Assembly (NCBI GenBank): GCA_964397195.1 | Contig: CAYNGY010000005.1 | Coordinates: forward strand, 685-64,684 | Direction of reading: 5' to 3' | Origin: an uncultured Gammaproteobacteria bacterium | Lineage (GTDB): Bacteria; Patescibacteriota; Patescibacteriia; SBBC01; CAIJZX01 | DNA length: 64,000 nucleotides | Part shown: piece after piece, positions 1 through 64,000 of the stretch | Position numbering within the stretch: position 1 is the stretch's first letter | Layout: each line of letters begins with the position of its first letter | The notes under the pieces: generated by a model | Databases searched by the model: none | What the model was told of the DNA's origin: nothing | Seen by the model: the letters and a program-made list of their open reading frames with translations, nothing else | Position numbers and translations under genes: made by a program

Positions 1-1377
<1,377 letters not shown>

Positions 1378-1745
1378 AGGGAGTACTCAGCTGCCGTTTT
1401 GACGGCACAGAGTCACAGTATTGTCGGTGTACGTACATACTGTACGATCGATGTCCTTCGGGATATCGAACAAGACCTAGATGGTCGCGTTCAATCCAAT
1501 GCCTCATGATCTCCGGAACTTGTTTCCGGACGTATCGTGAACAGGATCGAACTAGGCATCGTGAAACGATGCATACAACAGTTGCCGAGACTGTCTTCTC
1601 GGCAAAAACCCGCGGCCTTCTGATCACATTTTGACGGTTCTCTCTCGCACGGCGCACGACGCGCCTGTTTTGTGTATTTACGTAGTCTCGGAATACGGCA
1701 AAAACCATTTTTGCTCTGCGCTGAACGTGGTATCCTTCCAAGTAT

Positions 1746-1946
1746 ATGGGAATCACGATTGCACTCTACGGACTAGCCGCATTTTGTTTTATCCATATTA
1801 TTCGGGACATCCTCCAAATTAACGGCGTGAAGAATTGGTTTACGGAGTTTGGCCATTTTTGGCACGCACCACAATACGAAAAACACGGCATGGCGATTCT
1901 CTTCATCATCGGCGCGACCTGTCTGTGGGTGGCGATTGGGCGATAA
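1746..1946 (+). CDS. small hydrophobic (2-TM) hypothetical protein, 66 aa
   Basis: ORF with two hydrophobic stretches (IALYGLAAFCFIHII / AILFIIGATCLWVAI). No recognisable family; lies in the region between the 16S and tRNA-Ile. Confidence 0.3.
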   Translation: MGITIALYGLAAFCFIHIIRDILQINGVKNWFTEFGHFWHAPQYEKHGMAILFIIGATCLWVAIGR

Positions 1947-1979
1947 AAACCCGCGCCGGCTCTACTGAGCGGGCGCGGT
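1941..1979 (-). terminator. intrinsic terminator (stem CCGCGCC.../...GGCGCGG, then GUUUUUAUCG on the minus strand)
   Basis: GC-rich imperfect hairpin at 1951-1979 spanning the stop of the minus-strand ORF, followed on the minus strand by T5. Sits between the convergent ORFs 1746-1946 and 1962-2483. Confidence 0.4.
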
Positions 1980-2483
1980 CATGACGCGAGGGCGATCGGG
2001 TGGTTCGGGGCGCGTGCGAGCCCAGATCCAGAGCGTGGCTGGCCAGTTGAGGATGCGTCGCATCCACGACTCGACGCTGTTGAGCTCCAGCCGAATCGGA
2101 ATGATCATAGCGTTCGGGAAGTATCGCGAGAAGACGATCCGCACGCGATCTTGGGTCGTCCAATTGCAGGCGACAACGACGGTTTGGTACCGATCACCGA
2201 GACGCGCGTCGAACTCCCGGACCGTGGCCACAAATGAGTCGCGTGGAATGACCACGTGGGCGACGAGGTCCTCGCCACCGAAAAGCTGGCGGGTATTGAT
2301 GATGAGCGAACCGATGGCGGCGATGCGATCGTAACGACCGGCGTCAGCCATGAACCACACCGGCACGCTATCGTACGTCAGCAGGTGATCACCGACCGCA
2401 ATCCGAAGAAAATGGAAACGGTTTTGCCGCTGCACAACCACCGGATCGGCGATCACGACAATATGGGTAAGGTGCTTGGGCAT
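1962..2483 (-). CDS. hypothetical protein, 173 aa (no family recognised)
   Basis: Long ORF on the minus strand; the overlapping plus-strand ORF 1981-2334 translates to low-complexity junk. Followed on its own strand by a hairpin plus U-run (1941-1979). Confidence 0.45.
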   Translation of the reverse strand: MPKHLTHIVVIADPVVVQRQNRFHFLRIAVGDHLLTYDSVPVWFMADAGRYDRIAAIGSLIINTRQLFGGEDLVAHVVIPRDSFVATVREFDARLGDRYQTVVVACNWTTQDRVRIVFSRYFPNAMIIPIRLELNSVESWMRRILNWPATLWIWARTRPEPPDRPRVMTAPAQ

Positions 2484-2610
2484 GGGCCCCTCCTTTTCAG
2501 ATGAGAGCCACTCTCATGTAGAGGCTACGTCGGGGACGAGCAACCGTCAAGGCAACTTTGTCTTTATCGCCCCCGAAGAGTACAATACCCCTATAGAAGG
2601 AGAAAACCCT

Positions 2611-3246
2611 ATGAACAAAGCGTATATCGGCCTTATCCTCGCCATCAGCCTCGTCGCCTTTGGCGCCGGGTGCGGAAAGAAGGCGATTGAGAATGTTAAT
2701 GACGAATCCATTGTGAATCAAGGGTTTGATTTGAATGACGCCCTAGATTTAAACGTGTCTGAGGTTGAGAATACGAATGTCGATGTGAATGAAAACACCA
2801 ATTCGGACCTGGCAACAAATACGAATGAATCGGTGGCAACGAATGAGAACACCAACGCAGTGACTAACTCGTCCGTCAGCAATAAGAACACGAACACGGC
2901 GACAGCTACCGGTACCATTGCCATCACCTCCCCGGCCAGCGACGATGAGCTGGTATCACCATTCTATGTTGAAGGCACGGCCTCGAGCGGTAGTCTCGTC
3001 TATGTACGGCTCAAAGCGAGCGGCGTGACCATCTTTACCGAAAAAGTGTCGGTCAAAAACGGGGCTTTTAAAGGAAAACTCCTTTTCGACTTCTCACGTA
3101 CAACAAATGGCACCATCGACGTCTTCCAAAAGAACGCCGACGAAGAGGAAGTGAATCTCACCAGTGTTGATGTGCGGTTCAAGTTGTCGAGTACGAACAC
3201 GAATGCTGCAGCCAACAGCAACACGAATACGAACACCAACCTCTAA
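2611..3246 (+). CDS. secreted/lipoprotein with Asn/Thr-rich low-complexity linker and C-terminal Ig-like (Gmad2-like) domain
   Basis: ATG at 2611 preceded by GAAGGAG 8 nt upstream. N-terminus MNKAYIGLILAISLVAFGAGCGKK has a signal peptide plus Cys lipobox-like motif. Repetitive NENTN/TNTN segment, then IAITSPASDDELVSPFYVEGTASS... beta-rich domain. The track ORF 2476-3246 carries a spurious N-terminal extension. Confidence 0.6.
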   Translation: MNKAYIGLILAISLVAFGAGCGKKAIENVNDESIVNQGFDLNDALDLNVSEVENTNVDVNENTNSDLATNTNESVATNENTNAVTNSSVSNKNTNTATATGTIAITSPASDDELVSPFYVEGTASSGSLVYVRLKASGVTIFTEKVSVKNGAFKGKLLFDFSRTTNGTIDVFQKNADEEEVNLTSVDVRFKLSSTNTNAAANSNTNTNTNL

Positions 3247-3288
3247 CACCCACCCGAAAACACCCTGTGCCCAGCGTACGGGGTGTTT

Positions 3289-4581
3289 TTATTCTGATCG
3301 CGCTGTCCGAATGTCGACCCGTGAAAACCCCGACCAGTTATTGTCGACGAATCCGTCGTACTGTCCAGCCGACCAGACAACTCGGCCCGTTGGATCGTTT
3401 TGAACATATTGCGGACGGAAATTGTCTCGACCGGAGTTTCGCGTGATTTGCTGACGTCGTTTCCAGCCCTGATTGTTTTTTGACCAGATCTCAATCTCCT
3501 TGGTTGAACGCTGCGCGCTGAGCACGACTCGCTGGATATCGCGCGGGTCGATGACAATGCCGCCGGCATAAAAATGGGTGGCGCCGTACAATAGTGTTGT
3601 GTCGATGATGTGCTCGGCACGCCAAGCACCATCCTGGACACTGGCGTATCCGTACCACGTGCGACCGGCCTCCGATTGAACATACGTCATCGCTGGCACG
3701 CCGTCAGAAGAGATAACAACGTCCCAGATATAGAGCGCTTCATCATTGGTAACAATAGCCTCCGCATTCTCCGCCCGTGCCGGGAGTACTTGCAAAGACC
3801 GGTTCGACTGATGCCAGCTGGTGCCGCCGTCATCGCTCGACATATAGTACAACCCTTTCGGACGACCCCCGTTTGGTCGAGTACTCCACGCCAAGTCTAG
3901 ACGATTTTCTTTTTGGCTCACCAGCGCATAAACCCCGAATGATGCGCCAAAAGAGATGAGCGTGGTCGGCGCGCCCCACGACCGTCCGGCATCCGCGGAC
4001 GTCGTCATGATTTCTGCGCTTTGGCGCCAGTTTCCACGTCGAAGAAAGAGTGCGATGTCGCCCGAGGGCAGGCGTTTTGCTTGCGGATAATCATATTCTG
4101 CATCGGTACCGGTAAAGATCGGCGTCCACGGGGTCCATGAGTTCATATCTTCCGGCGTGCCCATGCGCTGGACACCAATCGCATCGTGAACATCGTGGAT
4201 GGCGGTAAAAACAAGCAACGTACCATCGGGGAGCATGAGCACTGACGGCCCATTATGATCATCAATCGCGTCTTCCCCGAACGTCTTTTTCGCATCAAAA
4301 ATATTTACCGGCGGTAACCAGGCATTTTGACCGTGGTCGAATGCGCGGAGTACTACCTGACCGTCATGCGAGATCCACGTTACGTACGTCCGATCGTATT
4401 GGCCCTTAAAACGAACTGCGGCTGGCTTCTGGAACCACTCAAAAATACCTTGCGATCCAATTCGATCACCATTCTCCCGCTGCCAGGCGTTCGCCGTCAC
4501 TAAAACGCCAATGGCGAGAACGAGGAGAACGGGGATGCGCCAACGCCAAAAAAACATGTCTACAGGATAGCACGCTTTCAC
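3289..4581 (-). CDS. BNR/Asp-box repeat (sialidase-like beta-propeller) exported protein
   Basis: Asp-box motifs S-x-D-x-G-x-T/S-W are present (TSADAGRSWG, SSDDGGTSWH). N-terminal hydrophobic segment RIPVLLVLAIGVLVTANA. Paralog of the next gene, sharing the block FEWFQKPAAVR. Confidence 0.65.
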   Translation of the reverse strand: MKACYPVDMFFWRWRIPVLLVLAIGVLVTANAWQRENGDRIGSQGIFEWFQKPAAVRFKGQYDRTYVTWISHDGQVVLRAFDHGQNAWLPPVNIFDAKKTFGEDAIDDHNGPSVLMLPDGTLLVFTAIHDVHDAIGVQRMGTPEDMNSWTPWTPIFTGTDAEYDYPQAKRLPSGDIALFLRRGNWRQSAEIMTTSADAGRSWGAPTTLISFGASFGVYALVSQKENRLDLAWSTRPNGGRPKGLYYMSSDDGGTSWHQSNRSLQVLPARAENAEAIVTNDEALYIWDVVISSDGVPAMTYVQSEAGRTWYGYASVQDGAWRAEHIIDTTLLYGATHFYAGGIVIDPRDIQRVVLSAQRSTKEIEIWSKNNQGWKRRQQITRNSGRDNFRPQYVQNDPTGRVVWSAGQYDGFVDNNWSGFSRVDIRTARSE

Positions 4582-4590
4582 TGTCTCAGC

Positions 4591-5853
4591 TTATTTTAGG
4601 GTCGTGGTGCGAATGGTCATCCGCGTATACCCGGTCCAATTTCCATTTACTAACCCGTCATATACACCGGCCGACCAGATGATGCGTCCGGATGGATCGT
4701 TTTGAACGAATTGTGGTCGGACATTAATGCGACCGGATTTATTTGTGACAACGCGTTCATGCCGCCATCCCCAACGAGACCTCGTATAGGTTGAAAGTTC
4801 GAGACGCGGCGAGACGCGGCTAACGAGGACGCGGTCTGGGTTGCGCGGATCAAAAACGATGCCGCCCGCATAATAGTGCGTTCGTCCATAAAAAAGTCCG
4901 GCGCCAGTGACCGTTTCACTCCGCCAGTGACCACCGATGTACCGGCTCACCACATAGCGCGTTTTCTTGCCGTCGCCAGTAACGAATGCTACCCGCGGAC
5001 TACCAGCAACTGCGCCCGTCACATCCCACACATACGTTGGATCCGGGCTGGAATAGACGACTTCGCTGGCGGCTCGTGTGATTGGGAGCGCGTATCTCTG
5101 TCCGCTCATTTTTTGCCACGTCACACCGCCGTCAAGACTTCGGGCAAAATAGATATTCGTGGGGCGACCATTCCCGGCACGTCGACTCCACGCCAGGTCG
5201 AACCGACTCCCGTGGGCATCGATGACCGCGTAGATGCCGATGTCCTGTCCAAAGCGAATCAGCGTCGTTGGTGTCGACCAGGAATGTCCGCCGTCCGTCG
5301 ATCGAAGGATGGCTTCGGTGGCACCAGCCCAGCTGCCACGGCGGACAAACAAGACGATGGTGCCGTCGGAGAGTAATTTCGCCTGAGGGTAATTGAACGA
5401 GGCGGCCGGTTCGACGCTTGAGATACGGATGCGGTCTGACCACGCGGAGACATCTCCGGGCGCCGTCATAACCTTGGCGAAGAGATTGTTGGGAATATCG
5501 TGGACGGCGTAAAAAATCATGATTCGACCGTCGGCGAGGGCCAGTAGGGACGGGGCGTTATGATCATCCCGACCTTCTATACCGAAAGAACTCGCCAGAT
5601 CATCAATGGTGACCACGCCGCCCCAGGCGCCTCGCGCGTTATCTCGAGCACGGAGCTGAATTTGGCCAGCGGCGTTTATCCAGCTGACGTAGGTCATATC
5701 AGTGGGGCGAGTGACACGAACTGCGGCTGGTTTCTGGAACCACTCAAAAACTCCATTTGCGGCGAGGAGATTACCGGCCGCCGTTTTAGCCTGCGCACCA
5801 AACGGGACAAGAAACAATGCCCCGACGACCAGAAAAACGATGGACTTCCTCAT
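4591..5853 (-). CDS. BNR/Asp-box repeat exported protein (paralog of 3289-4581)
   Basis: Asp-box motifs STDGGHSWSTP and SLDGGVTWQ. Signal peptide MRKSIVFLVVGALFLVPFGAQA. True start is the ATG at ~5853; the track's longer ORF (to 6189) reads through the tRNA-Ile region (GIEPGTSSLSV... is antisense tRNA). Confidence 0.65.
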   Translation of the reverse strand: MRKSIVFLVVGALFLVPFGAQAKTAAGNLLAANGVFEWFQKPAAVRVTRPTDMTYVSWINAAGQIQLRARDNARGAWGGVVTIDDLASSFGIEGRDDHNAPSLLALADGRIMIFYAVHDIPNNLFAKVMTAPGDVSAWSDRIRISSVEPAASFNYPQAKLLSDGTIVLFVRRGSWAGATEAILRSTDGGHSWSTPTTLIRFGQDIGIYAVIDAHGSRFDLAWSRRAGNGRPTNIYFARSLDGGVTWQKMSGQRYALPITRAASEVVYSSPDPTYVWDVTGAVAGSPRVAFVTGDGKKTRYVVSRYIGGHWRSETVTGAGLFYGRTHYYAGGIVFDPRNPDRVLVSRVSPRLELSTYTRSRWGWRHERVVTNKSGRINVRPQFVQNDPSGRIIWSAGVYDGLVNGNWTGYTRMTIRTTTLK

Positions 5854-5927
5854 AGCGGATAGTATAGCAGAGTCTCTTGGGCCTTGCTTTCTCCGCCGGA
5901 ATTTGGTAGCGTGGATGAGCTCAAATT

Positions 5928-5947
5928 GGGCGTGTAGCTCAGATGGG
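5928..5947 (+). repeat. 20-nt direct repeat copying the 5' end of tRNA-Ile (GGGCGTGTAGCTCAGATGG)
   Basis: Identical 19-20 nt to 6052-6071, but the following sequence has no D/anticodon/T arms, so it is a partial duplicate, not a tRNA. Confidence 0.6.
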
Positions 5948-6051
5948 CCGAGTCCACAAGCGACACCAACTGCTTGGTGCCGCGCGGGACGAGGCGGGCG
6001 ACCCGATGTTCCGCGAGGAACCGGGGCGCCCCGGAACTTCACATATGATAC

Positions 6052-6128
6052 GGGCGTGTAGCTCAGATGGTTAGAGCGCGTCACTGATAATGACGAGGTC
6101 CCTGGTTCGATTCCAGGCACGCCCACCA
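6052..6128 (+). tRNA. tRNA-Ile (anticodon GAT)
   Basis: Cloverleaf readable: GGGCGTGTAGCTCAGATGGTTAGAGCGCGTCACTGATAATGACGAGGTCCCTGGTTCGATTCCAGGCACGCCCACCA. Anticodon loop CTGATAA gives GAU; T-loop GGTTCGATTCC; encoded CCA. Confidence 0.85.
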
Positions 6129-6148
6129 AGAAATCAATCGTTGAAGCT

Positions 6149-6631
6149 ATGTCCACGACTGCGGTGCGGATCAGAGCGGCGGCAATCATGCCGCATCAGG
6201 ACAACATATTACTCATGCACCGCCTCAACCGTGGCCAAGAGTATTTTGTTTTTCCAGGCGGTGGGGTTGAGGAGAACGAGACCATTGAACACGCGGTTCT
6301 ACGTGAAGTATTGGAGGAAACTACAATTAACGCGGAGATCGAGAAGCTCATCTATCACCATGTTTACGACAATGGGTCCGAGCAGTATTACTACCTATGC
6401 CGGTATGTTCGGGGTACTCCTAAGCTCGGGGAGGCAAATGAATCTGCGTCGATGGCTCGAGGTGATGATCAATTTTTCGAGCCGGCGTGGTACCCGATTT
6501 CTTCAATATCACACATGCTTCTTTATCCGCTCGAAATCCGTGACTGGCTCATCGCCGACCTAGCACGTGGATTCCCGGCCACTCCAAGAAGTGCCTCATA
6601 TCGGATTGCCGACTTGCGGCAGTCACTATAA
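6149..6631 (+). CDS. NUDIX hydrolase
   Basis: Nudix box GGGVEENETIEHAVLREVLEETT (GX5EX7REUXEEXGU). Confidence 0.8.
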   Translation: MSTTAVRIRAAAIMPHQDNILLMHRLNRGQEYFVFPGGGVEENETIEHAVLREVLEETTINAEIEKLIYHHVYDNGSEQYYYLCRYVRGTPKLGEANESASMARGDDQFFEPAWYPISSISHMLLYPLEIRDWLIADLARGFPATPRSASYRIADLRQSL

Positions 6632-6636
6632 AGCTT

Positions 6637-7092
6637 ATGGACACCCTCGCGCACGGACTTTGGGCTATCGCCCTCGGAAAAACTGGGCGGACGCGTACCC
6701 CGTGGTGGGCACTCGCTATTGTAGGGGCGGGGCCGGATTTGGTGTGGCTACCGTTCACGTTTGTGAACCTGGTTAGCTCGGGAAAAATCTATTTCTTTCA
6801 GGGACCATATAATATTTCTCATAGCCTTGTCATTTGGGCGGCGCTCACGCTCATTGCCACATTGAAGTGGCGGCGGGCGATTTTTTGGACATGGCCGTGG
6901 GCACTGCATATCGTGATTGATGTCCCGGGACATTTGGATATGTTCACACCAATCCTCTGGCCCATTTCACACTGGAATATTCCCGGACGTTTTGATTGGC
7001 TGTCGCCACAATATTTTATCGGAACATATCTTGCGCTGCTGATAATTTTTCTTGTCTTGTTTTTTTTGCGTCGGAAATCGTTCCGTTCTTAG
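6637..7092 (+). CDS. membrane-bound metal-dependent hydrolase-like protein (DUF457/YdjM-like)
   Basis: N-terminus MDTLAHGLWAIALG with multiple TM segments and conserved His residues, the pattern typical of DUF457. No search run. Confidence 0.45.
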   Translation: MDTLAHGLWAIALGKTGRTRTPWWALAIVGAGPDLVWLPFTFVNLVSSGKIYFFQGPYNISHSLVIWAALTLIATLKWRRAIFWTWPWALHIVIDVPGHLDMFTPILWPISHWNIPGRFDWLSPQYFIGTYLALLIIFLVLFFLRRKSFRS

Positions 7093-7184
7093 ACAAAAAG
7101 TGTTATACTAGATGGACTGTGGATAATCTCCATAAACCGAGCGCGGCGAAAATACGCGCGAGAAAATGAAAGGAGGTGGCCATC

Positions 7185-7271
7185 ATGGCAAAGAAAAAGA
7201 AAGCAACAAAGAAAGTTAAGAAGGTTGCGAAGAAAAAGAAGACCGTAAAGCGCGCGAAGAAGCGCCGCTAA
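7185..7271 (+). CDS. 28-aa poly-lysine micro-protein MAKKKKATKKVKKVAKKKKTVKRAKKRR
   Basis: Below the 60-aa track threshold. Near-consensus SD AAAGGAGG 8 nt upstream of the ATG; extended -10 TGTTATACT at 7101-7109; strong hairpin plus T-run immediately downstream. Confidence 0.5.
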   Translation: MAKKKKATKKVKKVAKKKKTVKRAKKRR

Positions 7272-7286
7272 CCTTACGAAACGACA

Positions 7287-7319
7287 ACTAACCTACATCG
7301 TAGGTTAGTTTGTTTTTTG
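7287..7319 (+). terminator. rho-independent terminator (AACTAACCTAC-ATCG-GTAGGTTAGTT then TTGTTTTTTG)
   Basis: Perfect 11-bp stem, 4-nt loop, T-run. Overlaps the 3' end of the minus-strand gene 7305-8549. Confidence 0.75.
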
Positions 7320-8549
7320 TGTACTTCCGCGCCCGACGAACGGTAGCATGAGAATCGCCGTCGTTAAGAGGACTAGGTCGTTCTTCAGTATCGGTGTATC
7401 AACGAACCCGTGGACGATAATTGTCACCAGAGCGGCTAGGCTCATCAAGCTAGGGACGCGGTGTACTGGAATGCGCAGGAGGCGCCAGAGCATCACCAGT
7501 GCGTATCCAAGACCGACGAGCAGGGTCAGCACGGCTACGGCGCCACCCTCGAGCCAGACCGCTAACCAAAGCTGATGCGGCTGGGACACGAGCCATTCGA
7601 GTGGTGGGAAGTAGTGTTTCGGAATTTCCTGACGGTAGGCGACCTCAAATTGATTTGGGCCGATTCCGACCAACGGGTGTTGACGAACGAGCGCCCATGA
7701 CGTGACCCAGATTTGTTCGCGCACTTTTCCCGAGGAGCGTCCGGCGTCAAAATGCTGACCAAAGTTTTTTGTTGTACTGAGGGCAACGACACCGACGATG
7801 GCACCGATCACGCCAGCCCACAGGAGTGTTTTTTTCCAGCGTGATGCCGGTAATGCATACCAGATCGTGACCGCCCCGGCGGCGGCGGCAATGTATCCGC
7901 CATACGAAACCGTCGCGAGTAGTGCCACCGCCATCACCCCGGCAAACCACCACCAACTCAATCGCATCCGCCGTTGCGTTAATGCCGCCACGGTAAAGAC
8001 GAGGATGGGGGCAATATACATAGCGGCATAGTTCGCCACCGGGACATAGAATGAACTAAGGCGGCCGTCGTGCGCCGTCGAACGAAGAAAGACCATTTGA
8101 TACAGCCCTGCGGCGGCGACTATTGTCCCGCTGAGCGTAATACTCTGAATCCATGCGGCTCGCTCCGAATCGGTACGGACGATGGTGGCGACAAGGCCCG
8201 CGTAGAGCAGGCCGTCAAACCACCAGGCCTTAAGCGCACCGGCGCCCGCCCGAATATCAGGCGAGACAACTGTGGCCACAATCCATGCGATGCTCCAGAG
8301 ACTCACGAGAATCCAGGTAGCGCGTGTCCACTCTAGGCGCGCCCAGGCAATGCGTCGCATGAGCAGGGCGACCAAAACTCCAAGTGCCGTCGCGTAGAGT
8401 GCAAGCTCGAGAAATGTGGTGGGAATGCCGCCGATCGTCCAACGCCAGAGATATGAAGGAAAGAGAAGTGAGAGTGCGCCGAGCGCAAAGATTGGACGCC
8501 ACCACGCTAGGAGGCCGAGTAGTGCGAGCGGGATGATAAGAAGAATCAT
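7305..8549 (-). CDS. O-antigen ligase / Wzy_C-domain polytopic membrane protein (WaaL/PglL-like)
   Basis: About 10 TM helices, a large periplasmic loop, SYGGY-type segment. Start chosen at MILLIIPLAL (ATGA overlap with the upstream gene); the track ORF has a ~50-aa Arg/Cys-rich N-terminal extension that is unlikely to be real. Confidence 0.6.
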   Translation of the reverse strand: MILLIIPLALLGLLAWWRPIFALGALSLLFPSYLWRWTIGGIPTTFLELALYATALGVLVALLMRRIAWARLEWTRATWILVSLWSIAWIVATVVSPDIRAGAGALKAWWFDGLLYAGLVATIVRTDSERAAWIQSITLSGTIVAAAGLYQMVFLRSTAHDGRLSSFYVPVANYAAMYIAPILVFTVAALTQRRMRLSWWWFAGVMAVALLATVSYGGYIAAAAGAVTIWYALPASRWKKTLLWAGVIGAIVGVVALSTTKNFGQHFDAGRSSGKVREQIWVTSWALVRQHPLVGIGPNQFEVAYRQEIPKHYFPPLEWLVSQPHQLWLAVWLEGGAVAVLTLLVGLGYALVMLWRLLRIPVHRVPSLMSLAALVTIIVHGFVDTPILKNDLVLLTTAILMLPFVGRGSTQKTN

Positions 8550-9925
8550 GATGCCTCCTCCGCACGAACGGCCACCCCGATACCGACGACAATCCACATC
8601 CACTGCATGATGTGTGGGTACAATAATCCGTTTACAAACTGGCTGTGAATGAAGAGGGCGGCAATGGCCGCGGCGGCGCCAAGACCAACCGCCCGCCAAT
8701 CGCGCGAGACGCTCTTATTCATAGCCGTACGAATCATTTCCCAAAACATCGCCCCAATGAGCCAGAGATAGGCGATCAAGCCGCCGAGACCGGTGGTTGC
8801 GGTGATGAGTAAAAGACTCGAGTCGGATCCGGTCGCGGAGTGTGCCTTATCGTCTTCGAGAAATCCAGCCAAGTCTTGGGCCTCACGATACAAATTATAG
8901 CCAACACCGGTGACGGGGTGATCGGCGATAATGGTGAACGCATTTTTCCATGATACAATACGAAGCTGGGCGGTTTCATCGATTGAACGAATCCCGAGAA
9001 CGCGTTCTTGGACCCGTGGTACAAAGAGGAAAACGGCCACGAGCGCTAGCGCCCCGACGTAGAGCACCCATCGAGCCCGCAGTGCAGTCACAAACGCAAA
9101 GGCGATGGCGAACGCGACATAGCCGCTCCGAGAGTAGGTGAGAACCACCGCGAGGGACATGATCATTGTCGCCGCCCACCACCAAAATCCGCGTCGTCCG
9201 CGATCGATAGCTACGCTGAGCGTGATCCCGATCGTGGCGGCTAAGTACCCGGCGAGGAAGTTCGGATCAAACCATGTTGAGAGTAGCCGACCAATGTGTG
9301 GGTCCCATCCTTTGGGCGCCATAAACGAGAAGTCCGGAAAGAGCTGAAGCTGGATGAACCCCAAAATACTAATGCCCACACCAGCCCACACCAGCCCGAG
9401 TAGAATCGCCCAGGCCGTCGTCCGGCGAGTGGCGAGGTGGAGCGTAATGAACAAGAGAGCGGCATATTCGAGCCATCGGACATAGTACAGCGCACCAGAA
9501 AAAAGATCCTCCGCAACGTAGGCGCTCCGGTTAGCAAAAAGGGATATGGCCATGCACAGCGCGACAGCGGCCATCGGGAGCCACAACGACATTCGTGGCA
9601 GAATAATCGAACGTGAGCCGAGCCGACGCAGGAGCCAAACCATAATTAAGATGGGGAGCAGGATATCGTTCGGTAAGAGCGCCTGCGAACCGCCTGCGAT
9701 TGGAATTCGGACAAGCTGCCCGAGGACCGTACTGCCAATAACGGCCCAGAAGAGCAGTTCTGGCTTGATCATGATGACAACAACTAGTCCGAAGGCGACG
9801 ATGGCGCCGACGCCCCATAGCCCAAAAAAACCGATGATGCCGCCGATCGCTAGCGCCCCAGCGCCCGCGGCGACCCAATATCGCCAGGTAACGGCATCTT
9901 TGATGCGTGGCAAATGATTGATCAT
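8546..9925 (-). CDS. O-antigen ligase / Wzy_C-domain membrane protein (second paralog)
   Basis: Polytopic, with the characteristic LTYSRSGYVAFAIA motif. ATGA overlap with the flippase stop at 9922-9925. Confidence 0.65.
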   Translation of the reverse strand: MINHLPRIKDAVTWRYWVAAGAGALAIGGIIGFFGLWGVGAIVAFGLVVVIMIKPELLFWAVIGSTVLGQLVRIPIAGGSQALLPNDILLPILIMVWLLRRLGSRSIILPRMSLWLPMAAVALCMAISLFANRSAYVAEDLFSGALYYVRWLEYAALLFITLHLATRRTTAWAILLGLVWAGVGISILGFIQLQLFPDFSFMAPKGWDPHIGRLLSTWFDPNFLAGYLAATIGITLSVAIDRGRRGFWWWAATMIMSLAVVLTYSRSGYVAFAIAFAFVTALRARWVLYVGALALVAVFLFVPRVQERVLGIRSIDETAQLRIVSWKNAFTIIADHPVTGVGYNLYREAQDLAGFLEDDKAHSATGSDSSLLLITATTGLGGLIAYLWLIGAMFWEMIRTAMNKSVSRDWRAVGLGAAAAIAALFIHSQFVNGLLYPHIMQWMWIVVGIGVAVRAEEAS

Positions 9926-11373
9926 GCCGGCGGGAGCACGTCGATGGTTTCCTGGCGCCGCACGACGCTCCACAGCAGACCAGCGGGAATCGCGCGCGTA
10001 GCAATAATCAACATGCCGTAGACAACCGAGCCGGCGACGAGCGCGACCCAGGGCTGAAGCGGGTGGAGATAGAATACAGTCGCCCACATCCCCAGGGCGG
10101 CGACCAAGACTTTCGGGGCGAACCGAAGGCCAATTCGGAATTTCATAACTCGGAAAATCAGGATGTATCCGATGAGCGGCGTGAGTGCCTCGGTCACAAT
10201 TGTCCCAATGGCGGCGCCGGTATACGACAGGGCTGGGATGAGTACCACATACGTCGCTACGCCGATCACGGCCACACTCAAGTACCCCCAGACCATCTGA
10301 CGTTGACGATTAATAATAGTCACTGTGTGCGCGGACAAGCTATTCAAGAATGACATGGTGACCGCAATCAGGAGCAGTCGGAGAACGCCGGCGGCGGGTG
10401 CGTACTCTTCTTTTCCGATGGCAACCAAAATATCACGAGACATAATCCAGCCGCCAACCAAGATCGGGGTGACCAAGATTAACAGTGTTTCAAATCCGCG
10501 CTGGAAAACGCGGATGAAGCCGTCGCGGTCATTCGTATTAAACGTCTTGCCGAGCGCTGGGAGGAGAAGTCCGACGAATATGGTCGGGAAAGTGATTAAA
10601 ATTTCGAGAACCTTGTAGGCGGCACCATATAAACCGACATCATAGGCGCTTTTATGAAAAACGTTGAGTAAGATGGTGTCGGCCTTAAAGTAGATAAGAC
10701 TGAGGACGATCGAGATGGAGACCGGCAATGTATCGCGGAGGATCGTCCGCCAGTAGGCCCAGTCAAATCGTGGTCGGAGCGCCACGAGTCGGCGTGCCGT
10801 CAGCACAATGATACCGAGATTAACTAGGCTTCCGAGGGCGACGGCGAGCATGAGGCCATTCAGTCCGCCGTTGAGCATCACCACCGCCCAGGTCGCAGCC
10901 AACAGCGTGGCCCGGCCCGCCAGCTCACCAACAACTACCCAGACCGTATTGTAATTCGCTTGGAAAACCGCAACGAGGAGTTGGGTTCCGGCGACCGCAA
11001 AAAAAGATAGCGCTCCAATTTGAATAGCCTCTTTGACCGGAATTCCATAGAACGGCAGGGCCCAGGCCGCCACCGCGCTCCCAAGGAGGACAATAGCCGC
11101 TGAGGTCCAGCGAATTCCTAAAAGATTGCCGACAACAAAGTTTCGGTCCGCGCCCGGCTTGCTTAGCTCGCGCGACAGAATCAAATACAAACCGAGGTCG
11201 GCAACAACGGAAAAGAAACTAACGTAGGCCATGGCCGCTGTATAGGCACCGAAGCCATCCGGTTTTAAGTAGCGCTGCATGACGGCCACGATCAAAACAC
11301 CGATGACCGTACCAACTATTTTCCCGCCGAACTGCAGGATGGTGTTCCGCCCGACGGCGCGTGCGTAGGACAT
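9922..11373 (-). CDS. polysaccharide/oligosaccharide flippase, MOP/Wzx (PST) family
   Basis: About 12-14 TM helices. N-terminus MSYARAVGRNTILQFGGKIVG is typical of Wzx/PST flippases. Start at the ATG ~11373. Confidence 0.7.
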   Translation of the reverse strand: MSYARAVGRNTILQFGGKIVGTVIGVLIVAVMQRYLKPDGFGAYTAAMAYVSFFSVVADLGLYLILSRELSKPGADRNFVVGNLLGIRWTSAAIVLLGSAVAAWALPFYGIPVKEAIQIGALSFFAVAGTQLLVAVFQANYNTVWVVVGELAGRATLLAATWAVVMLNGGLNGLMLAVALGSLVNLGIIVLTARRLVALRPRFDWAYWRTILRDTLPVSISIVLSLIYFKADTILLNVFHKSAYDVGLYGAAYKVLEILITFPTIFVGLLLPALGKTFNTNDRDGFIRVFQRGFETLLILVTPILVGGWIMSRDILVAIGKEEYAPAAGVLRLLLIAVTMSFLNSLSAHTVTIINRQRQMVWGYLSVAVIGVATYVVLIPALSYTGAAIGTIVTEALTPLIGYILIFRVMKFRIGLRFAPKVLVAALGMWATVFYLHPLQPWVALVAGSVVYGMLIIATRAIPAGLLWSVVRRQETIDVLPPA

Positions 11374-11435
11374 AAAAATCGCACAGACTGTACCATTTTC
11401 AACCCTCAGAGTCAATCAAATATGCCTCAAAAATA

Positions 11436-11464
11436 TTGACACCACGGCCCAAACATGATATACT
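11436..11464 (+). promoter_or_regulatory. consensus sigma70-type promoter TTGACA-N17-TATACT with a palindrome (ACCACGG...CCGTGGT) bracketing the -10
   Basis: Read directly: aatatTTGACAccacggcccaaacatgaTATACTaccgtggtcac. Confidence 0.45.
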
Positions 11465-11603
11465 ACCGTGGTCACAAACAGTGCGCCTGTTTCTGTACAC
11501 CGCGCCGTTTGTTCAATCTCATACACAGCTTTAATCGCATGCATGGACACGGAGGATCCGGTTGGGGGTCTCTCTTTTTTGTGTCTCTGTTGCGCCATTC
11601 CTC

Positions 11604-11948
11604 ATGAACGACACGCCTTGGTCTAATCGAATTTCCTATGCGCGGCCGCACCGCGATGTTCGAGTGAAACTACTTGAGCAGTTGCAGCAGGATGGATTAA
11701 ACGAAAATGAAATTTTTGTGCCCGAGCTCGGGAGCGAGGATTTTTATCGACTGATTCAAGATGCCGAAGCGTTCTCGAATGAGCTTGGGGCCACCGACGG
11801 TGCCTGCCCGATTCGGGCCGGACGCTGGCTGAATCGGGTCGCGCTAACAATTACAAAAAAGTCCTATCTTGAATTGCCACTAGCTCGACGTGAAGCGATT
11901 GCCCACGCCGCCATCATGCTGGGCGGTAAACCAGAGCTGCTCCGTTAG
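11604..11948 (+). CDS. hypothetical protein (~114 aa)
   Basis: ORF downstream of the promoter above; the ATG at MNDTPWSN is preferred over the track's TTG start at 11562. No family recognised. Confidence 0.35.
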   Translation: MNDTPWSNRISYARPHRDVRVKLLEQLQQDGLNENEIFVPELGSEDFYRLIQDAEAFSNELGATDGACPIRAGRWLNRVALTITKKSYLELPLARREAIAHAAIMLGGKPELLR

Positions 11949-12523
11949 CCTTTTGGCTGTCCTGTCCGCTCCTCATGCATGAGCGGTGTGTTGTGATTGC
12001 GCATGACATTGTCGGTTAACGACAAGATCGTCCGCACCACGAGCTCCGGGTTAGGAACCTGCTCAAAGAAGAAGCGCTCTTTCTCGCCAGCTGTTTGAAT
12101 ATACACGTTCCCATAGCGAAAAAGGTGAGCGAGGGCGCCGTTTACTTCACTCGTGACATCTTGGATGCGATATAACGGCTGTTCGGCGATTGTTCGCGAC
12201 AAGAGTCCGCTCTGTTCGATGTCGACCACGCGTTTGTTGGTGACAATAAAGACATCAAGATAATAGTCGAGCCAAAAACCATACAGGAGCGTCAGCAAGA
12301 AGAGATAAAACAGGGCGAAGAAAAGCACAAGCGCGCCGTGGCCGACGCTGGTGACCGGGAGACGACTGTCTGAGAGCTCCGTCCATCCCCAGAGAAGCGC
12401 CGCTGGCACAATCGCCATCACAGCTAACCTGACTACGTCCTTCATGAATGGGATCCAGTGCCGATGAAGCACCAAGAGAATTTTTTCGTCGGGCTGTTGC
12501 CCCGCGAAAGCGTAATCGGTCAT
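11945..12523 (-). CDS. bacterial PH-domain (bPH_2/DUF304, YdbT-like) membrane protein
   Basis: Two TM helices followed by the block VFIVTNKRVVDIEQSGLLSRTIAEQPLYRIQDV, typical of bPH_2. Start at MTDYAFAG, overlapping the upstream small ORF by 4 nt. Confidence 0.55.
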   Translation of the reverse strand: MTDYAFAGQQPDEKILLVLHRHWIPFMKDVVRLAVMAIVPAALLWGWTELSDSRLPVTSVGHGALVLFFALFYLFLLTLLYGFWLDYYLDVFIVTNKRVVDIEQSGLLSRTIAEQPLYRIQDVTSEVNGALAHLFRYGNVYIQTAGEKERFFFEQVPNPELVVRTILSLTDNVMRNHNTPLMHEERTGQPKG

Positions 12524-12774
12524 AGTGTGCCTCCCGATGTGGTGCCCGGAAACGATATCGTCCAGGAGGCGCTCCAATCAACGCTACGAACGAGGAGCGC
12601 GCCAAGTGCCACCATGATAACGAAGACGACGAGGTAGGCGAGTGTAGCGACGAGAATGTGCCGATCACGATTTGCAAATCTGACCCCAAAGACGACGTGT
12701 GTGGCCGCGATCGACAGAATCACAACAAACAAGGCGAGCGCAACCCAGAGAACGACAACGGCGGGGATGGTCAC
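12520..12774 (-). CDS. small 2-TM membrane protein (possible YdbS-like partner)
   Basis: 84-aa hydrophobic ORF. 4-nt overlaps with ruvB upstream and the bPH gene downstream suggest translational coupling. Confidence 0.35.
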
Positions 12775-13802
12775 AGGAGTGTGCCCTCCGTTGACGCCGG
12801 TCGTGGGCGCCCCAGGTGGTCGTAGGCGGCTGGCGTGACCACGCGGCCCCGTGGGGTACGTGCGAGAAATCCAATCTGCATGAGAAATGGCTCATAGACA
12901 TCCTCGAGCGTATCAGTTTCTTCGGCGACGGCGGCGGCGAGCGTGCTCAGTCCAACCGGTCCGCCATTAAACTTGTCGATAATGTATTCAAGTAAGCGCC
13001 GATCGAGTGGATCAAGCCCAAGTTGGTCGATATCAAGGGCGGCCAGCGCGGCGGTAGCGAGGTCAACCGTAATACGTCCTTGCCCATGAACCTCCGCGTA
13101 GTCACGGACCCGACGGAGAAGCCGGTTGGCGACCCGCGGCGTTCGGCGCGAACGAGTGGCAATGACTTCGGCGGCGGCCGGATCCATCGCGGCCTTCAGG
13201 ATGGTGGCTGAGCGTTGGAGAATCTTGACGAGCTCGTCGGTTTCGTAAAATTCTAACCGATAGGTCACGCCGAAACGATCGCGTAGCGGTCCCGAGAGAA
13301 GCGAGAGCCGGGTCGTGGCGCCGATGAGCGTAAAACGGGGGAGCTCGAGCCGAACGGTTCTAGCTGACGGCCCCTTCCCGATGACGATATCGAGTTTGTA
13401 ATCTTCCATGGCCGGGTACAACACTTCCTCAACCGCCCGGTTCAAGCGATGAATCTCATCAATAAATAACATCCCGCCCGGCTCAAGATTGGTCAGAATC
13501 GCCGCTAAATCGCCGGCCCGTTCAATGGCGGGACCCGAGGTGACGCGAATATCGGCGCCAACTTCGTGCGCAAGGACATGGGCGAGCGTCGTTTTTCCAA
13601 GACCGGGCGCCCCGTGCAACAGCACGTGGTCGAGCGGCTCCTTTCGTTTGATGGCCGCCTGTAAAAACGTCATCAGGCTCGGTCGAATCTGCTTTTGGCC
13701 GATGTATTCTTCCAGCTTTGATGGGCGCAGGGAGACGTCTAAATCAACCTCGCCCGGCTGGGTGTTGGTCGTCAGGATGCGCGCTTCATCGTCGACAGGC
13801 AT
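12771..13802 (-). CDS. ruvB: Holliday junction branch migration ATPase RuvB
   Basis: Walker [12 protein letters not shown], Walker [10 protein letters not shown], sensor and arginine-finger regions. Start at [10 protein letters not shown] (ATG ~13802). Confidence 0.9.
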
Positions 13803-13808
13803 ATGCCG

Positions 13809-13837
13809 AGTATACCCTTTTTTGGCTAAGGTATCAA
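13809..13837 (-). promoter_or_regulatory. ruvB promoter TTGATA-N17-TATACT ending 6 nt before the ATG (leaderless mRNA)
   Basis: Minus strand reads TTGATAccttagccaaaaaagggTATACTcggcatATG. Confidence 0.45.
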
Positions 13838-13924
13838 CTCTTTCCGGGGCCCCTCTTGACAAAAACCCCACCCTATGATAGGTTGTCCAGTCACGCACGT
13901 TTCATAGCCGAATGCGCATCATTG

Positions 13925-14042
13925 GTGCCAACGAATCTGTGGGCACGACAAGCATGGGGACCAGTCCATGGCTTTGTCGGGTCCTGACCTGACAACGACC
14001 AGAGATCGGTCTTCTTGCCCACAGGTTCGTTGGCGTCATTTT
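13925..14042 (+). other. highly structured inverted-repeat element (candidate small RNA / 5'-UTR attenuator)
   Basis: 19-bp near-perfect stem (GCCAACGAATCTGTGGGCA ... TGCCCACAGGTTCGTTGGC, one G-U) enclosing ~70 nt with nested hairpins, followed by a UCAUUUUGUAU run. TTGACA at ~13847 lies upstream. Track ORFs across it (PTNLWAR on both strands) are palindrome artefacts. Confidence 0.3.
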
Positions 14043-14148
14043 GTATCCGGCGCAAACGAATAAATCCACCACGACGCAGGACGCGTCGTTCGCATGGACC
14101 CCATCCCGAGTATGGAATTTCGGGACTATGCCGCTTGGAGGAATCACG

Positions 14149-14457
14149 ATGATCCGCACGACCAGCACTGCTGCACTACGCGCCCGTCAGCCGAAGCCGT
14201 CTGTGTTCAAGCAGAACCGCGACCGGCAGCGTCGGGTGAAGTTCTTCTTCCTCTGGGCGAAGAATTCACGCCCGGTCGTCGCCGCGTTCGTGGCGCTGAT
14301 GGTCACGACCTTCATCGCGCTGACGCCGGCCCTCCTCAACGGCGGGGACGGCCTCGTGTTCGTGCTGTGGATGACGACCTTCGCGATGGCTTTTGCCGGC
14401 GCCTGGCAGTTCTTCGTCTGCGAGGCCGGCTACACCATCGACGACTGGCGGAAGTAG
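14149..14457 (+). CDS. small 2-TM membrane protein with atypical GC3-rich codon usage (possible foreign gene)
   Basis: GGAGGA SD 7 nt upstream of the ATG. About 65% GC with nearly every codon ending in C/G, unlike neighbouring genes. Basic N-terminus then two TM helices. Confidence 0.45.
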   Translation: MIRTTSTAALRARQPKPSVFKQNRDRQRRVKFFFLWAKNSRPVVAAFVALMVTTFIALTPALLNGGDGLVFVLWMTTFAMAFAGAWQFFVCEAGYTIDDWRK

Positions 14458-14578
14458 TCGCACATCGTGCGGCGGCTGGTCACTCGACGTAGGGCCTGGC
14501 AACACATCGCCGCCCTCTCAGGGTCGAGTCCAGCCGCCGTCAACAAACACGACCGCCTCGGCGGTCAAGCAGTACCTG

Positions 14579-14616
14579 CCCCGGTTCTACCAAGGACCGG
14601 GGTGACGTTTTATTTA
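14579..14616 (+). terminator. rho-independent terminator (CCCCGGT...ACCGGGG then TGACGTTTTATTTA)
   Basis: 7-bp GC stem plus U-run. Convergent with the VanW stop. Confidence 0.5.
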
Positions 14617-16593
14617 CGGCGCCGTGTTCGTGTTGGCGTCGGCAGCGCTATTCGTATTCGCTGGGGCGGAACTGTTTGTATTCGTTGGGGCATTCACATT
14701 CGCCGACGAGTTGGTGTTCGTGGCGGCTGGTTTCGGAGCGGCTTTTTTCCCGACCCGGCAAATGACGCCGATCGCACGATAATGACTGGTGAAGGTTTGG
14801 GTTTTACTCGTGCCGTCCGCTTTGGTCACTGTGTAGGTTGCAATGGCATCGGCGCCCGGGTGACCCGGGGTTTGGCATTGCTTTTGTCCCGGTTTTAAGT
14901 CTGACGTTTCAACAGTGGTTGTCTTAGGGATGGCGACGCGATTGAAGACCTTCGGTGTTGGAAGGGTCACCGTTCGGCCGTCTTTTGTCCCATACAGACG
15001 GAAGATGAGATATGTTCCGCTGACTTCGGTTTGGAGTAATAGGGGACCATCGTAGTCGTTTCGGAAACGCAGGTCCGGTTTCGGTTCGTAAATGGTCGCA
15101 TCGAGTCCAACCGGTGGCTCGTAATAACTGATGCGCAAGGAGTGATTCATGCGCTCAACGATCGGCAATCCGGCATTGAGCGCGGCACGGAAGAGTGTCG
15201 TCGCCACCTGGCACAGCCCGCCGCCAAACTCCGGCGTAATTTTTGACCCCTTGATAACTAGCTCCGGTTTCCAACCGTGTGCGCCGTCTATCTTCCCTAG
15301 CGCCGTGACGAGAGAGAAGGTTTCACCTGGCTGAATCAGTAATCCGTTCAACAACTTCGCACCGTATGACAGGTTGTACTTGCGATTGGTCGGACTCCCA
15401 CGGAAATTCGTTTTTCCCTCGGCTACCAGCTCAGTAATACCGAGATTATTATTGGCAACGCCTTCTGAAATTGGTCGCGTTTCCTTAACGGCGACAGCAA
15501 CGGATTTTTCTGTGCCATCAAGGAGTGTGTTCAGGCGGCGAATTGTTTCGCTGATGTCGAGCGATCGACCAACCTGGCTCGTCGAAAAGGCTTGTACGCG
15601 GCCATCAGTAATCGTGAAGCGCGCTTCTTGCGCTTTTGTGTCGATATCGCCTCGGAGCTTCTCGAGATAGGCGCCGGTTTTTTTCGTATCAAAACCAACT
15701 TGCGGCGTTCCATTTGTACCCGCCCGAAACCCCAGCAGGCCGCGGAGGGACGCCTTGGTGATCGTCCACGTTTTAGCGTCGAGGGTAAGTGTGATCGGCG
15801 CGCGATCGAGGATGCTCGGCACACTGCTCGTCGCGATGGATTCGAGATTTGCCGACTTGGGAAATGTTGGAGCAACCGCTTTGACCGGAACAGCCACCGT
15901 CGGTAACGTCAGCGCTTGGATGTGTCGACTCATGGATTTCGCAGCGGATGCGATATCTGGATTCTTCCAGTCTACTTCCGTATTAATTGTGATGGTGTCG
16001 TCGCTGGCGATATTAATAGCGGCGTCTGTCGGCTGTGTCACAAAGGTAGCCGTATCATCGGCGAGCAGTTTTTGAATGTCTTCGGTCGCGACCGTCACGT
16101 GACCAAACGCATGTGGTCGGCCAACCCACCCGCTTACGCGTTCGCGGATCTGTTGCCAAATGTTCCCACGATGCCCAAAGTGGATCGCCTCATTCACGCT
16201 AGCCACTGGATCAAACGTAGCATACTCAAGAATGGTGTCGTCCGGCCCAGCAGTTACGACCTGATAAGTAAGTGTTTTGTCGCTAATAGTAAATTTCATG
16301 TCCCCGGCCTGAATTTGCTCCCACGCGGTTTCAACTTTTTTGAGCGCCGCCATGCCATCGAGACCGCCAACATCAACGCCGGCAATCGTCACACCCGAGA
16401 CAAGGCCGGTTGATTCGTGGGCATAGGCGAAGACGGCCGTGCCGAGCCCGAGAACCACGACCGCACCCAAAACAGTACCACCGATGATCCACGGTCGCTT
16501 TGATGCCGTCGCCTTCGTTTCCGGCGCACTACTTGGCGCTACCGGGGAGGAGGGAATTGAGGTCGTCGAGTTTTTCTTCTTCGGTTGGCTCAT
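14614..16593 (-). CDS. VanW-domain protein with N-terminal TM anchor, PG-binding/YoaR-like regions and Asn/Thr-rich C-terminal tail
   Basis: VanW core GGGLCQVATTLFRAALNAGLPIVERMNHS. TM helix WIIGGTVLGAVVVLGLG. C-terminal ATNTNSSANVNAPTNTNSSAPANTNSAADANTNTAP. Start uncertain (MSQPKKK at ~16593). Confidence 0.7.
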   Translation of the reverse strand: MSQPKKKNSTTSIPSSPVAPSSAPETKATASKRPWIIGGTVLGAVVVLGLGTAVFAYAHESTGLVSGVTIAGVDVGGLDGMAALKKVETAWEQIQAGDMKFTISDKTLTYQVVTAGPDDTILEYATFDPVASVNEAIHFGHRGNIWQQIRERVSGWVGRPHAFGHVTVATEDIQKLLADDTATFVTQPTDAAINIASDDTITINTEVDWKNPDIASAAKSMSRHIQALTLPTVAVPVKAVAPTFPKSANLESIATSSVPSILDRAPITLTLDAKTWTITKASLRGLLGFRAGTNGTPQVGFDTKKTGAYLEKLRGDIDTKAQEARFTITDGRVQAFSTSQVGRSLDISETIRRLNTLLDGTEKSVAVAVKETRPISEGVANNNLGITELVAEGKTNFRGSPTNRKYNLSYGAKLLNGLLIQPGETFSLVTALGKIDGAHGWKPELVIKGSKITPEFGGGLCQVATTLFRAALNAGLPIVERMNHSLRISYYEPPVGLDATIYEPKPDLRFRNDYDGPLLLQTEVSGTYLIFRLYGTKDGRTVTLPTPKVFNRVAIPKTTTVETSDLKPGQKQCQTPGHPGADAIATYTVTKADGTSKTQTFTSHYRAIGVICRVGKKAAPKPAATNTNSSANVNAPTNTNSSAPANTNSAADANTNTAP

Positions 16594-16726
16594 GTTCGAG
16601 ATTGATAGTCCAGACCTGTCCGACGGATGGCTCGGTCGGAAACGCATCACGTGGTAGTTCAAATTGTCCCTGATCGCCTTTCAGTATGACCACGGACGGG
16701 TGGGCGGCGATGACGGTGACGTTCAT
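16529..16726 (-). CDS. DUF3006-like small protein
   Basis: 65-aa VVILKGDQGQFELPRDAFPTEPSVGQVWTI resembles the DUF3006 pattern. Overlaps the putative VanW start by ~65 nt. Confidence 0.4.
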   Translation of the reverse strand: MNVTVIAAHPSVVILKGDQGQFELPRDAFPTEPSVGQVWTINLEHEPTEEEKLDDLNSLLPGSAK

Positions 16727-17160
16727 GCCTCGTCCTCTTCGTCAACGACCGGAATAGCCTCTTGGCGCTGTTCGGCCGCCTTGGGCAGCGTTACGCGTAG
16801 GATACCATTTTTTAGGCTGGCTTTGACGGCCTCGGAGCGAACCGGGGTGGGGAGAATAATGGTCCGCGAGAACCCGCCCCAATAGCATTCTTGATAGAGA
16901 AAAACCCCCTCCGTCTCCTCATCGGCCACCTGGCGCATGCCTTTGATGGTGACCATGTCGTTGTTGACGCTAATATCTATGTCGTCGGCGGTTACACCGG
17001 CGATGGCCGCGCGGATCATAAAGGCATCAGCGCTCTCATAGACATCGATGGCGAGTTGCCCACTATAGTCTTTATCGAGCCAGGTATTGCCCGCGGTTTC
17101 CTCTGTCGCCGCAGCGAGCTTCTCAAAATAGGCTTCGTCGTCTGTTTTGGTCTTCGGCAT
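16723..17160 (-). CDS. Hsp20/alpha-crystallin family small heat-shock protein
   Basis: Alpha-crystallin domain with the C-terminal GILRVTLPK motif. Confidence 0.8.
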   Translation of the reverse strand: MPKTKTDDEAYFEKLAAATEETAGNTWLDKDYSGQLAIDVYESADAFMIRAAIAGVTADDIDISVNNDMVTIKGMRQVADEETEGVFLYQECYWGGFSRTIILPTPVRSEAVKASLKNGILRVTLPKAAEQRQEAIPVVDEEDEA

Positions 17161-17268
17161 GGGCGAACCATACCACTTTTTCTCTCGGACTTCAAGGCCC
17201 GTTGCTTGACCGCTTGGCTAAAACTGGCTATACTCGCCCTGCTTTTTGGCCGCCGAAGCGGCTATTTG

Positions 17269-17343
17269 CGGCCTCATCGTCTAACGGTTAGGACATCGGC
17301 TTTTCAAGCCGGTAATCGGGGTTCGATTCCCCGTGGGGCTACC
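17269..17343 (+). tRNA. tRNA-Glu (anticodon TTC)
   Basis: GGCCTCATCGTCTAACGGTTAGGACATCGGCTTTTCAAGCCGGTAATCGGGGTTCGATTCCCCGTGGGGCTACCA. Aligns with bacterial tRNA-Glu; anticodon loop TTTTCAA gives UUC; encoded CCA; acceptor stem has two G-U pairs. Confidence 0.8.
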
Positions 17344-17384
17344 AAAGCCTTTTTCCGTCGAAATTATTCTTCTTTTTGCTGCTC

Positions 17385-19163
17385 ATGGGACGCATGCCGC
17401 TTGATCGTTCACTCGGTCTGATCAAATACTCCTATCGCGATTTTCTCCGTTTCGTCTGGTCTCTCGTCCGGCCATACCGAGCGCGTTTTTGGTGGGCGAC
17501 GGCATTACGACTTTCGGCCGACCTTGTCTGGCTCTATCCGTCGTATGGGATTGCCCGGGCGATAACCATCCTCGGACGCCCGCAGAGCGATCATGTCCCC
17601 CATGAGGTAATCATGATCGGGGTGTGGTGGGGGCTGGCCACGATCTGGAGAACGATTTCCATGTACCTGTCGCAATACTACGGCTTCGGCGTCGCCGAGC
17701 GAGCGGGGATAGATGCCCAGCGGATGACAACCGCCCACCTGCTCCGGCTCGACATGTCGTGGCAACAGCGTGAAGGCGCGGGAAACAAGATGAAGCGCAT
17801 CGATCGCGGCTCATTGGCGGTGACCCGCAGTGTCCGAATTTGGTTTATGGCGGCGGTTGAGATTTTTGTGAACCTGTTTGGCATGATTTTTATCATTTCC
17901 CGTATTACACCGGGCCTTGGCCTCGGACTCGTCGTGTTTGTGGTGACTTTCTTGGTGTTGTCGACATTTATGACCCGCTACGCGTCGGCGATGGAGACGA
18001 TTGTCGATGAAAAAGAAGAGGAAATCCACGGCCTCGCCTTTGAGGGCGTCAATAACATTCGGACCGTTAAGACGCTCGACCTTGGCCCGACGATTATGCG
18101 TCGGCTGGAAACGGAATGGAATGATTTGTTCAAAAAGATTCAGACCCGCATCCGACGTTTCCGAAACCGCAGTACGGTTCTCAACACCTGGGGCCAGTTA
18201 TTTCGGTATGTCAGCATGGCCATTGTCGTCGTGGGGATCGTCCACGGGCATTACACCATCGGATTTTTGGTTTTATTCCAAACCTATTTTAACCGGCTGT
18301 GGGAATCGGTGAACCAAATTTCGGAGCTCGCCCCGGATATCGTGACTGCGAAGTACGCCGTGGCTCGCATCGCTCACATTTTAAACGAACCCGTTCAGAT
18401 CGACCGGACGGAAGGGAAGCGACCATTTCCGACATCGTGGTCGATGCTGACGATAGGCGATCTGTCGTTTTCATATGAGTCGACGCCGGTGCTTGAGCAC
18501 ATCTCGCTGAGCGTGAGGCGGGGTGAGCGCGTTGGCATCGTCGGATTGTCGGGCGCCGGGAAGTCGACCCTCTTCAAGTTGCTTCTGAAAGAGCATGAGG
18601 CCACGATCGGGAATATTCATCTCGACGATGTGCCACTGATCGACATCGACCGCCGCGACTATCTCCGTTCCGTGGCCGCAGTGCTACAAGATACCGAGGT
18701 CTTTAACTACACCTTACGGGAAAATATTACCATTGCGCGTCCGGACGGCACCGAGGCAGAGCTGCAGGAGGCGCTGGCCGTGGCCCACGTTCAGGACTTC
18801 CTCCACAAACTCCCGAAGGGGCTTGACACGATCATTGGTGAAAAAGGATTCCGATTGTCGGGCGGCGAAAAACAGCGCGTCGGGCTCGCCCGGGCCATTT
18901 TTAAACGGCCACAACTCCTTTTACTTGATGAGGCCACGTCTCATCTCGACATCGAATCGGAGCGGAGTATCCAGGATTCCCTGCAGCACGTTTTCCGCTC
19001 GGTGACCGCCATCGTCATCGCTCACCGCCTGACAACCATCCAACAAATGGATCGCATCTTGGTTTTAGAGCAAGGTCACATCCTCGAGTCCGGATCGTTT
19101 GCGGAGCTGCTGGCGGCGAATGGACGATTCGCCACGCTCTGGAACCAACAGCAACTCTCATAG
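17385..19163 (+). CDS. ABC transporter, fused permease/ATP-binding (type I exporter, MsbA-like)
   Basis: Six-TM N-terminal domain, Walker A GLSGAGKST, signature LSGGEKQRVGLARA, Walker B LLLLDEATSHLD. The track start at 17376 is TTG; ATG at 17385. Confidence 0.85.
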   Translation: MGRMPLDRSLGLIKYSYRDFLRFVWSLVRPYRARFWWATALRLSADLVWLYPSYGIARAITILGRPQSDHVPHEVIMIGVWWGLATIWRTISMYLSQYYGFGVAERAGIDAQRMTTAHLLRLDMSWQQREGAGNKMKRIDRGSLAVTRSVRIWFMAAVEIFVNLFGMIFIISRITPGLGLGLVVFVVTFLVLSTFMTRYASAMETIVDEKEEEIHGLAFEGVNNIRTVKTLDLGPTIMRRLETEWNDLFKKIQTRIRRFRNRSTVLNTWGQLFRYVSMAIVVVGIVHGHYTIGFLVLFQTYFNRLWESVNQISELAPDIVTAKYAVARIAHILNEPVQIDRTEGKRPFPTSWSMLTIGDLSFSYESTPVLEHISLSVRRGERVGIVGLSGAGKSTLFKLLLKEHEATIGNIHLDDVPLIDIDRRDYLRSVAAVLQDTEVFNYTLRENITIARPDGTEAELQEALAVAHVQDFLHKLPKGLDTIIGEKGFRLSGGEKQRVGLARAIFKRPQLLLLDEATSHLDIESERSIQDSLQHVFRSVTAIVIAHRLTTIQQMDRILVLEQGHILESGSFAELLAANGRFATLWNQQQLS

Positions 19164-19262
19164 TGCCGCCATCGGCTGGGGGTTTTTGTATGTCGCCGGG
19201 CTTGACGGCCAGCCGGGATGGTATATCATAAAGATATCATTACGATACTTATCCACACCCGT

Positions 19263-20129
19263 ATGATCCAAGAAAAACCCGCTCTCCGCATCCCCGCTAT
19301 CGCCGCCATCGGTAGTCAGATTGTAATAGGCCTGGCGGTGCTGTGGGGGCTCTACGCCGCCGTAAACGCCAGCTCGCTGTGGGGGATCCTGCTCGTTGTC
19401 GTCGGCATCCTCGATCTGATTGCCGTTGGGGGATATGTGATCGTCAGCCCGAATGATGCCTGGGTCCTGGTCTTTCTTGGAAAGTATATCGGCTCGGTCA
19501 AAGAAAGCGGTTTTTGGTGGACGAACCCGCTCGCCACGAAGCGCCGGCTGTCGTTGAAAGTTCGTAACTTTGAGAGCGGAAAACTGAAGGTCAACGATAA
19601 GGATGGGAACCCGATCGAAATTGCGGCCATCGTCGTTTGGAAAGTGATCGAAACGGCGGAGGCGGTCTTCAATGTCGAGTCATATGAGAACTACGTCCAA
19701 GTACAATCGGAAGCGGCGGTTCGAAATCTAGCCCAGACGTACCCGTATGATGCCCACGATGACGCCGTCGTCTCGCTTCGCGGCAACACCCAGGAAATTG
19801 CCGACAAAATGAAGGGTGAGGTGCAAAATCGGCTGGTGCAGGCCGGGGTTGACGTCGTCGAGGCGCGAATCTCGCACCTCGCCTACGCGCCGGAGATTGC
19901 CAGCGCCATGTTGCGCCGTCAGCAGGCGAACGCGATCATTGCCGCGCGGGCCCGAATTGTCGAGGGCGCGGTGAGCATGGTCGAGATGGCACTTGATACG
20001 CTCGAGAAGGGCGGTAAGGTCAAGCTTGATGAGGAACGAAAAGCGTCGATGGTGAGCAACCTTTTGGTCGTGCTTGTTTCCGACAAAGATGCACAGCCGA
20101 TCGTCAACACTGGCACCATCTATAGTTAA
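19263..20129 (+). CDS. SPFH/band-7 (stomatin/prohibitin-like) membrane protein
   Basis: N-terminal TM, SPFH core, C-terminal coiled-coil region (LAYAPEIASAMLRRQQANAI). Start at MIQEKPALR favoured because TTGACG-N16-TATCAT sits at 19202-19230; the track ATG 19218 is the alternative. Confidence 0.7.
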   Translation: MIQEKPALRIPAIAAIGSQIVIGLAVLWGLYAAVNASSLWGILLVVVGILDLIAVGGYVIVSPNDAWVLVFLGKYIGSVKESGFWWTNPLATKRRLSLKVRNFESGKLKVNDKDGNPIEIAAIVVWKVIETAEAVFNVESYENYVQVQSEAAVRNLAQTYPYDAHDDAVVSLRGNTQEIADKMKGEVQNRLVQAGVDVVEARISHLAYAPEIASAMLRRQQANAIIAARARIVEGAVSMVEMALDTLEKGGKVKLDEERKASMVSNLLVVLVSDKDAQPIVNTGTIYS

Positions 20130-20146
20130 CGCTCCGTCCTCGCCCC

Positions 20147-20323
20147 ATGCCTGAGCACGGACCAAAGTCGTTTCTCTTGCGCATCGACCCACACACCTTT
20201 CGCGCGCTCCAGCGATGGGCGGATGATGACTTGCGCAGTTTGAACGGCCAGATCGAGTTTCTTATTCGTGAGGCGCTGCGAAAAAATGGACGCCTCCCGA
20301 AACCGCGACCCGAGGACCGTTAA
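20147..20323 (+). CDS. Arc/MetJ-type ribbon-helix-helix DNA-binding protein (58 aa), unannotated in the ORF track
   Basis: MPEHGPKSFLLRIDPHTFRALQRWADDDLRSLNGQIEFLIREALRKNGRL... matches the Arc-like DNA-binding pattern (beta-strand xSFLLRI, then helices with SLN.QIE.LL..AL). Ends 8 nt before the next ORF. The antisense track ORF 20126-20377 is rejected. Confidence 0.55.
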   Translation: MPEHGPKSFLLRIDPHTFRALQRWADDDLRSLNGQIEFLIREALRKNGRLPKPRPEDR

Positions 20324-20331
20324 TCTCGCAC

Positions 20332-21528
20332 ATGAAGCCCGCCTTAAACATTTTGCCGCCCGGGCACCCGCATTCATCCCGCCGAACCGCCGCTCAGAAA
20401 AAGAAGCATCGGCGCTGGCCGTGGTGGAGGGTGACTTTGCTCGTCTTTGGATTAGGCGTTTTCGGATATATCGCCGCGTCCGCTGCCGTTTTCTTTGCGG
20501 TGAAGTGGCACGTGACTGATGAGGTCGGCGCCGTTGATCCGTTGACTGACCGATATACCGCCTTGGCCGCCGACGCTACCGGGCTCTCATTACCAGAAAT
20601 ACCGGACAAGGCCGACCTCGCGGCACGGGCGGCAGAGCGCCAGGTTGTCTGCGAAGTTGATGTGCTGCGTCGGGTGGCGCCCGTCAATGGCCTCCTGCTC
20701 GATGCAGCGCAAACACGTGGGGCTAGCCCGGCGACCATGAAACGGATGACGTTCGCGGCGTCACTGCGCTTACCGCACGACAGCCCGGCGGCAGTCGCGT
20801 TTTCATCATGTGCGATCGCGGACTATTATCCGCCCGCCCTTGCCGTCGTCACCACGAAGAACCTTTACCCGTGGGCGCGCGCTGAGGAATGGGAAATTAT
20901 TTCTGCGGCCTTTACGAAAGATCGTTCGACCATCGACCGCGTCAGCCGTGAAACGGGTGTGCCGGCGCGCCTGATTGTCTCGGTCGCCGCCGTAGAACAA
21001 CTCCGGCTCTACTTCACTCAGCGCGAGTTATTCGAGAAGTTCTTTCGGCCGCTCAAGATTCTCGGGAATGCGACGCAGTTTGCGTGGGGGATTATGTCTA
21101 TTAAGGAGGCGACCGCGATTGATATTGAGCGTCATGCAAATTCGCCACGGAGTTCGTTGTATCCGGGTCCGGGATTTTCCGCACTGCTGGCCCTGCCAAC
21201 AAAAGACACCGAAAAAGTGCGCTTCGCCCGCCTGACGAACGAGAAGGACCATTATTATTCCTACCTGTACGGGGCGACGGAGCTACAGGAATTTATGGCG
21301 CAGTGGCAACGAGCGGGATTTTCGATCGAATCCCGACCGGAAATTCTGGCCACCCTTTTTAACATCGGCTTTAGTCGATCGAAACCATCCGCGACGCCAA
21401 ACGTCGGCGGGTCGACTATGACCATCGCCGACACCGAGTATACCTTCGGCGGTTTGGCCTTCGAACTGTTCTATTCCGGCGAACTGCTAACGGATTTTCC
21501 GCCCGTCTCACCGGTGGCCAGTCAATAA
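20332..21528 (+). CDS. membrane-anchored hypothetical protein (398 aa)
   Basis: Basic N-terminus plus one TM (VTLLVFGLGVFGYIAASAAVFFAV), large extracytoplasmic domain, no motif recognised. Confidence 0.45.
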   Translation: MKPALNILPPGHPHSSRRTAAQKKKHRRWPWWRVTLLVFGLGVFGYIAASAAVFFAVKWHVTDEVGAVDPLTDRYTALAADATGLSLPEIPDKADLAARAAERQVVCEVDVLRRVAPVNGLLLDAAQTRGASPATMKRMTFAASLRLPHDSPAAVAFSSCAIADYYPPALAVVTTKNLYPWARAEEWEIISAAFTKDRSTIDRVSRETGVPARLIVSVAAVEQLRLYFTQRELFEKFFRPLKILGNATQFAWGIMSIKEATAIDIERHANSPRSSLYPGPGFSALLALPTKDTEKVRFARLTNEKDHYYSYLYGATELQEFMAQWQRAGFSIESRPEILATLFNIGFSRSKPSATPNVGGSTMTIADTEYTFGGLAFELFYSGELLTDFPPVSPVASQ

Positions 21529-21541
21529 TACCTGGGCCGCA

Positions 21542-22033
21542 CTAGAGATTCGTGATTCCGAAGTTCGTGTTAATGGTTGTGCCGCCGCTATTCGCCATCA
21601 AGAACATGGCGGCCAGCACGCCCAGACCAAATGAAACGACGAGGAGCACGATAGCTGCCACTGCCCACGCGTGCTGTGACTTTTTGAATTCTTCAACGCT
21701 CGACCACTGGCCGGCGCGCCAAGCCCACTCGTTTCCTTTTATCCCAAGGACAATCCACCAGATACCGCCAACCACCGGCACGAAGCAGAGGAGTGAAATC
21801 CAGACACGAAATCGAATTCCCCAAATCCATGTTAAGAAGGCGGCGCCCCAGTTCCAGCCGTGAATTTCCGGCGGGACGGCCGTTGTCGAGGCCATAGATG
21901 GCGTGCCTGATAGCGCGGCGTCGACGTCGCTAACTTGCCAGCCCTGCGAAACAAGCGCTTGTTTCGTTTGATCGTCAGGGAAACCGCGAGCCCGTTGATC
22001 GGCGATATAATCGAGGAGTTGCTGTGTCACCAT
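21542..22033 (-). CDS. DUF2628-like membrane protein with a short N-terminal soluble domain
   Basis: GWNWGAAFLTWIWGIRFRVW is characteristic of DUF2628. Asn/Thr-rich C-terminus. Start at MVTQQLLDYI. Confidence 0.4.
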   Translation of the reverse strand: MVTQQLLDYIADQRARGFPDDQTKQALVSQGWQVSDVDAALSGTPSMASTTAVPPEIHGWNWGAAFLTWIWGIRFRVWISLLCFVPVVGGIWWIVLGIKGNEWAWRAGQWSSVEEFKKSQHAWAVAAIVLLVVSFGLGVLAAMFLMANSGGTTINTNFGITNL

Positions 22034-22106
22034 AGGTGGGTTTTTAATAATGGACGATATAATGGTACCGCATTCTTTAGGCGGCGTCACGAGCTCGTGT
22101 GGTACA

Positions 22107-23144
22107 ATGCGTCATATGCGTATTCTCGGGATCGAAACGAGTTGTGATGACACCGCGATCGGTATTGTCACCGTGACAAATGGTTCGGTAACCATTGAAT
22201 CACAAATCACGGCATCGCAGGCCCTCATCCATCGAAAGTACGGCGGCGTTGTGCCGGAAGTGGCTGCACGGGAGCACGCGCTGACGATTATCCCGACCAT
22301 CCACGCGGCACTGGCCGCGGCCAAGACTGACTGGCAGGAAATAGATGCCCTGGCCGTGACCGCCGGGCCCGGCTTGAGTACTGCGCTTAATGTTGGAGTT
22401 GAGGCGGGACGCGCGTTGGCCTACGCGCTCAAAAAACCGATTGTGGCGGTGAACCACATCGAGGGCCACCTCCTAAGCCCGTGGGCGGACGCGGCCATGC
22501 GGACCGCCGCCTATCCGATGGTGGCGCTCATTGTTTCCGGTGGACACACCGAGCTGATACTGGTGACCCGTCCCGGCGTCTACCAATTACTCGGGAAGAC
22601 GATCGATGATGCCGTCGGCGAGGCGTTTGATAAGGTCGCTAAAGTGCTCGGTCTCCCGTATCCCGGCGGTCCGGAAATCTCTCGGCAGGCAAAGAAGGGC
22701 CATGACGCCCGCTTTCGATTTCCGCGCTCTATGCTCGGTCGTGACTCGCTTGATTTTTCCTACGCCGGGCTTAAGACGTCTGTACTCTATGAATACCGGC
22801 GCCATGCGCGGGTGGGCGCCGCCATGCGCGCCGATATGGCCGCTAGCTTCCAGCGCGCCGCGATCGACCCGCTGGTTGAAAAAACTCGGCGGGCGATATT
22901 GCGCACAAAAGCGAGAACGCTGCTCTTGGCCGGTGGCGTCGCGGCGAATGGATTACTGCGCGACGACTTGGCCGCACTTGTCGCCCATGATTTCCCGAAG
23001 GCGCTGCTCGTCCGGGCCCCGATCGGCCTCTGCGCCGATAATGGCGTCATGATCGCTATTGCTGGGTCGTTTCATGCCGAGCGCGGAGCCTACACCCACT
23101 GGCGCGACCTACGCGCTGACCCAGGCTGGGAACTTGTCCGCTAG
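22107..23144 (+). CDS. tsaD: tRNA N6-adenosine threonylcarbamoyltransferase TsaD (Kae1/YgjD)
   Basis: MRILGIETSCDDTAIGIV N-terminus and HIEGHLLSPW metal-binding motif. Extended -10 TGTGGTACAAT overlaps the first ATG, so the second ATG (~22117) is probably the leaderless start. Confidence 0.9.
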   Translation: MRHMRILGIETSCDDTAIGIVTVTNGSVTIESQITASQALIHRKYGGVVPEVAAREHALTIIPTIHAALAAAKTDWQEIDALAVTAGPGLSTALNVGVEAGRALAYALKKPIVAVNHIEGHLLSPWADAAMRTAAYPMVALIVSGGHTELILVTRPGVYQLLGKTIDDAVGEAFDKVAKVLGLPYPGGPEISRQAKKGHDARFRFPRSMLGRDSLDFSYAGLKTSVLYEYRRHARVGAAMRADMAASFQRAAIDPLVEKTRRAILRTKARTLLLAGGVAANGLLRDDLAALVAHDFPKALLVRAPIGLCADNGVMIAIAGSFHAERGAYTHWRDLRADPGWELVR

Positions 23145-23150
23145 GCCTGG

Positions 23151-23176
23151 TGCGCTTGACGGTGGGCGCGTTTTTT
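23151..23176 (+). terminator. weak intrinsic terminator after tsaD (GCGC...GCGC then TTTTTT)
   Basis: 4-5 bp GC stem followed by T6. TTGACG overlaps it. Confidence 0.3.
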
Positions 23177-23184
23177 CGTAGGCT

Positions 23185-23347
23185 AGTAACAGATACGCGA
23201 CGATCCTAGATTTATGTCACTAGGGGAGCGTGGGCAGAAACGTCGCCTCCGACGCGTAGATCCCATCATACGAGCGTCCCGACTCACGGGAAAATCAGGT
23301 GGTACCACCCGGCAGGGTCCTGAACACTCAGTGACCTATCATTCGTT
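23185..23347 (+). promoter_or_regulatory. candidate T-box-like leader upstream of valS
   Basis: Contains AAUCAGGUGGUACCACCCGG, resembling the T-box consensus AAUUAGGGUGGUACCGCGG (UGGU would pair with tRNA ACCA). An upstream hairpin GCGACG-[CCUAG-AUUUAUGUCA-CUAGG]-...-CGUCGC displays GUC (Val) followed by A in its loop. A small hairpin sits just before the start codon. Confidence 0.3.
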
Positions 23348-25849
23348 ATGCCAGAGTCAACATCCGCCTATTCACCATCAAGCGTCGAACCGTCGATCTA
23401 CCAAAAATGGGAGGCGTCCGGTTTTTTTAATCCGGATCACTTGCCGGGAAGCCGTGGGAAGCCGTATGTCATTTCCATGCCGCCATCAAATATCACCGGC
23501 GAGCTCCATCTTGGACACGCCCTTGGCTTTACCGTTCAGGACCTCCTCATCCGTTTCCACCGAATGCGTGGGCGGCGAACGCTGTGGCTGCCAGGAACCG
23601 ACCACGCCGCCATTGCTACACAGGTTGTGGTCGAGCGCGAACTAAAAAAAGAGGGCATTGACCGAGTCGAGCTGGGTCGGGAGAGGTTTCTGGAGCGTGT
23701 GTGGTCGTGGAAGGAGCAGTACGGCTCACGCATTAATATTCAGACACGGCGCCTCGGTGCGTCGGCCGATTGGAGCCGCGAACGATTTACGATGGACGAC
23801 GGTTTAACGGCGGCCGTGCAAGAGGCCTTCATCCGCCTGTATGAAGACGGACTTATTTACCGCGGCAAGCGTATCGTGAACTGGTGTCCCGGTTGCCACA
23901 CCGCCATCTCCGATCTCGAGGTTGATCACGACCAGGTCCCGGGCCACTTGTGGCACCTTCGGTATGATGTTGTTGGGGGCGGATCCATCGTCGTGGCTAC
24001 CACTCGTCCGGAGACGATGCTCGGTGATACCGCTATCGCCGTCCATCCGGCCGATGAGCGCTACGCGTCACTCGTTGGCGCTCGAGTGCGACTTCCGATC
24101 GTCGACCGCGAGATTCCAATTATCGCCGATCATCGGATTGACCGGGCTTTTGGGACCGGCGCCGTAAAAGTAACGCCCGCCCATGACCCGCTCGACTATG
24201 AGCTCGGTCAAACACACCACCTCGATTCCATCAGCATCATCGGGGAAGATGGCCGCATCCACCTCCCGGGCACCGAGTTTGACGGCCAGGGCGTCCAACG
24301 GGCCCGAGAGCGACTCGTGGAGCGCGCCACCGCCGAAGGCTGGCTCATCCGACAAGAAAACTATGTCCACGCCGTTTCTGTTTGTTCCCGCTCAAAAGAC
24401 ATCATTGAGCCACTCCTCTCGATGCAATGGTTTGTGAAGACGAAGCCGTTGGCGGAGAAGGCCTTAGCGGCCGTGCGGTCAGGAAAAACGAAGATCGTGC
24501 CGGAACGATATACCAAGATGTACTACCAATGGCTTGAAAACATCCGCGACTGGAATATTTCTCGCCAAATTTGGTGGGGCCATCGACTCCCGGTTTGGTA
24601 TCACGGCACCGGCGCGAACCAAGAGGTTCGGGTGTCACGGACGAGTCCCGGGAAAGGCTGGCGTCAAGATGAGGATACCCTTGATACGTGGTTTTCTTCC
24701 GGCCTCTGGACGTTTTCAACGCTTGGGTGGCCAGATCGAACGGCCGACTTACGACGCTACCACCCGACGGATGTCCTGGAGACTGCTTGGGATATTCTTT
24801 TCTTTTGGGTGGCGCGAATGATGATGATGTCGCTGTACTTAAAAAAGGAGGTCCCGTTCCGCACGGTTTATCTCCACGGCCTGATTCTTGACCGGCACGG
24901 GAAAAAGATGTCTCGTTCGAAGGGGAATGGTATCGATCCGGTTGGGATGATTGAGAAATACGGTGCGGATGCCCTTCGGTTGAGCGTGGTCATTGGGAAC
25001 GCGCCAGGACAAGACTTCCGCATGTACGAAGAAAAGATTGCTGGCTACAGAAACTTCGTGAATAAGCTTTGGAACGTCGGGCGGTTTGTCCAACAACAGC
25101 CCGTCGGTCAGGGCGGGATCAAGCCGTCCTCCGCCGCCGACCACTGGATCCTCTCCCGCCTGGCCACCGTTATCGACCGGGTCACTGCCGCGGTCGAGGG
25201 CTACCAGTTTTCGGTGGCCGGTCAGACGCTCTATGACTTCGTCTGGCACGATCTTGCCGACTGGTACGTTGAGTGGACGAAGTTTTCCCCTAACCCGGCC
25301 GTTCTTCGTCATGTATACCTAACAACGCTGAAGTTGCTCCACCCATTTATTCCTTTTGTGACCGAGCAATTATGGTCCGACCTAGGCGGCTCCGGCCTCC
25401 TGCTAATTGCCGCTTGGCCGCTGCGAGCTCGATCTGGGCGACTCGGGGCGACCTTTGTGCGTCACCAACATATTATCGGGCGGTTGCGGATTTTCCGCGC
25501 GCACACCGACCTGGCGGATGCTATTGGCGAAGTGGTGGCCGACGCCGATGATGTTGCTGCGTGGCAAGCCTTATCGCGCGTAAAGCTGCGACCGGTCGAA
25601 CGACTTGCCGTTGGCGGGGGATGTCAATCTGTTGATTTGGCCGGCGTCTCGTTCTCATTTCCTCGGGCTGTTGTCGAGCGATTCGAGGGGTGGCGAGAAA
25701 AAGAGCGCGAGCGACTGCGGACCTATGTCGCCCAAATTACCAAGAAGCTCACGACCGGCGATTTCGCCGAACACGCGCCCGCTGGTGTGGTCGCCGGGGA
25801 GCGCGAAAAGCTCGCGGCGGCTGAGCACGACCTGCGAGCGCTAGAGTAG
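23348..25849 (+). CDS. valS: valyl-tRNA synthetase
   Basis: Class I HIGH variant PPSNITGELHLGHA, KMSKS motif KMSRSKGN, editing domain, C-terminal coiled coil. Confidence 0.9.
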   Translation: MPESTSAYSPSSVEPSIYQKWEASGFFNPDHLPGSRGKPYVISMPPSNITGELHLGHALGFTVQDLLIRFHRMRGRRTLWLPGTDHAAIATQVVVERELKKEGIDRVELGRERFLERVWSWKEQYGSRINIQTRRLGASADWSRERFTMDDGLTAAVQEAFIRLYEDGLIYRGKRIVNWCPGCHTAISDLEVDHDQVPGHLWHLRYDVVGGGSIVVATTRPETMLGDTAIAVHPADERYASLVGARVRLPIVDREIPIIADHRIDRAFGTGAVKVTPAHDPLDYELGQTHHLDSISIIGEDGRIHLPGTEFDGQGVQRARERLVERATAEGWLIRQENYVHAVSVCSRSKDIIEPLLSMQWFVKTKPLAEKALAAVRSGKTKIVPERYTKMYYQWLENIRDWNISRQIWWGHRLPVWYHGTGANQEVRVSRTSPGKGWRQDEDTLDTWFSSGLWTFSTLGWPDRTADLRRYHPTDVLETAWDILFFWVARMMMMSLYLKKEVPFRTVYLHGLILDRHGKKMSRSKGNGIDPVGMIEKYGADALRLSVVIGNAPGQDFRMYEEKIAGYRNFVNKLWNVGRFVQQQPVGQGGIKPSSAADHWILSRLATVIDRVTAAVEGYQFSVAGQTLYDFVWHDLADWYVEWTKFSPNPAVLRHVYLTTLKLLHPFIPFVTEQLWSDLGGSGLLLIAAWPLRARSGRLGATFVRHQHIIGRLRIFRAHTDLADAIGEVVADADDVAAWQALSRVKLRPVERLAVGGGCQSVDLAGVSFSFPRAVVERFEGWREKERERLRTYVAQITKKLTTGDFAEHAPAGVVAGEREKLAAAEHDLRALE

Positions 25850-25850
25850 A

Positions 25851-27539
25851 TTACTGTGCGACGCGGAAAACTTCGTCCACGCTCGTCAGTCCGTCTAGAG
25901 CCTTGAGGATTCCGTCTTGGACCATGGTTAACATGCCCTGCTGTTCGGCGATCTGGCGAACTTGGAACTCACTAACCGCGCCCGTCAAAATGAGCTTCTC
26001 CACATCAGCGTCAACGACCAGAACTTCAAATATGCCGATCCGGCCACGGTACCCGGTACCATGGCATGCCTCACACCCAACCGCCGCTCTCACGCCCTGA
26101 ATGCGGGCCGGGTCTGGGCGCTCTTGCGCGGACGCCGGAACGGCGGCGAGAACTGTTTGGATTTTTTGACTCGTGGCCGCATCGGGCGCCCGCGTCTTCG
26201 CGCAGGCCGTACAGAGTTTTCGGACCAGTCGTTGTGCAACGACGACGTTCAGGGCGGGGGCGAGCAGGTATGGCTTGGTGCCCATCGACAAAAACCGCGG
26301 CACCGCCCCGGCCGCATCGTTGGTATGAATCGTGGAAAGCACGAGGTGGCCGGTCAAGGCGGCCTGAACGGACGTTTCGGCGGTCTCGAGGTCACGAATT
26401 TCACCGACCATAATAATGTCTGGGTCCTGACGGAGAATGGATCGCAGTCCGGTGGCAAACGTATACCCCTTTGCCCAATCAACCTGGCTCTGGTTAATTC
26501 CTTCGAGCTTATATTCGATTGGGTCCTCGAGGGTGATGATCTTTGTTTCTGGAGAGTTCAGTTGTCGCATCACCGCGTAGAGCGTGGTAGTTTTCCCGGA
26601 TCCGGTCGGACCGGTGATGACCACCATGCCATTTGGTTTTTGGATGGCTTCTTCGAGGCGTTTTTGGGCCAGCCCGCGTAAGCCTAGATCGCTAAAACGG
26701 ACCGTGGTGGCCGAGGACCTGAGGAGCCGCATCACCACGCTTTCCCCAAAAGCGGTTGGTAGCGTTGAAACGCGAATGTCCACTTTCTCCTCGGGGAGGA
26801 AGATGGTGACCCGCCCGTCCTGGGGCATGGCCGTAACGTTGAGCTTGAGTCGAGCCAACAACTTGATACGCGCGACGATTCGTGGCCACCGTTCGGTCGG
26901 AAGCGTCGCGACCGGTGTTAGAACGCCATCAAGGCGTAGTCGGACGCGGACTCCGTCCGCCTCGGCCTCGACATGGATATCGGAGGCGTCGGCTGATAAG
27001 GCGGCGGCAATAAGAACAATGAAGGTGTCGGTGATACTTGCGTTCTGAACCTGGTTATCAAGGTGACGAACGTCGGTGATGTTTTTTTGTTGGCGAAGAA
27101 TGTCCTCGGTGGTTAGACGTAATTCGTCAGCCTGGGGGATTATTTTCGGCAGCCGGTCATACATTCGAACGGCCGTCTCGTAGCTGTGTTGGGAGATAAG
27201 ATATATCTCGACGTTGGCGTGATACTTGCGACGGATTTCTTCGATGGCGCTGGGTAATTCCAGGACGGCCGCGTCAACCACGCCAACACGAATCTCGGTC
27301 GACGTTTTTAGAAAACAGATGGCCCGCAGCTGTTCGGCAACGGCCCGCGGAACGATAGAGATGGTTTCTGGGCCAATTGGAAAGCCGACAAGATTGATAT
27401 ACCCAAAACCGATCGCATTCGCTCGCTGTTGTGTTTGGCGCTCGCTCTCGACGAGCGCAATCCGCTGCATATTGTCTTGGAAGGCGTCGGCGGTTGCTTG
27501 GTCGGCAAACTGTGGAGACGTCACGTGGTCTTTCGGCAT
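25851..27539 (-). CDS. type IV pilus assembly / type II secretion ATPase (PilB/GspE family)
   Basis: Walker A VITGPTGSGKTTTLYA, Asp and His boxes, tetracysteine CxxC...CxxC (CTAC...CEAC) Zn motif. Confidence 0.85.
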   Translation of the reverse strand: MPKDHVTSPQFADQATADAFQDNMQRIALVESERQTQQRANAIGFGYINLVGFPIGPETISIVPRAVAEQLRAICFLKTSTEIRVGVVDAAVLELPSAIEEIRRKYHANVEIYLISQHSYETAVRMYDRLPKIIPQADELRLTTEDILRQQKNITDVRHLDNQVQNASITDTFIVLIAAALSADASDIHVEAEADGVRVRLRLDGVLTPVATLPTERWPRIVARIKLLARLKLNVTAMPQDGRVTIFLPEEKVDIRVSTLPTAFGESVVMRLLRSSATTVRFSDLGLRGLAQKRLEEAIQKPNGMVVITGPTGSGKTTTLYAVMRQLNSPETKIITLEDPIEYKLEGINQSQVDWAKGYTFATGLRSILRQDPDIIMVGEIRDLETAETSVQAALTGHLVLSTIHTNDAAGAVPRFLSMGTKPYLLAPALNVVVAQRLVRKLCTACAKTRAPDAATSQKIQTVLAAVPASAQERPDPARIQGVRAAVGCEACHGTGYRGRIGIFEVLVVDADVEKLILTGAVSEFQVRQIAEQQGMLTMVQDGILKALDGLTSVDEVFRVAQ

Positions 27540-27599
27540 GGTGAAGACAGTATACCAAAGCCGGGGCCATCTTGCCGAATGCTCGTCTTTTCAGCGCGC

Positions 27600-28700
27600 T
27601 TACTTGCCGGTTAACTGTTGAACAGCCCGCGCAATTGGCACATCAAGAACGCCGCGGAAGTACTGCTCAGAAATTGGTAAAAGCGCCGCTGGCAGCTTCA
27701 GGGTGGTGGGGTCGGTTGCGTAGAGGTGAACCTCTGTGCCCTCGTGGCGTTCAAGAAAGAGAATGACCGTCTTCATGTTCGAGGCGGTGGTCAGGAGCTC
27801 ATCGAGCGCACCGGCGGCTTCCTCGGTCGTTGCTCCGGTCAGTCGCATGTCTTCTTTGGTAATGACCGTCCACATCGTTCCGCGATCATCCGTTTTAATA
27901 TTCGAAAGCGCTCGTCCCCAGACCTTCAGTCCGGAGACTGTTTTGGTCTGATAGAGGTGCCGGACGATTTCTTCGCGTCGAGCGCCGGCCGAAATGAGGT
28001 GCGAGGCAACCGAAAGTGACCGGGGGGTGACGCCGGCGGATTGAAACCCGCGCGTCCGGGAGATGATGCCAGCCAACATGTTGGTGGCGACCTGTTCATC
28101 GATTTGATCTGGGGCCACGTGTTGGAAGAGCTCGAAAACAATTTCTGACGAGGAGCTGGCAACCACATCGATCAAGTTTACCTGCCCGTATCGCTGGTGT
28201 CCCGCGCGATGGTCGATGCTAATCGTCGGCGTCTGGTAAAAAAATTCGGCGTTGTTGCTGTACATGTCCCCAAGGTCGGCCAGCGCGGCCACCCCGATTA
28301 CGATGACGGCATCGTACGCGAAGGCGCCCGAGGACGTCGTAACGTCGCTCGATTCAAAGAACCCATTCTTTGGGTTCAAGTATATTCGTAGCTTCTCTCC
28401 CTCGACGTTGTAGCTGAGGGCGTCGATTTTTGTGCGCGACGTGTCGACGGTGATCACGAAATTCCTCAGGCTCGTGAGGTCTTGTTTCACCGATGCGGCC
28501 TGCGGCAGAAATCCATGCTGTGGGAGCAGTCGAAATCCGGGACTAACGAGGTGGGGCGACTTTTTGAGTCGCTCCAATACCATCATCGCCGCCAATCCGG
28601 CGGCCAGGGCGTCGGTGTCGGGATCGCGTGGTATGATGATAAGCGGCGATCGGCTGTCCTTAATGATACGGGCCGCGTCCGCCAAATTCGTTATAGCCAT
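27600..28700 (-). CDS. DHH-DHHA1 family phosphoesterase (NrnA-like nanoRNase/pAp phosphatase)
   Basis: N-terminal IIIPRDPDTDALAAGLA (DHH motif I-II region), IDHRAG (DHH), C-terminal DHHA1-like GGH region. Confidence 0.7.
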   Translation of the reverse strand: MAITNLADAARIIKDSRSPLIIIPRDPDTDALAAGLAAMMVLERLKKSPHLVSPGFRLLPQHGFLPQAASVKQDLTSLRNFVITVDTSRTKIDALSYNVEGEKLRIYLNPKNGFFESSDVTTSSGAFAYDAVIVIGVAALADLGDMYSNNAEFFYQTPTISIDHRAGHQRYGQVNLIDVVASSSSEIVFELFQHVAPDQIDEQVATNMLAGIISRTRGFQSAGVTPRSLSVASHLISAGARREEIVRHLYQTKTVSGLKVWGRALSNIKTDDRGTMWTVITKEDMRLTGATTEEAAGALDELLTTASNMKTVILFLERHEGTEVHLYATDPTTLKLPAALLPISEQYFRGVLDVPIARAVQQLTGK

Positions 28701-29166
28701 GACATCAGTTCAATTGAACGCTGCATCATACCAAAAACGCCGGGGCGAGTCAACCGCCCCGACCGCCGCGGTCTTGGGACAGATAGTCCGGGGGGTTATT
28801 CGGGCCCACCCCGAAATCTCCACTTGGCTTTTCTCTGGCCCCCTGGGGGCGGGGAAATCAACCGCTGTCCGGGCGGTACTACGCGGCTTGGGAATCAAAA
28901 AACGTGTTCCCAGTCCAACGTTCACCCTCGTCCAATCGTATGCGCTGCCGCGCGGTGGAAAGCTTTACCATTTAGACGCCTATCGGGTCCGTGGTCCACA
29001 CGAATGGGGCGGGCTCGGGCTCGATGAGATCGTCGGGGCGCCCCAGTCGTTGGTGTGCGTCGAATGGCCCGAGCGCCTGCGGGGTTTCCGATGGGGTGCC
29101 CATGGCCACATTCGTATCTCCATGCTCCGTCGCGGCCGCCGGTGCCGCTGGGTCGTGTCTGACTAA
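28699..29166 (+). CDS. tsaE: tRNA threonylcarbamoyladenosine biosynthesis protein TsaE (YjeE ATPase)
   Basis: P-loop SGPLGAGKSTAVR, SPTFTLVQSY, HLDAYRV, VEWPERL. Start MTSVQLN; the track ORF 28432-29166 is extended antisense into the DHH gene. Confidence 0.75.
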   Translation: MTSVQLNAASYQKRRGESTAPTAAVLGQIVRGVIRAHPEISTWLFSGPLGAGKSTAVRAVLRGLGIKKRVPSPTFTLVQSYALPRGGKLYHLDAYRVRGPHEWGGLGLDEIVGAPQSLVCVEWPERLRGFRWGAHGHIRISMLRRGRRCRWVVSD

Positions 29167-29423
29167 GCCGAAACGGGGCTCGGCGCGGCCTTGGGTAAGG
29201 TCGCGTCCTCAACGATCATCCCCGCGTTATCAAAGCCGACGACCTGGGTGCGATCTATCACGAGCTCCTGGTTGACCGCCGATGGGAGGAGGCGATGCGC
29301 GCGGACCACATATGATCGAATTGTTTGCGTGTCCTGATCAATCACGAGGTCAGCAACCGTGCCGAGGTGTTGTCCTGATTCGGTGCGAACATTCGTGCGG
29401 ATAAGGGCGCGCGGATTGCTCAT
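29163..29423 (-). CDS. small PRC-barrel-like hypothetical protein
   Basis: 86 aa; GTVADLVIDQDTQTI ... ELVIDRTQVVGFD pattern resembles a PRC barrel. Occupies the position usually held by jag downstream of yidC. 4-nt overlaps on both sides. Confidence 0.35.
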   Translation of the reverse strand: MSNPRALIRTNVRTESGQHLGTVADLVIDQDTQTIRSYVVRAHRLLPSAVNQELVIDRTQVVGFDNAGMIVEDATLPKAAPSPVSA

Positions 29424-30205
29424 CCTTGGATAATTTCCTGTTTTGGCGCCGCGCTCTTTTGTAGCGGGTGCGTTTTGAGGAAAATATATTGTTGGATGAT
29501 GCCAAAGATCGACGAGGAAATCCAGTACAGCCCTAATCCGGCCGGGAGGGTGTAGGTGATATAGGCCATTAGGAGGGGCAGGGTATACATCATCGATCGG
29601 TTCATGGTGGCGGTCATGGCCTCATCCTTGGCGCCAGGCGTAGTCGGCTCGCTCGGCGCGGCGATCATTTTTGTTTGCCAGAACTGGGCCGCCCCGGTGA
29701 GGACCGCCAAGATAATGTTCCCGGCCGTTTTAACGGCGGTTAGATCAATGATCCCGAAGAATGAGCCGTTGAGTGCATGGGCGCTGAAATACGCTTGAAG
29801 GCCGCTGGCCAAGTCCTTGATGTGTTCCGGTTTCAAGAAACCGGCGGCGTCGACGGAGATACCATTTCGGAATACCTGATAAAGCTGATAGAAGACCACG
29901 AGCTGAATGATCATCGGCAAACACGAAGAGGCCGGGTTGACGCGACTTTCTTTGTACAGTTTCATTTGTTCGCGGGCCAAGCCTTCTTTGTCGCCCTTAT
30001 ATTGCTCCTGAATCGCCTTGAGCTTCGGCTGAAGCGACTGTAGTTGCCGCGAAGCGCGCATCTGCGCCAAGGTTGGGTAGTACAAGACGACGCGCACCGC
30101 GAGGGTGATGAGAATGATGGCCAGGCCGAGATCGTGGCCGGGCAAGACCTGTACTAGCCAGAGTAGCGCGTTGTAAAGTGGAACGTAGATGAAGCTGTGG
30201 AACAT
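29420..30205 (-). CDS. yidC: membrane protein insertase YidC (short, Oxa1-like form)
   Basis: Five TM helices, conserved YidC/Oxa1 core, in the canonical rpmH-rnpA-yidD-yidC neighbourhood. Confidence 0.85.
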   Translation of the reverse strand: MFHSFIYVPLYNALLWLVQVLPGHDLGLAIILITLAVRVVLYYPTLAQMRASRQLQSLQPKLKAIQEQYKGDKEGLAREQMKLYKESRVNPASSCLPMIIQLVVFYQLYQVFRNGISVDAAGFLKPEHIKDLASGLQAYFSAHALNGSFFGIIDLTAVKTAGNIILAVLTGAAQFWQTKMIAAPSEPTTPGAKDEAMTATMNRSMMYTLPLLMAYITYTLPAGLGLYWISSSIFGIIQQYIFLKTHPLQKSAAPKQEIIQG

Positions 30206-30208
30206 AAA

Positions 30209-30487
30209 TTAAGGTATTGGATCAAAACCGCCCGCAGACCACGGATGGCAGCGGCCTATCCGTGCCGCCCCGAGCAGGGCGCCCGGTACGAGGCCGTGTT
30301 TGTTGATAGCTTGTCGAGTGTATTCTGAACATGTCGGGTGGTACTTACACGCGCCGTGGGGAAAGGCCGCGCGGAGCGGGCCGTGGTCTGGTGACAGCGT
30401 GTGCTGGTACGCGCGAATAATCGCGTTGGCGATGCGCCGCGGTATAGACGATATCGAGAAGGTGGTTGGTGAGACGATTGAGATCAT
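30209..30487 (-). CDS. yidD: membrane protein insertion efficiency factor YidD
   Basis: AIIRAYQHTLSP...CKYHPTCSEY...RCHPWSAGGFDPIP hallmark motifs. Start uncertain; the track ORF overlaps the rnpA 3' end by ~140 nt. Confidence 0.75.
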   Translation of the reverse strand: MISIVSPTTFSISSIPRRIANAIIRAYQHTLSPDHGPLRAAFPHGACKYHPTCSEYTRQAINKHGLVPGALLGAARIGRCHPWSAGGFDPIP

Positions 30488-30767
30488 GGGTTGAGAGGCC
30501 GACTATGGCCGGTCGAGTGTAGAGGATAACGTCGAGGCCGGGTTCGAGCCCACGACGCTGGATGATCGCGCGGAGCCGTCGTTTAACGGTATTCCGGGTG
30601 ACCGCTAACTTGGAAACAGTCTTTCCAACCACGAATCCGGCGCGGCCGACGGATGTAGGCGAGATCGCCGCACGGACGACAAGCGCCGCATCCCGGGCAA
30701 CGATCCGCGAGCGGCTCATATTTACGTACTCTCGTTCTCGACGGACGCGGTGTACTCGGGGGAGCAC
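30345..30767 (-). CDS. rnpA: ribonuclease P protein component RnpA
   Basis: RNase P protein pattern (GFVVGKTVSKLAVTRNTVKRRLRA, the RNR-like basic motif). Directly downstream of rpmH. Confidence 0.8.
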   Translation of the reverse strand: MLPRVHRVRREREYVNMSRSRIVARDAALVVRAAISPTSVGRAGFVVGKTVSKLAVTRNTVKRRLRAIIQRRGLEPGLDVILYTRPAIVGLSTHDLNRLTNHLLDIVYTAAHRQRDYSRVPAHAVTRPRPAPRGLSPRRV

Positions 30768-30768
30768 G

Positions 30769-30906
30769 TTAAACGCTCAGTCGTTTCCGGCCTTTGGCGC
30801 GGCGGCGCTTCAGTGTGCGACGTCCGGTCGGGGTGGCTTGGCGCGCGCGGTACCCGTGAACTCGGGCGCGGCGGCGGGCCTTTGGTTGATAGGTTCTCTT
30901 TGGCAT
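30769..30906 (-). CDS. rpmH: 50S ribosomal protein L34
   Basis: [45 protein letters not shown] is near-identical in pattern to bL34. The track ORF carries a spurious 30-aa N-terminal extension. Confidence 0.9.
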
Positions 30907-31066
30907 AAGCCTCGGCAGTTTACCAGTCCCGCGTATTACGGTCAAAGGTGTAATATAATTACCCACACCTTCCCCAGGAAATCCACAGCATATCAACCTT
31001 TTGGCTAATTTTGGCCATTTTTTAGCCCTGTGGATTATGCTATTATTGCTTTCTAGTGAAAAACCT

Positions 31067-32431
31067 ATGAATCAGGATCAGTTATGGCAAGCGGCATTAG
31101 GTGAGCTTGAGCTGCTAATAAGTAAGGCAAACTTCACCACCTGGTTTAAGAACACCTTTATTGTCTCTGTCGACGGCCCGAAGGCCGTCGTTGGCGTTCC
31201 AAATGGCTTTACGAAGGCTTGGCTGGAGACAAAGTACAACCCGCAGATCATTCAGGCCCTGACCAATGCAAACGGGGGGCCAGTTACGGCCGTTGAATAC
31301 CGCGTCGAAAGTCGTGGTCGTGTTACCCCCGGTTCCGCCGCCGCGTCCGCCCCAACTGGTCCGGCCGCACCGAGGGTCGTGCAAAAAGTGGCTAATGTTA
31401 GCGAAAAGACGTCCGTTGACCCAAAATACGTCTTTGACACGTTTGTGGTCGGCAAGGGAAGCGAGTTAGCCTATGCCGCGGCCAAGGCGGTCGCCGATCA
31501 ACCCGGGCAAGCCTATAATCCGCTCTTTCTCTACGGGGGTGTCGGGCTTGGAAAAACCCACCTCATGCAGGCCATCGGGAACCATATTTTGGCTAAGAAT
31601 AGCCAATCTCGGGTGTTTTACGTCTCTTCTGAGCGGTTCACAAATGAGTTTATTCAGGCGGTTTCTCACGGAAATGCTGAAAAATTCAAGCAATTTTACC
31701 GAAACGTTGATGTTCTGTTAATTGATGATATCCAGTTTTTGGCCGGAAAAGAGGGAACTCAGGAGGAGTTCTTTCATACATTCAACGCCCTTCATCAGGC
31801 AAAAAAACAAATCGTGGTCACTTCTGACCGTCCGCCAAAATCCATTTCCGCTCTTGAGGCCCGGCTCGTCTCCCGTTTCGAATGGGGGATGATCGCCGAT
31901 ATTGCCCAGCCCGACCTAGAAACCCGGACGGCTATTTTGAGTGCCAAGTGCCGAGAAAAGAACTACTTACTCGACCCGGAAATTGTTCAGTACGTCGCCT
32001 CGACCGTCCAGAGCAATGTACGCGAGCTCGAGGGGGCGCTCAATCGGATTATTGCGTATCATAATCTCAATCAGACAACGCCTTCACTCGACAGCGTGAA
32101 GTCGCTGATTGGGGCCCTGTCGCCGTCTCTCAAGCGAGGCGGCATCACCCCGCGACAAGTAATCACCACCGTGGCGCAGTTCTACGACATTGCCCTTGAG
32201 GACATTGTTGGGACGAGTCGGAAGAAAGAGCTCGTTGAACCGCGTCAGATGGCGATGTATCTGTTGCGTGAAGAGCTCCACGCGTCGTTTCCGGCCATCG
32301 GGCACGAGCTCGGCGGTCGCGATCACACAACCGCGATGCACGCGTGCACGAAGGTGTCGGCCCAAATCGAAACGAACGAGAAGTTGCGACAAGATTTCGT
32401 CCTCTTAAAGCAGAAGCTCTATGGCGGATAA
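31067..32431 (+). CDS. dnaA: chromosomal replication initiator DnaA
   Basis: AAA+ Walker [11 protein letters not shown], Walker [10 protein letters not shown], sensor motifs, C-terminal DNA-binding domain. Start at [14 protein letters not shown]; the track start 31001 is probably an extension. Confidence 0.9.
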
Positions 32432-32696
32432 GTTGTGAGCATCGTGTGCTCATCTATCCCTGAGTGGTGGATGAACGTGTGCCCCATTCAGTGTAGTACC
32501 TGTGTGTCGCCGACGAGTTACCCACCGCCCCATCGATCCCGGCCGCGCTCGTCCCCATTTCGTCACCCTTTCCCACACTTCATTGTCCACGTCGTCACTG
32601 CGTGTATCGGTGCTCATTACAGGGCCGTCCGGGATTCTCCCCACTCTCCACACCCCTTATTACCACCACCACAATACATAATCATTTTATAACCGT
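32432..32696. other. candidate oriC (dnaA-dnaN intergenic): DnaA-box-like 9-mers and a terminal AT-rich stretch
   Basis: 265-bp non-coding spacer with TTGTCCACG and TTCATCCAC-type DnaA-box variants, a C-rich tract, then CACAATACATAATCATTTTATAACC. Additional boxes AAATCCACA and TGTGGATTA flank the dnaA promoter region (30985-31040). Confidence 0.35.
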
Positions 32697-33797
32697 ATGA
32701 AGTTCATCTGCACGCAGGAAAATCTTTCACGAGGACTTCACGTTGTGTCTCGGGCTGCGAGCAAAAATGTTTCCCTCCCGATCTTGAACAACGTCTTACT
32801 CATCGCCGAGGGTGGCGCGGTTCGTTTGCAAACTACGAACCTGGAAGTGGCGATTACGACAATCGTTCGAGCGAAAATAGAAACTGAGGGTCGATATACG
32901 GTTAATTCGCGACTCTTTACCGACTTCGTGAGCACGGTAAAGGGCGACCATGTGACAGTGCAGATTGTGGGCGACGGCCTGCAGGTTCAATCGGATCAAA
33001 CCGAGACGGTGATTCGGGGTATGCCAGCCGATGAATTCCCAATTCTTCCGATCGTGCAGCAGGGGGAGTCGGTTGAAGTGCCGGCGAGTGTATTCTCTCG
33101 TGCGCTTCGAGAAGTGGTATTTGCTGTAGCGACAGATGAGACCCGACCGGAAATTTGTGGAGTATACTTATCGCTTCAACAACGGGAGTGCAACTTGGCG
33201 GCGACAGATAGCCACCGATTGTCCGAGCGGACTATCGTACTTCCGGTCGCTACGACCGCGGCAGTACACGCGATTATTCCGGCGCGGGCGGCCCAAGAAA
33301 TTCTACGGATTACCGAGGACGAGAGCGCATCAATGATTTTACAAATTGATGAGCAACAGGCGAGCGTACAATGTGGTGAAACGACGCTGGTGACTCGGCT
33401 AATCGAGGGGCAGTATCCGGAATATCGGCAACTTATTCCGAGCTCATTTGAGGTAAAAGTGACGCTCAAGAAGGATGAATTTCTTGATGCGGTGCGGGCG
33501 GCCAGCCTGTTTTCCCAGCCGGGCATCCATGACATAGCGATTAAAGTTGGAGCGGATAAAGATATCCAAATATTTGCCACAAGCACCCAGGCGGGGAGAC
33601 ACACCGCGACCGTCGCGGCCGAGGTTGACGGCGGAGAAAAAGAAGTTGTATTTAATAGCCGCTATGTGATTGACGGTATACAAAATCTTCCGGGTGACGA
33701 GATCCAGATGGAGCTTGGTGGGGCCCAGGCGCCGGGCGTATTGCGTCCGACGGCGACTGTTGGAGCGGTATACTTGATTATGCCGATTCGGCAATAG
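32697..33797 (+). CDS. dnaN: DNA polymerase III beta sliding clamp
   Basis: MKFICTQENLSRGLHVVSRAA... has the three-domain beta-clamp pattern, immediately after dnaA. Confidence 0.9.
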   Translation: MKFICTQENLSRGLHVVSRAASKNVSLPILNNVLLIAEGGAVRLQTTNLEVAITTIVRAKIETEGRYTVNSRLFTDFVSTVKGDHVTVQIVGDGLQVQSDQTETVIRGMPADEFPILPIVQQGESVEVPASVFSRALREVVFAVATDETRPEICGVYLSLQQRECNLAATDSHRLSERTIVLPVATTAAVHAIIPARAAQEILRITEDESASMILQIDEQQASVQCGETTLVTRLIEGQYPEYRQLIPSSFEVKVTLKKDEFLDAVRAASLFSQPGIHDIAIKVGADKDIQIFATSTQAGRHTATVAAEVDGGEKEVVFNSRYVIDGIQNLPGDEIQMELGGAQAPGVLRPTATVGAVYLIMPIRQ

Positions 33798-33807
33798 TCT
33801 ATCCGTC

Positions 33808-34107
33808 GTGGATACCATCGGACGGCTTATTCATCAAAAGTCCACCCTCCCGATTCAGCATACGGAGTTGAAGGTGCTCGGCGCGGCTAATGAAGTACTC
33901 GTAGCCTACGTCCAGGGCTCAGCAGATGCGCGGGCGGTAATCTACCAGCACGAGGAGTTGACGATTAGAGTTGTGGCCCCGGTGGTGCGGGAGCATTTAC
34001 GTGGACAAGAACAGGACTGGCGAGAAAAAATCAACGCCCTACTTGAACGCCGATATGGTGGACCGCGGGTGACGCGAGTGACGTATCGAGTGGTTACTGA
34101 ACCGTAA
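33808..34107 (+). CDS. DUF721/DciA-like protein (putative replicative helicase loader-associated)
   Basis: 99 aa next to dnaN. Pattern LGAANEVLVAYVQGSADARAVIYQ...LTIRVVAPVVREHL...KINALL...RVTYRV resembles DUF721. Tentative. Confidence 0.4.
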   Translation: MDTIGRLIHQKSTLPIQHTELKVLGAANEVLVAYVQGSADARAVIYQHEELTIRVVAPVVREHLRGQEQDWREKINALLERRYGGPRVTRVTYRVVTEP

Positions 34108-36967
34108 CCGGAAGGCGGTCGCTCTCGACACTTTTTCCAGCAGTTGTTTTTACGACGAGGTATAAGCGATACGCGCCGGGCGTTGAGGTGGCCCACGAAA
34201 ATACAACTTGGGTGTCAGGCGGGGCAGTAACTCGGTCGAGGAGGACCTGCGTCCCGTCGGTGGCATTATTGTACAAGGAGACAGTACTAATCCCCTTCGG
34301 GTCAAAAGCATATGCCTTCACGGCGACCGGGAAGGACCCGGCGGATATTTTTTCGCCCGCCCGGGGCTGGAGGAAATAGACCGTTGTTTCTTGTTGAGCG
34401 AGCGTGTTTATAGAGACACTGGCCGAGGCCGTCGCCCCGACAGCGTCTACAGCACTAACCAAGAGCGTGTGGAACCCGTTGGTGACGCCGCCCAGATCGA
34501 ATGACGCCGAATATGGCGCCGTTGTTGTTGATCCTAGGACTTGATCGTCGAGCGTGTAGGTGACAGTGACACTGTCGCCAAAGTTAGCGAGCGAGACCTC
34601 AGTCGATAACGTAGACCCGGACACGGTGGCGTTGTTTAGTGGTGAGGCGATCGTGACAGTCGGCGTGGTTGTCGAGACGCGTCGATCACAGGAATCGTCG
34701 GCGGGCATTTTTGACAAGTAACCGTTCTTTTTTGCCCATTGCTGGATCGGCCCCTCCCATCGGGAAAACATCGGGTCGCTGGCGGGATTCTTTGGTGCAT
34801 CGCCGGTCGGATCCTCCCGATCAACATAGAACAGAATCGTGTGGGCTTCTTTTATGGTCACCTCTTTTTTGAAAGCGGCCGGCCACGATGCAACACAGGC
34901 GTCAGGGATTCTTTTACCAGACTCGGTGTCCACCGCGACCACTGTTTCATTCGCGACCGCCCCGCTCAAGGCCGGTTTCGTGCTCTTTGGTGCGACATAT
35001 GATTTAAATTTCTCCACCTTTGTTCCCTTTGTGGCTCGAATCATAAAGTTTTGCCAGATCGGAGCGGCAACAACCACGCCGTCCATCCCCCGATTCATTG
35101 CGGTGTTGTCGTTATTGCCGACCCAAACCCCGGTGGCGAGAGACGGCGTAAATCCCATCGTCCAACCATCCTTCCAGTCGTTGGTCGTCCCGGTTTTTGC
35201 GGCGACGGGACGATCGGGGAGCGTCAGGGCGTTGTGGCTACCAAATACATAGGCGCGGGCCGCGTTGTCGGACATAACGCTTTGCAACATGCGCACCGCG
35301 TTTTGGTCTACCGCACGCGTCTCGTTCTTCTTAAACTCCTCGAGCGTCTTCCCGTTTTTATCTTTAACCTCCAAAATGCCGGTGACCGGGTTCTGGAGCC
35401 CGTCGTTTGCGAGCGCGGCGAAAGCGCCGACGTGTTCGACGAGCCGAACTCCGCCGCCACCGATAGCGAGAGCTAACCCGACCTTTGATCGATCAATGGT
35501 GGAGTATCCTAATTTCTCGGCCAAGTTCAGAACATTTGGAATACCAGCGAGATATAGCGTTTTTACGGCCGGAATATTGAGTGACCCAGCGAGCGTTTGG
35601 CGCATTTTCAGTGGACCGTGCTCGCGGAAGTCATAATTATTTGGGATGAAATCTTTCCCGGATCCGTCGGGACCAAAATTGGTCTTTAAGTCGAACAATA
35701 CCGTGTCCGGCGTGTATCCCCGGGTGAAGGCGGTTAGATAGACAATGGGCTTAAAGGATGATCCGGGATTTCGAATGCCGGTGGCGGCGTTAAATTGGCC
35801 GTTATGGGCCTTGTCAAAGAAGTCGCGCGAACCAACCATGGCCAGGATTTGGCCCGTTTTCGGGTCCACCGAAACAAGAGCGGCATTATCCGCGCCGCGT
35901 TTATCATTCTTTTTTGCGCCAGCGGACACTTCCTCCTCGGCGATTTTTTGAAGCTTCGCATCCAGCGTGGTTTTTACGGACAAGCCGCCCTGTTCGACGG
36001 TTAGCTCACCATATTTTTGGACCAAGATGTCGCGAATGTAAAAAACGAAGTGCGGCGCCACAATCTTGTCTTGGAACGCCGGAACCTTCTTTAACACATC
36101 TTCTTGCATGGCGGCATCGGCTGCCTCCTGGGTGATATATCCCTGCTCAACCATATTCGACAACACGCGATGTTGGCGTTCAATTAATTGGTCGGTGTGG
36201 GACCCGCGTGGTGAATAGTAGCTTGGGATCTGGACCATTGCGGCCAAGGTCGCGCTTTCAGCTAATGTTAAGTCTTTCGCGCTAACACCGAAGTACGTGT
36301 GAGCGGCCGCCTCGACGCCATAGGCGGTCGAGCCCCAGGGAATTTCGTTGAAATATAGCTTCAGGATCTGGTCTTTATCGTATCGGCGCTCTAGCTGATA
36401 ACTGAGGATTATTTCCTTTAACTTGCGGATAAAGCTTTTTTCTTTGGTCAGGATGGCGTTCTTCACGAGCTGTTGGGTGAGCGTTGACCCGCCTTGCGCG
36501 CGCGTTCCGCGGACGATGTCGACCCAAACGGAACGGATCAGGCCGCGAACGGAAAATCCGGAATGTTTGTAATAATCTTTATCCTCGATGGCGATAACAG
36601 CGTGTATAACGTCTGGCGAAATGTCTTTCAGCTCGACGATGGTGCGCTTTTGGTCGCCGTGAATCTCATATAAGAGCGTTGAGCCATCACGCGCGTAAAT
36701 TTTTGTACTTTGCGCGACACGACGAAACTCGAGGTTGTTTGGGTTAGGAAGGGACTGGGATGCCCAGGCCACCACCAAAATAACAACCACGGCCACGCAA
36801 GCAATCCCAAAGCCGAGAAGACGAGTGATTCGCCCCCACGTCCAAAAGCGCTCGCCGGCCCGTCGTCCCAACAGTCGGTCAAAAAAACGACGGAGGCGCG
36901 TCCGTTCGCGACGCGTTTCGGATGGGACAGAGATCCGTCGATGTCGACGAAAGGATGGCCAGGTCAT
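34094..36967 (-). CDS. class A penicillin-binding protein (PBP1A; transglycosylase + transpeptidase) with C-terminal Ig-like extensions
   Basis: GT51 motifs (IAIEDKDYYKHSG, RAQGGSTLTQQLVKN), transpeptidase SxxK/SxN/KTG motifs, N-terminal TM. Long beta-rich C-terminal extension. Confidence 0.9.
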   Translation of the reverse strand: MTWPSFRRHRRISVPSETRRERTRLRRFFDRLLGRRAGERFWTWGRITRLLGFGIACVAVVVILVVAWASQSLPNPNNLEFRRVAQSTKIYARDGSTLLYEIHGDQKRTIVELKDISPDVIHAVIAIEDKDYYKHSGFSVRGLIRSVWVDIVRGTRAQGGSTLTQQLVKNAILTKEKSFIRKLKEIILSYQLERRYDKDQILKLYFNEIPWGSTAYGVEAAAHTYFGVSAKDLTLAESATLAAMVQIPSYYSPRGSHTDQLIERQHRVLSNMVEQGYITQEAADAAMQEDVLKKVPAFQDKIVAPHFVFYIRDILVQKYGELTVEQGGLSVKTTLDAKLQKIAEEEVSAGAKKNDKRGADNAALVSVDPKTGQILAMVGSRDFFDKAHNGQFNAATGIRNPGSSFKPIVYLTAFTRGYTPDTVLFDLKTNFGPDGSGKDFIPNNYDFREHGPLKMRQTLAGSLNIPAVKTLYLAGIPNVLNLAEKLGYSTIDRSKVGLALAIGGGGVRLVEHVGAFAALANDGLQNPVTGILEVKDKNGKTLEEFKKNETRAVDQNAVRMLQSVMSDNAARAYVFGSHNALTLPDRPVAAKTGTTNDWKDGWTMGFTPSLATGVWVGNNDNTAMNRGMDGVVVAAPIWQNFMIRATKGTKVEKFKSYVAPKSTKPALSGAVANETVVAVDTESGKRIPDACVASWPAAFKKEVTIKEAHTILFYVDREDPTGDAPKNPASDPMFSRWEGPIQQWAKKNGYLSKMPADDSCDRRVSTTTPTVTIASPLNNATVSGSTLSTEVSLANFGDSVTVTYTLDDQVLGSTTTAPYSASFDLGGVTNGFHTLLVSAVDAVGATASASVSINTLAQQETTVYFLQPRAGEKISAGSFPVAVKAYAFDPKGISTVSLYNNATDGTQVLLDRVTAPPDTQVVFSWATSTPGAYRLYLVVKTTAGKSVESDRLPVTVQ

Positions 36968-37013
36968 AAACGTTGTCGATTATACCCTTTTCCTGCTATA
37001 TTTTCAAGTACCT

Positions 37014-38213
37014 ATGAGCCAACCCACCGCAGCCATACAAGACCTCTTACACCGCAATGTCTCCGAAGTTATTGAGAGTGAGCGCCTACGAATGCGCCTC
37101 CAGCGCGGCAAGCCCTTGCGAATCAAGCTCGGTATTGATCCAACCTCTCACTATTTACACCTCGGTCATGCCGTAGTGTTACGGAAGCTTCGGGCGTTTC
37201 AGCGCGCTGGCCACATCGCGGTTCTAGTAATAGGCGATTTTACGGCTCGGATTGGTGACCCGAGCGGCCGAGACACCGGGCGCCCAAGTCTGACCAAAAA
37301 GATCGTTGACGCGTATGCCGAAACGTATCTCGAGCAGGCGGGAAAAATTCTCGACTTGCGAAAGACCGAGGTTCATCGTAATAGTGAATGGCTAGAGGCC
37401 CTTTCGGCGGCCGATATCTTTAAGTTATTAGGATCAACCACGATCCAGCAATTACTTGCCCACGAAACATTCGGTGGTCGGCTAAAATCGGGGCAGCCGC
37501 TAGGCGCCCACGAAATACTCTACCCACTCCTCCAGGGCTACGACTCGGTAGCTATTGAGGCCGACCTTGAACTGGGCGGGGCTGACCAGCGCTTCAATGT
37601 TTTATTTGGGCGCGAGGTGCAGCGAGCGAACGGTATCGACGAGCAGGACGTGATGTTGATGGAATATCTGGTGGGCACTGATGGGAAAAAGAAGATGGGG
37701 AAGTCCCTGGGCAACACGATTAACCTCACCGACACGGCCGAAGACATGTTCGGCAAGATCATGTCCATTCCTGATGTGGCGATCCCGGACTACTTTCTGT
37801 TAGCAACCGATGCGGACGAGGTGTTTGTGGCCGAAGTGAAGAAGCGCCTTCGTGCAAAAAAACACAATCCACGCGATGATAAAATAGAGCTGGCTCGCCG
37901 CATTGTGACGGAGTATTTTGCGACCGATGTAGCCAGCGCGGCAGAGGAGCGGTTTACGCGGGTCCATCAGCGCCATGAACTTCCGACGTCGATGCCAGAG
38001 ATTCACATTCGGGCGGGCGAACACAATATCCTCGATCTACTCGTCAGTCATAAAATTGTCGGCAGTCGTTCGGAGGCGCGCCGGCTCGTTGAACAGGGCG
38101 GTGTGCGCGTTAATCGTCAGGCCATCACCGATTGGCAGGCCCCAATCCATGTTCTGAATGGCGCGACACTCGAGGTCGGAAAAAAACGCTTCTTTACGTT
38201 GAAGACCTCTTGA
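37014..38213 (+). CDS. tyrS: tyrosyl-tRNA synthetase
   Basis: HIGH variant HYLHLGH, KMSKS variant KMGKSLGN, C-terminal S4 domain. True start MSQPTAAIQ; the track ORF 36735 is extended. TTGTCG-N18-TATATT upstream. Confidence 0.9.
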   Translation: MSQPTAAIQDLLHRNVSEVIESERLRMRLQRGKPLRIKLGIDPTSHYLHLGHAVVLRKLRAFQRAGHIAVLVIGDFTARIGDPSGRDTGRPSLTKKIVDAYAETYLEQAGKILDLRKTEVHRNSEWLEALSAADIFKLLGSTTIQQLLAHETFGGRLKSGQPLGAHEILYPLLQGYDSVAIEADLELGGADQRFNVLFGREVQRANGIDEQDVMLMEYLVGTDGKKKMGKSLGNTINLTDTAEDMFGKIMSIPDVAIPDYFLLATDADEVFVAEVKKRLRAKKHNPRDDKIELARRIVTEYFATDVASAAEERFTRVHQRHELPTSMPEIHIRAGEHNILDLLVSHKIVGSRSEARRLVEQGGVRVNRQAITDWQAPIHVLNGATLEVGKKRFFTLKTS

Positions 38214-39180
38214 ACGATTCGCGGTAGAAGTCGGCGGCCTCTTCTGGTGGAACCGAGTTAACGACAAGGCGAGATCCGAGCTCGAGCCCGGCCCAGACAT
38301 CGCGACGTGGCGCGATACGGAGGTACATGTGCTCGCTTTGGTCGGCGACAACCTGGTGAAGGTAGAAATTATAGGGTAGCCCCTCGCGGTTAAGGCGCTC
38401 GAGGATTTTTTTAAGAAATTTAGCCATCTCCGCGATCTCTTTGACGCTCAGTTGACTTATATTATCAACGCGTCGCCACGGCATGATCCAGGCCTCGTAG
38501 TTGTAGAGCGAGGCATATGGCGTGAGGGCACACACGGCGTCGCCGGACGCGATCCAGCGAGGGCCACGCTCTTCTTGGATAAGCAGGTCGCTGTAGTAGT
38601 CAGAGCCGTGCGTAATGCGGTATTCTTCGGCACGCTCGCGGCGGGTGACGATATGTGGAGGGACGTATTCGGAAGCGAAGATTTGCGAATGGGCGTGGTT
38701 GAGTGACGCGCCGGCCCGCCCGCCGTTATTTTTAAAAACGAGAATATACTTAATGCGCTTGTCTTTCTGAAGCGCCTTGACGCGCTGACCGTACACTCGG
38801 AGGAGTCTCGTGATGTGGGTTTCACTAAGTTGCGCGAGCTCGACCCCGTAGTCAGGGGTCTCCACAACCACTTCTTGATATCCGTATGCTTTCGGATTGT
38901 CACGACTCATGACCGGAAATAGGTTTTTGATGACCTTAATCTGCCAATGTTTCTTTCCGCCGACCTCAAGCAGGCCTCGGCCATGCATTTTTTCTATTTC
39001 GGCCGGACTAAAAATGTCATGCACCGGCCCGGTGGGGATGGTTGTTGTCTGCGTGCCCGGGTCGTGGGGACGCTTGCCACGATTTGGGGCGATAATAACC
39101 TGCCGATCGTGAATATAATCGACGCGAATCTCAGGCTTGGTCAGCCGTGTTTTTGCGGATGCGTTCGTAGAGTCGGACAT
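38194..39180 (-). CDS. galactose-1-phosphate uridylyltransferase-like (GalT/HIT superfamily) nucleotidyltransferase
   Basis: HxHxQ active-site motif NHAHSQIF; N-terminal RVDYIHDRQVIIAPNRGKRPHD matches the GalT N-terminus. Start uncertain (overlaps the glgA 3' end). Confidence 0.65.
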   Translation of the reverse strand: MSDSTNASAKTRLTKPEIRVDYIHDRQVIIAPNRGKRPHDPGTQTTTIPTGPVHDIFSPAEIEKMHGRGLLEVGGKKHWQIKVIKNLFPVMSRDNPKAYGYQEVVVETPDYGVELAQLSETHITRLLRVYGQRVKALQKDKRIKYILVFKNNGGRAGASLNHAHSQIFASEYVPPHIVTRRERAEEYRITHGSDYYSDLLIQEERGPRWIASGDAVCALTPYASLYNYEAWIMPWRRVDNISQLSVKEIAEMAKFLKKILERLNREGLPYNFYLHQVVADQSEHMYLRIAPRRDVWAGLELGSRLVVNSVPPEEAADFYRESFKRSST

Positions 39181-40564
39181 ATTCAATAGACGAAGTATAC
39201 CACGAATGATCAATATTCATGGAGTACTGGATGATTTGACGGAGCCGACGTGTGTCGGGGTACAACGCCAGGGCGCGTTCAATGGTCGCCCATAGCGCTT
39301 CGGGATCTGGCTTGGTGAACACTAGGCCGTTGCCATGGGCGGGAAAGGCATCAACGTCCACCACGGTATCATGAAGTCCGCCGGTGTCGCGGACGATCGG
39401 TATGGCGCCGTACCGGAGGGCGATCAGTTGGCCGAGCCCACAGGGCTCAAAGAGTGAGGGCATCAGGAAAAAATCACCGGCCGCATACAGCCGTCGACCT
39501 AGGGCGGAATCAAATGTCAGGCGACTACGAACACCCGGCCATTTTTCGGCCTGACGCAGGGCAGCTTCTATTTCCGGAAATCCGGTGCCGAGAAAGGCGA
39601 CCTGTGCCCCACGAGCCTGTAGGCGCTCGATCAGCGGTAGAATGAGGTTGATGCCCTTCTGACCGACAAGGCGGCCCACAGTGACAAATAACGGGGCCTG
39701 AGCGGCCTCTGGGAGCCCAAGCGCGCGCTGCACGGCGAGTTTGTTCTCGGGTTTTCCGGTGACGAAGGTGTTCGCGTTATATGTTTGGGCAAGGGCGAGG
39801 TCTGTTTCGGGATTGTATGACTCGTTATCAATCCCGTTCAGTATCCCAACCACACCGCCGGCGGACAATTCTTGGTCAAGGCGCTCACCGTGTTCAGGTG
39901 AGACGATTTCAGCGGCGTACGTCGGGCTCACTGTCGTGACTTGATGAGCGTGGGTGATGCCAAGTTGCAATAGATTTAGATCGCCGCGTTGGTCGCGGAG
40001 CGTCCACCGGTCAGCTAGTCGTGGCGGTAGCCACGCGGCCGCCTCATCGCCGCTCCAGACGCCTTGGATATCAAGATTATGGATCGTGAGAATGGACGCC
40101 GGGTCGTTGGGCTGATCAAGGAGTGCTGGCAAGAGGGCGGTGTGCCAATCGTGGCAGTGGACGATATCCGGTTTCCATGGGCTGGCGCGAAGCAGTGCTT
40201 CGATGGCGAGCGAAAATCGTACAAAGCGCTGAATAACGCCGCGAAGTGTTTCCGGGTCCTGCCCAAGCGGGTAGACGGTACCTCGAAATTCGTTTGGCCA
40301 GCCAACAAGATAGAGTGGGACGGAGGATTGAGGCAGAACCGTTTCACGGACGTGCACGGTTCCCGACTGGCCGGAGAATTCGGCCGTGGCCGCCCATGGG
40401 GTTGGCGTGGCCTGCGTCGTCGTTAGCGCCTCATAGTCTGGTAAAAAGATACGGACGTCATGACCCTGGGCGACAAGGGCCTTCGAAAGCGCGCCTACAA
40501 CATCTGCTAGGCCGCCTACCTTGATGAGGGGAGTACATTCGGCGGCAACAAAGGCGATGCGCAT
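39131..40564 (-). CDS. glgA: glycogen (starch) synthase, GT5 family
   Basis: MRIAFVAAECTPLIKVGGLADVVGAL (KxGGL motif) and the C-terminal GT-B nucleotide-sugar binding region. Confidence 0.85.
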   Translation of the reverse strand: MRIAFVAAECTPLIKVGGLADVVGALSKALVAQGHDVRIFLPDYEALTTTQATPTPWAATAEFSGQSGTVHVRETVLPQSSVPLYLVGWPNEFRGTVYPLGQDPETLRGVIQRFVRFSLAIEALLRASPWKPDIVHCHDWHTALLPALLDQPNDPASILTIHNLDIQGVWSGDEAAAWLPPRLADRWTLRDQRGDLNLLQLGITHAHQVTTVSPTYAAEIVSPEHGERLDQELSAGGVVGILNGIDNESYNPETDLALAQTYNANTFVTGKPENKLAVQRALGLPEAAQAPLFVTVGRLVGQKGINLILPLIERLQARGAQVAFLGTGFPEIEAALRQAEKWPGVRSRLTFDSALGRRLYAAGDFFLMPSLFEPCGLGQLIALRYGAIPIVRDTGGLHDTVVDVDAFPAHGNGLVFTKPDPEALWATIERALALYPDTRRLRQIIQYSMNIDHSWYTSSIEYVRLYERIRKNTADQA

Positions 40565-40568
40565 ATAT

Positions 40569-41645
40569 TTATTCTAGGTCGGTCAGGGCTTGGCGCATTT
40601 CCCGGAGAAAGATGTGGTAGGCGCGCTCTAGGGCTGGGCGCTGGGACGCCGGAAGGCGAGGGTAGCGATTGGGCTGGGCGTGGTTGAGGCGGATATAACA
40701 GAACCCGGCCAAGCGTGTGGCCAACGAAAGTGTAGCAAGTGCCCAGGCTCGACTCGTTGTCGGCCCTTGCCCCAGTTGTTTCTCGGTGACCAAGCGGAAT
40801 TGTCGTTGCCAGCGCGGATTGCGCCAGGCGTGAAGATAGACCATGACAGCATCGAACGTCGGGATATTTGCGTGGGCGAGCTCCCAGTCAAAAACAACCA
40901 CTGGGCGTCTCCCGGTTGAGCGAACCATGATGTTAGTTGGGTACATGTCGCCGTGCGTGAAGGTGTTGGCGTGTCGCGCAAAAAATGTTTTTGCTGAAAG
41001 GAGGGCCTCAGCAATTCGATCAACGTCGTCGGTCGTCCATCCGGCCGTCGGGTGTCGACGAAGCATCGGCCGAAGAAACTCGCGTTCGTAGTAGTGAAAA
41101 TCGAGCATGTACCAGCCGAGGCCGTGAACTTCCAGCCTGGATCGGCGACGGAAGAACGCGGACATGCCGCGAATATCATCTACGATGGCAGCCATTGCCT
41201 GTGGTCGGACGGCGCGGAAAAAGGATGGCGAAAAGCCAAACCATTCGGTCATATCGCCGGCAAACATCCCGTCCCAATATCGTCTGACCAGCCAAAGCCG
41301 ACCGCGCGCGTCATGGTGAGCGATGTATGACGGGGAGTCAAAGTGGGGACTGGTGCGCTTTTCGTAGGCGGCGAATAATTGCTGAACACGAATTTCTTCG
41401 CGCAGGGCGCGACGAAGATGCGGCTCTTGTTGGAGTGAGGCCTTAAACCAGACGACGGTTTTTTTTGCGGTAACCATCGGGGCCATGTAGTACCGCGCTT
41501 GACGGCCGATGGCCTCGTTGATGGTGTCGGTTTCGCGTAGGGGCCGGAGCTTCAGGGCCGCGAGGCTGGACTCAATCCATGGAACAATCCCGGGGATGAG
41601 GCGATAGGGTTTCATAGGGAGAGCCGAGATTAGTCGCGGAAACAA
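40569..41645 (-). CDS. APH/eukaryotic-like kinase-fold phosphotransferase (possible maltokinase-type sugar kinase)
   Basis: Catalytic HGDMYPTNIMV (HGDxxxxN) and VVFDWELA (DxD/DFG-like). Sits inside the alpha-glucan gene cluster. Confidence 0.55.
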   Translation of the reverse strand: MFPRLISALPMKPYRLIPGIVPWIESSLAALKLRPLRETDTINEAIGRQARYYMAPMVTAKKTVVWFKASLQQEPHLRRALREEIRVQQLFAAYEKRTSPHFDSPSYIAHHDARGRLWLVRRYWDGMFAGDMTEWFGFSPSFFRAVRPQAMAAIVDDIRGMSAFFRRRSRLEVHGLGWYMLDFHYYEREFLRPMLRRHPTAGWTTDDVDRIAEALLSAKTFFARHANTFTHGDMYPTNIMVRSTGRRPVVVFDWELAHANIPTFDAVMVYLHAWRNPRWQRQFRLVTEKQLGQGPTTSRAWALATLSLATRLAGFCYIRLNHAQPNRYPRLPASQRPALERAYHIFLREMRQALTDLE

Positions 41646-41664
41646 AAACTACTCAGATGCCGAT

Positions 41665-41701
41665 ATTGTACCACACAAATGCCCGCCGGGAAGCGGCGGG
41701 C
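41665..41701 (-). promoter_or_regulatory. terminator hairpin (GCCCGCCG-GGAA-CGGCGGGC) followed by extended -10 TGTGGTACAAT on the minus strand
   Basis: Lies between the GH57 stop and the kinase start: 8-bp GC stem, then AUUUGUGUGGUACAAU on the transcribed strand. Confidence 0.4.
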
Positions 41702-41728
41702 AGGCGGAGAAACGAAGCCCAGTAGTTG

Positions 41729-43096
41729 TTATGACTCGACCGATTTGTCGTACGAGCGGAGCTCCTTAATGCGGTCGCGTAGTTGTGCGGCTCGCTCGAA
41801 CTCCTGTCGCGAGGCCATTAGGGCCATTTCTTTTTCAAGATTTGCGACGATCTTCTCGATCTCCGCTTTTGGCAGATCAGGGATCGTCTCATCAGTGCGC
41901 TGTCGCACCTCCTCATCCTCTTGTCTGGCAAGCTCATCAACAACGCCCTCTCGTTGCCACTCGAATCCTTGGAATAGGATATTTTGGTAGAGCTCTTGGG
42001 CGCGTACTTTATCGGCCGGGGTGGATTTCGGGGAGATATTAATCGTGTCCCGTAGTTCTTTTGCGCCGCGCTCGATCATTTCAAGCGACCACCATGGTTT
42101 GGCGCTGGCCCACCAGTACTGGTCGGAGTGAAGCGCGCGGTCGAGCGCGATTCGAGCGGCCGGAAAGCCCGGGTCGGTCGTTGGCGTGCGGTGGACGGTT
42201 TCGATCGCGAGATTCGTTAGCTGCCATTGCATGGTATGAATCGGGTTTTGGCTGTCTTGCCAACGGGAGAATGGCTCGCTCTTTTCTAGATCTTTTTCCA
42301 TTAACGCCCACGTTGACGGCAGTGTCGGAGTCGTGGTGCGTTTTGGGAAGGCGGTGAGAAGATCTGAGATAAGAGCGGTCTCAACGATCTTTGATTCGTA
42401 GATCTCAAACAACAGGTGCTCGAGGCCGGGACGGTGGTGACCAAAGGTCTCGCCATCCATCGCGGTCAGCAGATACTCGTCTTTCTTCAGGCGGTCACCA
42501 AGGCTGGAGAGCAGCAATGAGCCGGTACCAATCTGGCCGGACAGGATTTTGTAGCTCATGTTCCGCTCGCGGAAGAAAATGTTGAAGTCAGGGACGCCCT
42601 CGACTTGGTAAATAGTCGTTGGATCTAGTCGGCCTCGTTCGCGGCTGTATGAGAGCTCATCAACGATAATCCACTTGTACCCCATTTTTGCTACCACCTC
42701 GGCCACGTGCGTTGAGAAGGCCATTTCCGGTGGGAAAAACCCGATCGGTTTATACAGATCGCCGAAGTATTTCTTGTGGGTCTCGTTGTTTAACTCAACC
42801 TGGCGAATGATTTCATCGTCAGGCAGCATCGGGAGAAGCGGATGGTACTTCGCTGAGGCGGTCAATTCGATTTGACCGCGTCGGAGTAGCTCACGAAGTC
42901 CGTCGATGACGTCATGTTCGCCATTTGCATCAAGCAACTCGTCGAGGATCCCATTAATGTTAATAGTGACCCGAGCGGTCGGATGTTCTAGTAGCCCTTG
43001 GACGAGGCGTCGATAGGACTCGGCGGTAATCTTTTTGACCCAAAATGATTTTTGGGTTGGTGGTTGGTAGAAATGAAGAAAGTTGGCCCATAGCAT
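41729..43096 (-). CDS. GH57-family glycoside hydrolase (alpha-amylase/branching-enzyme type) with C-terminal UVR domain
   Basis: GH57 regions HFYQPP, FFPPEMAF (nucleophile Glu), TAMDGETFGHH (acid/base Asp), HSDQYWWAS. C-terminal KAEIEKIVANLEKEMALMASRQEFERAAQLRDRIKELRS is a UVR (UvrB/UvrC-type) motif. Confidence 0.75.
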   Translation of the reverse strand: MLWANFLHFYQPPTQKSFWVKKITAESYRRLVQGLLEHPTARVTININGILDELLDANGEHDVIDGLRELLRRGQIELTASAKYHPLLPMLPDDEIIRQVELNNETHKKYFGDLYKPIGFFPPEMAFSTHVAEVVAKMGYKWIIVDELSYSRERGRLDPTTIYQVEGVPDFNIFFRERNMSYKILSGQIGTGSLLLSSLGDRLKKDEYLLTAMDGETFGHHRPGLEHLLFEIYESKIVETALISDLLTAFPKRTTTPTLPSTWALMEKDLEKSEPFSRWQDSQNPIHTMQWQLTNLAIETVHRTPTTDPGFPAARIALDRALHSDQYWWASAKPWWSLEMIERGAKELRDTINISPKSTPADKVRAQELYQNILFQGFEWQREGVVDELARQEDEEVRQRTDETIPDLPKAEIEKIVANLEKEMALMASRQEFERAAQLRDRIKELRSYDKSVES

Positions 43097-43125
43097 AGGC
43101 CACTAGTATAGCAGATCGCGGGGTT

Positions 43126-44343
43126 TTATACCTGCCCGCCGCCCATGTAGCGGACGTCCCCAGTGTCTTCGAGGTACGCTTGTTGGCGCTTTTTAGCCAA
43201 CCCCGTCCGCTCCCAGAGCTCGACTGAGACGCTGATTTGTTGGACAATCTGCTCAACCGCATTTCGGCTACTAGCCGGAATGGAGGTTAGCGGTCCGATT
43301 GCGTCCGCTAATTTTTGGGTCTCACGAAGGATAATAGACAGATCCCACCACGGCGAGGCTGAGGCCCACCAATATCGATCAGAGGCCAGCGCCCGGTCGA
43401 GAAGTCGTCGGGCGGCGGAATAGTTTGGGTCGCTCGCAGCGGCGCTAACGATTTTAATTACGGCGTTTGTGAGCGCCCACTGATCGCGATGGACAGGATT
43501 GTCTGGATGTGACCACAGGCTATATGGGATGTCGTGCTCAATGTCGCGGGGCTGGGAAGACCAGCTTCCGGCTCGGGCAGATAACGGGGCGGCCGGGCCA
43601 GCATTCACGAACTCAGAAATAGTGGCGGTGGTGACGCCGGGGTAGGTGACGAGGAATTCCCACAGCTTTTCGACGCCATGACGGTGATGACCGAGATTTT
43701 CGCCGTCCATAGCCGTGATCAGCAACTCGCGGCTTCGTTTGTCTTCGGAGATAGCTCGTAGTCCGTCAGCCGGGTTCCCTAGATCGGAAGAGAATGAAAG
43801 GTAGTCGCTAATATGTCGGTTCCGAAAGATGACGCGGAGACCGCCCGGCGTGGTGTATGGCCGATCGATTGGGAGACGGCCAACGGTACCGTCGCCACAA
43901 ACCTCGTCGAGAATAATCCACTCATAGCCAAGGGCGCGAAGAATCGGATCGAGCGATGGCGCATACGCCATTTCCGGACAATAGAACCCGCGTGGCCGAA
44001 AGGATGGCCCGAAGATGCGACCATGAAAAGCCTCTTGGAGTTGAATCTGGCGACGAATTTCGTCGGCCGGTAAGAGCGGGAGAATGGGATGGTACATCGC
44101 ACTGCCCACCAGCTCAACTTGGCCACGGGCAATCAGCGCCCGAAACCGGTCGAGGACATCGCCAAGCTCAAGCGCTTCAAGCTGTTCGCTCAGGGCAGCG
44201 GTGATATTCATGGTGATCTTTAGGCTGGGATGGGCCTCGAGAATTGACAACACGGGACGGTAGGACTCATTCGTGACGCGACGAATGATTGCCTCGTCCC
44301 ACGCGGGTGGTTGGTAAATGTGGAAGAAGTTAAGCCACTGCAT
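43126..44343 (-). CDS. GH57-family glycoside hydrolase (second paralog)
   Basis: FFHIYQPP, FYCPEMAY, TAMDGENLGHH, ASDRYWWAS. Start at MQWLNFFHIYQPP. Confidence 0.75.
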   Translation of the reverse strand: MQWLNFFHIYQPPAWDEAIIRRVTNESYRPVLSILEAHPSLKITMNITAALSEQLEALELGDVLDRFRALIARGQVELVGSAMYHPILPLLPADEIRRQIQLQEAFHGRIFGPSFRPRGFYCPEMAYAPSLDPILRALGYEWIILDEVCGDGTVGRLPIDRPYTTPGGLRVIFRNRHISDYLSFSSDLGNPADGLRAISEDKRSRELLITAMDGENLGHHRHGVEKLWEFLVTYPGVTTATISEFVNAGPAAPLSARAGSWSSQPRDIEHDIPYSLWSHPDNPVHRDQWALTNAVIKIVSAAASDPNYSAARRLLDRALASDRYWWASASPWWDLSIILRETQKLADAIGPLTSIPASSRNAVEQIVQQISVSVELWERTGLAKKRQQAYLEDTGDVRYMGGGQV

Positions 44344-45790
44344 GGAGTTTGAGGGCTCGGCGGTAGAGCTCAACATATTTCTGAGCAGGAAGTTCCCACG
44401 AGAACGATTGCCGCATCGCCTGCCAGGTGAGGTGTTCCCAGACCTGCGGGTATTTAAATGTTTCGATGGCGCGAGTGAGGCTCATGAGCAAGTCGAGGCC
44501 GGTATGGCGCGCGAATACAAATCCGTTGCCAGTGCCGGTTCGTGGATCGAAGTCGGTAACGGTATCGGCGAGCCCACCGACGCGGTGGACAATCGGAATC
44601 GATCCATATCGAAGGCTGATGAGCTGAGAAACGCCGCAGGGCTCAAAGCGTGATGGCATTAAGAACATGTCCGAAGCGGCATAAATACGGGAGGCCATTG
44701 GTACATCGTAACTCAGGTTGACCGACACTTGGCGAGGGTATTTTTTCATGGCTTGACGGAAGAACCGAACGTAGCCGCGGTCACCGAAGCCGGTAATGGC
44801 CAGCTGGACACGCTCTTGGACGAGCGCCGGAAGAATCTCCATGATCAAGTTAAGCCCCTTTTGTTCAGTGAAACGGTGGGCCATCCCAAGCAGGGGAATC
44901 GTTGGATCAACAGTTAAACCAAACTCTTTTTGGTAAGCGGTTTTATTTGCTAACTTTTTATCGAGCGAGTTCCAGTCGTAATGGATCGGAACGTATGGGT
45001 CAAAGCTGGGGTTAAAAACCGTGTAATCGATACCGTTGATAATGCCGAAAACTCGGTCGCGACGTCGTCGGAGATGTCCGTCGAGGCCCTCCCCAAACTT
45101 TTTGGTCAAGATTTCCTGAGCGTAACGCTCGCTGACGGTGCTGATGATGTCGGCATAACGGATTCCGCGGAGCGTAAAGTTTACGCGTGATAACTTATCA
45201 GGATCCTCCGGCGGGAGCCCGAGGCCGCGATCGCGTTCGGCGGGTGGAATCTCATACCACATTCGCGGGAGCTGATAGAGGATATTATGAATGGTGTAGA
45301 CGATGGATGTTTTGCTCCACCATGGATCTTTAGCAAACAACGAATGATAGTAGTTCGGGATCAGCCCGGTTTGCATATCGTGGCAGTGCAAGATGTCCGG
45401 GGCATACCCGAGGAGGTGAAACACATCGAAAATGGCACGGTCGAAGACGGCAAAGCGCAGGGCGTCGTCACCGTAGGCGTATATGCGGTCACGATTCCCA
45501 AAGAGATCCGGCTGATGCGCGAATATGACCGGGACGGCGGTGTGTCCCGGTAGGACGGCTTGGGTAAACCAGAACGGGTATTTTTTCCCGTTAAATTCGA
45601 CCTCCGTCCGCCCGATTTCAGTTTGCGTGACGTTTTGTTGGTCGATAAACTTATAGTAGGGCGTAATAATGATCGGCTCGTGTCCGAGGAGCTTGATGTG
45701 CTTCGGGAGCGCGTTAATCACATCGCTTAACCCGCCGGCCTTTGAGAACGGCGCTACTTCGCTAGCGATGATCGCTATTTTAAGTGGCAT
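44330..45790 (-). CDS. glgA: glycogen (starch) synthase, GT5 family (second copy)
   Basis: MPLKIAIIASEVAPFSKAGGLSDV KxGGL motif; GT-B C-terminal domain. Confidence 0.85.
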   Translation of the reverse strand: MPLKIAIIASEVAPFSKAGGLSDVINALPKHIKLLGHEPIIITPYYKFIDQQNVTQTEIGRTEVEFNGKKYPFWFTQAVLPGHTAVPVIFAHQPDLFGNRDRIYAYGDDALRFAVFDRAIFDVFHLLGYAPDILHCHDMQTGLIPNYYHSLFAKDPWWSKTSIVYTIHNILYQLPRMWYEIPPAERDRGLGLPPEDPDKLSRVNFTLRGIRYADIISTVSERYAQEILTKKFGEGLDGHLRRRRDRVFGIINGIDYTVFNPSFDPYVPIHYDWNSLDKKLANKTAYQKEFGLTVDPTIPLLGMAHRFTEQKGLNLIMEILPALVQERVQLAITGFGDRGYVRFFRQAMKKYPRQVSVNLSYDVPMASRIYAASDMFLMPSRFEPCGVSQLISLRYGSIPIVHRVGGLADTVTDFDPRTGTGNGFVFARHTGLDLLMSLTRAIETFKYPQVWEHLTWQAMRQSFSWELPAQKYVELYRRALKLHAVA

Positions 45791-46292
45791 GGGTGTTTGG
45801 TTTGTTGGCGGCACAAATAGCAATTGCTAATGCATCCGCCTCGTCGTCGAATTGTATCCTGTTTGTGATATTCAGCAAAGCACGAACCATGGTGATCATT
45901 TGAGTTTTATCTGCGCGGCCGTAGCCGGTGGTGGCTATTTTGACATCGTTCGGGGTAAATTCGCGACACGGTATGTGCCGTTGGCCGGCGATGAGTAATA
46001 CAACCCCCCGCGCCTCAGCCACACCGAGAGCCGTTGTAGTATTGCGGCTGAAGAAGAGCCTCTCAAGGGAGACCTCGGCCGGCTGGTGTGTTGTGCAGAG
46101 CGTGTCGAGTTCGCGGTAGACAGTGTGCAGTCGTTCCGTCATTGGCGAGGACGCTCGAGTGACGATGCATCCAGAATCGATTCGACGCAATGCTGACCCT
46201 GAAACCTCAAGGATCGCCCAGCCGAGGCGGCCATATCCGGGATCAATCCCGAGGATGCGGCGAGAGCTAGGCTGTTTCGTTCGTGGTGACAT
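45780..46292 (-). CDS. ruvC: crossover junction endodeoxyribonuclease RuvC
   Basis: ILGIDPGYGRLGWAIL, the catalytic Asp/Glu pattern and C-terminal FDDEADALAIAIC. Start uncertain (overlaps the yebC 3' end). Confidence 0.85.
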   Translation of the reverse strand: MSPRTKQPSSRRILGIDPGYGRLGWAILEVSGSALRRIDSGCIVTRASSPMTERLHTVYRELDTLCTTHQPAEVSLERLFFSRNTTTALGVAEARGVVLLIAGQRHIPCREFTPNDVKIATTGYGRADKTQMITMVRALLNITNRIQFDDEADALAIAICAANKPNTHAT

Positions 46293-46992
46293 TGGTGATA
46301 TCGGGGTGTTCGTCGAGAACCTCGAAGAGATCGGCAAGCCGCTGTTCTTCCTCAGCAGAGAGGCGAACCGGTGTGGTAGGAATAAGCTCGGCCCCGGAAG
46401 CGGTAATGGTTACTAGGCCCGGATCGATAGCGGAGCGCACCCGCTCAATGTCGTTGGCCTGGCATTCGATAGTCACGTCGCGCCCAGTGATTCTTGCGTC
46501 GGTGGCCCCGGTTTCCAAAAGGCTCAGGGCCATCGCATCAGGGTCTTGCGGGTCAGCCAGCAGCGTGCCGCGGATGACCCCGCGCCGGTCAAACATCCAG
46601 GCGACACTATTTTGACCGCCCAGGCTCCCGCCGTATTTACTAAGGGCCGCACGCAGGTCACCGGCGGTCCGATTTGAGTTATCGGTGACCGTTTCGATCA
46701 TCAGGGCGACCCCGCCGGGCCCAAATCCCTCGTAGACAATCTCTTTTACCTGGTCCCCGCGGGCCTCGCCAGTCCCGGCCTTAATGGCGCGCTCAACATT
46801 GTCGTTTGGCATGTTGTCGGCGCGGGCGTTGTCGATAGCCAGACGTAAACGGAAGTTCATTGTTGGATCGCCGCCACCGGCTCGAGCCGCCACGGCGATG
46901 AGTCGCGCATGTTTCGTAAACGAAGCAGACCGGCGAGCGTCGGTAACCGCCTTTTGCCGTTTAATGGTGGACCACTTAGAATGGCCGGACAT
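46267..46992 (-). CDS. yebC: YebC/PmpR family DNA-binding transcriptional regulator
   Basis: MSGHSKWSTIKRQKA N-terminus is diagnostic of YebC/DUF28. Start at MSGHSKW (~46992). Confidence 0.85.
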   Translation of the reverse strand: MSGHSKWSTIKRQKAVTDARRSASFTKHARLIAVAARAGGGDPTMNFRLRLAIDNARADNMPNDNVERAIKAGTGEARGDQVKEIVYEGFGPGGVALMIETVTDNSNRTAGDLRAALSKYGGSLGGQNSVAWMFDRRGVIRGTLLADPQDPDAMALSLLETGATDARITGRDVTIECQANDIERVRSAIDPGLVTITASGAELIPTTPVRLSAEEEQRLADLFEVLDEHPDITNVTTNETA

Positions 46993-47230
46993 GGCCGAGT
47001 GACAAAAAAATCGAAAATCGCGCTCGAAGTGTACCAAATTTTATCGACCAAGTCAATCGGTGCCATTCGCTCTTGCGCATACCCATGCCGTTCTGCTAGA
47101 GTGCAGGCACTGCCTCTCGTCGACTAGCGAGAATGCACGAAAAAAGAAACTGGTCGCCCGCGTTCCCGCTCCCCATGCTTGAGCGGGAGCGTTACGGTTC
47201 CAAAGGCGATTTTTTTGCTATACTGTTCTT

Positions 47231-48871
47231 ATGGAACATACGGAAAATCAACACCAGCCATGGTGGCGCCGGGAATGGTTCTGGCTCTCCTACGTCTGTA
47301 TTTTTGTGATCAGCTTCGCGGTCATGCTCGTATTGCAATCCGCTCCGGTTTTTGCGGATCCGGACTCGTTCTACCATACGAAGATGGCTCTCCTGCTTCG
47401 GGACGAGGGAATCCACCGTGATTTTCGTTGGTTAGACATGACGACGCTTGGTACGCACTATACCGACCAGCACTTTTTGTACCACCTACTCCTGATTCCC
47501 TTCGTCACCGTCTTTTCGCCACTGATTGGTATGAAGGTGGCAACGGTTTTTTTCGGGGCGGCCCTCTTTACCGTTATCTACTGGTTCTTGCGATCGTTTA
47601 GCGTGCGATGGGCCTTCGTCTACCCGCTGGTGCTCCTCTTTATACGGCCATTCACCTTTCGGATTGCGCTCGCGAAAGCGCCGAGCACGTCGCTCATCAT
47701 TTTAATAATCGGAATCGCCTGGATATTTCGATATCAACTGCGCCGCCTTTTTTGGCTGGCCTTCGCGTATGTCTGGTACTATGGCGGTTTCCCGCTTCTT
47801 GGGGTGGCGGCGACGGTGAGCGCCACTATGAGTGCTATTCATAATCGTGTCCATCGTCAGATGCCCGGACATCGGTTCTTAGCGAATCTCCGAGCCCTGA
47901 TTGCTCCGCGGGGTGCTCATCGCTCGCGCCTCAGTCTTAATGTATTAATGTTGACGGTGGTTGTCGGCGGGCTACTCGCAGGCGTCGTATTTAACCCGTT
48001 TTTCCCGAAGAATATCGGGTTCTATGAACAACAGCTCGTAAACATTGGCATTATCAACTACAAAGACAAGATCGGTGTTGGGGCGGAATGGTATTCGTAC
48101 AACCTCGGGGAGTTACTGGCAAACGGCGCATTCGCAACGCTCCTCGTGCTTGTTGCCGCGCTGGGCATCATTTTTCGCTTCAAAGCACAGTCAAAGCGAA
48201 CGTGGACGCTCGCGATTCTGGCGCTGTTCTTTTTTCTGCTGACCCTCAAGTCGCGACGCTATGTTGAGTATTATATCCCGTTTTCGGTGTTGTTCGCGGC
48301 TTTTAGTATCTCAGATTCGGTGAGTGGAAGCTCGGGATCCCGACTTTTGGTCGAGCTACGGGGTTTTGTGACCAAAACGACGTGGGGCCGGGTGATCGGC
48401 GGCATCTTTGGCCTCTATCTTGCGGTTGGCGTTGGTTTCGTGGCGGGCCGCGACTTTTCGGCGGAACGCAAAGACCTTCGTAGCGGATATGGGCTGCAAG
48501 AACTAGCGCCGGCTAGCCGCTGGCTCGCCGCGCACACGCCGGAGAACGCGCGAATCGTCCACTCGGATTGGGACGAATTCCCGGTACTTTTTTATCATAA
48601 TACACATAATCGATATATCATTGGGCTCGACCCGACCTTTCTCTACAAGGCGAACCCAGATACATATTGGACCTGGGCAAATTTGACGCTCGGAAAGTAC
48701 GATGGCGACGTGTATCGAGCGGTGACAGAAACGCTTGGCGCTCGATACGTATTTCTGACTAATGATCACGTTGGTATGGACGCCCTTATCCAGCGTGATG
48801 GCAGGTTCACGAAGGTATATGAGGATAGTGAGGCGACGATTTACCGCGCTGACACAGAGACCTCGTCATGA
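47231..48871 (+). CDS. polytopic membrane protein, GT-C-fold glycosyltransferase-like (PMT_2/ArnT-like)
   Basis: At least 10 TM helices. First extracytoplasmic loop carries ADPDSFYHTKMA (Asp-rich motif as in GT-C enzymes). Large C-terminal soluble domain. TGCTATACT extended -10 ends 6 nt before the ATG. Confidence 0.45.
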   Translation: MEHTENQHQPWWRREWFWLSYVCIFVISFAVMLVLQSAPVFADPDSFYHTKMALLLRDEGIHRDFRWLDMTTLGTHYTDQHFLYHLLLIPFVTVFSPLIGMKVATVFFGAALFTVIYWFLRSFSVRWAFVYPLVLLFIRPFTFRIALAKAPSTSLIILIIGIAWIFRYQLRRLFWLAFAYVWYYGGFPLLGVAATVSATMSAIHNRVHRQMPGHRFLANLRALIAPRGAHRSRLSLNVLMLTVVVGGLLAGVVFNPFFPKNIGFYEQQLVNIGIINYKDKIGVGAEWYSYNLGELLANGAFATLLVLVAALGIIFRFKAQSKRTWTLAILALFFFLLTLKSRRYVEYYIPFSVLFAAFSISDSVSGSSGSRLLVELRGFVTKTTWGRVIGGIFGLYLAVGVGFVAGRDFSAERKDLRSGYGLQELAPASRWLAAHTPENARIVHSDWDEFPVLFYHNTHNRYIIGLDPTFLYKANPDTYWTWANLTLGKYDGDVYRAVTETLGARYVFLTNDHVGMDALIQRDGRFTKVYEDSEATIYRADTETSS

Positions 48872-50130
48872 TACCTGTCGAGCTCGTCCTTCTCGCGGTT
48901 CAGGCGTACGCGACGGGCAAGCTATATATTCTTGAACTGTTTCATCCGTTTTTTCGGAGCGGTGGTGGGGCGCTGATACTGTTTTTGATACCGTTGCTGG
49001 CATTGGTGGCGTATTTTTTCTTACTCCAAATCGAGCGGCCGACAGCGGCGCGCTGGGGCTTTGTCGTTGTTTGTGTCGCGTCACTTCTTGTGACGGGAGT
49101 GCTCACACATCGTCAAATCTCGTATCGTTCCGGCGAGGCGCTTCCACTAACCGATAATGATGGGGCTGTACAGAGCCGGGCGGCGGCGACATTTTTGTTG
49201 CGTGGCCAAAATCCGTATACGGCCGACTATCGTCAAACAGACTTCCGTATTTTTCCGAGCCCGTCTGGTCGGGGCGTTGACAACCTCGCACTCGACCACT
49301 ACGCGTACCCGCCACTACAGTTTTTGCTGATGGTGCCGACGGTGTTCATTAATACCACATTTGATACACACTTCGACACACAGACGCTTTATCTCATTCT
49401 TTTCTTGATCTACTGTGTGGCCGTGGTAGCACTTGGAAATACCTGGTCGATGCGAACACGGCTTCTCTTGTTGACGCTCGGGAACCCGTGGTTTCTGCTG
49501 CTCGCGTTTGCCGGGTTCAATGACATCACGATGGTGGCGCTTCTGACCTTGGCCGCCGTCGCCGCGCATCGACGATGGTGGGTTGCGTCGAGCGTTTTGA
49601 TGGGCTGCGCCGTTGCCAGCAAACAAACGGCGTGGGTAAGTGCGCCGCTATGGGCGGCGTATGTCTGGTTTGCGCTGGGCGGCGCTTGGCGAGCATGGTG
49701 GAAACAGTTGGCGATTGCCGCAGGCACGGCGAGCGTGTTTTTTCTGCCGTTCTTTCTATGGAATCCCGGGGCGATGTTTGATGACATTGTGCGGTATGTT
49801 TCTGGAGCAATCCCGGGAAGTTACCCACTTTCTGGTAATACCATTCTTCAATATCTACGACCGCTCGGCCTCGTAGATTCACCATGGACGACTTTCTCGG
49901 CTTGGCCCTTTCAACTGTCGGTTGGAGCAACCATGGTGCTCTTCGCATATCGCGCCCTTCGTCGTCGCCCCCGCGCCTCGGTCTGGCTTGGGTGGTCGGC
50001 CATGACCATCTTAGCCATTACACTCGTCTCACGATTTGCTCCGGACAACTACTTTCTGGCCATCGCCGAGCTGATTGTCGCGGCCTATGGGCTCTCACTA
50101 ATTGAACGAGGGTCGCATGGTGAGACCTAG
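48868..50130 (+). CDS. polytopic membrane protein, DUF2029/GT87-like GT-C glycosyltransferase
   Basis: About 11 TM helices, LRGQNPYTADY and HYAYPPLQFLL motifs reminiscent of DUF2029 mannosyltransferases. ATGA overlap with the upstream gene. Confidence 0.45.
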   Translation: MIPVELVLLAVQAYATGKLYILELFHPFFRSGGGALILFLIPLLALVAYFFLLQIERPTAARWGFVVVCVASLLVTGVLTHRQISYRSGEALPLTDNDGAVQSRAAATFLLRGQNPYTADYRQTDFRIFPSPSGRGVDNLALDHYAYPPLQFLLMVPTVFINTTFDTHFDTQTLYLILFLIYCVAVVALGNTWSMRTRLLLLTLGNPWFLLLAFAGFNDITMVALLTLAAVAAHRRWWVASSVLMGCAVASKQTAWVSAPLWAAYVWFALGGAWRAWWKQLAIAAGTASVFFLPFFLWNPGAMFDDIVRYVSGAIPGSYPLSGNTILQYLRPLGLVDSPWTTFSAWPFQLSVGATMVLFAYRALRRRPRASVWLGWSAMTILAITLVSRFAPDNYFLAIAELIVAAYGLSLIERGSHGET

Positions 50131-51688
50131 CATTCATCGGGCGGTATTCATCGTTGTGGCGATTGTTTTCTCGTTGATTCCGTTTGTGACCGGCCGTCTG
50201 ATGCAACCAGCGGGAACGTACTACTACGCCGCGTATAATCGAGCCCCTGGCGATACGTCTATTTACTACCGCTACATTGAACAAGGCCGAACCGGCGGCC
50301 CACTGATGCGAGACTTCTTTACCACCGATGCGCATCCGGCGATACTATGGCAGCCGGTGTGGTGGGCGGTTGGTCGGACCGCGGAGACATTTGGGATTTC
50401 TACTCCAAACGCTTTTGCCGGAGCCCGTGCCGTCGGGGCAGCTGTGTTAGCCGCTACTATGTGGTGGGCGGCTGGGCTCCTCTGGCGCGATCGACGCCGA
50501 GTGTGGTCGGTATGGGTAGGGTACTTTGGAGCTGGTGTGGGAGGATGGATGATCTTCCTATTTCGATCGTGGACGAATGCGTGGCATCTTCCGCCATACG
50601 ATCTTTGGGTTTCCGAGGCATATCCGTGGTTAAGCTCGCTCGCGAGTCCACATTTCCTGCTGGTTACTGCCGGGCTATTGGCCGTGATGATTGGGACCGA
50701 ACAGTGTCACTCTCGGCGATCTTCAATATGGTTGGGGGTTGTGCTCTTAATGCTCACGTCGATTCATCCATTCCATATACTGACTATTGGGCTGACATGG
50801 GCGGGCCTGACGATTGTAGAGGCGTTAACGGCCGCGCCAGAGTGGCGGTTGCGTCTGGTGCGTCGCATCAGCATTGGAGTGTGGGCGATACCGTCACTCG
50901 TCTACTACGCGCTCACGTGGTTCCAGCCGATCATGTTGGAGCGTGCAACGCAGAACATCAATTCGACGTTTATCTGGATCAGCCTGGTTGGTTTTGTACC
51001 ATTGATGATTGCCGCCTTGATGGCGTTTCGGTTCCGTCGAGACCGTTCGATTTACATTCTGGCAATGTGGGGCGCGGCGATTATGCTAGCCACAATCTTG
51101 CCGCTCGATTTTCAACGACGATTTGTACAACCCTTGGCCGTGCCGCTCGGCCTCTTGGGTGGGTTTCTTTTTTCGGTGTGGTGGTCGGCTGGGCGCCTGA
51201 AACGAGCGGCGGTGATCGCGCCGTGCCTCCTGATGGTGGCCAGTCCAATTGCCGGTATCGCCACAGCAATCCACACTATCCGTCTTGATAGCGTCTCCAC
51301 TAGTGCAAACTTTACCTATCTTCGGCCGGAGTATGTGCGGCTACTAGACGCGCTAAAAACACACCCCGAGTGGTCGCCGGTCCTCACCTCTCGAATCGAG
51401 GGAAACATATTAGGAGCCTTCGATCCGGTGCGAGTGTACCTTGGACACGGCGTTGAGACGACGCGCTTTAAAGAAAAATCCGATCAGATGAAACACTTCT
51501 TCACGGATTGGTCGTCGGGGCAACAGGCTTCATTTTTGCGGAGCACGGGAGTTTGTTCGGTCTTGGTGACGCCGTACACCCAAACCTACGGCACGGCATT
51601 TCCGGGTCGCGACGTGAGAATGGTGCCACTTTTTTCCGCTGGCGATCTCGTGTTGTATTCGGGTGGGTGCGAGGCTAGTGGCCGATAG
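50117..51688 (+). CDS. polytopic membrane protein (GT-C-like, unassigned)
   Basis: About 12 TM helices plus a C-terminal soluble domain. Overlaps the upstream gene. Confidence 0.4.
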   Translation: MVRPSIHRAVFIVVAIVFSLIPFVTGRLMQPAGTYYYAAYNRAPGDTSIYYRYIEQGRTGGPLMRDFFTTDAHPAILWQPVWWAVGRTAETFGISTPNAFAGARAVGAAVLAATMWWAAGLLWRDRRRVWSVWVGYFGAGVGGWMIFLFRSWTNAWHLPPYDLWVSEAYPWLSSLASPHFLLVTAGLLAVMIGTEQCHSRRSSIWLGVVLLMLTSIHPFHILTIGLTWAGLTIVEALTAAPEWRLRLVRRISIGVWAIPSLVYYALTWFQPIMLERATQNINSTFIWISLVGFVPLMIAALMAFRFRRDRSIYILAMWGAAIMLATILPLDFQRRFVQPLAVPLGLLGGFLFSVWWSAGRLKRAAVIAPCLLMVASPIAGIATAIHTIRLDSVSTSANFTYLRPEYVRLLDALKTHPEWSPVLTSRIEGNILGAFDPVRVYLGHGVETTRFKEKSDQMKHFFTDWSSGQQASFLRSTGVCSVLVTPYTQTYGTAFPGRDVRMVPLFSAGDLVLYSGGCEASGR

Positions 51689-53555
51689 TGGTGGATCCTG
51701 ATTCGAAGATGGTCACGCGGGCTGTGACGGGCGTAAACGTGCGCCATCGATCGAGGCGAAAAGCGCCGTTCATGCTGCCCCAGCTGTAGTCTAGTGTGGT
51801 AACAGATTGACCCGAAAGAACGGGGAGGCGGTAGGTGGTGATCCACTCATGCCTTTCGTCCCAACTCGACATTGGCCACCCGCCTTCGCCAATGATGCGG
51901 GTTGTCTCTTGGGATACGCCACCGGGCGTTTTTTGCCGGAGCCGAATGGACATCGGTTCGGTCGGTCTCTTGCCACCGCTCCACCAAATCTTGACCATGA
52001 GCTGGGTCGTTGTCTGCCACGCCTCAACGCGAGTGATTGTAGTTGCGGTGGCGGTTGATGGTTTGCCAATCACCACAAAATCTTCCGGCAGGTTCCCATC
52101 GCGTCGATAAACCGCAACCGAGTCTTGAAGATATGCGAGCCGTAATCCTTGGCTCTCTAGCAGGGTCCGAATCCGTTGCTCGCCAGTTTGACCGAGGAAC
52201 AGCGTGTCACGGTAGAAATATTGAAACTCGTAAAATTGTTTCCAATCGATAACCACCGCATCGAGGTCGCTTGGTACCTTATACGGAGCCTCAGTGTATT
52301 GCCGCTTCCCGAGGTAGACGTAGTTCAGGGAATAGATTGCCGGTCGATTCGATAGGCTTGGGAGTGTCGAAAACGTGGTGGCGACCCGGTCGGTTGGTCT
52401 AATGACCGCGAGCGCGCCTCGAAGCGCCGCCGAGCGCGTACGGTCGGCGTCACGTCTGGGTTGCCATGGTTGTTCTATTGGACCAAACGCTAGATGGAAG
52501 TACAGCGGACTGACTACTGCCAGAATAATGAGCAGTGCGCCAGAAATCTCCCGGGGCACGCGGTGTCCAAGTGAGAATGCCTGACGTTGCTCGAGCGCAG
52601 ATATGGCGGCCCAGGCGAGAAACGGAATAAACGGCACGACGTAGTGAAGGTGGAGAATGGAGACGGGCGACGAGCCAATTAAGAGCAGCTGGGCAAAGGA
52701 AAGCGCGGCTGGAATTAATTTCCGCATCTGGAGAAATGGCAGTAGTCCGAAGGCGGCCATTAATCCGAAGAACGTTCCCCAATTGTTTATGGCGAAAACA
52801 TGTTGGAGGAAGAGCATAGGATGGCGAAAGGGGAAGGTGGCCATATCGATCGGCCGTGAACCGAGCCAGGCGATGAAGCCGACAAACTTATAGTCACCGA
52901 GTGCGTTGGCATTGGCGATGAGCAGATGCGAAATAACAAACCAGACGAGCCCGAAGCCGCCGATACCCGCCCACCACTTGCGGGGAACGCGATCAAGCGC
53001 AGCTAGTGCGCCCCAGCTGATGGCAATGAGCGGAAGATCCTCGCGGACGAGGCACGTTACCCCCAGAAGTATGGCCCAGGTGGCCCAGCGTTGTTGCTGA
53101 TAGGCCAAGATGGCCGCTAGGAGGAGCGGCAGGGCTAGGGTAAGCGCGTGAAACTCGTACATGGCCACGTTGTAGATGAACGGGTGCGCGAGCCATATCC
53201 CGGCCGCAGTAACGCCGGCCCAGGCACCCAGTCGTCTTTGGGCGATACGGTAGATACACCATCCGCTCGCCGCAATGGCGAGGGTTTGCATCCAAAGTAA
53301 GAGCAGTGGCGACGACCAGAGACGGTATAGCGCCCCAATGGGTATTAAGATGAGCTCATAATGGTCGCCAAGGTAGCTTGGGTCGTGGATGGAGTTGGCA
53401 AATCCGTGTCCATGGGCAAGCGACCAGACGGTTTGCGTGTATATGCCAAGATCAAGACCGTTGTAGCCAAACGATTGATACTTTTTCCACTGCAGGCCGG
53501 CGATTCCGACCGTAAAGATGGTGAGACAGATAGCGAGGACAATACCTGAACGGCG
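51675..53555 (-). CDS. polytopic membrane protein with large C-terminal extracytoplasmic domain (DUF2079-like GT-C candidate)
   Basis: Start at MRRSGIVLAICL (the track ORF extends 50 aa further). About 12 TM helices then a ~230-aa beta-rich domain. Confidence 0.4.
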   Translation of the reverse strand, partial: RRSGIVLAICLTIFTVGIAGLQWKKYQSFGYNGLDLGIYTQTVWSLAHGHGFANSIHDPSYLGDHYELILIPIGALYRLWSSPLLLLWMQTLAIAASGWCIYRIAQRRLGAWAGVTAAGIWLAHPFIYNVAMYEFHALTLALPLLLAAILAYQQQRWATWAILLGVTCLVREDLPLIAISWGALAALDRVPRKWWAGIGGFGLVWFVISHLLIANANALGDYKFVGFIAWLGSRPIDMATFPFRHPMLFLQHVFAINNWGTFFGLMAAFGLLPFLQMRKLIPAALSFAQLLLIGSSPVSILHLHYVVPFIPFLAWAAISALEQRQAFSLGHRVPREISGALLIILAVVSPLYFHLAFGPIEQPWQPRRDADRTRSAALRGALAVIRPTDRVATTFSTLPSLSNRPAIYSLNYVYLGKRQYTEAPYKVPSDLDAVVIDWKQFYEFQYFYRDTLFLGQTGEQRIRTLLESQGLRLAYLQDSVAVYRRDGNLPEDFVVIGKPSTATATTITRVEAWQTTTQLMVKIWWSGGKRPTEPMSIRLRQKTPGGVSQETTRIIGEGGWPMSSWDERHEWITTYRLPVLSGQSVTTLDYSWGSMNGAFRLDRWRTFTPVTARVTIFESGSTTIGH

Positions 53556-53638
53556 CATAGTCCGTATAGTATACCCTGAAATACCCCCATAAACGACTAC
53601 CGCCCCCGGTGGGGGGCGGTAGTGTAGAAGAGTTGAAG

Positions 53639-54040
53639 TTAGGCCTCGGTAGTCGTGTTTGTCACATTCGACGTGGTTCGAGCCACGAAGATGACGACGG
53701 CCCACGAAAGGAGGACGATGATCAAGCCGATGACGGCCGCAGAAATTACTTTCTTGGCGCGCTCAACTTTTTCTTCATTTCCGGCAGCGGTCAACCAGAT
53801 GAATCCGCCGAAGATGATCATGATAACCGCAACGAGGGTCAGTAATCCGAGCACCAAGTTCAGTGTGTTGAGAACGGCTTTCTTCAGATCGGTATCCTTT
53901 AAACCAGTTTTTGTCTGGAGGGATTCGATGCTGAACGGCGTGGCGTCTTGAGCCATGACTGCGACTGGAGTCGCGATGGCCATGACGGCGCCGGCGATCA
54001 ATGCGAGTTTTGCAAATTTTTTCATTTGAGTCTTTGTCAC
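53639..54040 (-). CDS. TrbC/VirB2-like (T4SS-pilin-like) small secreted membrane protein, paralog A
   Basis: Signal peptide, two hydrophobic helices flanking the conserved core GGFIWLTAAGNEEKVERAKKVISAAVIGLIIVLLSWAV; Thr/Asn-rich C-tail. Confidence 0.55.
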   Translation of the reverse strand: MTKTQMKKFAKLALIAGAVMAIATPVAVMAQDATPFSIESLQTKTGLKDTDLKKAVLNTLNLVLGLLTLVAVIMIIFGGFIWLTAAGNEEKVERAKKVISAAVIGLIIVLLSWAVVIFVARTTSNVTNTTTEA

Positions 54041-54071
54041 CCCCTTTCAGGTTTCAACACCGCCGAGGGCA

Positions 54072-54473
54072 TTAGCCCTCGGTTCCAGGTGTGTTTGTTA
54101 CGTTGGCTGCGGTGCGGGCCACGAAGATCACGATTGCCCATGCGAGCAAGATGATAATCAGACCGACGACAGCGGCGGAGATAATCTTCTTCGCCTTTTC
54201 GACGTTCTCTTCATTACCGGCGGCTGTGAGCCAGATAAACCCGGCGTAGATGATCAGCACAACGGCGATCAAGGTCATGAGCCCGAGGACGAGCTGAATG
54301 ACGTTTAAGACCGTCTGCTTGAGATCGGTATTCTTTAAGCCGACCTTGGTGCCGATCGATTCAATGCTGAACGGCGTTGCGTCTTGGGCCTGAGCGGCCA
54401 AAGGCAACGCAACGGCCATCACTGAGCCGGCAGCCAGGGCGACTTTTGCAAATCGCGCCAATTTCATAGGCAT
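54072..54473 (-). CDS. T4SS-pilin-like paralog B
   Basis: About 75% identical to paralog A (AGFIWLTAAGNEENVEKAKKIISAAVVGLIIILLAWAIVIF). Confidence 0.55.
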   Translation of the reverse strand: MPMKLARFAKVALAAGSVMAVALPLAAQAQDATPFSIESIGTKVGLKNTDLKQTVLNVIQLVLGLMTLIAVVLIIYAGFIWLTAAGNEENVEKAKKIISAAVVGLIIILLAWAIVIFVARTAANVTNTPGTEG

Positions 54474-54544
54474 GATGCGTTTATTTAGTAAATTTTCTGT
54501 TGTTGCGGCATTGTTGATAAGTCCGCGAACCCCAGAGAAGTTTG

Positions 54545-54574
54545 ATTATACCACAAATCGATATCTGGTGCGAA
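54545..54574 (-). promoter_or_regulatory. promoter for paralogs B-A: TTCGCA-N16/18-TGGTATAAT (extended -10) on the minus strand
   Basis: The minus strand reads ...ttcgcaccagatatcgatttgTGGTATAATcaaac... in the 138-nt spacer between paralogs C and B. Confidence 0.45.
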
Positions 54575-54611
54575 TAGGCGAGTGTTTTTTATTTGTCCTC
54601 TTCCCCGATCG

Positions 54612-55004
54612 TTACCCGGTCGTCGTTTTTGTGACGTTCGAGGCGGTACTCGCAACGTACGCCACGATGGCCCAAGCTAAAATAATCACAATCATGCCAA
54701 TAACGGTGGCGGAGATGATACTTTTGGCTTTTTCAACATTCTTTTCATTCCCGGCGGCGGTGAGCCAGATGAACCCGGCGTAAATCATGAAGACCACCGC
54801 CAAGAGTGTCATGAACCCCAGTACAAATTGAATGGTTTTGATCGACGTTGACCGTAAATCTCCGCCGCCGAGGCCGGTCACGCTTCCTACATCCATGAGG
54901 CTGAACGGCGTTGTCTCCTCTTGCGCGGCGGCGGCCCATGGGAAGAACAACGATGCGACGATGAGCGAGATGATGATGTTCTTTCCGGAGGCGAGGTTGC
55001 GCAT
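54612..55004 (-). CDS. T4SS-pilin-like paralog C
   Basis: Same architecture with core AGFIWLTAAGNEKNVEKAKSIISATVIGMIVIILAWAIV. Confidence 0.55.
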   Translation of the reverse strand: MRNLASGKNIIISLIVASLFFPWAAAAQEETTPFSLMDVGSVTGLGGGDLRSTSIKTIQFVLGFMTLLAVVFMIYAGFIWLTAAGNEKNVEKAKSIISATVIGMIVIILAWAIVAYVASTASNVTKTTTG

Positions 55005-55022
55005 AGACTTCGGGTTAGGCCG

Positions 55023-55391
55023 TTATTTCGCGGCGGTAGTTAGGAAGCTCGTGAAGACGAATTTGATTACGGCCCAACTGATGAGAATGACAACGATCCC
55101 GATGGCGGCCCAGACCAGCGTATCTTTTGCCTGTTTTATTTGTTTTTCATTACCGCCCGAGGTGAGCATCATCAGACCACCCCAGATAAACATGAGCGTG
55201 GCAATGATAGCAATAACGCCGAGAATGGATTTAACGACACGTGAGATGAGGCAGGTTGCGTCATTGCAGCTACCAATTGGGTTTGGGATGGAAATACTCG
55301 TTTTAGCGGTTTGCGCGTGGACCACGCCGGGCTGTCCCGCGACGGATAATGAGAGACAGATGAGGCCGGCGGCGATAAGAGAGCGAATCAT
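55023..55391 (-). CDS. T4SS-pilin-like paralog D (divergent)
   Basis: Core FIWGGLMMLTSGGNEKQIKQAKDTLVWAAIGIVVILISWAV. N-terminal region has 2 Cys. Confidence 0.5.
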   Translation of the reverse strand: MIRSLIAAGLICLSLSVAGQPGVVHAQTAKTSISIPNPIGSCNDATCLISRVVKSILGVIAIIATLMFIWGGLMMLTSGGNEKQIKQAKDTLVWAAIGIVVILISWAVIKFVFTSFLTTAAK

Positions 55392-55401
55392 AAATGGCGA
55401 G

Positions 55402-56778
55402 TTAACGTAAGGTGGTCAAAGGAAGTCGGCGGCACTGGCTACCAATGGCGCTCGAGCAGCGGACTTGGCATGTACCCGCTTGGAAGCTCAGCGAGTTGCC
55501 GCCGGAATCTTGAGCGAGATTGTTGCACCAATAGCTCGAAACATACTCAAAACAGTTATGGTCAGCGCCCTGGGGGTACAGATCTTTTGATTGGCAGAAC
55601 CCACAGCGATTGTTGGTGTCACCGCCGTTGCAAGACTTGCCAGGGAGAAAATCATTCGCCCCGCTTTTATTTAGCGCCAAACAGGTCTTGGCGCTGACAT
55701 CAGGGGTGCAGTAGAGATCGTTTTCGCCGCTGTTGATAATACAGCAGCCCGGGTCAGTACTTGAAAACTTTTCTTCGAGCGGCCCAACCAGAGAGGATAC
55801 ATCTTGAGCCTGAGGCATGAAGCTTACGGTTGTGCCGATATCGGCACCAGTACATGCCGTGGGTGTTAATGGTCCGGGCATGAACAAGGTCGCGGCCGTG
55901 GCGGCGTCAACCTCGCCAGACGGGGAGAGATTGTTAGCCAGCTGAAAGGCTCGAACGCCATTCAGTGTTTGTGGTCCATAGCACGCATCGACCGTGTTGA
56001 GACAGCCGAGTTCTTTGAGCTTCTTTTGAATCTTCGCGACATCACCATTTAGGTCACTACCGGTGTCGGCACAATAGATGTGATTACTACAGCCCTTATC
56101 GTAGGTGTCGTTGTTTGAACTTCGACAGTTTGTGCGGTTCTCGGCCCCGCTATTGTCGCCGCTAAACGGTTTTTGCTCGGCTAGACCAGGGAACAAGAGC
56201 GCGATCGGGCCGGCCCAGATCTCCTTTGCCTTACTTGTTGTTCCGGTCAGGGCCATGACTGTAAAATTGACGATCACGTAGGCAGAGAAACTGATAATGA
56301 TGCCGGTTATGGTGCCAGCGATAATTTTCTTTCCGGACTCGACTTTCTCGCCTCGGCCCCCAGCGGTGAGAAATTGGAACCCGGCCCAAATAAACATCAG
56401 TACCGAAAGCACGGCGAGGATGCTGAGCCCCCATTGAGACAGTTTTACGAATTGTGAAACCGCATCGGCGATTTGGAACAGGCCGGTCGTTTCGCGAGAA
56501 TAATTGGACGTGCCCGAAGCCGTAGTCACGACGCCGCTCAGGATACAGGTCTTGCCGCCGCCGTAGGTACAGAGCGTGTCCTGACGATCCCGACACTGGA
56601 TAGTCAGCCCCGACCATTCACAGGTGTGGCCGCTGTCTTGAAGAATCCACTCAGTTGAGTCGCAGACAATACTGTCCGCCCCCTGGACGTCATTGCACAA
56701 TTCGACAGCGTGAGCCGGGGCGGCAAACAAGAGTAGTCCAGCAATACCGGCAATGAGAGAAATCCGTAGTCGGATCAT
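55402..56778 (-). CDS. large chimeric pilin-like protein: Cys-rich N-domain, T4SS-pilin-like TM core, peptidoglycan-binding (PG_binding_1) domain, Cys-rich C-domain
   Basis: Signal peptide. Core FIWAGFQFLTAGGRGEKVESGKKIIAGTITGIIISFSAYVIV. PG-binding-like GDVAKIQKKLKELGCLNTVDACYGPQTLNGVRAFQLANNLSPSGEVDAATAATL. About 30 Cys in total. Confidence 0.5.
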   Translation of the reverse strand: MIRLRISLIAGIAGLLLFAAPAHAVELCNDVQGADSIVCDSTEWILQDSGHTCEWSGLTIQCRDRQDTLCTYGGGKTCILSGVVTTASGTSNYSRETTGLFQIADAVSQFVKLSQWGLSILAVLSVLMFIWAGFQFLTAGGRGEKVESGKKIIAGTITGIIISFSAYVIVNFTVMALTGTTSKAKEIWAGPIALLFPGLAEQKPFSGDNSGAENRTNCRSSNNDTYDKGCSNHIYCADTGSDLNGDVAKIQKKLKELGCLNTVDACYGPQTLNGVRAFQLANNLSPSGEVDAATAATLFMPGPLTPTACTGADIGTTVSFMPQAQDVSSLVGPLEEKFSSTDPGCCIINSGENDLYCTPDVSAKTCLALNKSGANDFLPGKSCNGGDTNNRCGFCQSKDLYPQGADHNCFEYVSSYWCNNLAQDSGGNSLSFQAGTCQVRCSSAIGSQCRRLPLTTLR

Positions 56779-58151
56779 AGGGTCGTCTCCACTTGCTTGG
56801 CGGCGAGATTCAGCGCCGATTCGGGGGTCTCGCCGTCGACCGTGATGGCGTTGATCATATTGGTGATATACGTTTCGGCTTTCACGCCGTCACCTCCGCG
56901 GTACCAGTTTCGGGCGGTCAGGAGTTGTTCAGCATAGACGGACTTCGTGGCTTCAGTTTTCTGCTTGGCTAGGACCGACTTCAGGGCGGAGAGGCGGTCG
57001 GTTGTTTTGAGGTAGGCGGGAACATTCTCGGAGTTGGCGAGGAAGCGCAGGAAGGACCAAGCGGCGACAGACCGTTTCGCTGTTTGGGCGGCTTTCGAGA
57101 CCATGCCGACATTGTAGATGGCGGCGTTAATAAATCGGATGTTTCCGGTGACGCCGTCGCGATCACCTTGTGTGTCTAGGTGCAGCATCGGGGATGTGGT
57201 CCAGTTCAGCCCGCTGGCGGCAATGGATGCCCGATCCGCATAGGTCCCGAAGAAGTAGGCAATCTTGCCCTTTTTGAACGCATCAAGTGCGTTTTGCTGA
57301 TCGGCATTCCAGCTGTAGGTGGCCTTTTTTGGGGATGAAAAGCTCGTGTAGAACTTAATGGCGACGAGGCCGGCGGCGTCGTTGAAGAGCGCCTTCTTAG
57401 CGGACGTGTTGATCATTTTTGAACCATTCTGCATCATCAACAGTGTCACGAGCTCGTTGGCGTGGGGGATGTTTGTGCTAGTGCCAAGGGCGGCGCCGGA
57501 TTGGACGATGGCGGCGCTGTCATTCTGGACTGAGAGACCCTTTTGTTCGATCTGAGTAGTGAGCTCCGTCCATGTTTTTGCTGGCTCGAAGACCCCGGCA
57601 TTATTTAAGAGATCCTTGTTTACATAGGTGACGAGCGTGTCCATGGAGAGCGGGAGCCCCCAAATTTGGGTACCAGAAAGGACATCGTCTGACACGGCAT
57701 CGACGTACCACTCTTTCATTTGACTCACCGTTGGCGCCTTGACCAGCGGTTTGGTGATGGTGGTTTGGGGTCCGAAGATGCCCTTGGTGGTAGCAACAAC
57801 GGAAACACTCAAGTCGGCTGGCATCGGAATCGCGTACGGTTGCATAGCTCCGATCCAAGAGCTGGGAACAAAAAAGATGTCCGGCCCTTTTCCTTGGGCC
57901 CAGCCTTCGAGGAGCCGGGTCGCGTAGTCTTCGCGGCGAATTTTAGTGACCTTAATGGTGACGTAGGAATGTGTTTCGCGGTAGGTCTTGATAGCGGCGT
58001 TGAACGTATTAACGTCATCGTCGGTGACCCACATCGTCAACGAGGCGCGGGTAACCGTTTTTGGTTTATTACCGATCACCCCAGTTAAGAGGAGGACGAT
58101 AATCGTCAACGGGATGAGGAGAATACCGACGATAATGAACAGACGCTTCAT
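56775..58151 (-). CDS. extracellular solute-binding protein (ABC SBP family 1, sugar-type), orphan
   Basis: N-terminal TM/signal anchor plus SBP_bac_1-like two-lobe pattern. No permease or ATPase genes adjacent. 4-nt overlap with the large pilin-like gene. Confidence 0.65.
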   Translation of the reverse strand: MKRLFIIVGILLIPLTIIVLLLTGVIGNKPKTVTRASLTMWVTDDDVNTFNAAIKTYRETHSYVTIKVTKIRREDYATRLLEGWAQGKGPDIFFVPSSWIGAMQPYAIPMPADLSVSVVATTKGIFGPQTTITKPLVKAPTVSQMKEWYVDAVSDDVLSGTQIWGLPLSMDTLVTYVNKDLLNNAGVFEPAKTWTELTTQIEQKGLSVQNDSAAIVQSGAALGTSTNIPHANELVTLLMMQNGSKMINTSAKKALFNDAAGLVAIKFYTSFSSPKKATYSWNADQQNALDAFKKGKIAYFFGTYADRASIAASGLNWTTSPMLHLDTQGDRDGVTGNIRFINAAIYNVGMVSKAAQTAKRSVAAWSFLRFLANSENVPAYLKTTDRLSALKSVLAKQKTEATKSVYAEQLLTARNWYRGGDGVKAETYITNMINAITVDGETPESALNLAAKQVETTL

Positions 58152-58156
58152 ACGGG

Positions 58157-59041
58157 TTAGTACGGTTTGCGGATATAAGCTCGAATTGAATCGCGCATTT
58201 CTTTGTGTTGGAGCGCAAAATGAATGTTTGCTTTGATATATTCGGCCTTATCTCCGGTATCCCACCATCGGCCGGTGAGCTGATGGGCGTAGACCTTTTC
58301 TCGCCGGGCGAGGATATTAACGCCATCAACGTAGTAGATTTCACCTTGGAGCGACGGTTTTGCGCGTTCGAGGGCGCGGAATAGTTCCGGCGTAAACACG
58401 GCCCCGCCAAGCATGGCGTACGGCGATGGCGATTTTTCGCGAAGCGGCTTCTCGACGATGCTCGAAATGCGGAACGTCTTCCCTTTTACTTTGTCATGCG
58501 GCTTCATCATGCCGTATTTCGAAAAACGATCTTCGCTAACCGGAAGAACGCCGATAATGCTGGAATGATAGCGGCGATACGCGTCAATGAGCTGTTTCGC
58601 GACCGGTACGCGCGCCTCAAAGAAATCATCGCCCCAGCACATCACGAATGGTTCATCGCCAACTACTTCTTTGGCCATGAGGATCGCATGACCATTTCCA
58701 AGCATCTTGTTTTGGCGGACAAAAACAAACTTTGCTAACCGCGAGATGCGGTCAACCTCTTTGAGCTGTTCCAGTTTATTATTTTCGCGCAGGAGCTGTT
58801 CAAGTTCGCCTGAGTAGTCGAAGTGGTCTTCGACGGCCCGCTTGTTGCGCCCGGTAATAAAGATAATCTCCTCGATACCGGCGGCAACTAATTGCTCAAC
58901 GACAATTTGGACGATTGGCTTATCGACAATCGGGAGCATTTCTTTTGGCTGGGCGATCGTCATGGGCAAAAAACGCGTCCCAAATCCAGCGACTGGAACG
59001 ACGGCTTTGCGTATTTTTGTGTTTTTTCTTTTGGTTGGCAT
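58157..59041 (-). CDS. galU: UTP--glucose-1-phosphate uridylyltransferase
   Basis: KAVVPVAGFGTRFLPMTIAQPKEMLPIVDKP is the GalU signature N-terminus. Confidence 0.85.
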   Translation of the reverse strand: MPTKRKNTKIRKAVVPVAGFGTRFLPMTIAQPKEMLPIVDKPIVQIVVEQLVAAGIEEIIFITGRNKRAVEDHFDYSGELEQLLRENNKLEQLKEVDRISRLAKFVFVRQNKMLGNGHAILMAKEVVGDEPFVMCWGDDFFEARVPVAKQLIDAYRRYHSSIIGVLPVSEDRFSKYGMMKPHDKVKGKTFRISSIVEKPLREKSPSPYAMLGGAVFTPELFRALERAKPSLQGEIYYVDGVNILARREKVYAHQLTGRWWDTGDKAEYIKANIHFALQHKEMRDSIRAYIRKPY

Positions 59042-59059
59042 GGTCAGACTATACCACTT

Positions 59060-60349
59060 TTAGGCGGCTTTGTCACCTTGAGCCTTACGCTGGCGCATCA
59101 GGGCGCGAAGAGCACGTACCGGGTTTTTAGATTGCCGGATACCGGCGAGAATCTCCGACCGGGTGATTCCTCGGTCATGCGCGTCGTCAGCCACGGCGAG
59201 AAGCTGGCCCATACCGGCGCCGGGTTTTATGCCGAGACCAATCAATTCATGACCGCTTAGTACGTGCGGCGGCGGCTGATGCAAGAGGTGATATCTTTTG
59301 GCAGTGCGGGCTAAGGTACGGCTCGTAATCGGCCGGAGACAGCCGAGGAGGCTGACAGCGTGGCCAACTGGTAGCGGATCCAGCCGACGGGCCAGCGAAA
59401 ATACCTCTTGGCGACCGATTTTTTTTGGTAATCGGTGGGTGGCGGCCGTTAAGCGTCGGATCTGGTGGTATGTGTTTCTGGAAAATCCAAGCCGCAAGAG
59501 GAATGGTTGTTGAGATTTGACCGGAATTGCCCGGAGGAGGAGAGACCAAAAAACTATCTGACGGTGCTGAGCTGGGAGAGACGGGAGATGGTCGACGGCG
59601 CGGTACAGCGTCTCCGGAAAGCGCACCGTTCTTCCGACGAGCGGCGAAAAAACATCCACCGTAGTCGCAATACGTAAACCGAGCGATGGTTTTTTTGCTA
59701 GTAACACGAACTTTTCCCACTCGGCGAATATCCGCGCCGCGGGTAGCTCAATAATCGAACCGGCCATTTTTTTCATTAGCCTGAGTGACTTCAGATCGGC
59801 GCGGAGCGCGAATCGAGCGGCGAATTGCACGCCTCGCAACAGCCGCAGCGGGTCATCGCCAAACGTCTGTGCGTCAACGATGCATAAGATGTGACGACGG
59901 AGGTCGCGCTGGCCACCAAATGGGTCGAGTACAGTATTGGTGGAAAGATTGATGGCCATGGCGTTGATGGTAAAATCGCGACGTCGTAGATCATCAACGA
60001 TTGGAATGCGCGGGTTTGCGTGAATGGCGAAGCCGCGGTGGCCGGGCGCGATTTTTGATTCACGCCGGGGCAGCGCAATATCGACCGTTGTGCGAGTAGT
60101 GATCAGGCGTAGGGTGCCAAAGCTTCGGCCAACATCGTGGACGTGGCCGTATGACGAGGCAATATCTTTTACCGTAGCCGGCGATAGGCCCGCAATGACC
60201 AGATCGTAGTCGTGGGTTGACTGTTTTGATAGTAGATCACGGACTGCGCCACCAACTAAAAAAGCTTGGCCGCTAGCGCGAGCACATTTTAATCCGAGGT
60301 GGCGGATAACCGGCGGGAGATGGAGCGTGAACGACGAGGCGGCGGGCAT
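59060..60349 (-). CDS. cca: CCA-adding tRNA nucleotidyltransferase (class II, Pol-beta head + probable HD-like C-terminus)
   Basis: GGAVRDLL...DYDL head motif, RRDFTINAMA, DPFGG..DL. Start at MPAASSF (~60349). Confidence 0.8.
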   Translation of the reverse strand: MPAASSFTLHLPPVIRHLGLKCARASGQAFLVGGAVRDLLSKQSTHDYDLVIAGLSPATVKDIASSYGHVHDVGRSFGTLRLITTRTTVDIALPRRESKIAPGHRGFAIHANPRIPIVDDLRRRDFTINAMAINLSTNTVLDPFGGQRDLRRHILCIVDAQTFGDDPLRLLRGVQFAARFALRADLKSLRLMKKMAGSIIELPAARIFAEWEKFVLLAKKPSLGLRIATTVDVFSPLVGRTVRFPETLYRAVDHLPSLPAQHRQIVFWSLLLRAIPVKSQQPFLLRLGFSRNTYHQIRRLTAATHRLPKKIGRQEVFSLARRLDPLPVGHAVSLLGCLRPITSRTLARTAKRYHLLHQPPPHVLSGHELIGLGIKPGAGMGQLLAVADDAHDRGITRSEILAGIRQSKNPVRALRALMRQRKAQGDKAA

Positions 60350-60477
60350 ACCACTACGGTACGTGGTGCGAAGAGCCTTGACAAGGAGCCGGGTTTTTGG
60401 TAAGCGTACTGGCGGCACCCATGGAAGCGCTCTTCAGATTCGAGGAACCCGGCAGGCTGGGATACAGGGAGGTGCGC

Positions 60478-60705
60478 ATGCGGCACACAGATGAAGAAGA
60501 ACGTCTGCACCTGGTCATTCATGTTCACGGACCGGCCCGGCGCGGAGACTTTCCGTATCGGGCAACGTTCCACAACACGCAGCACAACGAGATCGGTACG
60601 ACCCGTGACGCGGCGGTCGAAGCGCTCAAGACGCGCCTGGCAAGGCTGGGCTACACGCGGGAACAGCTGGCCGCGATGGAGGTCCTGCCGCCGCTTCCGA
60701 AATGA
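60478..60705 (+). CDS. small hypothetical protein (75 aa) with GC3-rich codon usage
   Basis: GGGAGGTG SD 5 nt before ATG 60478; strong terminator 20 nt after the stop; codons predominantly C/G-ending, unlike host genes. Confidence 0.35.
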   Translation: MRHTDEEERLHLVIHVHGPARRGDFPYRATFHNTQHNEIGTTRDAAVEALKTRLARLGYTREQLAAMEVLPPLPK

Positions 60706-60721
60706 GCGGTCGTAGACGAAA

Positions 60722-60762
60722 TCGCCGGGCTCGTCTCGTACGGGCCCGGCGAATCTTTTTTG
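60722..60762 (+). terminator. rho-independent terminator (TCGCCGGGC ... GCCCGGCGA then ATCTTTTTTG)
   Basis: Perfect 9-bp GC stem, 12-nt loop, T-run. Confidence 0.75.
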
Positions 60763-60770
60763 CTGACTGT

Positions 60771-62666
60771 CTATTCGAAGTGGACGTCCGTGATTTTTGT
60801 TTCAGGGCCGCCGATGACCCGCAATGTGGCAGCAGTGATCGGCCCACTCATGAACCAATTTGGGCAGGTGTGAACATCTAGGCGATACGATTGTTGGCCG
60901 CTAACGATAGGCATGGCGATTGATCCGCGATCAAGCTCGAGCCCGTTGGCACGACTTTGCCATGCAAACTTGACCGCGTTTTTCCCAGTTCCGGAGATCG
61001 TGAAGACCAGACTGTTGATCGCCATAGGTTCAAATTGGTGCTCCCCGGCGACATCCCGCATTTTTAGGTTCCAGGTTCGTTGTTCCGGGCTATGCGCAGA
61101 CCAGTCAAGCGTTGACGGTGGAGGTGTGTCCTGTCGCCAGGCAGCGAACTTTTTTTCGGTGGCGATATTCTCAACGATAGTCGACGTTTGATTATCCCAC
61201 GTGAAGGCATCTATTCCGTCCATGTTTGGGACGGGCTTGAACGCGCAGGTCGATGTAGCGGTAACGTCGGTCTTAACATTTGTCGCGAGCGAGTAGCGGG
61301 CGTTTATGAAAAATTTCGGATTCTCTAATGCGATGCGCAAACTCTCGCCAAGCCCGTTCCGAAGAACAAATGCGCCGTAGTAGCTGTCTGGAACCCGGGT
61401 GATCAAAACCGCCCGATGGTAGGTGTCATAGTCGACAGCTCGGTATTCCGGCTTTAGGGCCTCGATACTGCTCGCAATAGTATTTGCTTGTGTTGCGGCA
61501 ATACGCCAGGGAACGTAATTGAAGAGGGAGGCAAGGCCGCCAATGATGACGAGAGTTGGCAAGAGCATTTTTTGTATGCGACCTGACGCGTCGGCCCGGT
61601 CGAATACTACCGCGATCAGTATCGAAATCGGTATGGTGGCAAAAAACAGGACCCGGGTATTCATGAGCGTGGCGTGCACGTTCGGGATGATGGATGCACC
61701 GGGCAGGGCGACAACATACGTTAGAAGAACCAGCCCAAGAACGGTGAGCCACGAACGTTTTTCGCTAAGCTGATTTCGATTGACGAGCAGCGCGGTCCCG
61801 ATAAGACCGGCCAAGACCACAATGGTAATACCATTCTGGGTGTGCCCAGAGGCAAGGGCGGGAATTCCTATCCCCGCGAAGGCGTAGTTCACGGCATACT
61901 TCACGAGGTAGATCGGCAAGAGCACAAACTTTAGTGGGATCCAGACGCTCGATCCGCCACCGATCCAGGCATACCCGCCAAGCCATGACCCGATCATTAT
62001 TTTTCGAATGACGATATGGCCGGCAAGCAGAATACCGTATGGTGCCCAAAGCATGACCGCGCGCCAGCGCCATCGACGCCGTTCCCACAGCGCGGCGACA
62101 ATCAAGACGGCCATCAGCAAGGGCAACGTAAAGGCCTCTTCCTTACTGAAATAGGCCAGCGTGGCGGCTACGTAGGAGAGTGCCAACCAAGGAATTTGCA
62201 CTCGCTCCCGACACCGGACGAGCGCGTACATTGCCAGGAGACTGAACCAAATGGCGAGGAGATCGGTGCGACCGGATATCCACGTGACGGTTTCGTGATG
62301 GCTTGGGAAGACCACAAACAGAAGGGAGCTAAACAGAGCGAGTCGGGGTCGATTCGTCACGCGTCGGAGAATCCCGTAGAGACACAGCGCGATCCCGACG
62401 AGGAGAAGAAGATTTGTGAGGTGGAATCCGAACGACTGCGGCCCCCAGACGAGATAGTCAAGCGTCATTGAGACATTCATGACTGGTCGGTAGGTGCCGC
62501 CGGGGATCTGAAGAATTTTAAGAAAGGATGGCCAGTCATGAACGGTTCGAGCGAACATGACGTGGTCGTAATCGTCAGAGAGAAATTGGTCCGTTACGGC
62601 CGGGCCATGCATGACAATCGCGACGAAGATGATGAGAATCGGATGGAGAAATCGCTTGAAGATCAT
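60771..62666 (-). CDS. polytopic membrane protein, GT-C-fold glycosyltransferase-like (PMT_2/DUF2723-type) with C-terminal soluble domain
   Basis: About 12 TM helices. First loop FLSDDYDHVMFA (DD/DxD-like motif of PMT-type GT-C enzymes). About 230-aa C-terminal beta-rich domain. Confidence 0.45.
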   Translation of the reverse strand: MIFKRFLHPILIIFVAIVMHGPAVTDQFLSDDYDHVMFARTVHDWPSFLKILQIPGGTYRPVMNVSMTLDYLVWGPQSFGFHLTNLLLLVGIALCLYGILRRVTNRPRLALFSSLLFVVFPSHHETVTWISGRTDLLAIWFSLLAMYALVRCRERVQIPWLALSYVAATLAYFSKEEAFTLPLLMAVLIVAALWERRRWRWRAVMLWAPYGILLAGHIVIRKIMIGSWLGGYAWIGGGSSVWIPLKFVLLPIYLVKYAVNYAFAGIGIPALASGHTQNGITIVVLAGLIGTALLVNRNQLSEKRSWLTVLGLVLLTYVVALPGASIIPNVHATLMNTRVLFFATIPISILIAVVFDRADASGRIQKMLLPTLVIIGGLASLFNYVPWRIAATQANTIASSIEALKPEYRAVDYDTYHRAVLITRVPDSYYGAFVLRNGLGESLRIALENPKFFINARYSLATNVKTDVTATSTCAFKPVPNMDGIDAFTWDNQTSTIVENIATEKKFAAWRQDTPPPSTLDWSAHSPEQRTWNLKMRDVAGEHQFEPMAINSLVFTISGTGKNAVKFAWQSRANGLELDRGSIAMPIVSGQQSYRLDVHTCPNWFMSGPITAATLRVIGGPETKITDVHFE

Positions 62667-62672
62667 GGGAAA

Positions 62673-63095
62673 CTAGCCGAGAGTCATCAAAATAGCGCCA
62701 CCGGCTATCATGAGTGCTCCGAGGCCGGAGCGAATCGTGAGGTGGTCGCCAAGGAAGAGAAGGGAGAATACTAGTACGAATACTACCGACAGGCGATCGA
62801 TGGCGGCGACTTGTGGTGCCTTGGCGAGTCGAAGTGCGGCGAAATAACACAGCCACGACAGTGCGCCAGCCACGCCAGCGAGTACAATATATACCCACTC
62901 GCGCTGTCCAATAGTGCTCGGGGCCAGGTGTCGCGCCTTCCCGAGGACGAGTGAGACGAGAACGAGAAAGATGGCCATGATAATGGCACGGATGGTGGTG
63001 GCCAGCGTCGTATCAACTTTACTCAGACCGAGTTTCCCGAAAATTGCGACGAGGGCTGCTGAGAGTGCTGAGCCGAGCGCGAGGAGGAGCCACAT
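62673..63095 (-). CDS. EamA-like (DMT superfamily) small transporter
   Basis: 140 aa, 4-5 TM helices, single EamA domain pattern (LGDHLTIRSGLGALMIAGGAIL). Confidence 0.65.
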   Translation of the reverse strand: MWLLLALGSALSAALVAIFGKLGLSKVDTTLATTIRAIIMAIFLVLVSLVLGKARHLAPSTIGQREWVYIVLAGVAGALSWLCYFAALRLAKAPQVAAIDRLSVVFVLVFSLLFLGDHLTIRSGLGALMIAGGAILMTLG

Positions 63096-63099
63096 AAAG

Positions 63100-64000
63100 T
63101 TACAGCACTATCCTCTTAACTATTTTGAGCGGTGACCCCGCCCACCAGAAGGTGGTGCCGCGTGATTCGGTAAACCAGGCCGGTTCACCAGACGCATCAT
63201 AGCGCTCTTTGAGCGAAATAGTGAATCGATTTTTCTCTGATGTAGGAATAAGGCGCGCGGGCATGCTGAGCGGGTCGGAATATTCTGGTCCAAAAACGAG
63301 CAGGGTTTGTTTGTGTGGAATGATCATGCGGAGACCCCAACGGCTTTCGTACAGACCCGCAAATTTTTTATATCGTGATGTCTGCGGTGAGGGCGCATCA
63401 TCGTACTCGCGGATAAGTCGCATGGCGCCGCCAGCAATTCCACCAGTGGGAGCAAACATGCGGTTCCCGATGACGCTGACACTTAGATCTGGTTTCGGGG
63501 CATAGACATACTGTGACGTGAAGCCGGCGAAACCGCCGCTATGTCCGATGACGCTCTCCTTGTCTATACGCCATGATGATATTCCGTATCCATATCGTTC
63601 TTTCGGGACGCCGGTTCTGGTCGTTGGATCCAGGAGGAGACGACGATATTTTTTTGGTACGATCGTTAACCGTTCCATGGTTAAGGTGCTGGCAAATTGA
63701 GCAAGGTCGGCGGCGGTGGAAATGAAGCCGGTCGCCGCGGCGTACCCGCGAGTGGCGGTGTGCGGAAATGGCGATTGTTTTTTGACGCCGAGCCGCGGAT
63801 AGCCAACGGCGAGATTTGGAATGGACGGGGCGTAATCTGGGTATGTATGGTGCAGCCGGAGGGGATGGAGAATATTTTTCGTAACGTACTCGGCGTAGGT
63901 CAAACCGGAAACCGATTCGATAACTGCGCCAAGGACTGCATATCCGAAGTTTGAGTACTTAAATCCAGCGACTGGCTTGGGCCAATGGGTAGCCCGGCGA
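63100..64000 (-). CDS. serine hydrolase (beta-lactamase/family VIII esterase-like), 5' end beyond window
   Basis: The reading frame continues upstream of the track's TTG start with no stop to the window edge. Contains the Y-S-N element (FKYSNFGYAVLG) and C-terminal AATGFISTAADLAQFA typical of class C beta-lactamase-fold hydrolases. Confidence 0.65.
   Translation of the reverse strand, partial: RRATHWPKPVAGFKYSNFGYAVLGAVIESVSGLTYAEYVTKNILHPLRLHHTYPDYAPSIPNLAVGYPRLGVKKQSPFPHTATRGYAAATGFISTAADLAQFASTLTMERLTIVPKKYRRLLLDPTTRTGVPKERYGYGISSWRIDKESVIGHSGGFAGFTSQYVYAPKPDLSVSVIGNRMFAPTGGIAGGAMRLIREYDDAPSPQTSRYKKFAGLYESRWGLRMIIPHKQTLLVFGPEYSDPLSMPARLIPTSEKNRFTISLKERYDASGEPAWFTESRGTTFWWAGSPLKIVKRIVL

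Follow-up and report, generated by a model that had tools for sequence, protein, structure and literature searches.

Several described systems bear on the arrangement reported here. Unlinked rRNA genes are typical of the Patescibacteria or candidate phyla radiation (CPR) (Brewer et al. 2019/2020; Lui et al. 2021), with 27 of 34 circularised genomes as one example; these papers cover the distance between 16S and 23S, whereas the variable interval between 16S and tRNA-Ile and the tRNA fragments around it are the subject of our analysis. Integrated genetic elements leave tRNA gene fragments behind (van der Gulik et al. 2023). In C. merolae, tRNA-Ile(UAU) holds three introns, and introns are known to transpose in archaea; in bacteria, group I introns interrupt tRNA genes in the anticodon loop. 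Intervening sequences (IVS) in rRNA are removed by RNase III, and CPR bacteria reportedly carry many rRNA insertions. Finally, tRNA-linked repeats (TLRs) occur in E. coli tRNA operons, the best known being the tyrT repeats, which are copies of the tRNA 3' end in distal spacers; we know of no conserved structured element that accompanies them.

A plastic interval between 16S and tRNA-Ile

The window, by which we mean the whole 64-kb stretch of DNA analysed, opens within a 16S rRNA gene (1–1375, plus strand) whose 5' end is lost at the window edge (Rfam RF00177, 1323 bits, model positions 118–1533). The closest 16S by blastn, at 96.3% identity, is that of a Candidatus Kerfeldbacteria metagenome-assembled genome (L023), the next-best relatives reach 94.4%, 94.2%, 93.2% and 93.1%, and an unusual 31-mer in helix 45 matches in 23 genome contigs. 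We assign the window to the chromosome of a Patescibacteria (CPR) bacterium akin to Candidatus Kerfeldbacteria. An intact tRNA-Ile(GAT) gene lies on the same strand at 6052–6128 (ARAGORN; Rfam RF00005, 74.1 bits, at 6052–6125), which bears out the 4.7-kb separation proposed in a sequence-only reading of this DNA. That reading was also right that neither 23S nor tRNA-Ala follows: an Rfam scan of the whole 64 kb found no LSU rRNA, 5S rRNA or tRNA-Ala, and one further tRNA at 17270–17341. Its suggestion of a remnant of operon decay fails, because the lineage-wide unlinked arrangement, rather than local decay, explains the missing 23S and tRNA-Ala. As in described CPR genomes, the 16S gene has no 23S within 62 kb and is followed by protein genes on the opposite strand, and the gap between 16S and tRNA is the ordinary unlinked layout of these bacteria.

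The first 200 nt past the 16S gene (1376–1575, plus strand) form a conserved trailer that precedes the variable insert, with blastn matches extending to 1497 in L004, to about 1575 in L016 and L013, and over 1470–1573 in L019; it is likely a processing or spacer region, the role in processing being putative. A terminator-like hairpin and T-run, GGCGCACGACGCGCC then TGTTTTGTGT (1651–1675, plus strand), emerged from a consensus scan only, which is not functional evidence. All five protein genes previously listed for the gap were recovered, with two start sites corrected. A 66-aa hydrophobic ORF (1746–1946, plus strand), also called as a gene on Logan contig L001, and a 173-aa hypothetical protein (1962–2483, minus strand) have no match in Pfam, PHROGs or NCBIfam, and the latter has no homologue within the relatives' loci. 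An Asn/Thr-rich lipoprotein (2611–3246, plus strand, start corrected to 2611) carries the lipobox AFGAGC and a weak Gmad2-like C-terminal domain (Pfam PF10648, E 0.0047, under the gathering cut-off); its homologue in L019 (38.6% over 83 aa, E 2e-11) is likewise encoded between 16S and tRNA-Ile, on the rRNA strand. Two BNR_4 beta-propeller proteins follow on the minus strand, A at 3289–4581 (Pfam PF15892, E 5e-25; weak match to the NCBIfam BT3686 rhamnosidase family) and B at 4591–5853 (PF15892, E 6e-29), which are paralogues at 41% identity. Besides the identical P0001, eight homologues of protein B at E ≤ 1e-20 share at most 50% identity with it. Protein B starts at the methionine of its signal peptide; a 532-aa ORF overrunning the tRNA, considered as the second BNR gene, is an artefact. 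The right-hand boundary is a Nudix hydrolase gene (6149–6631, plus strand; Pfam PF00293, E 8e-15) that starts 20 nt past tRNA-Ile.

Across 15 relatives, the 16S–tRNA-Ile gap ranges from 0.2 to 5.6 kb and differs in gene content. Same-strand gaps measure 196, 305, 340, 415, 434, 616, 660, 1806, 1812, 2769 and 2811 nt, and those with an inverted tRNA-Ile 2255, 3600, 4630 and 5600 nt. The spacer thus proves short elsewhere, as the sequence-only reading had proposed to check: relatives at 93–96% 16S identity have tRNA-Ile 340 nt (L023) and 434 nt (L005) past 16S, and the window's 4.7 kb is therefore a derived expansion. Spacer genes vary by genome, the exceptions being the lipoprotein shared with L019 and a YdjM gene found within the spacer in L016 and L004 and downstream of the tRNA in the window. 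The compositional deviation for which a check had been suggested is absent, the insert being native in GC (0.547 versus 0.556 in the rest of the window) and in tetranucleotide distance, which falls inside the window's range; Pfam, PHROGs and NCBIfam reveal no integrase, transposase or other mobility gene in it. The interval is a plastic locus, short (about 0.3–0.4 kb) in the nearest short-spacer relatives and filled independently in others with 1.8–5.6 kb of differing accessory genes, sometimes with the tRNA inverted, and the window's envelope and glycan-type genes are one such state.

A partial tRNA-Ile copy fused to a structured element

The sequence GGGCGTGTAGCTCAGATGG occurs exactly twice in the window, at 5928–5946 and 6052–6070, even with two mismatches allowed, and 100 shuffles give an expectation of 0. 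The upstream copy (plus strand), which we call the ghost, exactly repeats tRNA-Ile nt 1–19, spanning the acceptor 5' strand, the D-stem 5' strand and the D-loop up to G18G19. Both copies had been located correctly before as a 20-nt duplicate, but the repeat is 19 nt long and its flanking bases differ on both sides. It had also been taken as the scar of a recombination or integration event. A rearrangement at the tRNA did occur; the two 19-mers, however, flank only 105 nt, and therefore mark no integration scar of the 4.7-kb insert, to whose borders they are unrelated. The ghost represents the 5' fragment of another tRNA-Ile copy that was disrupted, the break lying in the D-loop past G18G19, and the window holds no 3' tRNA fragments downstream of tRNA-Ile. 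In other loci, 5' ghosts nearly always stop at tRNA nt 19 (range 16–20). Trivial local duplication, slippage or an assembly artefact can hardly account for the repeat, short as it is and placed in a region of de Bruijn graph break points in an independent assembly: this Logan assembly reproduces 1357–6081, ghost included, at 100% identity, the sequence between the repeats is structured and homologous to elements in other genomes, and the break at nt 19 recurs in dozens of loci.

The DNA between the repeats is not junk: it holds a structured element that evolution has conserved and that other genomes carry at the matching tRNA position. This 89-nt element, X (5947–6035, plus strand), is fused to the ghost. 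Its P1 (GCC/GGC, a tandem G.A and GUCC/GGAC) encloses a hairpin with loop AACUGCUU, its P2 is GGGCG...CGCCC, and its 3' end is CCCCGGA. Covariance model R1 scores the window X at 93.9 bits (E 5e-17), as the only copy in the 64 kb; scores across matches run from 77 to 99 bits, every match adjoins a tRNA D-arm fragment, and the model finds no copy in the rRNA segments of the loci. Elements that align with X are present in L005, L016, L116, L074, L096 and L125. In alignment A1, RNAalifold predicts 31 pairs, 18 of them compensatory; a second count gives 19 of 27, a result that none of 500 shuffles reaches, and paired cells amount to 96.2%, against 71.9% in shuffles and at most 44% in slid controls. 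The loop AACUGCUU is conserved atop variable stems. We found neither an Rfam family nor a paper describing X, which is apparently an undescribed conserved element that recurs beside tRNA genes in the lineage.

Where relatives carry the D-stem 3' strand ('exon 2', TAGAGC...) after X, the window has a 16-nt spacer before tRNA-Ile (6036–6051, plus strand; alignment A1), and it is the sole member of A1 with broken D-stem pairs. The closing strand of the fold seen in relatives is missing from the window copy, which may thus be a remnant in decay. An intron-containing tRNA had been named as an outcome that would overturn the scar reading; 5928–6128 can indeed be folded as tRNA-Ile with a 124-nt D-loop insertion, but the resemblance is one of form, not of function, and we know of no splicing mechanism for the homologous D-loop insertions. 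A permissive Rfam scan of 1376–6300 (E up to 10) reports no tRNA, intron or other family over 5928–6051.

Two known systems resemble this unit in part. Like rRNA IVS and the CPR rRNA insertions, X is a small helical insertion that replaces the loop of a stable RNA, sporadically and in the same lineage, but it interrupts a tRNA gene, whose function would not survive fragmentation. Like the E. coli TLRs, the ghost is a copy of a tRNA end, 18–19 nt long, repeated in the flanks of tRNA genes, although the tyrT copies derive from the 3' end and the ghost from the 5' end, with a structured companion.

Disrupted and nested tRNA copies in other genomes

Homologues of X in relatives are simple D-loop insertions in otherwise complete tRNA-like copies, and members of this element family sit at the same point of the D-loop in disrupted copies of tRNA-Ile, tRNA-Val and tRNA-Thr. 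These disrupted copies accompany an intact tRNA of the same isoacceptor, which they follow, precede or enclose. In some relatives, a complete tRNA is nested in a split copy of itself: in L004, fragments 1–19, 20–36, 37–48 and 61–77 flank the complete gene in order, and L011 has the same design (chained fragment scores 65 and 53, against a shuffle maximum of 25). With the insertions removed in silico, ARAGORN recognises the outer copies of L004, L011, L006 and L010 as tRNA-Ile(GAT) and that of L033 as tRNA-Val(CAC); stem changes relative to the inner tRNA are fully compensated in L006, L010 and L033.

These complete cloverleaves and compensated stems, with insertions confined to the three loops, are what would be expected if X and the related anticodon- and T-loop insertions were genuine introns of a new bacterial type and the nested outer genes functional tRNAs. 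The parallel with C. merolae and the archaeal introns is that insertions in a single gene occupy the D-, anticodon- and T-loops, different tRNA species have related insertions and exons rebuild a cloverleaf; in L055, a short contig without an intact copy, two tRNA-like genes with a D-loop insertion stand in tandem (38 and 36 bits on RF00005). Yet here the host is bacterial, no bulge-helix-bulge motif is seen by inspection, and an intact copy of the same isoacceptor adjoins in every closely examined case except L055, at times within the anticodon-loop insertion itself. Exon junctions frequently lack precision (L005, L060, L010), and the window copy lacks exon 2. Bacterial group I introns likewise interrupt tRNA genes, but X has no RF00028 match or group I core, D- and T-loop positions are used, and at 60–110 nt, against at least 200 nt, the insertions are too small for known self-splicing introns. 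We consider introns very unlikely.

The junction of TAGCTCAGNTGG with GYCGAG occurs on more than 120 metagenome contigs, for which T4SS_pilin genes give no more than a hint of taxonomy. About 45 of these contigs have a 19-nt ghost that exactly matches a tRNA 91–174 nt downstream, and the pairs cover at least 10 amino-acid specificities and at least 13 tRNA species. No recurring protein family was found beside the ghost/X loci.

A partial tRNA copy near an intact gene, forming a direct repeat, also recalls the fragments for which integrated elements are a known source, and the copies could be attL/attR-type remnants of site-specific integrative elements targeting the symmetric D-arm, with X as a leftover arm. 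As an inverted repeat, the D-arm GCTC...GAGC looks like a recombinase core site, X opens with a D-arm-like half site, GYCGAG(C), tandem units (L050, L117, L119) resemble accretion, and in some units (L047, L093) the identity continues upstream of the tRNA. This origin nonetheless seems improbable to us. The repeats bound 105 nt here and 75–155 nt elsewhere, and what they enclose is an element with a conserved fold; the window insert and the surroundings of the other loci lack an integrase, and the junction matches none of 2.9 million viral contigs. Known integrases reportedly restore the 3' part of the tRNA, whereas here the 5' part (nt 1–19) is duplicated, and arms that bind protein as double-stranded DNA are not expected to show compensatory stem evolution.

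A proposed insertion and recombination, or a possible functional RNA

The explanation that we favour, at a probability of roughly 0.5 for the whole, combines a plastic CPR locus, a tRNA-Ile copy disrupted by an X insertion element, and recombination; its mechanism of insertion and recombination is unproven. X would be one of a family of small non-coding insertion elements that depend on their structure and resemble IVS, MITEs or introns; these would enter the D-, anticodon- and T-loops of tRNA genes, and disrupted copies would persist only beside an intact one. Homologous recombination between a tRNA and its fragments could then reshuffle the arrangement and regenerate exact ghosts; it would have produced the window's ghost–X–tRNA order and probably adds to the plasticity of the whole locus. 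Mobility of X is suggested only by the presence of one element family in different tRNA species and positions; against it, the analysis yielded neither an enzyme nor orthologous sites with and without the element, nor did defined termini or a rule of target duplication emerge. The often imprecise exon junctions, the single copy of X in the 64 kb and the lack of a recurring protein family beside the loci also count against this explanation.

Purifying selection on the X fold and the usual exact identity of ghost and tRNA would fit a functional RNA equally well. Ghost and X could be a cis-acting leader, processing scaffold or regulator derived from a tRNA D-arm module and transcribed together with the cognate tRNA or next to it, in which the ghost would compete with or replace the tRNA 5' strand and a protein would bind X. 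We regard this as somewhat unlikely. The unit's position varies, as it precedes the tRNA in the window, follows it in L005, L016 and L023 and is nested in L004; multiple truncated copies at L116, L008 and L006 look like debris, not design; many relatives (L015, L020, L002, L009) have no ghost; and no promoter or terminator signal rises above shuffles. On the other hand, selection on the fold is strong (19 of 27 compensatory pairs, with the hairpin loop constant on variable stems), and ghosts match their own tRNA across many tRNA species. The window's tRNA-Ile is cut off from the 16S promoter, so it would need upstream signals of its own. The minimum free energy fold of 5920–6131 (-89.9 kcal/mol, z -3.0) has the acceptor strand of the ghost base-paired to the 3' strand of the tRNA and leaves X as in the consensus, and 'class A' units carry an antisense to tRNA nt 13–31 that covaries with each tRNA's D-loop.

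A disrupted tRNA-Ile copy and its folded element

The window carries the remnant of a disrupted second tRNA-Ile gene with a conserved folded element at the break in its D-loop, and this element belongs to a family that spans several tRNA species and genomes. The intact tRNA-Ile(GAT) lies at 6052–6128 (ARAGORN), one of two Rfam tRNA matches in the 64 kb (the other starts at 17270), and its 5' end, GGGCGTGTAGCTCAGATGG, occurs exactly at both 5928 and 6052, where no such repeat is expected by chance. The sequence-only reading had located this duplicate correctly and took it to be 20 nt long; its length is 19 nt, since neither the 5' nor the 3' neighboring bases of the two copies agree. We call the upstream copy (5928–5946) the ghost. 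The same reading saw in it the scar of a recombination or integration event, and rearrangement at the tRNA did take place, but the two 19-mers enclose 105 nt and do not bound the 4.7-kb insert, the stretch with five open reading frames (ORFs) between the 16S gene and tRNA-Ile. An intron-containing tRNA, which had also been considered for the upstream repeat, survives only formally: 5928–6128 can be read as tRNA-Ile with a 124-nt D-loop insertion, but over 5928–6051 ARAGORN and a permissive Rfam scan both fail to call a tRNA, whether degenerate or with an intron. A decayed tRNA-Ala is rejected: the Ile acceptor strand is contained without change in the 19 nt, and the ghosts of relatives carry a GAT anticodon arm. 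In the minimum-free-energy structure, the ghost base-pairs with the 3' strand of the tRNA.

Immediately 3' of the ghost lies an 89-nt element, X (5947–6035), which aligns with the D-loop insertions of interrupted tRNA-Ile copies located downstream of the intact gene in two relatives (L005 and L016), as well as with those in copies resembling tRNA-Val and tRNA-Thr from four metagenome contigs (L116, L074, L096 and L125). The consensus fold (RNAalifold) consists of a D-stem closure, P1 (GYC/GRC around tandem G.A), a 9-bp hairpin whose loop, AACUGCUU, is invariant in the alignment, P2 (GGGCG...CGCCC) and a 3' end CCNGGA. For the insertion alone, 96.2% of cells are paired, whereas shuffles reach 71.9% and slid controls no more than 44%; 19 of the 27 pairs show compensatory changes, a level reached by none of 500 shuffles. 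A trivial duplication is hardly credible as the origin of the 19-nt repeat. R1, the covariance model built for X, scores the window copy at 93.9 bits (E 5e-17) with the window sequence included in its training set; this is its sole match in the window, and every R1 match adjoins a tRNA D-arm fragment.

Members of the family come right after tRNA nt 8–19 (TAGCTCAGNTGG) and open with GYCGAG, and window positions 5935–5952 read TAGCTCAGATGG followed by GCCGAG. All X pairs are retained in the window copy. In relatives the D-stem is then closed by exon 2, its 3' strand, as (T)AGAGC, whereas the window has ACTTCAC at this point; exon 2 is absent, 16 nt and then the whole tRNA follow instead, and three of the four D-stem pairs are broken, in the window row alone of the alignment.

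No Rfam family matches X, and nothing, including a group I core, is found over 5928–6051 with the Rfam threshold relaxed to E 10. The introns of bacterial tRNA genes belong to group I, whose members have a detectable catalytic core and sit in the anticodon loop; X, at 89 nt and in the D-loop, has neither feature. By inspection, its junctions show a three-way junction and asymmetric single strands, where an archaeal-type bulge-helix-bulge would have a 4-bp helix between 3-nt bulges; GYCGAG...CGAGRC, judged in the same way, looks like a continuous helix with tandem G.A and no 3-nt bulge, which speaks against reading it as a K-turn or a bulge-helix-bulge motif. Derivation from the tRNA's own T-loop, acceptor 3' strand and trailer was rejected, as 66, 310 and 359 of 500 shuffles score at least as high in local alignment.

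Interrupted and nested tRNA copies

Relatives searched for pieces of their own tRNA-Ile contain ordered fragments around the gene. L004 (5725–6180, minus strand) reads in tRNA-strand order nt 1–19, a 61-nt insertion, nt 20–36, ~106 nt, the complete tRNA, 38 nt, nt 37–48 (extending to nt 58 with two mismatches), ~108 nt and nt 61–77. The fragments make up a second copy interrupted in its D-, anticodon- and T-loops, with the functional gene lying within the anticodon-loop insertion. A distant Parcubacteria genome has the same design (L011, 1612–2060, minus strand), and intact tRNAs (isoacceptors Ile-GAT or Val) also lie within interrupted outer copies in L006, L010, L033 and L101. Chained fragments score 65 and 53, against a shuffle maximum of 25. 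The acceptor and T stems of the outer copies in L006, L010 and L033 differ from those of the inner tRNA, and the changes are fully compensated. With the insertions removed in silico, ARAGORN recognizes a tRNA-Ile(GAT) in the outer copies of L004, L011, L006 and L010 and a tRNA-Val(CAC) in the L033 outer copy; for L101, no single way of splicing stood out. The restored tRNAs speak for true introns of a new type and the missing exon 2 of the window copy against them; such introns strike us as very unlikely.

A second type of insertion, with conserved ends CCCGCCUGC...GG(C/U)GGGCAGG (in further notation, CCCGCCUGC...GGCGGGCAGG), lies between anticodon positions 35 and 36 in tRNA-Ile and tRNA-Thr copies (L004, L006, L074 and L125) and holds a whole tRNA gene, or only 37 nt in L074; the tRNA-Val copies of L033 and L101 have a similar, less conserved anticodon-loop insertion. 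We also observed mirror-image 3' ghosts, in which the segment from the T-loop to the 3' end is repeated ~120–140 nt downstream (L019, ~1950–2100; L117, downstream of tRNA-Met). In L019 the 3' portion of an X-like element stands just before the 3' ghost (...GCTACCCCGGA directly followed by TCGAGTCC), which implies that the X family sits at T-loops too. On the 2-kb contig L055 (1715–1968, minus strand), two tandem tRNA-like genes, each with a ~46-nt D-loop insertion, score 38 and 36 bits on the Rfam tRNA model, above its gathering cut-off; their anticodon loop is unusual, and the contig has no intact copy.

The junction between ghost and element is widespread. Its pattern, TAGCTCAGNTGGGYCGAG, occurs in at least 120 metagenome contigs, a minority of these matches being chance occurrences within a protein gene. 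In ~45 of the matches listed, a tRNA 91–174 nt downstream contains the 19-nt ghost sequence without a mismatch; among these listed matches, the specificities comprise Ala, Val, Ile (GAT and TAT), Thr, Pro, Trp, His, Gly, Met and Lys, and nt 19 is nearly always the last base of the ghost. Several of the contigs carry T4SS_pilin genes, which suggests that they, too, come from Patescibacteria. In a shorter design, which we call class A, an exact copy of nt 1–19 is followed by GYCGAG-hairpin-CGAGC, a run rich in A, a stretch that is antisense to tRNA nt 13–31 and covaries with the D-loop of each tRNA, an AT-rich stretch and then the tRNA. Of the hairpins, 72% reach 4 bp or more, against 2.7% in shuffles, and 24 distinct stems occur. 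Such units lie upstream of many tRNA species (L025–L144; for example, L093 at ~306–504, L047 at 125–301 and tandem units in L117), and some loci consist of two to three tandem units whose identity continues into promoter-like sequence further upstream.

The strong selection on the fold of X and the usual identity of ghost and tRNA would also fit a functional leader, scaffold or regulator RNA made of ghost and X together; variable position and debris-like loci point instead to a selfish element, and we consider a functional RNA rather unlikely. Partial tRNA copies beside tRNA genes are known as integration scars, so the copies might be remnants of integrative elements that target the D-arm. In such elements, however, the att repeats bound the element and an integrase or recombinase lies beside one of them, whereas the window repeats do not bound the insert, and Pfam, PHROGs and NCBIfam profile searches found no integrase, transposase or recombinase domain in the five insert proteins or the flanking genes. 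All-versus-all ORF clustering around 36 loci revealed no recurrent neighboring enzyme. The junction pattern has no match among 2.9 million viral contigs, which rejects an origin from phage attP sites. Remnants of integrative elements are, in our estimation, an unlikely source.

A model for element spread

The reading that we favor, with a probability of about 0.5, is that small non-coding insertion sequences enter tRNA loops, that the interrupted copies persist only beside an intact copy and that crossing-over between the tRNA and the fragments moves the ghost–X module upstream, downstream or around the gene. The same crossing-over would regenerate exact ghosts; a crossover within nt 8–19 between the tRNA and a downstream ghost of the L005 type, for example, would yield nt 1–19 followed by X. 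A broader proposal, which we put forward tentatively and hold to be possible but not probable, is that Patescibacteria harbor undescribed protein-less elements of 60–110 nt with conserved folds, that these enter D-, anticodon- and T-loops and give rise to split and nested tRNAs, and that these are either removed at the RNA level, as a new type of bacterial intron or processing, or moved by an unknown mobilizing enzyme, with 5928–6035 as one member.

To our knowledge, disrupted tRNA genes other than those with group I introns have been viewed as a feature of Archaea and eukaryotes. Archaea and C. merolae are known to have tRNA genes that are interrupted, split or carry several introns, together with transposing tRNA introns. 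Insertions of the kind seen here differ from these and from known scars in being bacterial, protein-less, 60–110 nt long, structured, placed at D-loop G19 and accompanied by an intact gene, in some cases a nested one. We found no paper describing such an element in searches on nested, split or fragmented tRNAs in the candidate phyla radiation (CPR), tRNA-linked repeats and tRNA leader motifs, a literature coverage that is incomplete and leaves room for an earlier description. Apparently, then, this is an undescribed family of tRNA-associated structured elements, with the 19-nt duplicate as its visible tip.

Following the tRNA duplicate revealed a conserved RNA-like fold absent from Rfam, along with bacterial tRNA genes that have insertions in each of the three loops and that, in some genomes, wrap around their own intact copy. 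If the elements are mobile or spliced, they would be a bacterial equivalent of archaeal tRNA-intron transposition and would help to account for the heavy rearrangement at tRNA-proximal loci in tiny CPR genomes. For annotation, ghosts and interrupted copies confuse tRNA counts in metagenome-assembled genomes (MAGs).

The 16S-to-tRNA-Ile interval

The sequence-only reading placed 16S and tRNA-Ile on the same strand, ~4.7 kb apart and with five ORFs between them, and saw no 23S or tRNA-Ala following; Rfam, ARAGORN and the ORF list bear out all of this. A bacterial SSU rRNA match covers 1–1375 on the plus strand and is cut by the window edge, tRNA-Ile begins 4,676 nt from the 16S 3' end with three opposite-strand genes between, and Rfam finds no LSU rRNA, 5S rRNA or tRNA-Ala in the 64 kb, including 62 kb 3' of the 16S. 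With no same-strand 23S within ~1.5 kb, no tRNA-Ala and a distant tRNA-Ile, a canonical 16S-tRNAIle-tRNAAla-23S-5S operon is rejected. The locus has instead the unlinked arrangement of Patescibacteria: a 16S of that lineage and a 16S–23S distance greater than 1.5–2 kb (the criterion of Brewer et al. and Lui et al.) with opposite-strand genes between. Unlinked 16S and 23S genes are typical of the CPR clade (Brewer et al.) and occur in 27 of 34 circularized CPR genomes, with protein genes in the spacers (Lui et al.), so the missing 23S and tRNA-Ala are a lineage trait and not, as had been suggested, a remnant of local operon decay. This layout is ordinary and already known; the tRNA duplicate is the part of note.

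Lineage is also visible in 16S helix 45 (1330–1375), which reads GCGUAGCGGAAGCUGUGC where the usual form is GUAGGGGAACCUGCGG; its 31-mer matches 23 species-representative genome contigs, apparently all Patescibacteria (Kerfeldbacteria, Azambacteria, Doudnabacteria, Saccharibacteria and Parcubacteria are named among them). About half of the 23 are titled 'uncultured Gammaproteobacteria' and look like mislabeled TPA MAGs. By 16S identity, the top match is L023 (Ca. Kerfeldbacteria) at 96.3%, followed by values of 94.4%, 94.2%, 93.2% and 93.1%.

Rfam and ARAGORN scans of relatives' loci show a plastic interval within a kept outer synteny (16S, then tRNA-Ile, then Wzy on the opposite strand). Same-strand gaps measure 196, 305, 340 (L023), 415, 434 (L005), 616, 660, 1,806, 1,812, 2,769 (L019) and 2,811 nt (L016), and those to an inverted tRNA 2,255, 3,600, 4,630 (L004) and 5,600 nt. 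The spacer holds a pilin-like gene and a homolog of the window's lipoprotein in L019, YdjM and a pilin-like gene in L016, three unrelated genes and YdjM in L004, and nothing in L005. The first 120–200 nt 3' of the 16S are conserved with L004, L016, L013 and L019, and a terminator-like hairpin, by consensus match only, follows this trailer. The sequence-only reading is borne out insofar as 4.7 kb is added relative to short-spacer relatives; this hot spot has been filled independently many times, however, and the insert is one such filling, not a recognizable element.

The insert encodes a 66-aa hydrophobic ORF, a 173-aa protein without a family, a lipoprotein with a weak Gmad2-like domain (2611–3246) and two BNR_4 propeller proteins (3289–5853), tandem paralogs 41% identical, the second of which (protein B, 4591–5853) has a signal peptide; a 532-aa ORF overlapping the tRNA is an artifact, and 4591–5853 is the real gene. 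Relatives of the BNR genes are scarce and at most 50% identical, and both proteins weakly match the NCBIfam BT3686 alpha-L-rhamnosidase family, far below its cut-off. A deviating composition had been proposed as a check, and none was seen: GC is 0.547 versus 0.556 for the rest, and the tetranucleotide distance falls within the window's range. With native composition and mobility genes absent, a foreign origin was rejected. A BNR_4 homolog (38% identity to protein B) lies among phage structural genes (Mu-like gpT capsid) in L145 (10001–11314), adjoining a LAGLIDADG-like ORF, a resemblance too weak to indicate phage origin.

The arrangement is not an assembly error, because an independent Logan contig (L001) reproduces these 4.7 kb (1357–6081) at 100% identity. 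Its ends, at 1357 (given as 11 nt past the 16S end) and 6081 (exactly 30 nt into the tRNA), imply that the sample contains other contexts, in related strains or species, with the same 16S end and tRNA-Ile 5' 30-mer. The rest of the window is ordinary chromosome, encoding Wzy-type ligases, a polysaccharide export protein, RuvB, TsaD and a ValRS-like class I aminoacyl-tRNA synthetase. At other Patescibacteria loci, group I introns (L018 5478–5727 and L015 278–512) and a group II intron domain match (L002 4834–4913) lie within or close to the rRNA regions.

Follow-up and report, generated by a model that had tools for sequence, protein, structure and literature searches.

A solute-binding protein gene paired with a lead pilin heads a tandem array of VirB2-like pilins in Patescibacteria

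Why should the gene of a solute-binding protein (SBP) head a tandem array of genes for pilin-like proteins that lies outside a canonical conjugation locus? This question is raised by a minus-strand, co-directional run of five pilin genes (53639-56778) with an SBP gene at its head, found in the 64-kb stretch of DNA analyzed here (the window; Table 1), which comes from an uncultured, ultra-small, Kerfeldbacteria-like member of the Patescibacteria. The genes are closely spaced, with intergenic distances, in nt, of cca-18-galU-5-SBP-(-4)-E-10-D-18-C-138-B-31-A. The four-nucleotide overlap of the SBP and E genes, already pointed out in a previous sequence-only reading of this locus, was found as the motif ATGA. 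With regard to the flanking genes, cca synteny was limited to Kerfeldbacteria-type relatives, homologues of galU accounted for 47 ORFs upstream of the SBP gene over 90 loci, and a DUF2079 gene, whose product we take to be a GT-C-type glycosyltransferase, followed the array in Kerfeldbacteria-type loci and in some others. The true start of the DUF2079 ORF in the window is probably 53558 rather than the listed 53705.

Table 1. Features of the pilin locus and its flanks, as positions in the window.
Feature	Coordinates	Strand	Evidence or remark
cca (CCA-adding/polyA polymerase family)	59060..60418	-	PolyA_pol 85 bits; opens co-directional run
galU-like UTP-glucose-1-phosphate uridylyltransferase	58157..59041	-	NTP_transferase 102 bits; 5 nt upstream of SBP
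SBP, family-1 (CUT1), 458 aa	56775..58151	-	SBP_bac_8 67.4 bits
Lead pilin E (chimera), 458 aa	55402..56778	-	T4SS_pilin 32.4 bits; PG_binding_1 44.7 bits
E residues 1-24, Sec-type signal peptide (…APAHA/VE)	56707..56778	-	sequence reading; helix 2-18 in model; putative cleavage site
E residues 25-100, variable beta-rich N-domain, 6 Cys	56479..56706	-	strands 51-98, low model confidence
E residues 103-178, two-helix hydrophobic hairpin (pilin core)	56245..56472	-	Pfam match 112-172; helices 103-138 and 143-178
E residues 245-298, PG_binding_1	55885..56046	-	44.7 bits vs 23
E residues 299-458, Cys-rich C-terminal domain, 13 Cys	55405..55884	-	
Pilin D, 122 aa, second position, short tail	55023..55391	-	T4SS_pilin 48.4 bits
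Pilin C, 130 aa, A-type, NVT tail ...STASNVTKTTTG	54612..55004	-	T4SS_pilin 33.8 bits
Promoter-like TGGTATAAT element, TTCGCA-18-TATAAT, extended -10 TG	54545..54574 (54574-54545)	-	consensus match only; in 138-nt C-B spacer
Pilin B, 133 aa, A-type, NVT tail	54072..54473	-	T4SS_pilin 43.9 bits
Pilin A, 133 aa, A-type, NVT tail, last gene of operon	53639..54040	-	T4SS_pilin 44.4 bits
Terminator-like GC-rich hairpin CTACCGCCCCC-cacc-GGGGGCGGTAG, then TCGTTTAT	53597..53622	-	direct sequence reading; operon end
DUF2079 polytopic membrane protein	51675..53558	-	DUF2079 183 bits; directly downstream of array

The identity of the small proteins was examined with Pfam HMMs. All five exceeded the gathering score of T4SS_pilin (PF18895; 26.6 bits), with E-values of 1e-8 to 1e-12; such values for five neighbouring ORFs and a single family are not due to chance, and the assignment of these proteins as VirB2/T4SS-pilin-like was thus borne out. 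The proposed matches to T4SS_pilin (all five) and PG_binding_1 (E) were obtained, whereas TrbC/VirB2 (PF04956) was matched by D alone and below its gathering score (25.1 vs 27.9 bits). D, the most TrbC-like of the five, also matched NF045849 with 42.9 bits (cut-off 40). Each protein carries a T4SS-pilin two-helix hairpin and begins with a hydrophobic leader of the Sec type, as read from the sequence; if their topology resembles that of VirB2, both termini of all five should lie on the outer side of the membrane.

Three orthologous classes of pilins can be told apart, and they follow one another in a fixed order, i.e., E, then D, then two to three A-type copies, the latter with a conserved 'TT[AS]NVT' tail that includes an N-x-T sequon. 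D is orthologous to the pilin at position 2 in 10 relatives (47-70% identity). The core motif that had been quoted for all four small paralogs was present in A, B and C but not in D, which is divergent (30% protein identity to A, compared with 49% between A and C). Nor did A and B prove to be recent duplicates, as had been suggested: their identity is 70% at the protein level and 69% at the DNA level, and the core of B is 72-87% identical to its position-3 orthologues in other species.

The fifth gene had been described as a chimera of a pilin, a PG_binding_1-like domain and Cys-rich segments, and HMM matches, an AF2 model (pLDDT 77.5, with the helical hairpin present) and a count of 24 cysteines, 6 in the N-domain and 18 past the hairpin, all agreed with this description. 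PG_binding_1 was backed by both HMM and structure (gathering score 23), while no analogue of the Cys-rich C-terminal domain (residues 299-458) was found among solved structures. In all relatives, the first pilin is the orthologue of E by position. Among the best 150 matches from 1.84 billion representatives searched, the family of E formed some 30-35 full-length clusters at an identity of 50%. The N-domain of the E type is missing or different in two relatives (P0005 and P0006). The C-terminal head, which is extracellular, is often Cys-rich or peptidoglycan-binding and varies by lineage: in E it consists of PG_binding_1 and a disulfide-rich domain, and in other lineages of unrelated 90-125-aa heads with roughly 10 Cys (hhalign probability <1%) or of PG_binding_1 (L038, L059). 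The chimera of the window is the Kerfeldbacteria version of the lead pilin.

The SBP scored well above the SBP_bac_8 gathering score of 27 bits, and the solved structures closest to it are sugar-binding SBPs that bind oligosaccharides (4qrz, Lin1841 5ysb and MalE). It has seven invariant aromatic residues and an N-terminal hydrophobic anchor without a lipobox Cys, while distant members of the family have a lipobox. No ABC permease (BPD_transp_1) was detected in the scanned ORFs of at least 250 aa of the window, and no EAA-motif importer permease in 90 loci (about 1.5 Mb of flanking sequence), in line with the claim that the SBP is locally an orphan. It is a membrane-tethered CUT1 protein of the oligosaccharide type, and neither a permease nor an ATPase gene lies close by.

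The linkage of SBP and pilin turned out to be real and far stronger than could be known from the window. When loci were retrieved by the SBP (32-52% identity), a pilin lay directly downstream in 76/76 evaluable GTDB species loci; when retrieved by the lead pilin, an SBP lay directly upstream in 77/77 evaluable metagenome loci, so that the pairing was kept in all 153 evaluable related loci, and it persisted at 29% SBP identity. The two genes lay 1-40 nt apart in 41 of the species loci and were separated by zero or less in 27, the value being exactly -4 in 17 loci. The best cross-locus match was another first pilin for 79/81 first pilins, compared to 0/273 of the other pilins, and 19 of 20 sampled lead pilins independently matched PF18895 in Pfam, with 17 exceeding the gathering score. 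The lead pilin is therefore a separate orthologous subfamily, and the SBP always accompanies it. The flanking genes changed by lineage (cca-galU, ROK/transketolase, SMC-ComM, gyrA), and inherited synteny alone consequently does not account for the pairing.

Regarding transcription signals, the internal promoter proposed in front of B and A does exist as a sequence element but was not supported as a significant feature, as 6 promoter-like sites were found in the region versus 4.7 expected from shuffled sequence. The hairpin at the operon end was read by eye from the sequence and was not listed by the automatic scan.

The scanned ORFs of at least 250 aa in the window were housekeeping or envelope-related, and none of them encoded VirB4, VirD4, VirB6 or a relaxase, as had been stated; two (546 and 528 aa) gave no profile match and may include a divergent VirB6. 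Within ±10 kb in 80 species loci, no VirB4-sized Walker-A protein was found. Together with the lack of a plasmid match, these scans place the array outside a canonical conjugative T4SS locus. In a published survey (Table S1), VirB4 was scored as lacking in 6/11 module-carrying genomes, which are draft MAGs and include two of near-identical size that were scored differently, and as present in 80% overall; most Patescibacteria and many genomes of the ABY1 class have a detected VirB4.

The view that such a system had not been described was out of date, since reports of VirB2-like pilins in tandem arrays in Patescibacteria appeared in 2023 and 2025 (PMC10633639; PMC12102498) and such arrays have been reviewed (PMC12857230). 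PF18895 arrays of 2-11 genes number 441 in 383 Patescibacteria assemblies (PMC12102498). In the saccharibacterium S. epibionticum, a six-gene array beside VirB6, the sole array so tested, is essential by Tn-seq. That array sits inside a T4SS gene cluster. A T4SS pilus has never been imaged in any Patescibacterium, and the review grants only a 'potential' to elaborate pili (PMC12857230).

Based on these results, the earlier observation was confirmed and its interpretation was partly supported. We consider it somewhat better than an even chance (roughly 0.55) that the locus is the form which the VirB2-type surface-filament module of Patescibacteria takes in the ABY1 class, here in its Kerfeldbacteria-lineage version and supplemented by SBP and lead pilin as an accessory pair. 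The order conserved in ABY1 would be a membrane-tethered sugar-type SBP, a dedicated VirB2-like lead pilin and, after it, ordinary VirB2-like pilins in varying number. The A-type proteins would be the major subunits of the filament, as in the essential Saccharibacteria array, polymerized by VirB4/VirB6 machinery whose genes lie at another place in the genome, with D and E as minor subunits. E may be built into the filament or occupy its base or tip, where its head could be exposed because VirB2 termini face the outside of such filaments, and this head may bind peptidoglycan, either of the cell's own wall as an anchor or of a host as an adhesin. The SBP would reside at the membrane surface beside the pilin pool and bind an oligosaccharide; it would serve the lead pilin as a glycan sensor, an adhesin or a partner in assembly and would not be the receptor of an ABC importer. 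The roles originally proposed, a wall-anchored E at base or tip and a structural or receptor SBP, are plausible. Several results count against the favoured reading: no VirB4-, VirB6- or VirD4-like gene was found in the window and no VirB4-sized protein near the species loci, some carrier genomes are scored as VirB4-negative, no pilus of this type has been imaged in these bacteria, and the TrbC/VirB2 match stays below its threshold.

We regard as unlikely a self-contained, VirB4-independent apparatus, in which the SBP docks on a lead-pilin-nucleated oligomer or filament of VirB2-like proteins to give a new SBP-coupled conduit or sensor (e.g., for glycans from a host or for lipid-linked sugars) and no T4SS appendage. 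SBPs normally pass ligands to a membrane partner, and the pairing is obligate both ways and often translationally coupled, with SBP and lead pilin standing alone in 11 of the 53 loci that extend for 6 kb or more downstream. The absence of VirB4 near the module, the VirB4-negative carrier genomes and the missing ABC permease would also fit; the negative VirB4 scores of the carrier genomes, however, come from draft MAGs, VirB4 is widespread in Patescibacteria including ABY1, and pilin homologues lie within the Saccharibacteria T4SS cluster. VirB2-like proteins that function without an ATPase are, to our knowledge, without precedent. Slightly less probable is an ordinary ABC-importer receptor with permease and ATPase encoded elsewhere, its adjacency to the pilins reflecting shared envelope regulation and no joint mechanism. 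PrgZ of pCF10, which relies on the Opp permease of the chromosome, is a precedent for such a remote permease, and the full-length CUT1 fold family match, the conserved aromatic residues and transcription along with housekeeping galU and cca are compatible with it; yet a single pilin subfamily stays adjacent down to an SBP identity of 29%, amid neighbours that otherwise all differ, from both directions of retrieval and frequently with 4-nt start/stop codon overlaps, and the flanks of 90 loci held no importer permease motif.

Less probable again, in our view, is that the pilin-like proteins are membrane or wall parts of an envelope glycan-assembly locus that builds no filament, partnered by galU, DUF2079, GT87 and PMT_2-type glycosyltransferases and a PG-binding subunit, with the SBP handling an oligosaccharide on the outer face of the membrane. 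A large polytopic protein was found within 4 kb in only 25/44 evaluable loci, an association much weaker than that of SBP and pilin, and T4SS-pilin homology and the essential, T4SS-embedded Saccharibacteria array favour a filament or secretion role, even though about half of the loci have galU upstream, polytopic proteins (DUF2079, GT87 and PMT_2 matches) flank or interrupt many arrays, and both the extracellular sequon tail of the A-type pilins and PG_binding_1 are in keeping with glycan assembly. As for the machinery of ordinary conjugation, carried by an integrated conjugative element or a plasmid, the VirB2 fold and the family NF045849, shared by D with Mycoplasma ICE proteins, point towards it, but it is effectively refuted by the chromosomal housekeeping context (dnaA, dnaN, yidC, aminoacyl-tRNA synthetases, PBP1 and glycogen genes), the lack of a relaxase, T4CP or VirB4 in the window and the recurrence of the same chromosomal module in at least 76 species. 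Uniform composition across the window, the missing plasmid match and the rarity of relaxases in Patescibacteria also speak against it.

In the favoured reading of a surface-filament module, the pair of SBP and lead pilin may act in glycan sensing, adhesion or assembly. Its strict linkage, absent from the literature searched, appears to be new, and it provides a new lead on how Patescibacteria use VirB2-like pilins.

The genes from cca to the last pilin gene, A, formed a tight co-directional run with successive intergenic gaps of 18, 5, −4, 10, 18, 138 and 31 nt, in which the gene for the family-1 solute-binding protein (SBP) is directly followed by that of the 458-aa chimera E and then by those of the four small pilins. 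That the small proteins resemble type IV secretion system (T4SS) pilins, as had been proposed from the sequence, was upheld by profile searches, in which all five proteins exceeded the gathering threshold of PF18895 (T4SS_pilin; 26.6 bits), with scores of 44.4 (A), 43.9 (B), 33.8 (C), 48.4 (D) and 32.4 bits (E). Sequences and alignment showed an N-terminal signal peptide in each, followed by two long hydrophobic helices with a short charged loop. With the Mycoplasma-ICE pilin-like profile NF045849 (cut-off 40), D scored 42.9, A 39.3 and B 37.1 bits, while PF04956 (TrbC/VirB2) matched D only, at 25.1 bits and below its gathering threshold of 27.9 bits. The five consecutive genes constitute a pilin array as published for Patescibacteria, that is, at least two PF18895 or PF04956 genes in a Patescibacteria genome, in tandem or with one non-pilin gene between them (PMC12102498). 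All showed Sec-type N-termini, in which Ala-x-Ala-like sites were present and a G-FTLIE motif, corresponding to the class III signal peptide of type IV pilins (G↓F/M-T-L-x-E), was absent; the PilB-type ATPase of the window represents a system separate from the array.

Coordinates of the array genes and of other features discussed (window positions, unless a related locus, L plus number, is named)
Feature	Position	Strand	Remark
cca	59060-60418	(-)	start of the tight co-directional run
galU	58157-59041	(-)	between cca and SBP
SBP	56775-58151	(-)	SBP_bac_8
E, 458 aa	55402-56778	(-)	T4SS_pilin and PG_binding_1
D	55023-55391	(-)	T4SS_pilin
C	54612-55004	(-)	T4SS_pilin
B	54072-54473	(-)	T4SS_pilin
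A	53639-54040	(-)	T4SS_pilin
DUF2079 ORF	51675-53705	(-)	as listed
Conserved membrane protein	50102-51688	(+)	no family match
Conserved membrane protein	47231-48871	(+)	no family match
yidC-dnaA-dnaN	29420-33797		origin region
PilB-type ATPase	25851-27539	(-)	T2SSE
~690–840-aa ORF, Uhrbacteria type	L044:12732-14810	(-)	
~690–840-aa ORF, Uhrbacteria type	L049:11314-13800	(-)	
~690–840-aa ORF, Uhrbacteria type	L057:16259-18694	(-)	
~690–840-aa ORF, Uhrbacteria type	L067:13057-15498	(-)	
~690–840-aa ORF, Uhrbacteria type	L073:7408-9924	(+)	
~690–840-aa ORF, Uhrbacteria type	L077:15782-18205	(+/-)	

The sequence-only reading had described this operon accurately, with three points to be corrected. 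Genes A and B (70% protein and 69% DNA identity) are not the recent duplicates they were taken for, because the core of B is nearer to orthologues in other species (72–87% identity) than to A. The core motif quoted as common to the small pilins is lacking in D. Finally, the promoter element TGGTATAAT is indeed present, while promoter-like sites are no commoner in this region than in shuffled sequence. A GC-rich hairpin followed by TCGTTTAT lies 3' of gene A. The DUF2079 ORF, as listed, has a GTG start that overlaps the end of A and this terminator-like hairpin; its true start is probably near 53558 (MRRSGIV…), which yields a protein of ~627 aa, as in relatives.

Close homologues of E were few (36–52% identity) and occurred, as did the homologues of the SBP, in the same gene arrangement throughout. 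In order to go beyond inherited synteny, one genome per GTDB species was scanned with an SBP alignment as query; the best 80 of the 283 species hits (32–52% identity; Kerfeld-, Uhr-, Falkow- and Buchananbacteria, among others) were kept, and the ORFs called at these loci were searched with a pilin-core HMM for which the window supplied the seed. A pilin gene lay directly downstream of the SBP in 76 of the 76 loci that were evaluable, i.e., that offered at least 400 nt after the SBP. The two genes abutted or overlapped in 27 loci, 17 of which had a gap of exactly −4, and were separated by 1–40 nt in 41. As a check, 20 of these first pilins were sampled against Pfam; PF18895 was matched by 19, with a score above its gathering threshold in 17 cases. 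In the converse scan, an alignment of first pilins served as query against metagenome contigs, and in all 77 loci with sufficient upstream sequence the SBP immediately preceded the first pilin, either complete or truncated where the contig ended. Even in two contexts with an SBP identity of 29%, an extended pilin (918 aa and at least 391 aa, respectively) came directly after the SBP. These scans were far more informative than word-index protein searches, which retrieved few distant SBPs. SBP-pilin gene fusions were also considered and discarded, the longer SBP entries being merely N-terminally over-extended or lipoprotein forms.

The flanks of the pair varied by lineage (cca-galU; ROK and transketolase; SMC and ComM; gyrA). 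Of the 53 loci in which 6 kb or more of downstream sequence was available, 11 had the first pilin as their sole pilin, and in the related locus L065 the rest of the array was displaced by unrelated genes. What is conserved, therefore, is a unit of the SBP and a single pilin, and their pairing is obligate. No association of an SBP with a pilin, or of peptidoglycan binding with VirB2, was found in the literature searched, the journal coverage of which was incomplete; judged against that searchable literature, the pair of SBP and lead pilin with its variable head appears new.

Several further features of the related loci were recorded. SMC lies upstream of the SBP in Falkowbacteria-type loci (L027, L029, L033, L039, L041, L056, L060, L065, L066, L068 and others), and in L065 the order is SMC, a ComM-like Mg-chelatase ATPase and then the SBP; in ABY1, competence and recombination genes have been reported near T4SS components (PMC12102498). 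Extreme versions of the module are found in L087 (CAZAJQ010000004.1), where 16 pilin genes follow the SBP, and on the contig of the relatives' protein entry P0213, which encodes the 918-aa lead pilin. In sequence, the SBP and E are closest to proteins of Kerfeldbacteria and of further MAGs in GTDB class ABY1. Complete genomes with the module include CP066698.1 (Falkowbacteria) and OZ246408.1, and large contigs with it are CAVSWO010000002.1 (823 kb), Ga0074198_1000003 (976 kb) and Ga0183872_10955635 (441 kb). The record titles of many GTDB representative MAGs with the module (L011, L012, L020 and others) read 'uncultured Gammaproteobacteria bacterium'; a few others name 'Bacillota' or 'Acutalibacteraceae', which suggests mislabelling at submission.

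The lead pilin, encoded directly downstream of the SBP, is a distinct subfamily. Another first pilin was the best cross-locus match for 79 of 81 first pilins and for none of 273 other pilins, and every first pilin was nearer to first pilins elsewhere than to the paralogues of its own locus. The loop consensus also separates both groups ('…liS.G.s.kv.kgK' in lead pilins versus '…WMTA.GNeekv.kAK' in the others). Forty lead pilins were unextended (up to 170 aa), 28 had 171–300 aa and eight exceeded 300 aa. The extensions were C-terminal and Cys-rich, typically with ~10 Cys per 90–125 aa, and PG_binding_1 was present in those of the Kerfeldbacteria type and of two further loci (L038 and L059). No homology was detectable between the Uhrbacteria-type head and the Kerfeldbacteria-type C-domain (hhalign probability below 1%). 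The Kerfeldbacteria-type chimera family is modest in size, with ~30–35 full-length clusters at 50% identity among the best 150 hits in 1.84 billion representatives.

In E itself, PG_binding_1 (PF01471) was recognized both by an HMM score above the gathering threshold and by its three-helix fold. An AlphaFold2 model of E built on a 33-sequence alignment reached a pLDDT of 77.5, compared to 48 with an earlier alignment of only six sequences. It comprises a leader helix, a low-confidence beta N-domain with six Cys, a hairpin formed by helices 103–138 and 143–178, a linker, and a confidently folded C-domain with 13 Cys, for which no analogue was found in the PDB. The hairpin topology of VirB2 exposes both termini at the outside of the pilus, so that terminal additions can be displayed there. 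By analogy, both added domains of E should be located outside the membrane, a placement with which their cysteines and wall binding are consistent.

Ten Kerfeldbacteria-type relatives share one array order: the chimera type at position 1, a D-type pilin (47–70% identical to D) at position 2 and A-type pilins thereafter. This fixed order of conserved classes fits better with a division of labour, in which A-type pilins would be the major and D and E the minor subunits, than with antigenic variation. The A-type tails carry a conserved 'VA[RN]TT[AS]NVT' motif, present in A, B and C of the window (53639-55004) and in the orthologues of L002, L005, L007 and L011-L018. The predicted extracellular tail includes an N-x-T sequon, and galU and DUF2079/GT87/PMT_2 polytopic proteins lie on the flanks of the locus. 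TrbC and VirB2 have a C-terminal processing site; the NVT tail could be a site of pilin glycosylation or of C-terminal processing.

The window is an ordinary stretch of chromosome near the replication origin, with dnaA, dnaN, yidC, ValRS, TyrRS, RuvB, TsaD, PBP1 and glycogen genes, the PilB-type T4P ATPase, several polytopic membrane proteins (DUF2079, GT87 or PMT_2 matches) and an even base composition throughout. ORF family scans of the 64 kb detected no VirB4, VirD4, VirB11, relaxase or importer permease, and no T4SS genes of the VirB4/VirB6 type beside the pilins. By the ±20-CDS criterion of the published survey (Fig. S9 of PMC12102498), no virB4 was near the array, the window extending more than 50 kb on one side and 6 kb past the cca end. 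Likewise, no VirB4-sized Walker-A protein was found within ±10 kb in the 80 species loci or in the window; the Walker-A proteins at those loci were SMC, ComM, UvrA, Clp, FtsH and RecG-like. The PilB-type T2SSE ATPase (406 bits) adjoins the yidC-dnaA-dnaN origin region. In the 2025 survey, virB4 often occupied an origin-region position in other classes (PMC12102498), unlike in the window, where this site lacks virB4.

Since two membrane proteins of the window (546 and 528 aa) match no family, a very divergent VirB6 may be among them. Both are conserved at ~530–545 aa, and in Kerfeldbacteria-type relatives they keep their synteny with GT87 and DUF2079 on the downstream side of the array. The 528-aa protein is visibly rich in hydrophobic segments. 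A search for VirB6 and VirB4 near related arrays yielded multi-TM ORFs of ~690–840 aa beside those of the Uhrbacteria type, which had no Pfam or NCBIfam match and no homologue in the window. These fast-diverging proteins, with ~7–8 predicted TM segments, may be divergent and VirB6-like.

The array resembles systems already on record, and the earlier suggestion that it is undescribed does not hold, because pilin arrays of this kind, without conjugation genes, have been published in Patescibacteria (PMC10633639; PMC12102498). In Southlakia epibionticum, Wang et al. (2023; PMC10633639) found that the T4SS cluster contains a row of predicted pilins, which proved essential; according to their tables, SEML1_0014-0019 adjoin a VirB6-like gene in a cluster without an SBP. 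Quiñonero-Coronel et al. (2025; PMC12102498) compiled 441 arrays of 2–11 pilin genes in 383 assemblies, with the greatest abundance in Microgenomatia and Saccharimonadia rather than in ABY1; VirB4 was present in 2417 of 3035 genomes, relaxases were almost absent, and arrays were scored as 'near virB4' (Fig. S9). Like those of S. epibionticum and N. lyticus TM7x, the window array consists of tandem chromosomal PF18895 genes in a monoderm CPR host, which encode divergent paralogues, each with a signal peptide and a two-helix hairpin, without a relaxase. It differs from the published arrays in its remoteness from any VirB4-like gene and in a paralogue identity of up to 70% (published maximum 54%), and from that of S. 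epibionticum, which abuts VirB6 in the T4SS cluster, in that it opens with an SBP gene followed by that of a dedicated lead pilin bearing an extracellular head domain.

Like VirB2, TrbC and TraA (PF04956), the small pilins are exported by Sec and consist of little more than a hairpin of two helices joined by a short polar loop; in contrast to those systems, the host is monoderm, and no VirB5 tip protein, cyclization or processing enzyme was identified here. No report of a classical VirB2 with 280-aa extracellular domains or with an SBP partner was found in the literature searched. The Mycoplasma ICE pilin of the Mbov_0395 family (NF045849) is also VirB2-like and from a wall-less or monoderm lineage, but such pilins are single genes in mobile ICEs with VirB4 (TraE), whereas the window holds a chromosomal array without transfer genes. 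Tandem VirB2 paralogues are also known from Bartonella and Anaplasma, where they are thought to diversify surface interactions (cited in PMC12102498). Those paralogues lie inside canonical diderm VirB operons, whereas the classes of the window keep a fixed order across species, which argues for division of labour over antigenic variation.

Regarding the SBP, an SBP_bac_8 match of 67.4 bits (gathering threshold 27) and PDB profile matches to sugar SBPs (E-values 5e-24 to 1e-13) place it in the family-1 fold, its solved relatives being oligosaccharide binders of CUT1 importers (4QRZ, Lin1841 (5YSB) and MalE-like proteins). It has their full-length SBP_bac_1/8 fold and conserved aromatics; seven invariant aromatic residues in the family, namely W41, W194, Y279, W281, W365, W416 and Y417, which occur together with Asp, Asn, Gln and Lys, suggest that the sugar pocket is retained. 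Unlike CUT1 SBPs, it is always followed by a pilin, no permease or ATPase adjoins it in the 90 loci, and it contains ~20–30 extra residues near positions 105–150, a candidate partner-binding element. A TM helix tethers the window protein to the membrane, while distant members of the family have a lipobox. SBPs without a transporter of their own serve T4SS-related functions elsewhere: PrgZ is the pheromone receptor of pCF10 and ChvE the sugar sensor for VirA. As with these two, the likeness lies in an SBP-fold protein tied genetically or functionally to a T4SS in a sensor or receptor role; PrgZ and ChvE belong to other SBP families, have no adjoining pilin genes and are functional analogies only.

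Overall, what the sequence-only reading had observed is confirmed, and its interpretation is borne out in part. The best-supported explanation, to which we assign a probability of about 0.55, is that the module is a variant, particular to class ABY1, of the VirB2-type surface-filament module of Patescibacteria. A-type pilins would form the bulk of a filament that depends on VirB4 and VirB6 encoded at a distance, with D and E as minor subunits; through its head, E would attach to peptidoglycan of either the cell itself or its host, and the SBP would act as glycan-binding partner of the lead pilin, be it as sensor, adhesin or assembly factor. There is room for such a role of SBP and head, because the survey found no PrgB-like adhesin in Patescibacteria (PMC12102498). 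A 2025 review regards the Patescibacteria systems as T4SSs with a 'potential to elaborate conjugative pili' (PMC12857230). Alternatively, the SBP might be mechanistically coupled to a VirB2-like filament or oligomer without the VirB4 ATPase, as an autonomous, ABY1-specific apparatus. The remoteness of the arrays from virB4 is compatible with this, and among 11 carrier genomes in the published Table S1, five were VirB4-positive and six negative. These are draft MAGs, and two of almost identical size were scored differently, so that VirB4 dependence cannot be read decisively from the table; independence is only hinted at, and we consider an autonomous apparatus unlikely.

That the SBP is instead the receptor of an ordinary importer whose permease is encoded elsewhere would agree with its CUT1-like fold and conserved aromatics. 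Against this, no EAA-loop permease (BPD_transp_1) was detected in the window or in the ~1.5 Mb flanking the 90 loci, the Pfam tables of seven independent contexts listed no importer permease or ATPase, and the LSGGQ proteins at SBP loci were of the SMC, UvrA or exporter types only; we regard this reading as quite unlikely. In annotation, members of this SBP family should not be taken to indicate that a genome encodes a sugar importer. Another Patescibacterium SBP that possibly works apart from a classical importer is SEML1_0634 of S. epibionticum (Table S1 of PMC10633639). We consider a role as part of envelope-glycan assembly distinctly improbable; the linkage to glycosyltransferases, in 25 of 44 loci, is weaker than that to the SBP and was kept as a side observation. 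Most improbable by far is a conjugative element: the housekeeping context near dnaA, the even composition and the lack of any match in a plasmid search with pilin D led us to reject an ICE or plasmid.

If the autonomous apparatus were real, an SBP would in it feed or gate a structure in the membrane or at the surface in a manner not recognized before, for instance in host-glycan sensing or nutrient capture by ultra-small epibionts, and the variable Cys-rich or PG-binding head would be the determinant of host specificity. Many ABY1 arrays lie away from virB4 and have probably been under-counted by virB4-centred surveys. In the only species in which this has been examined, epibiotic growth requires the pilin array. 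The pair of SBP and lead pilin, which is invariant and often coupled in translation, offers testable handles on the role of the pilins: which glycan the SBP binds, whether the head recognizes the cell's own wall or that of the host, and whether assembly depends on VirB4. Its value for T4SS and CPR specialists is that the question of what Patescibacteria pilins do becomes one of specific experiments.
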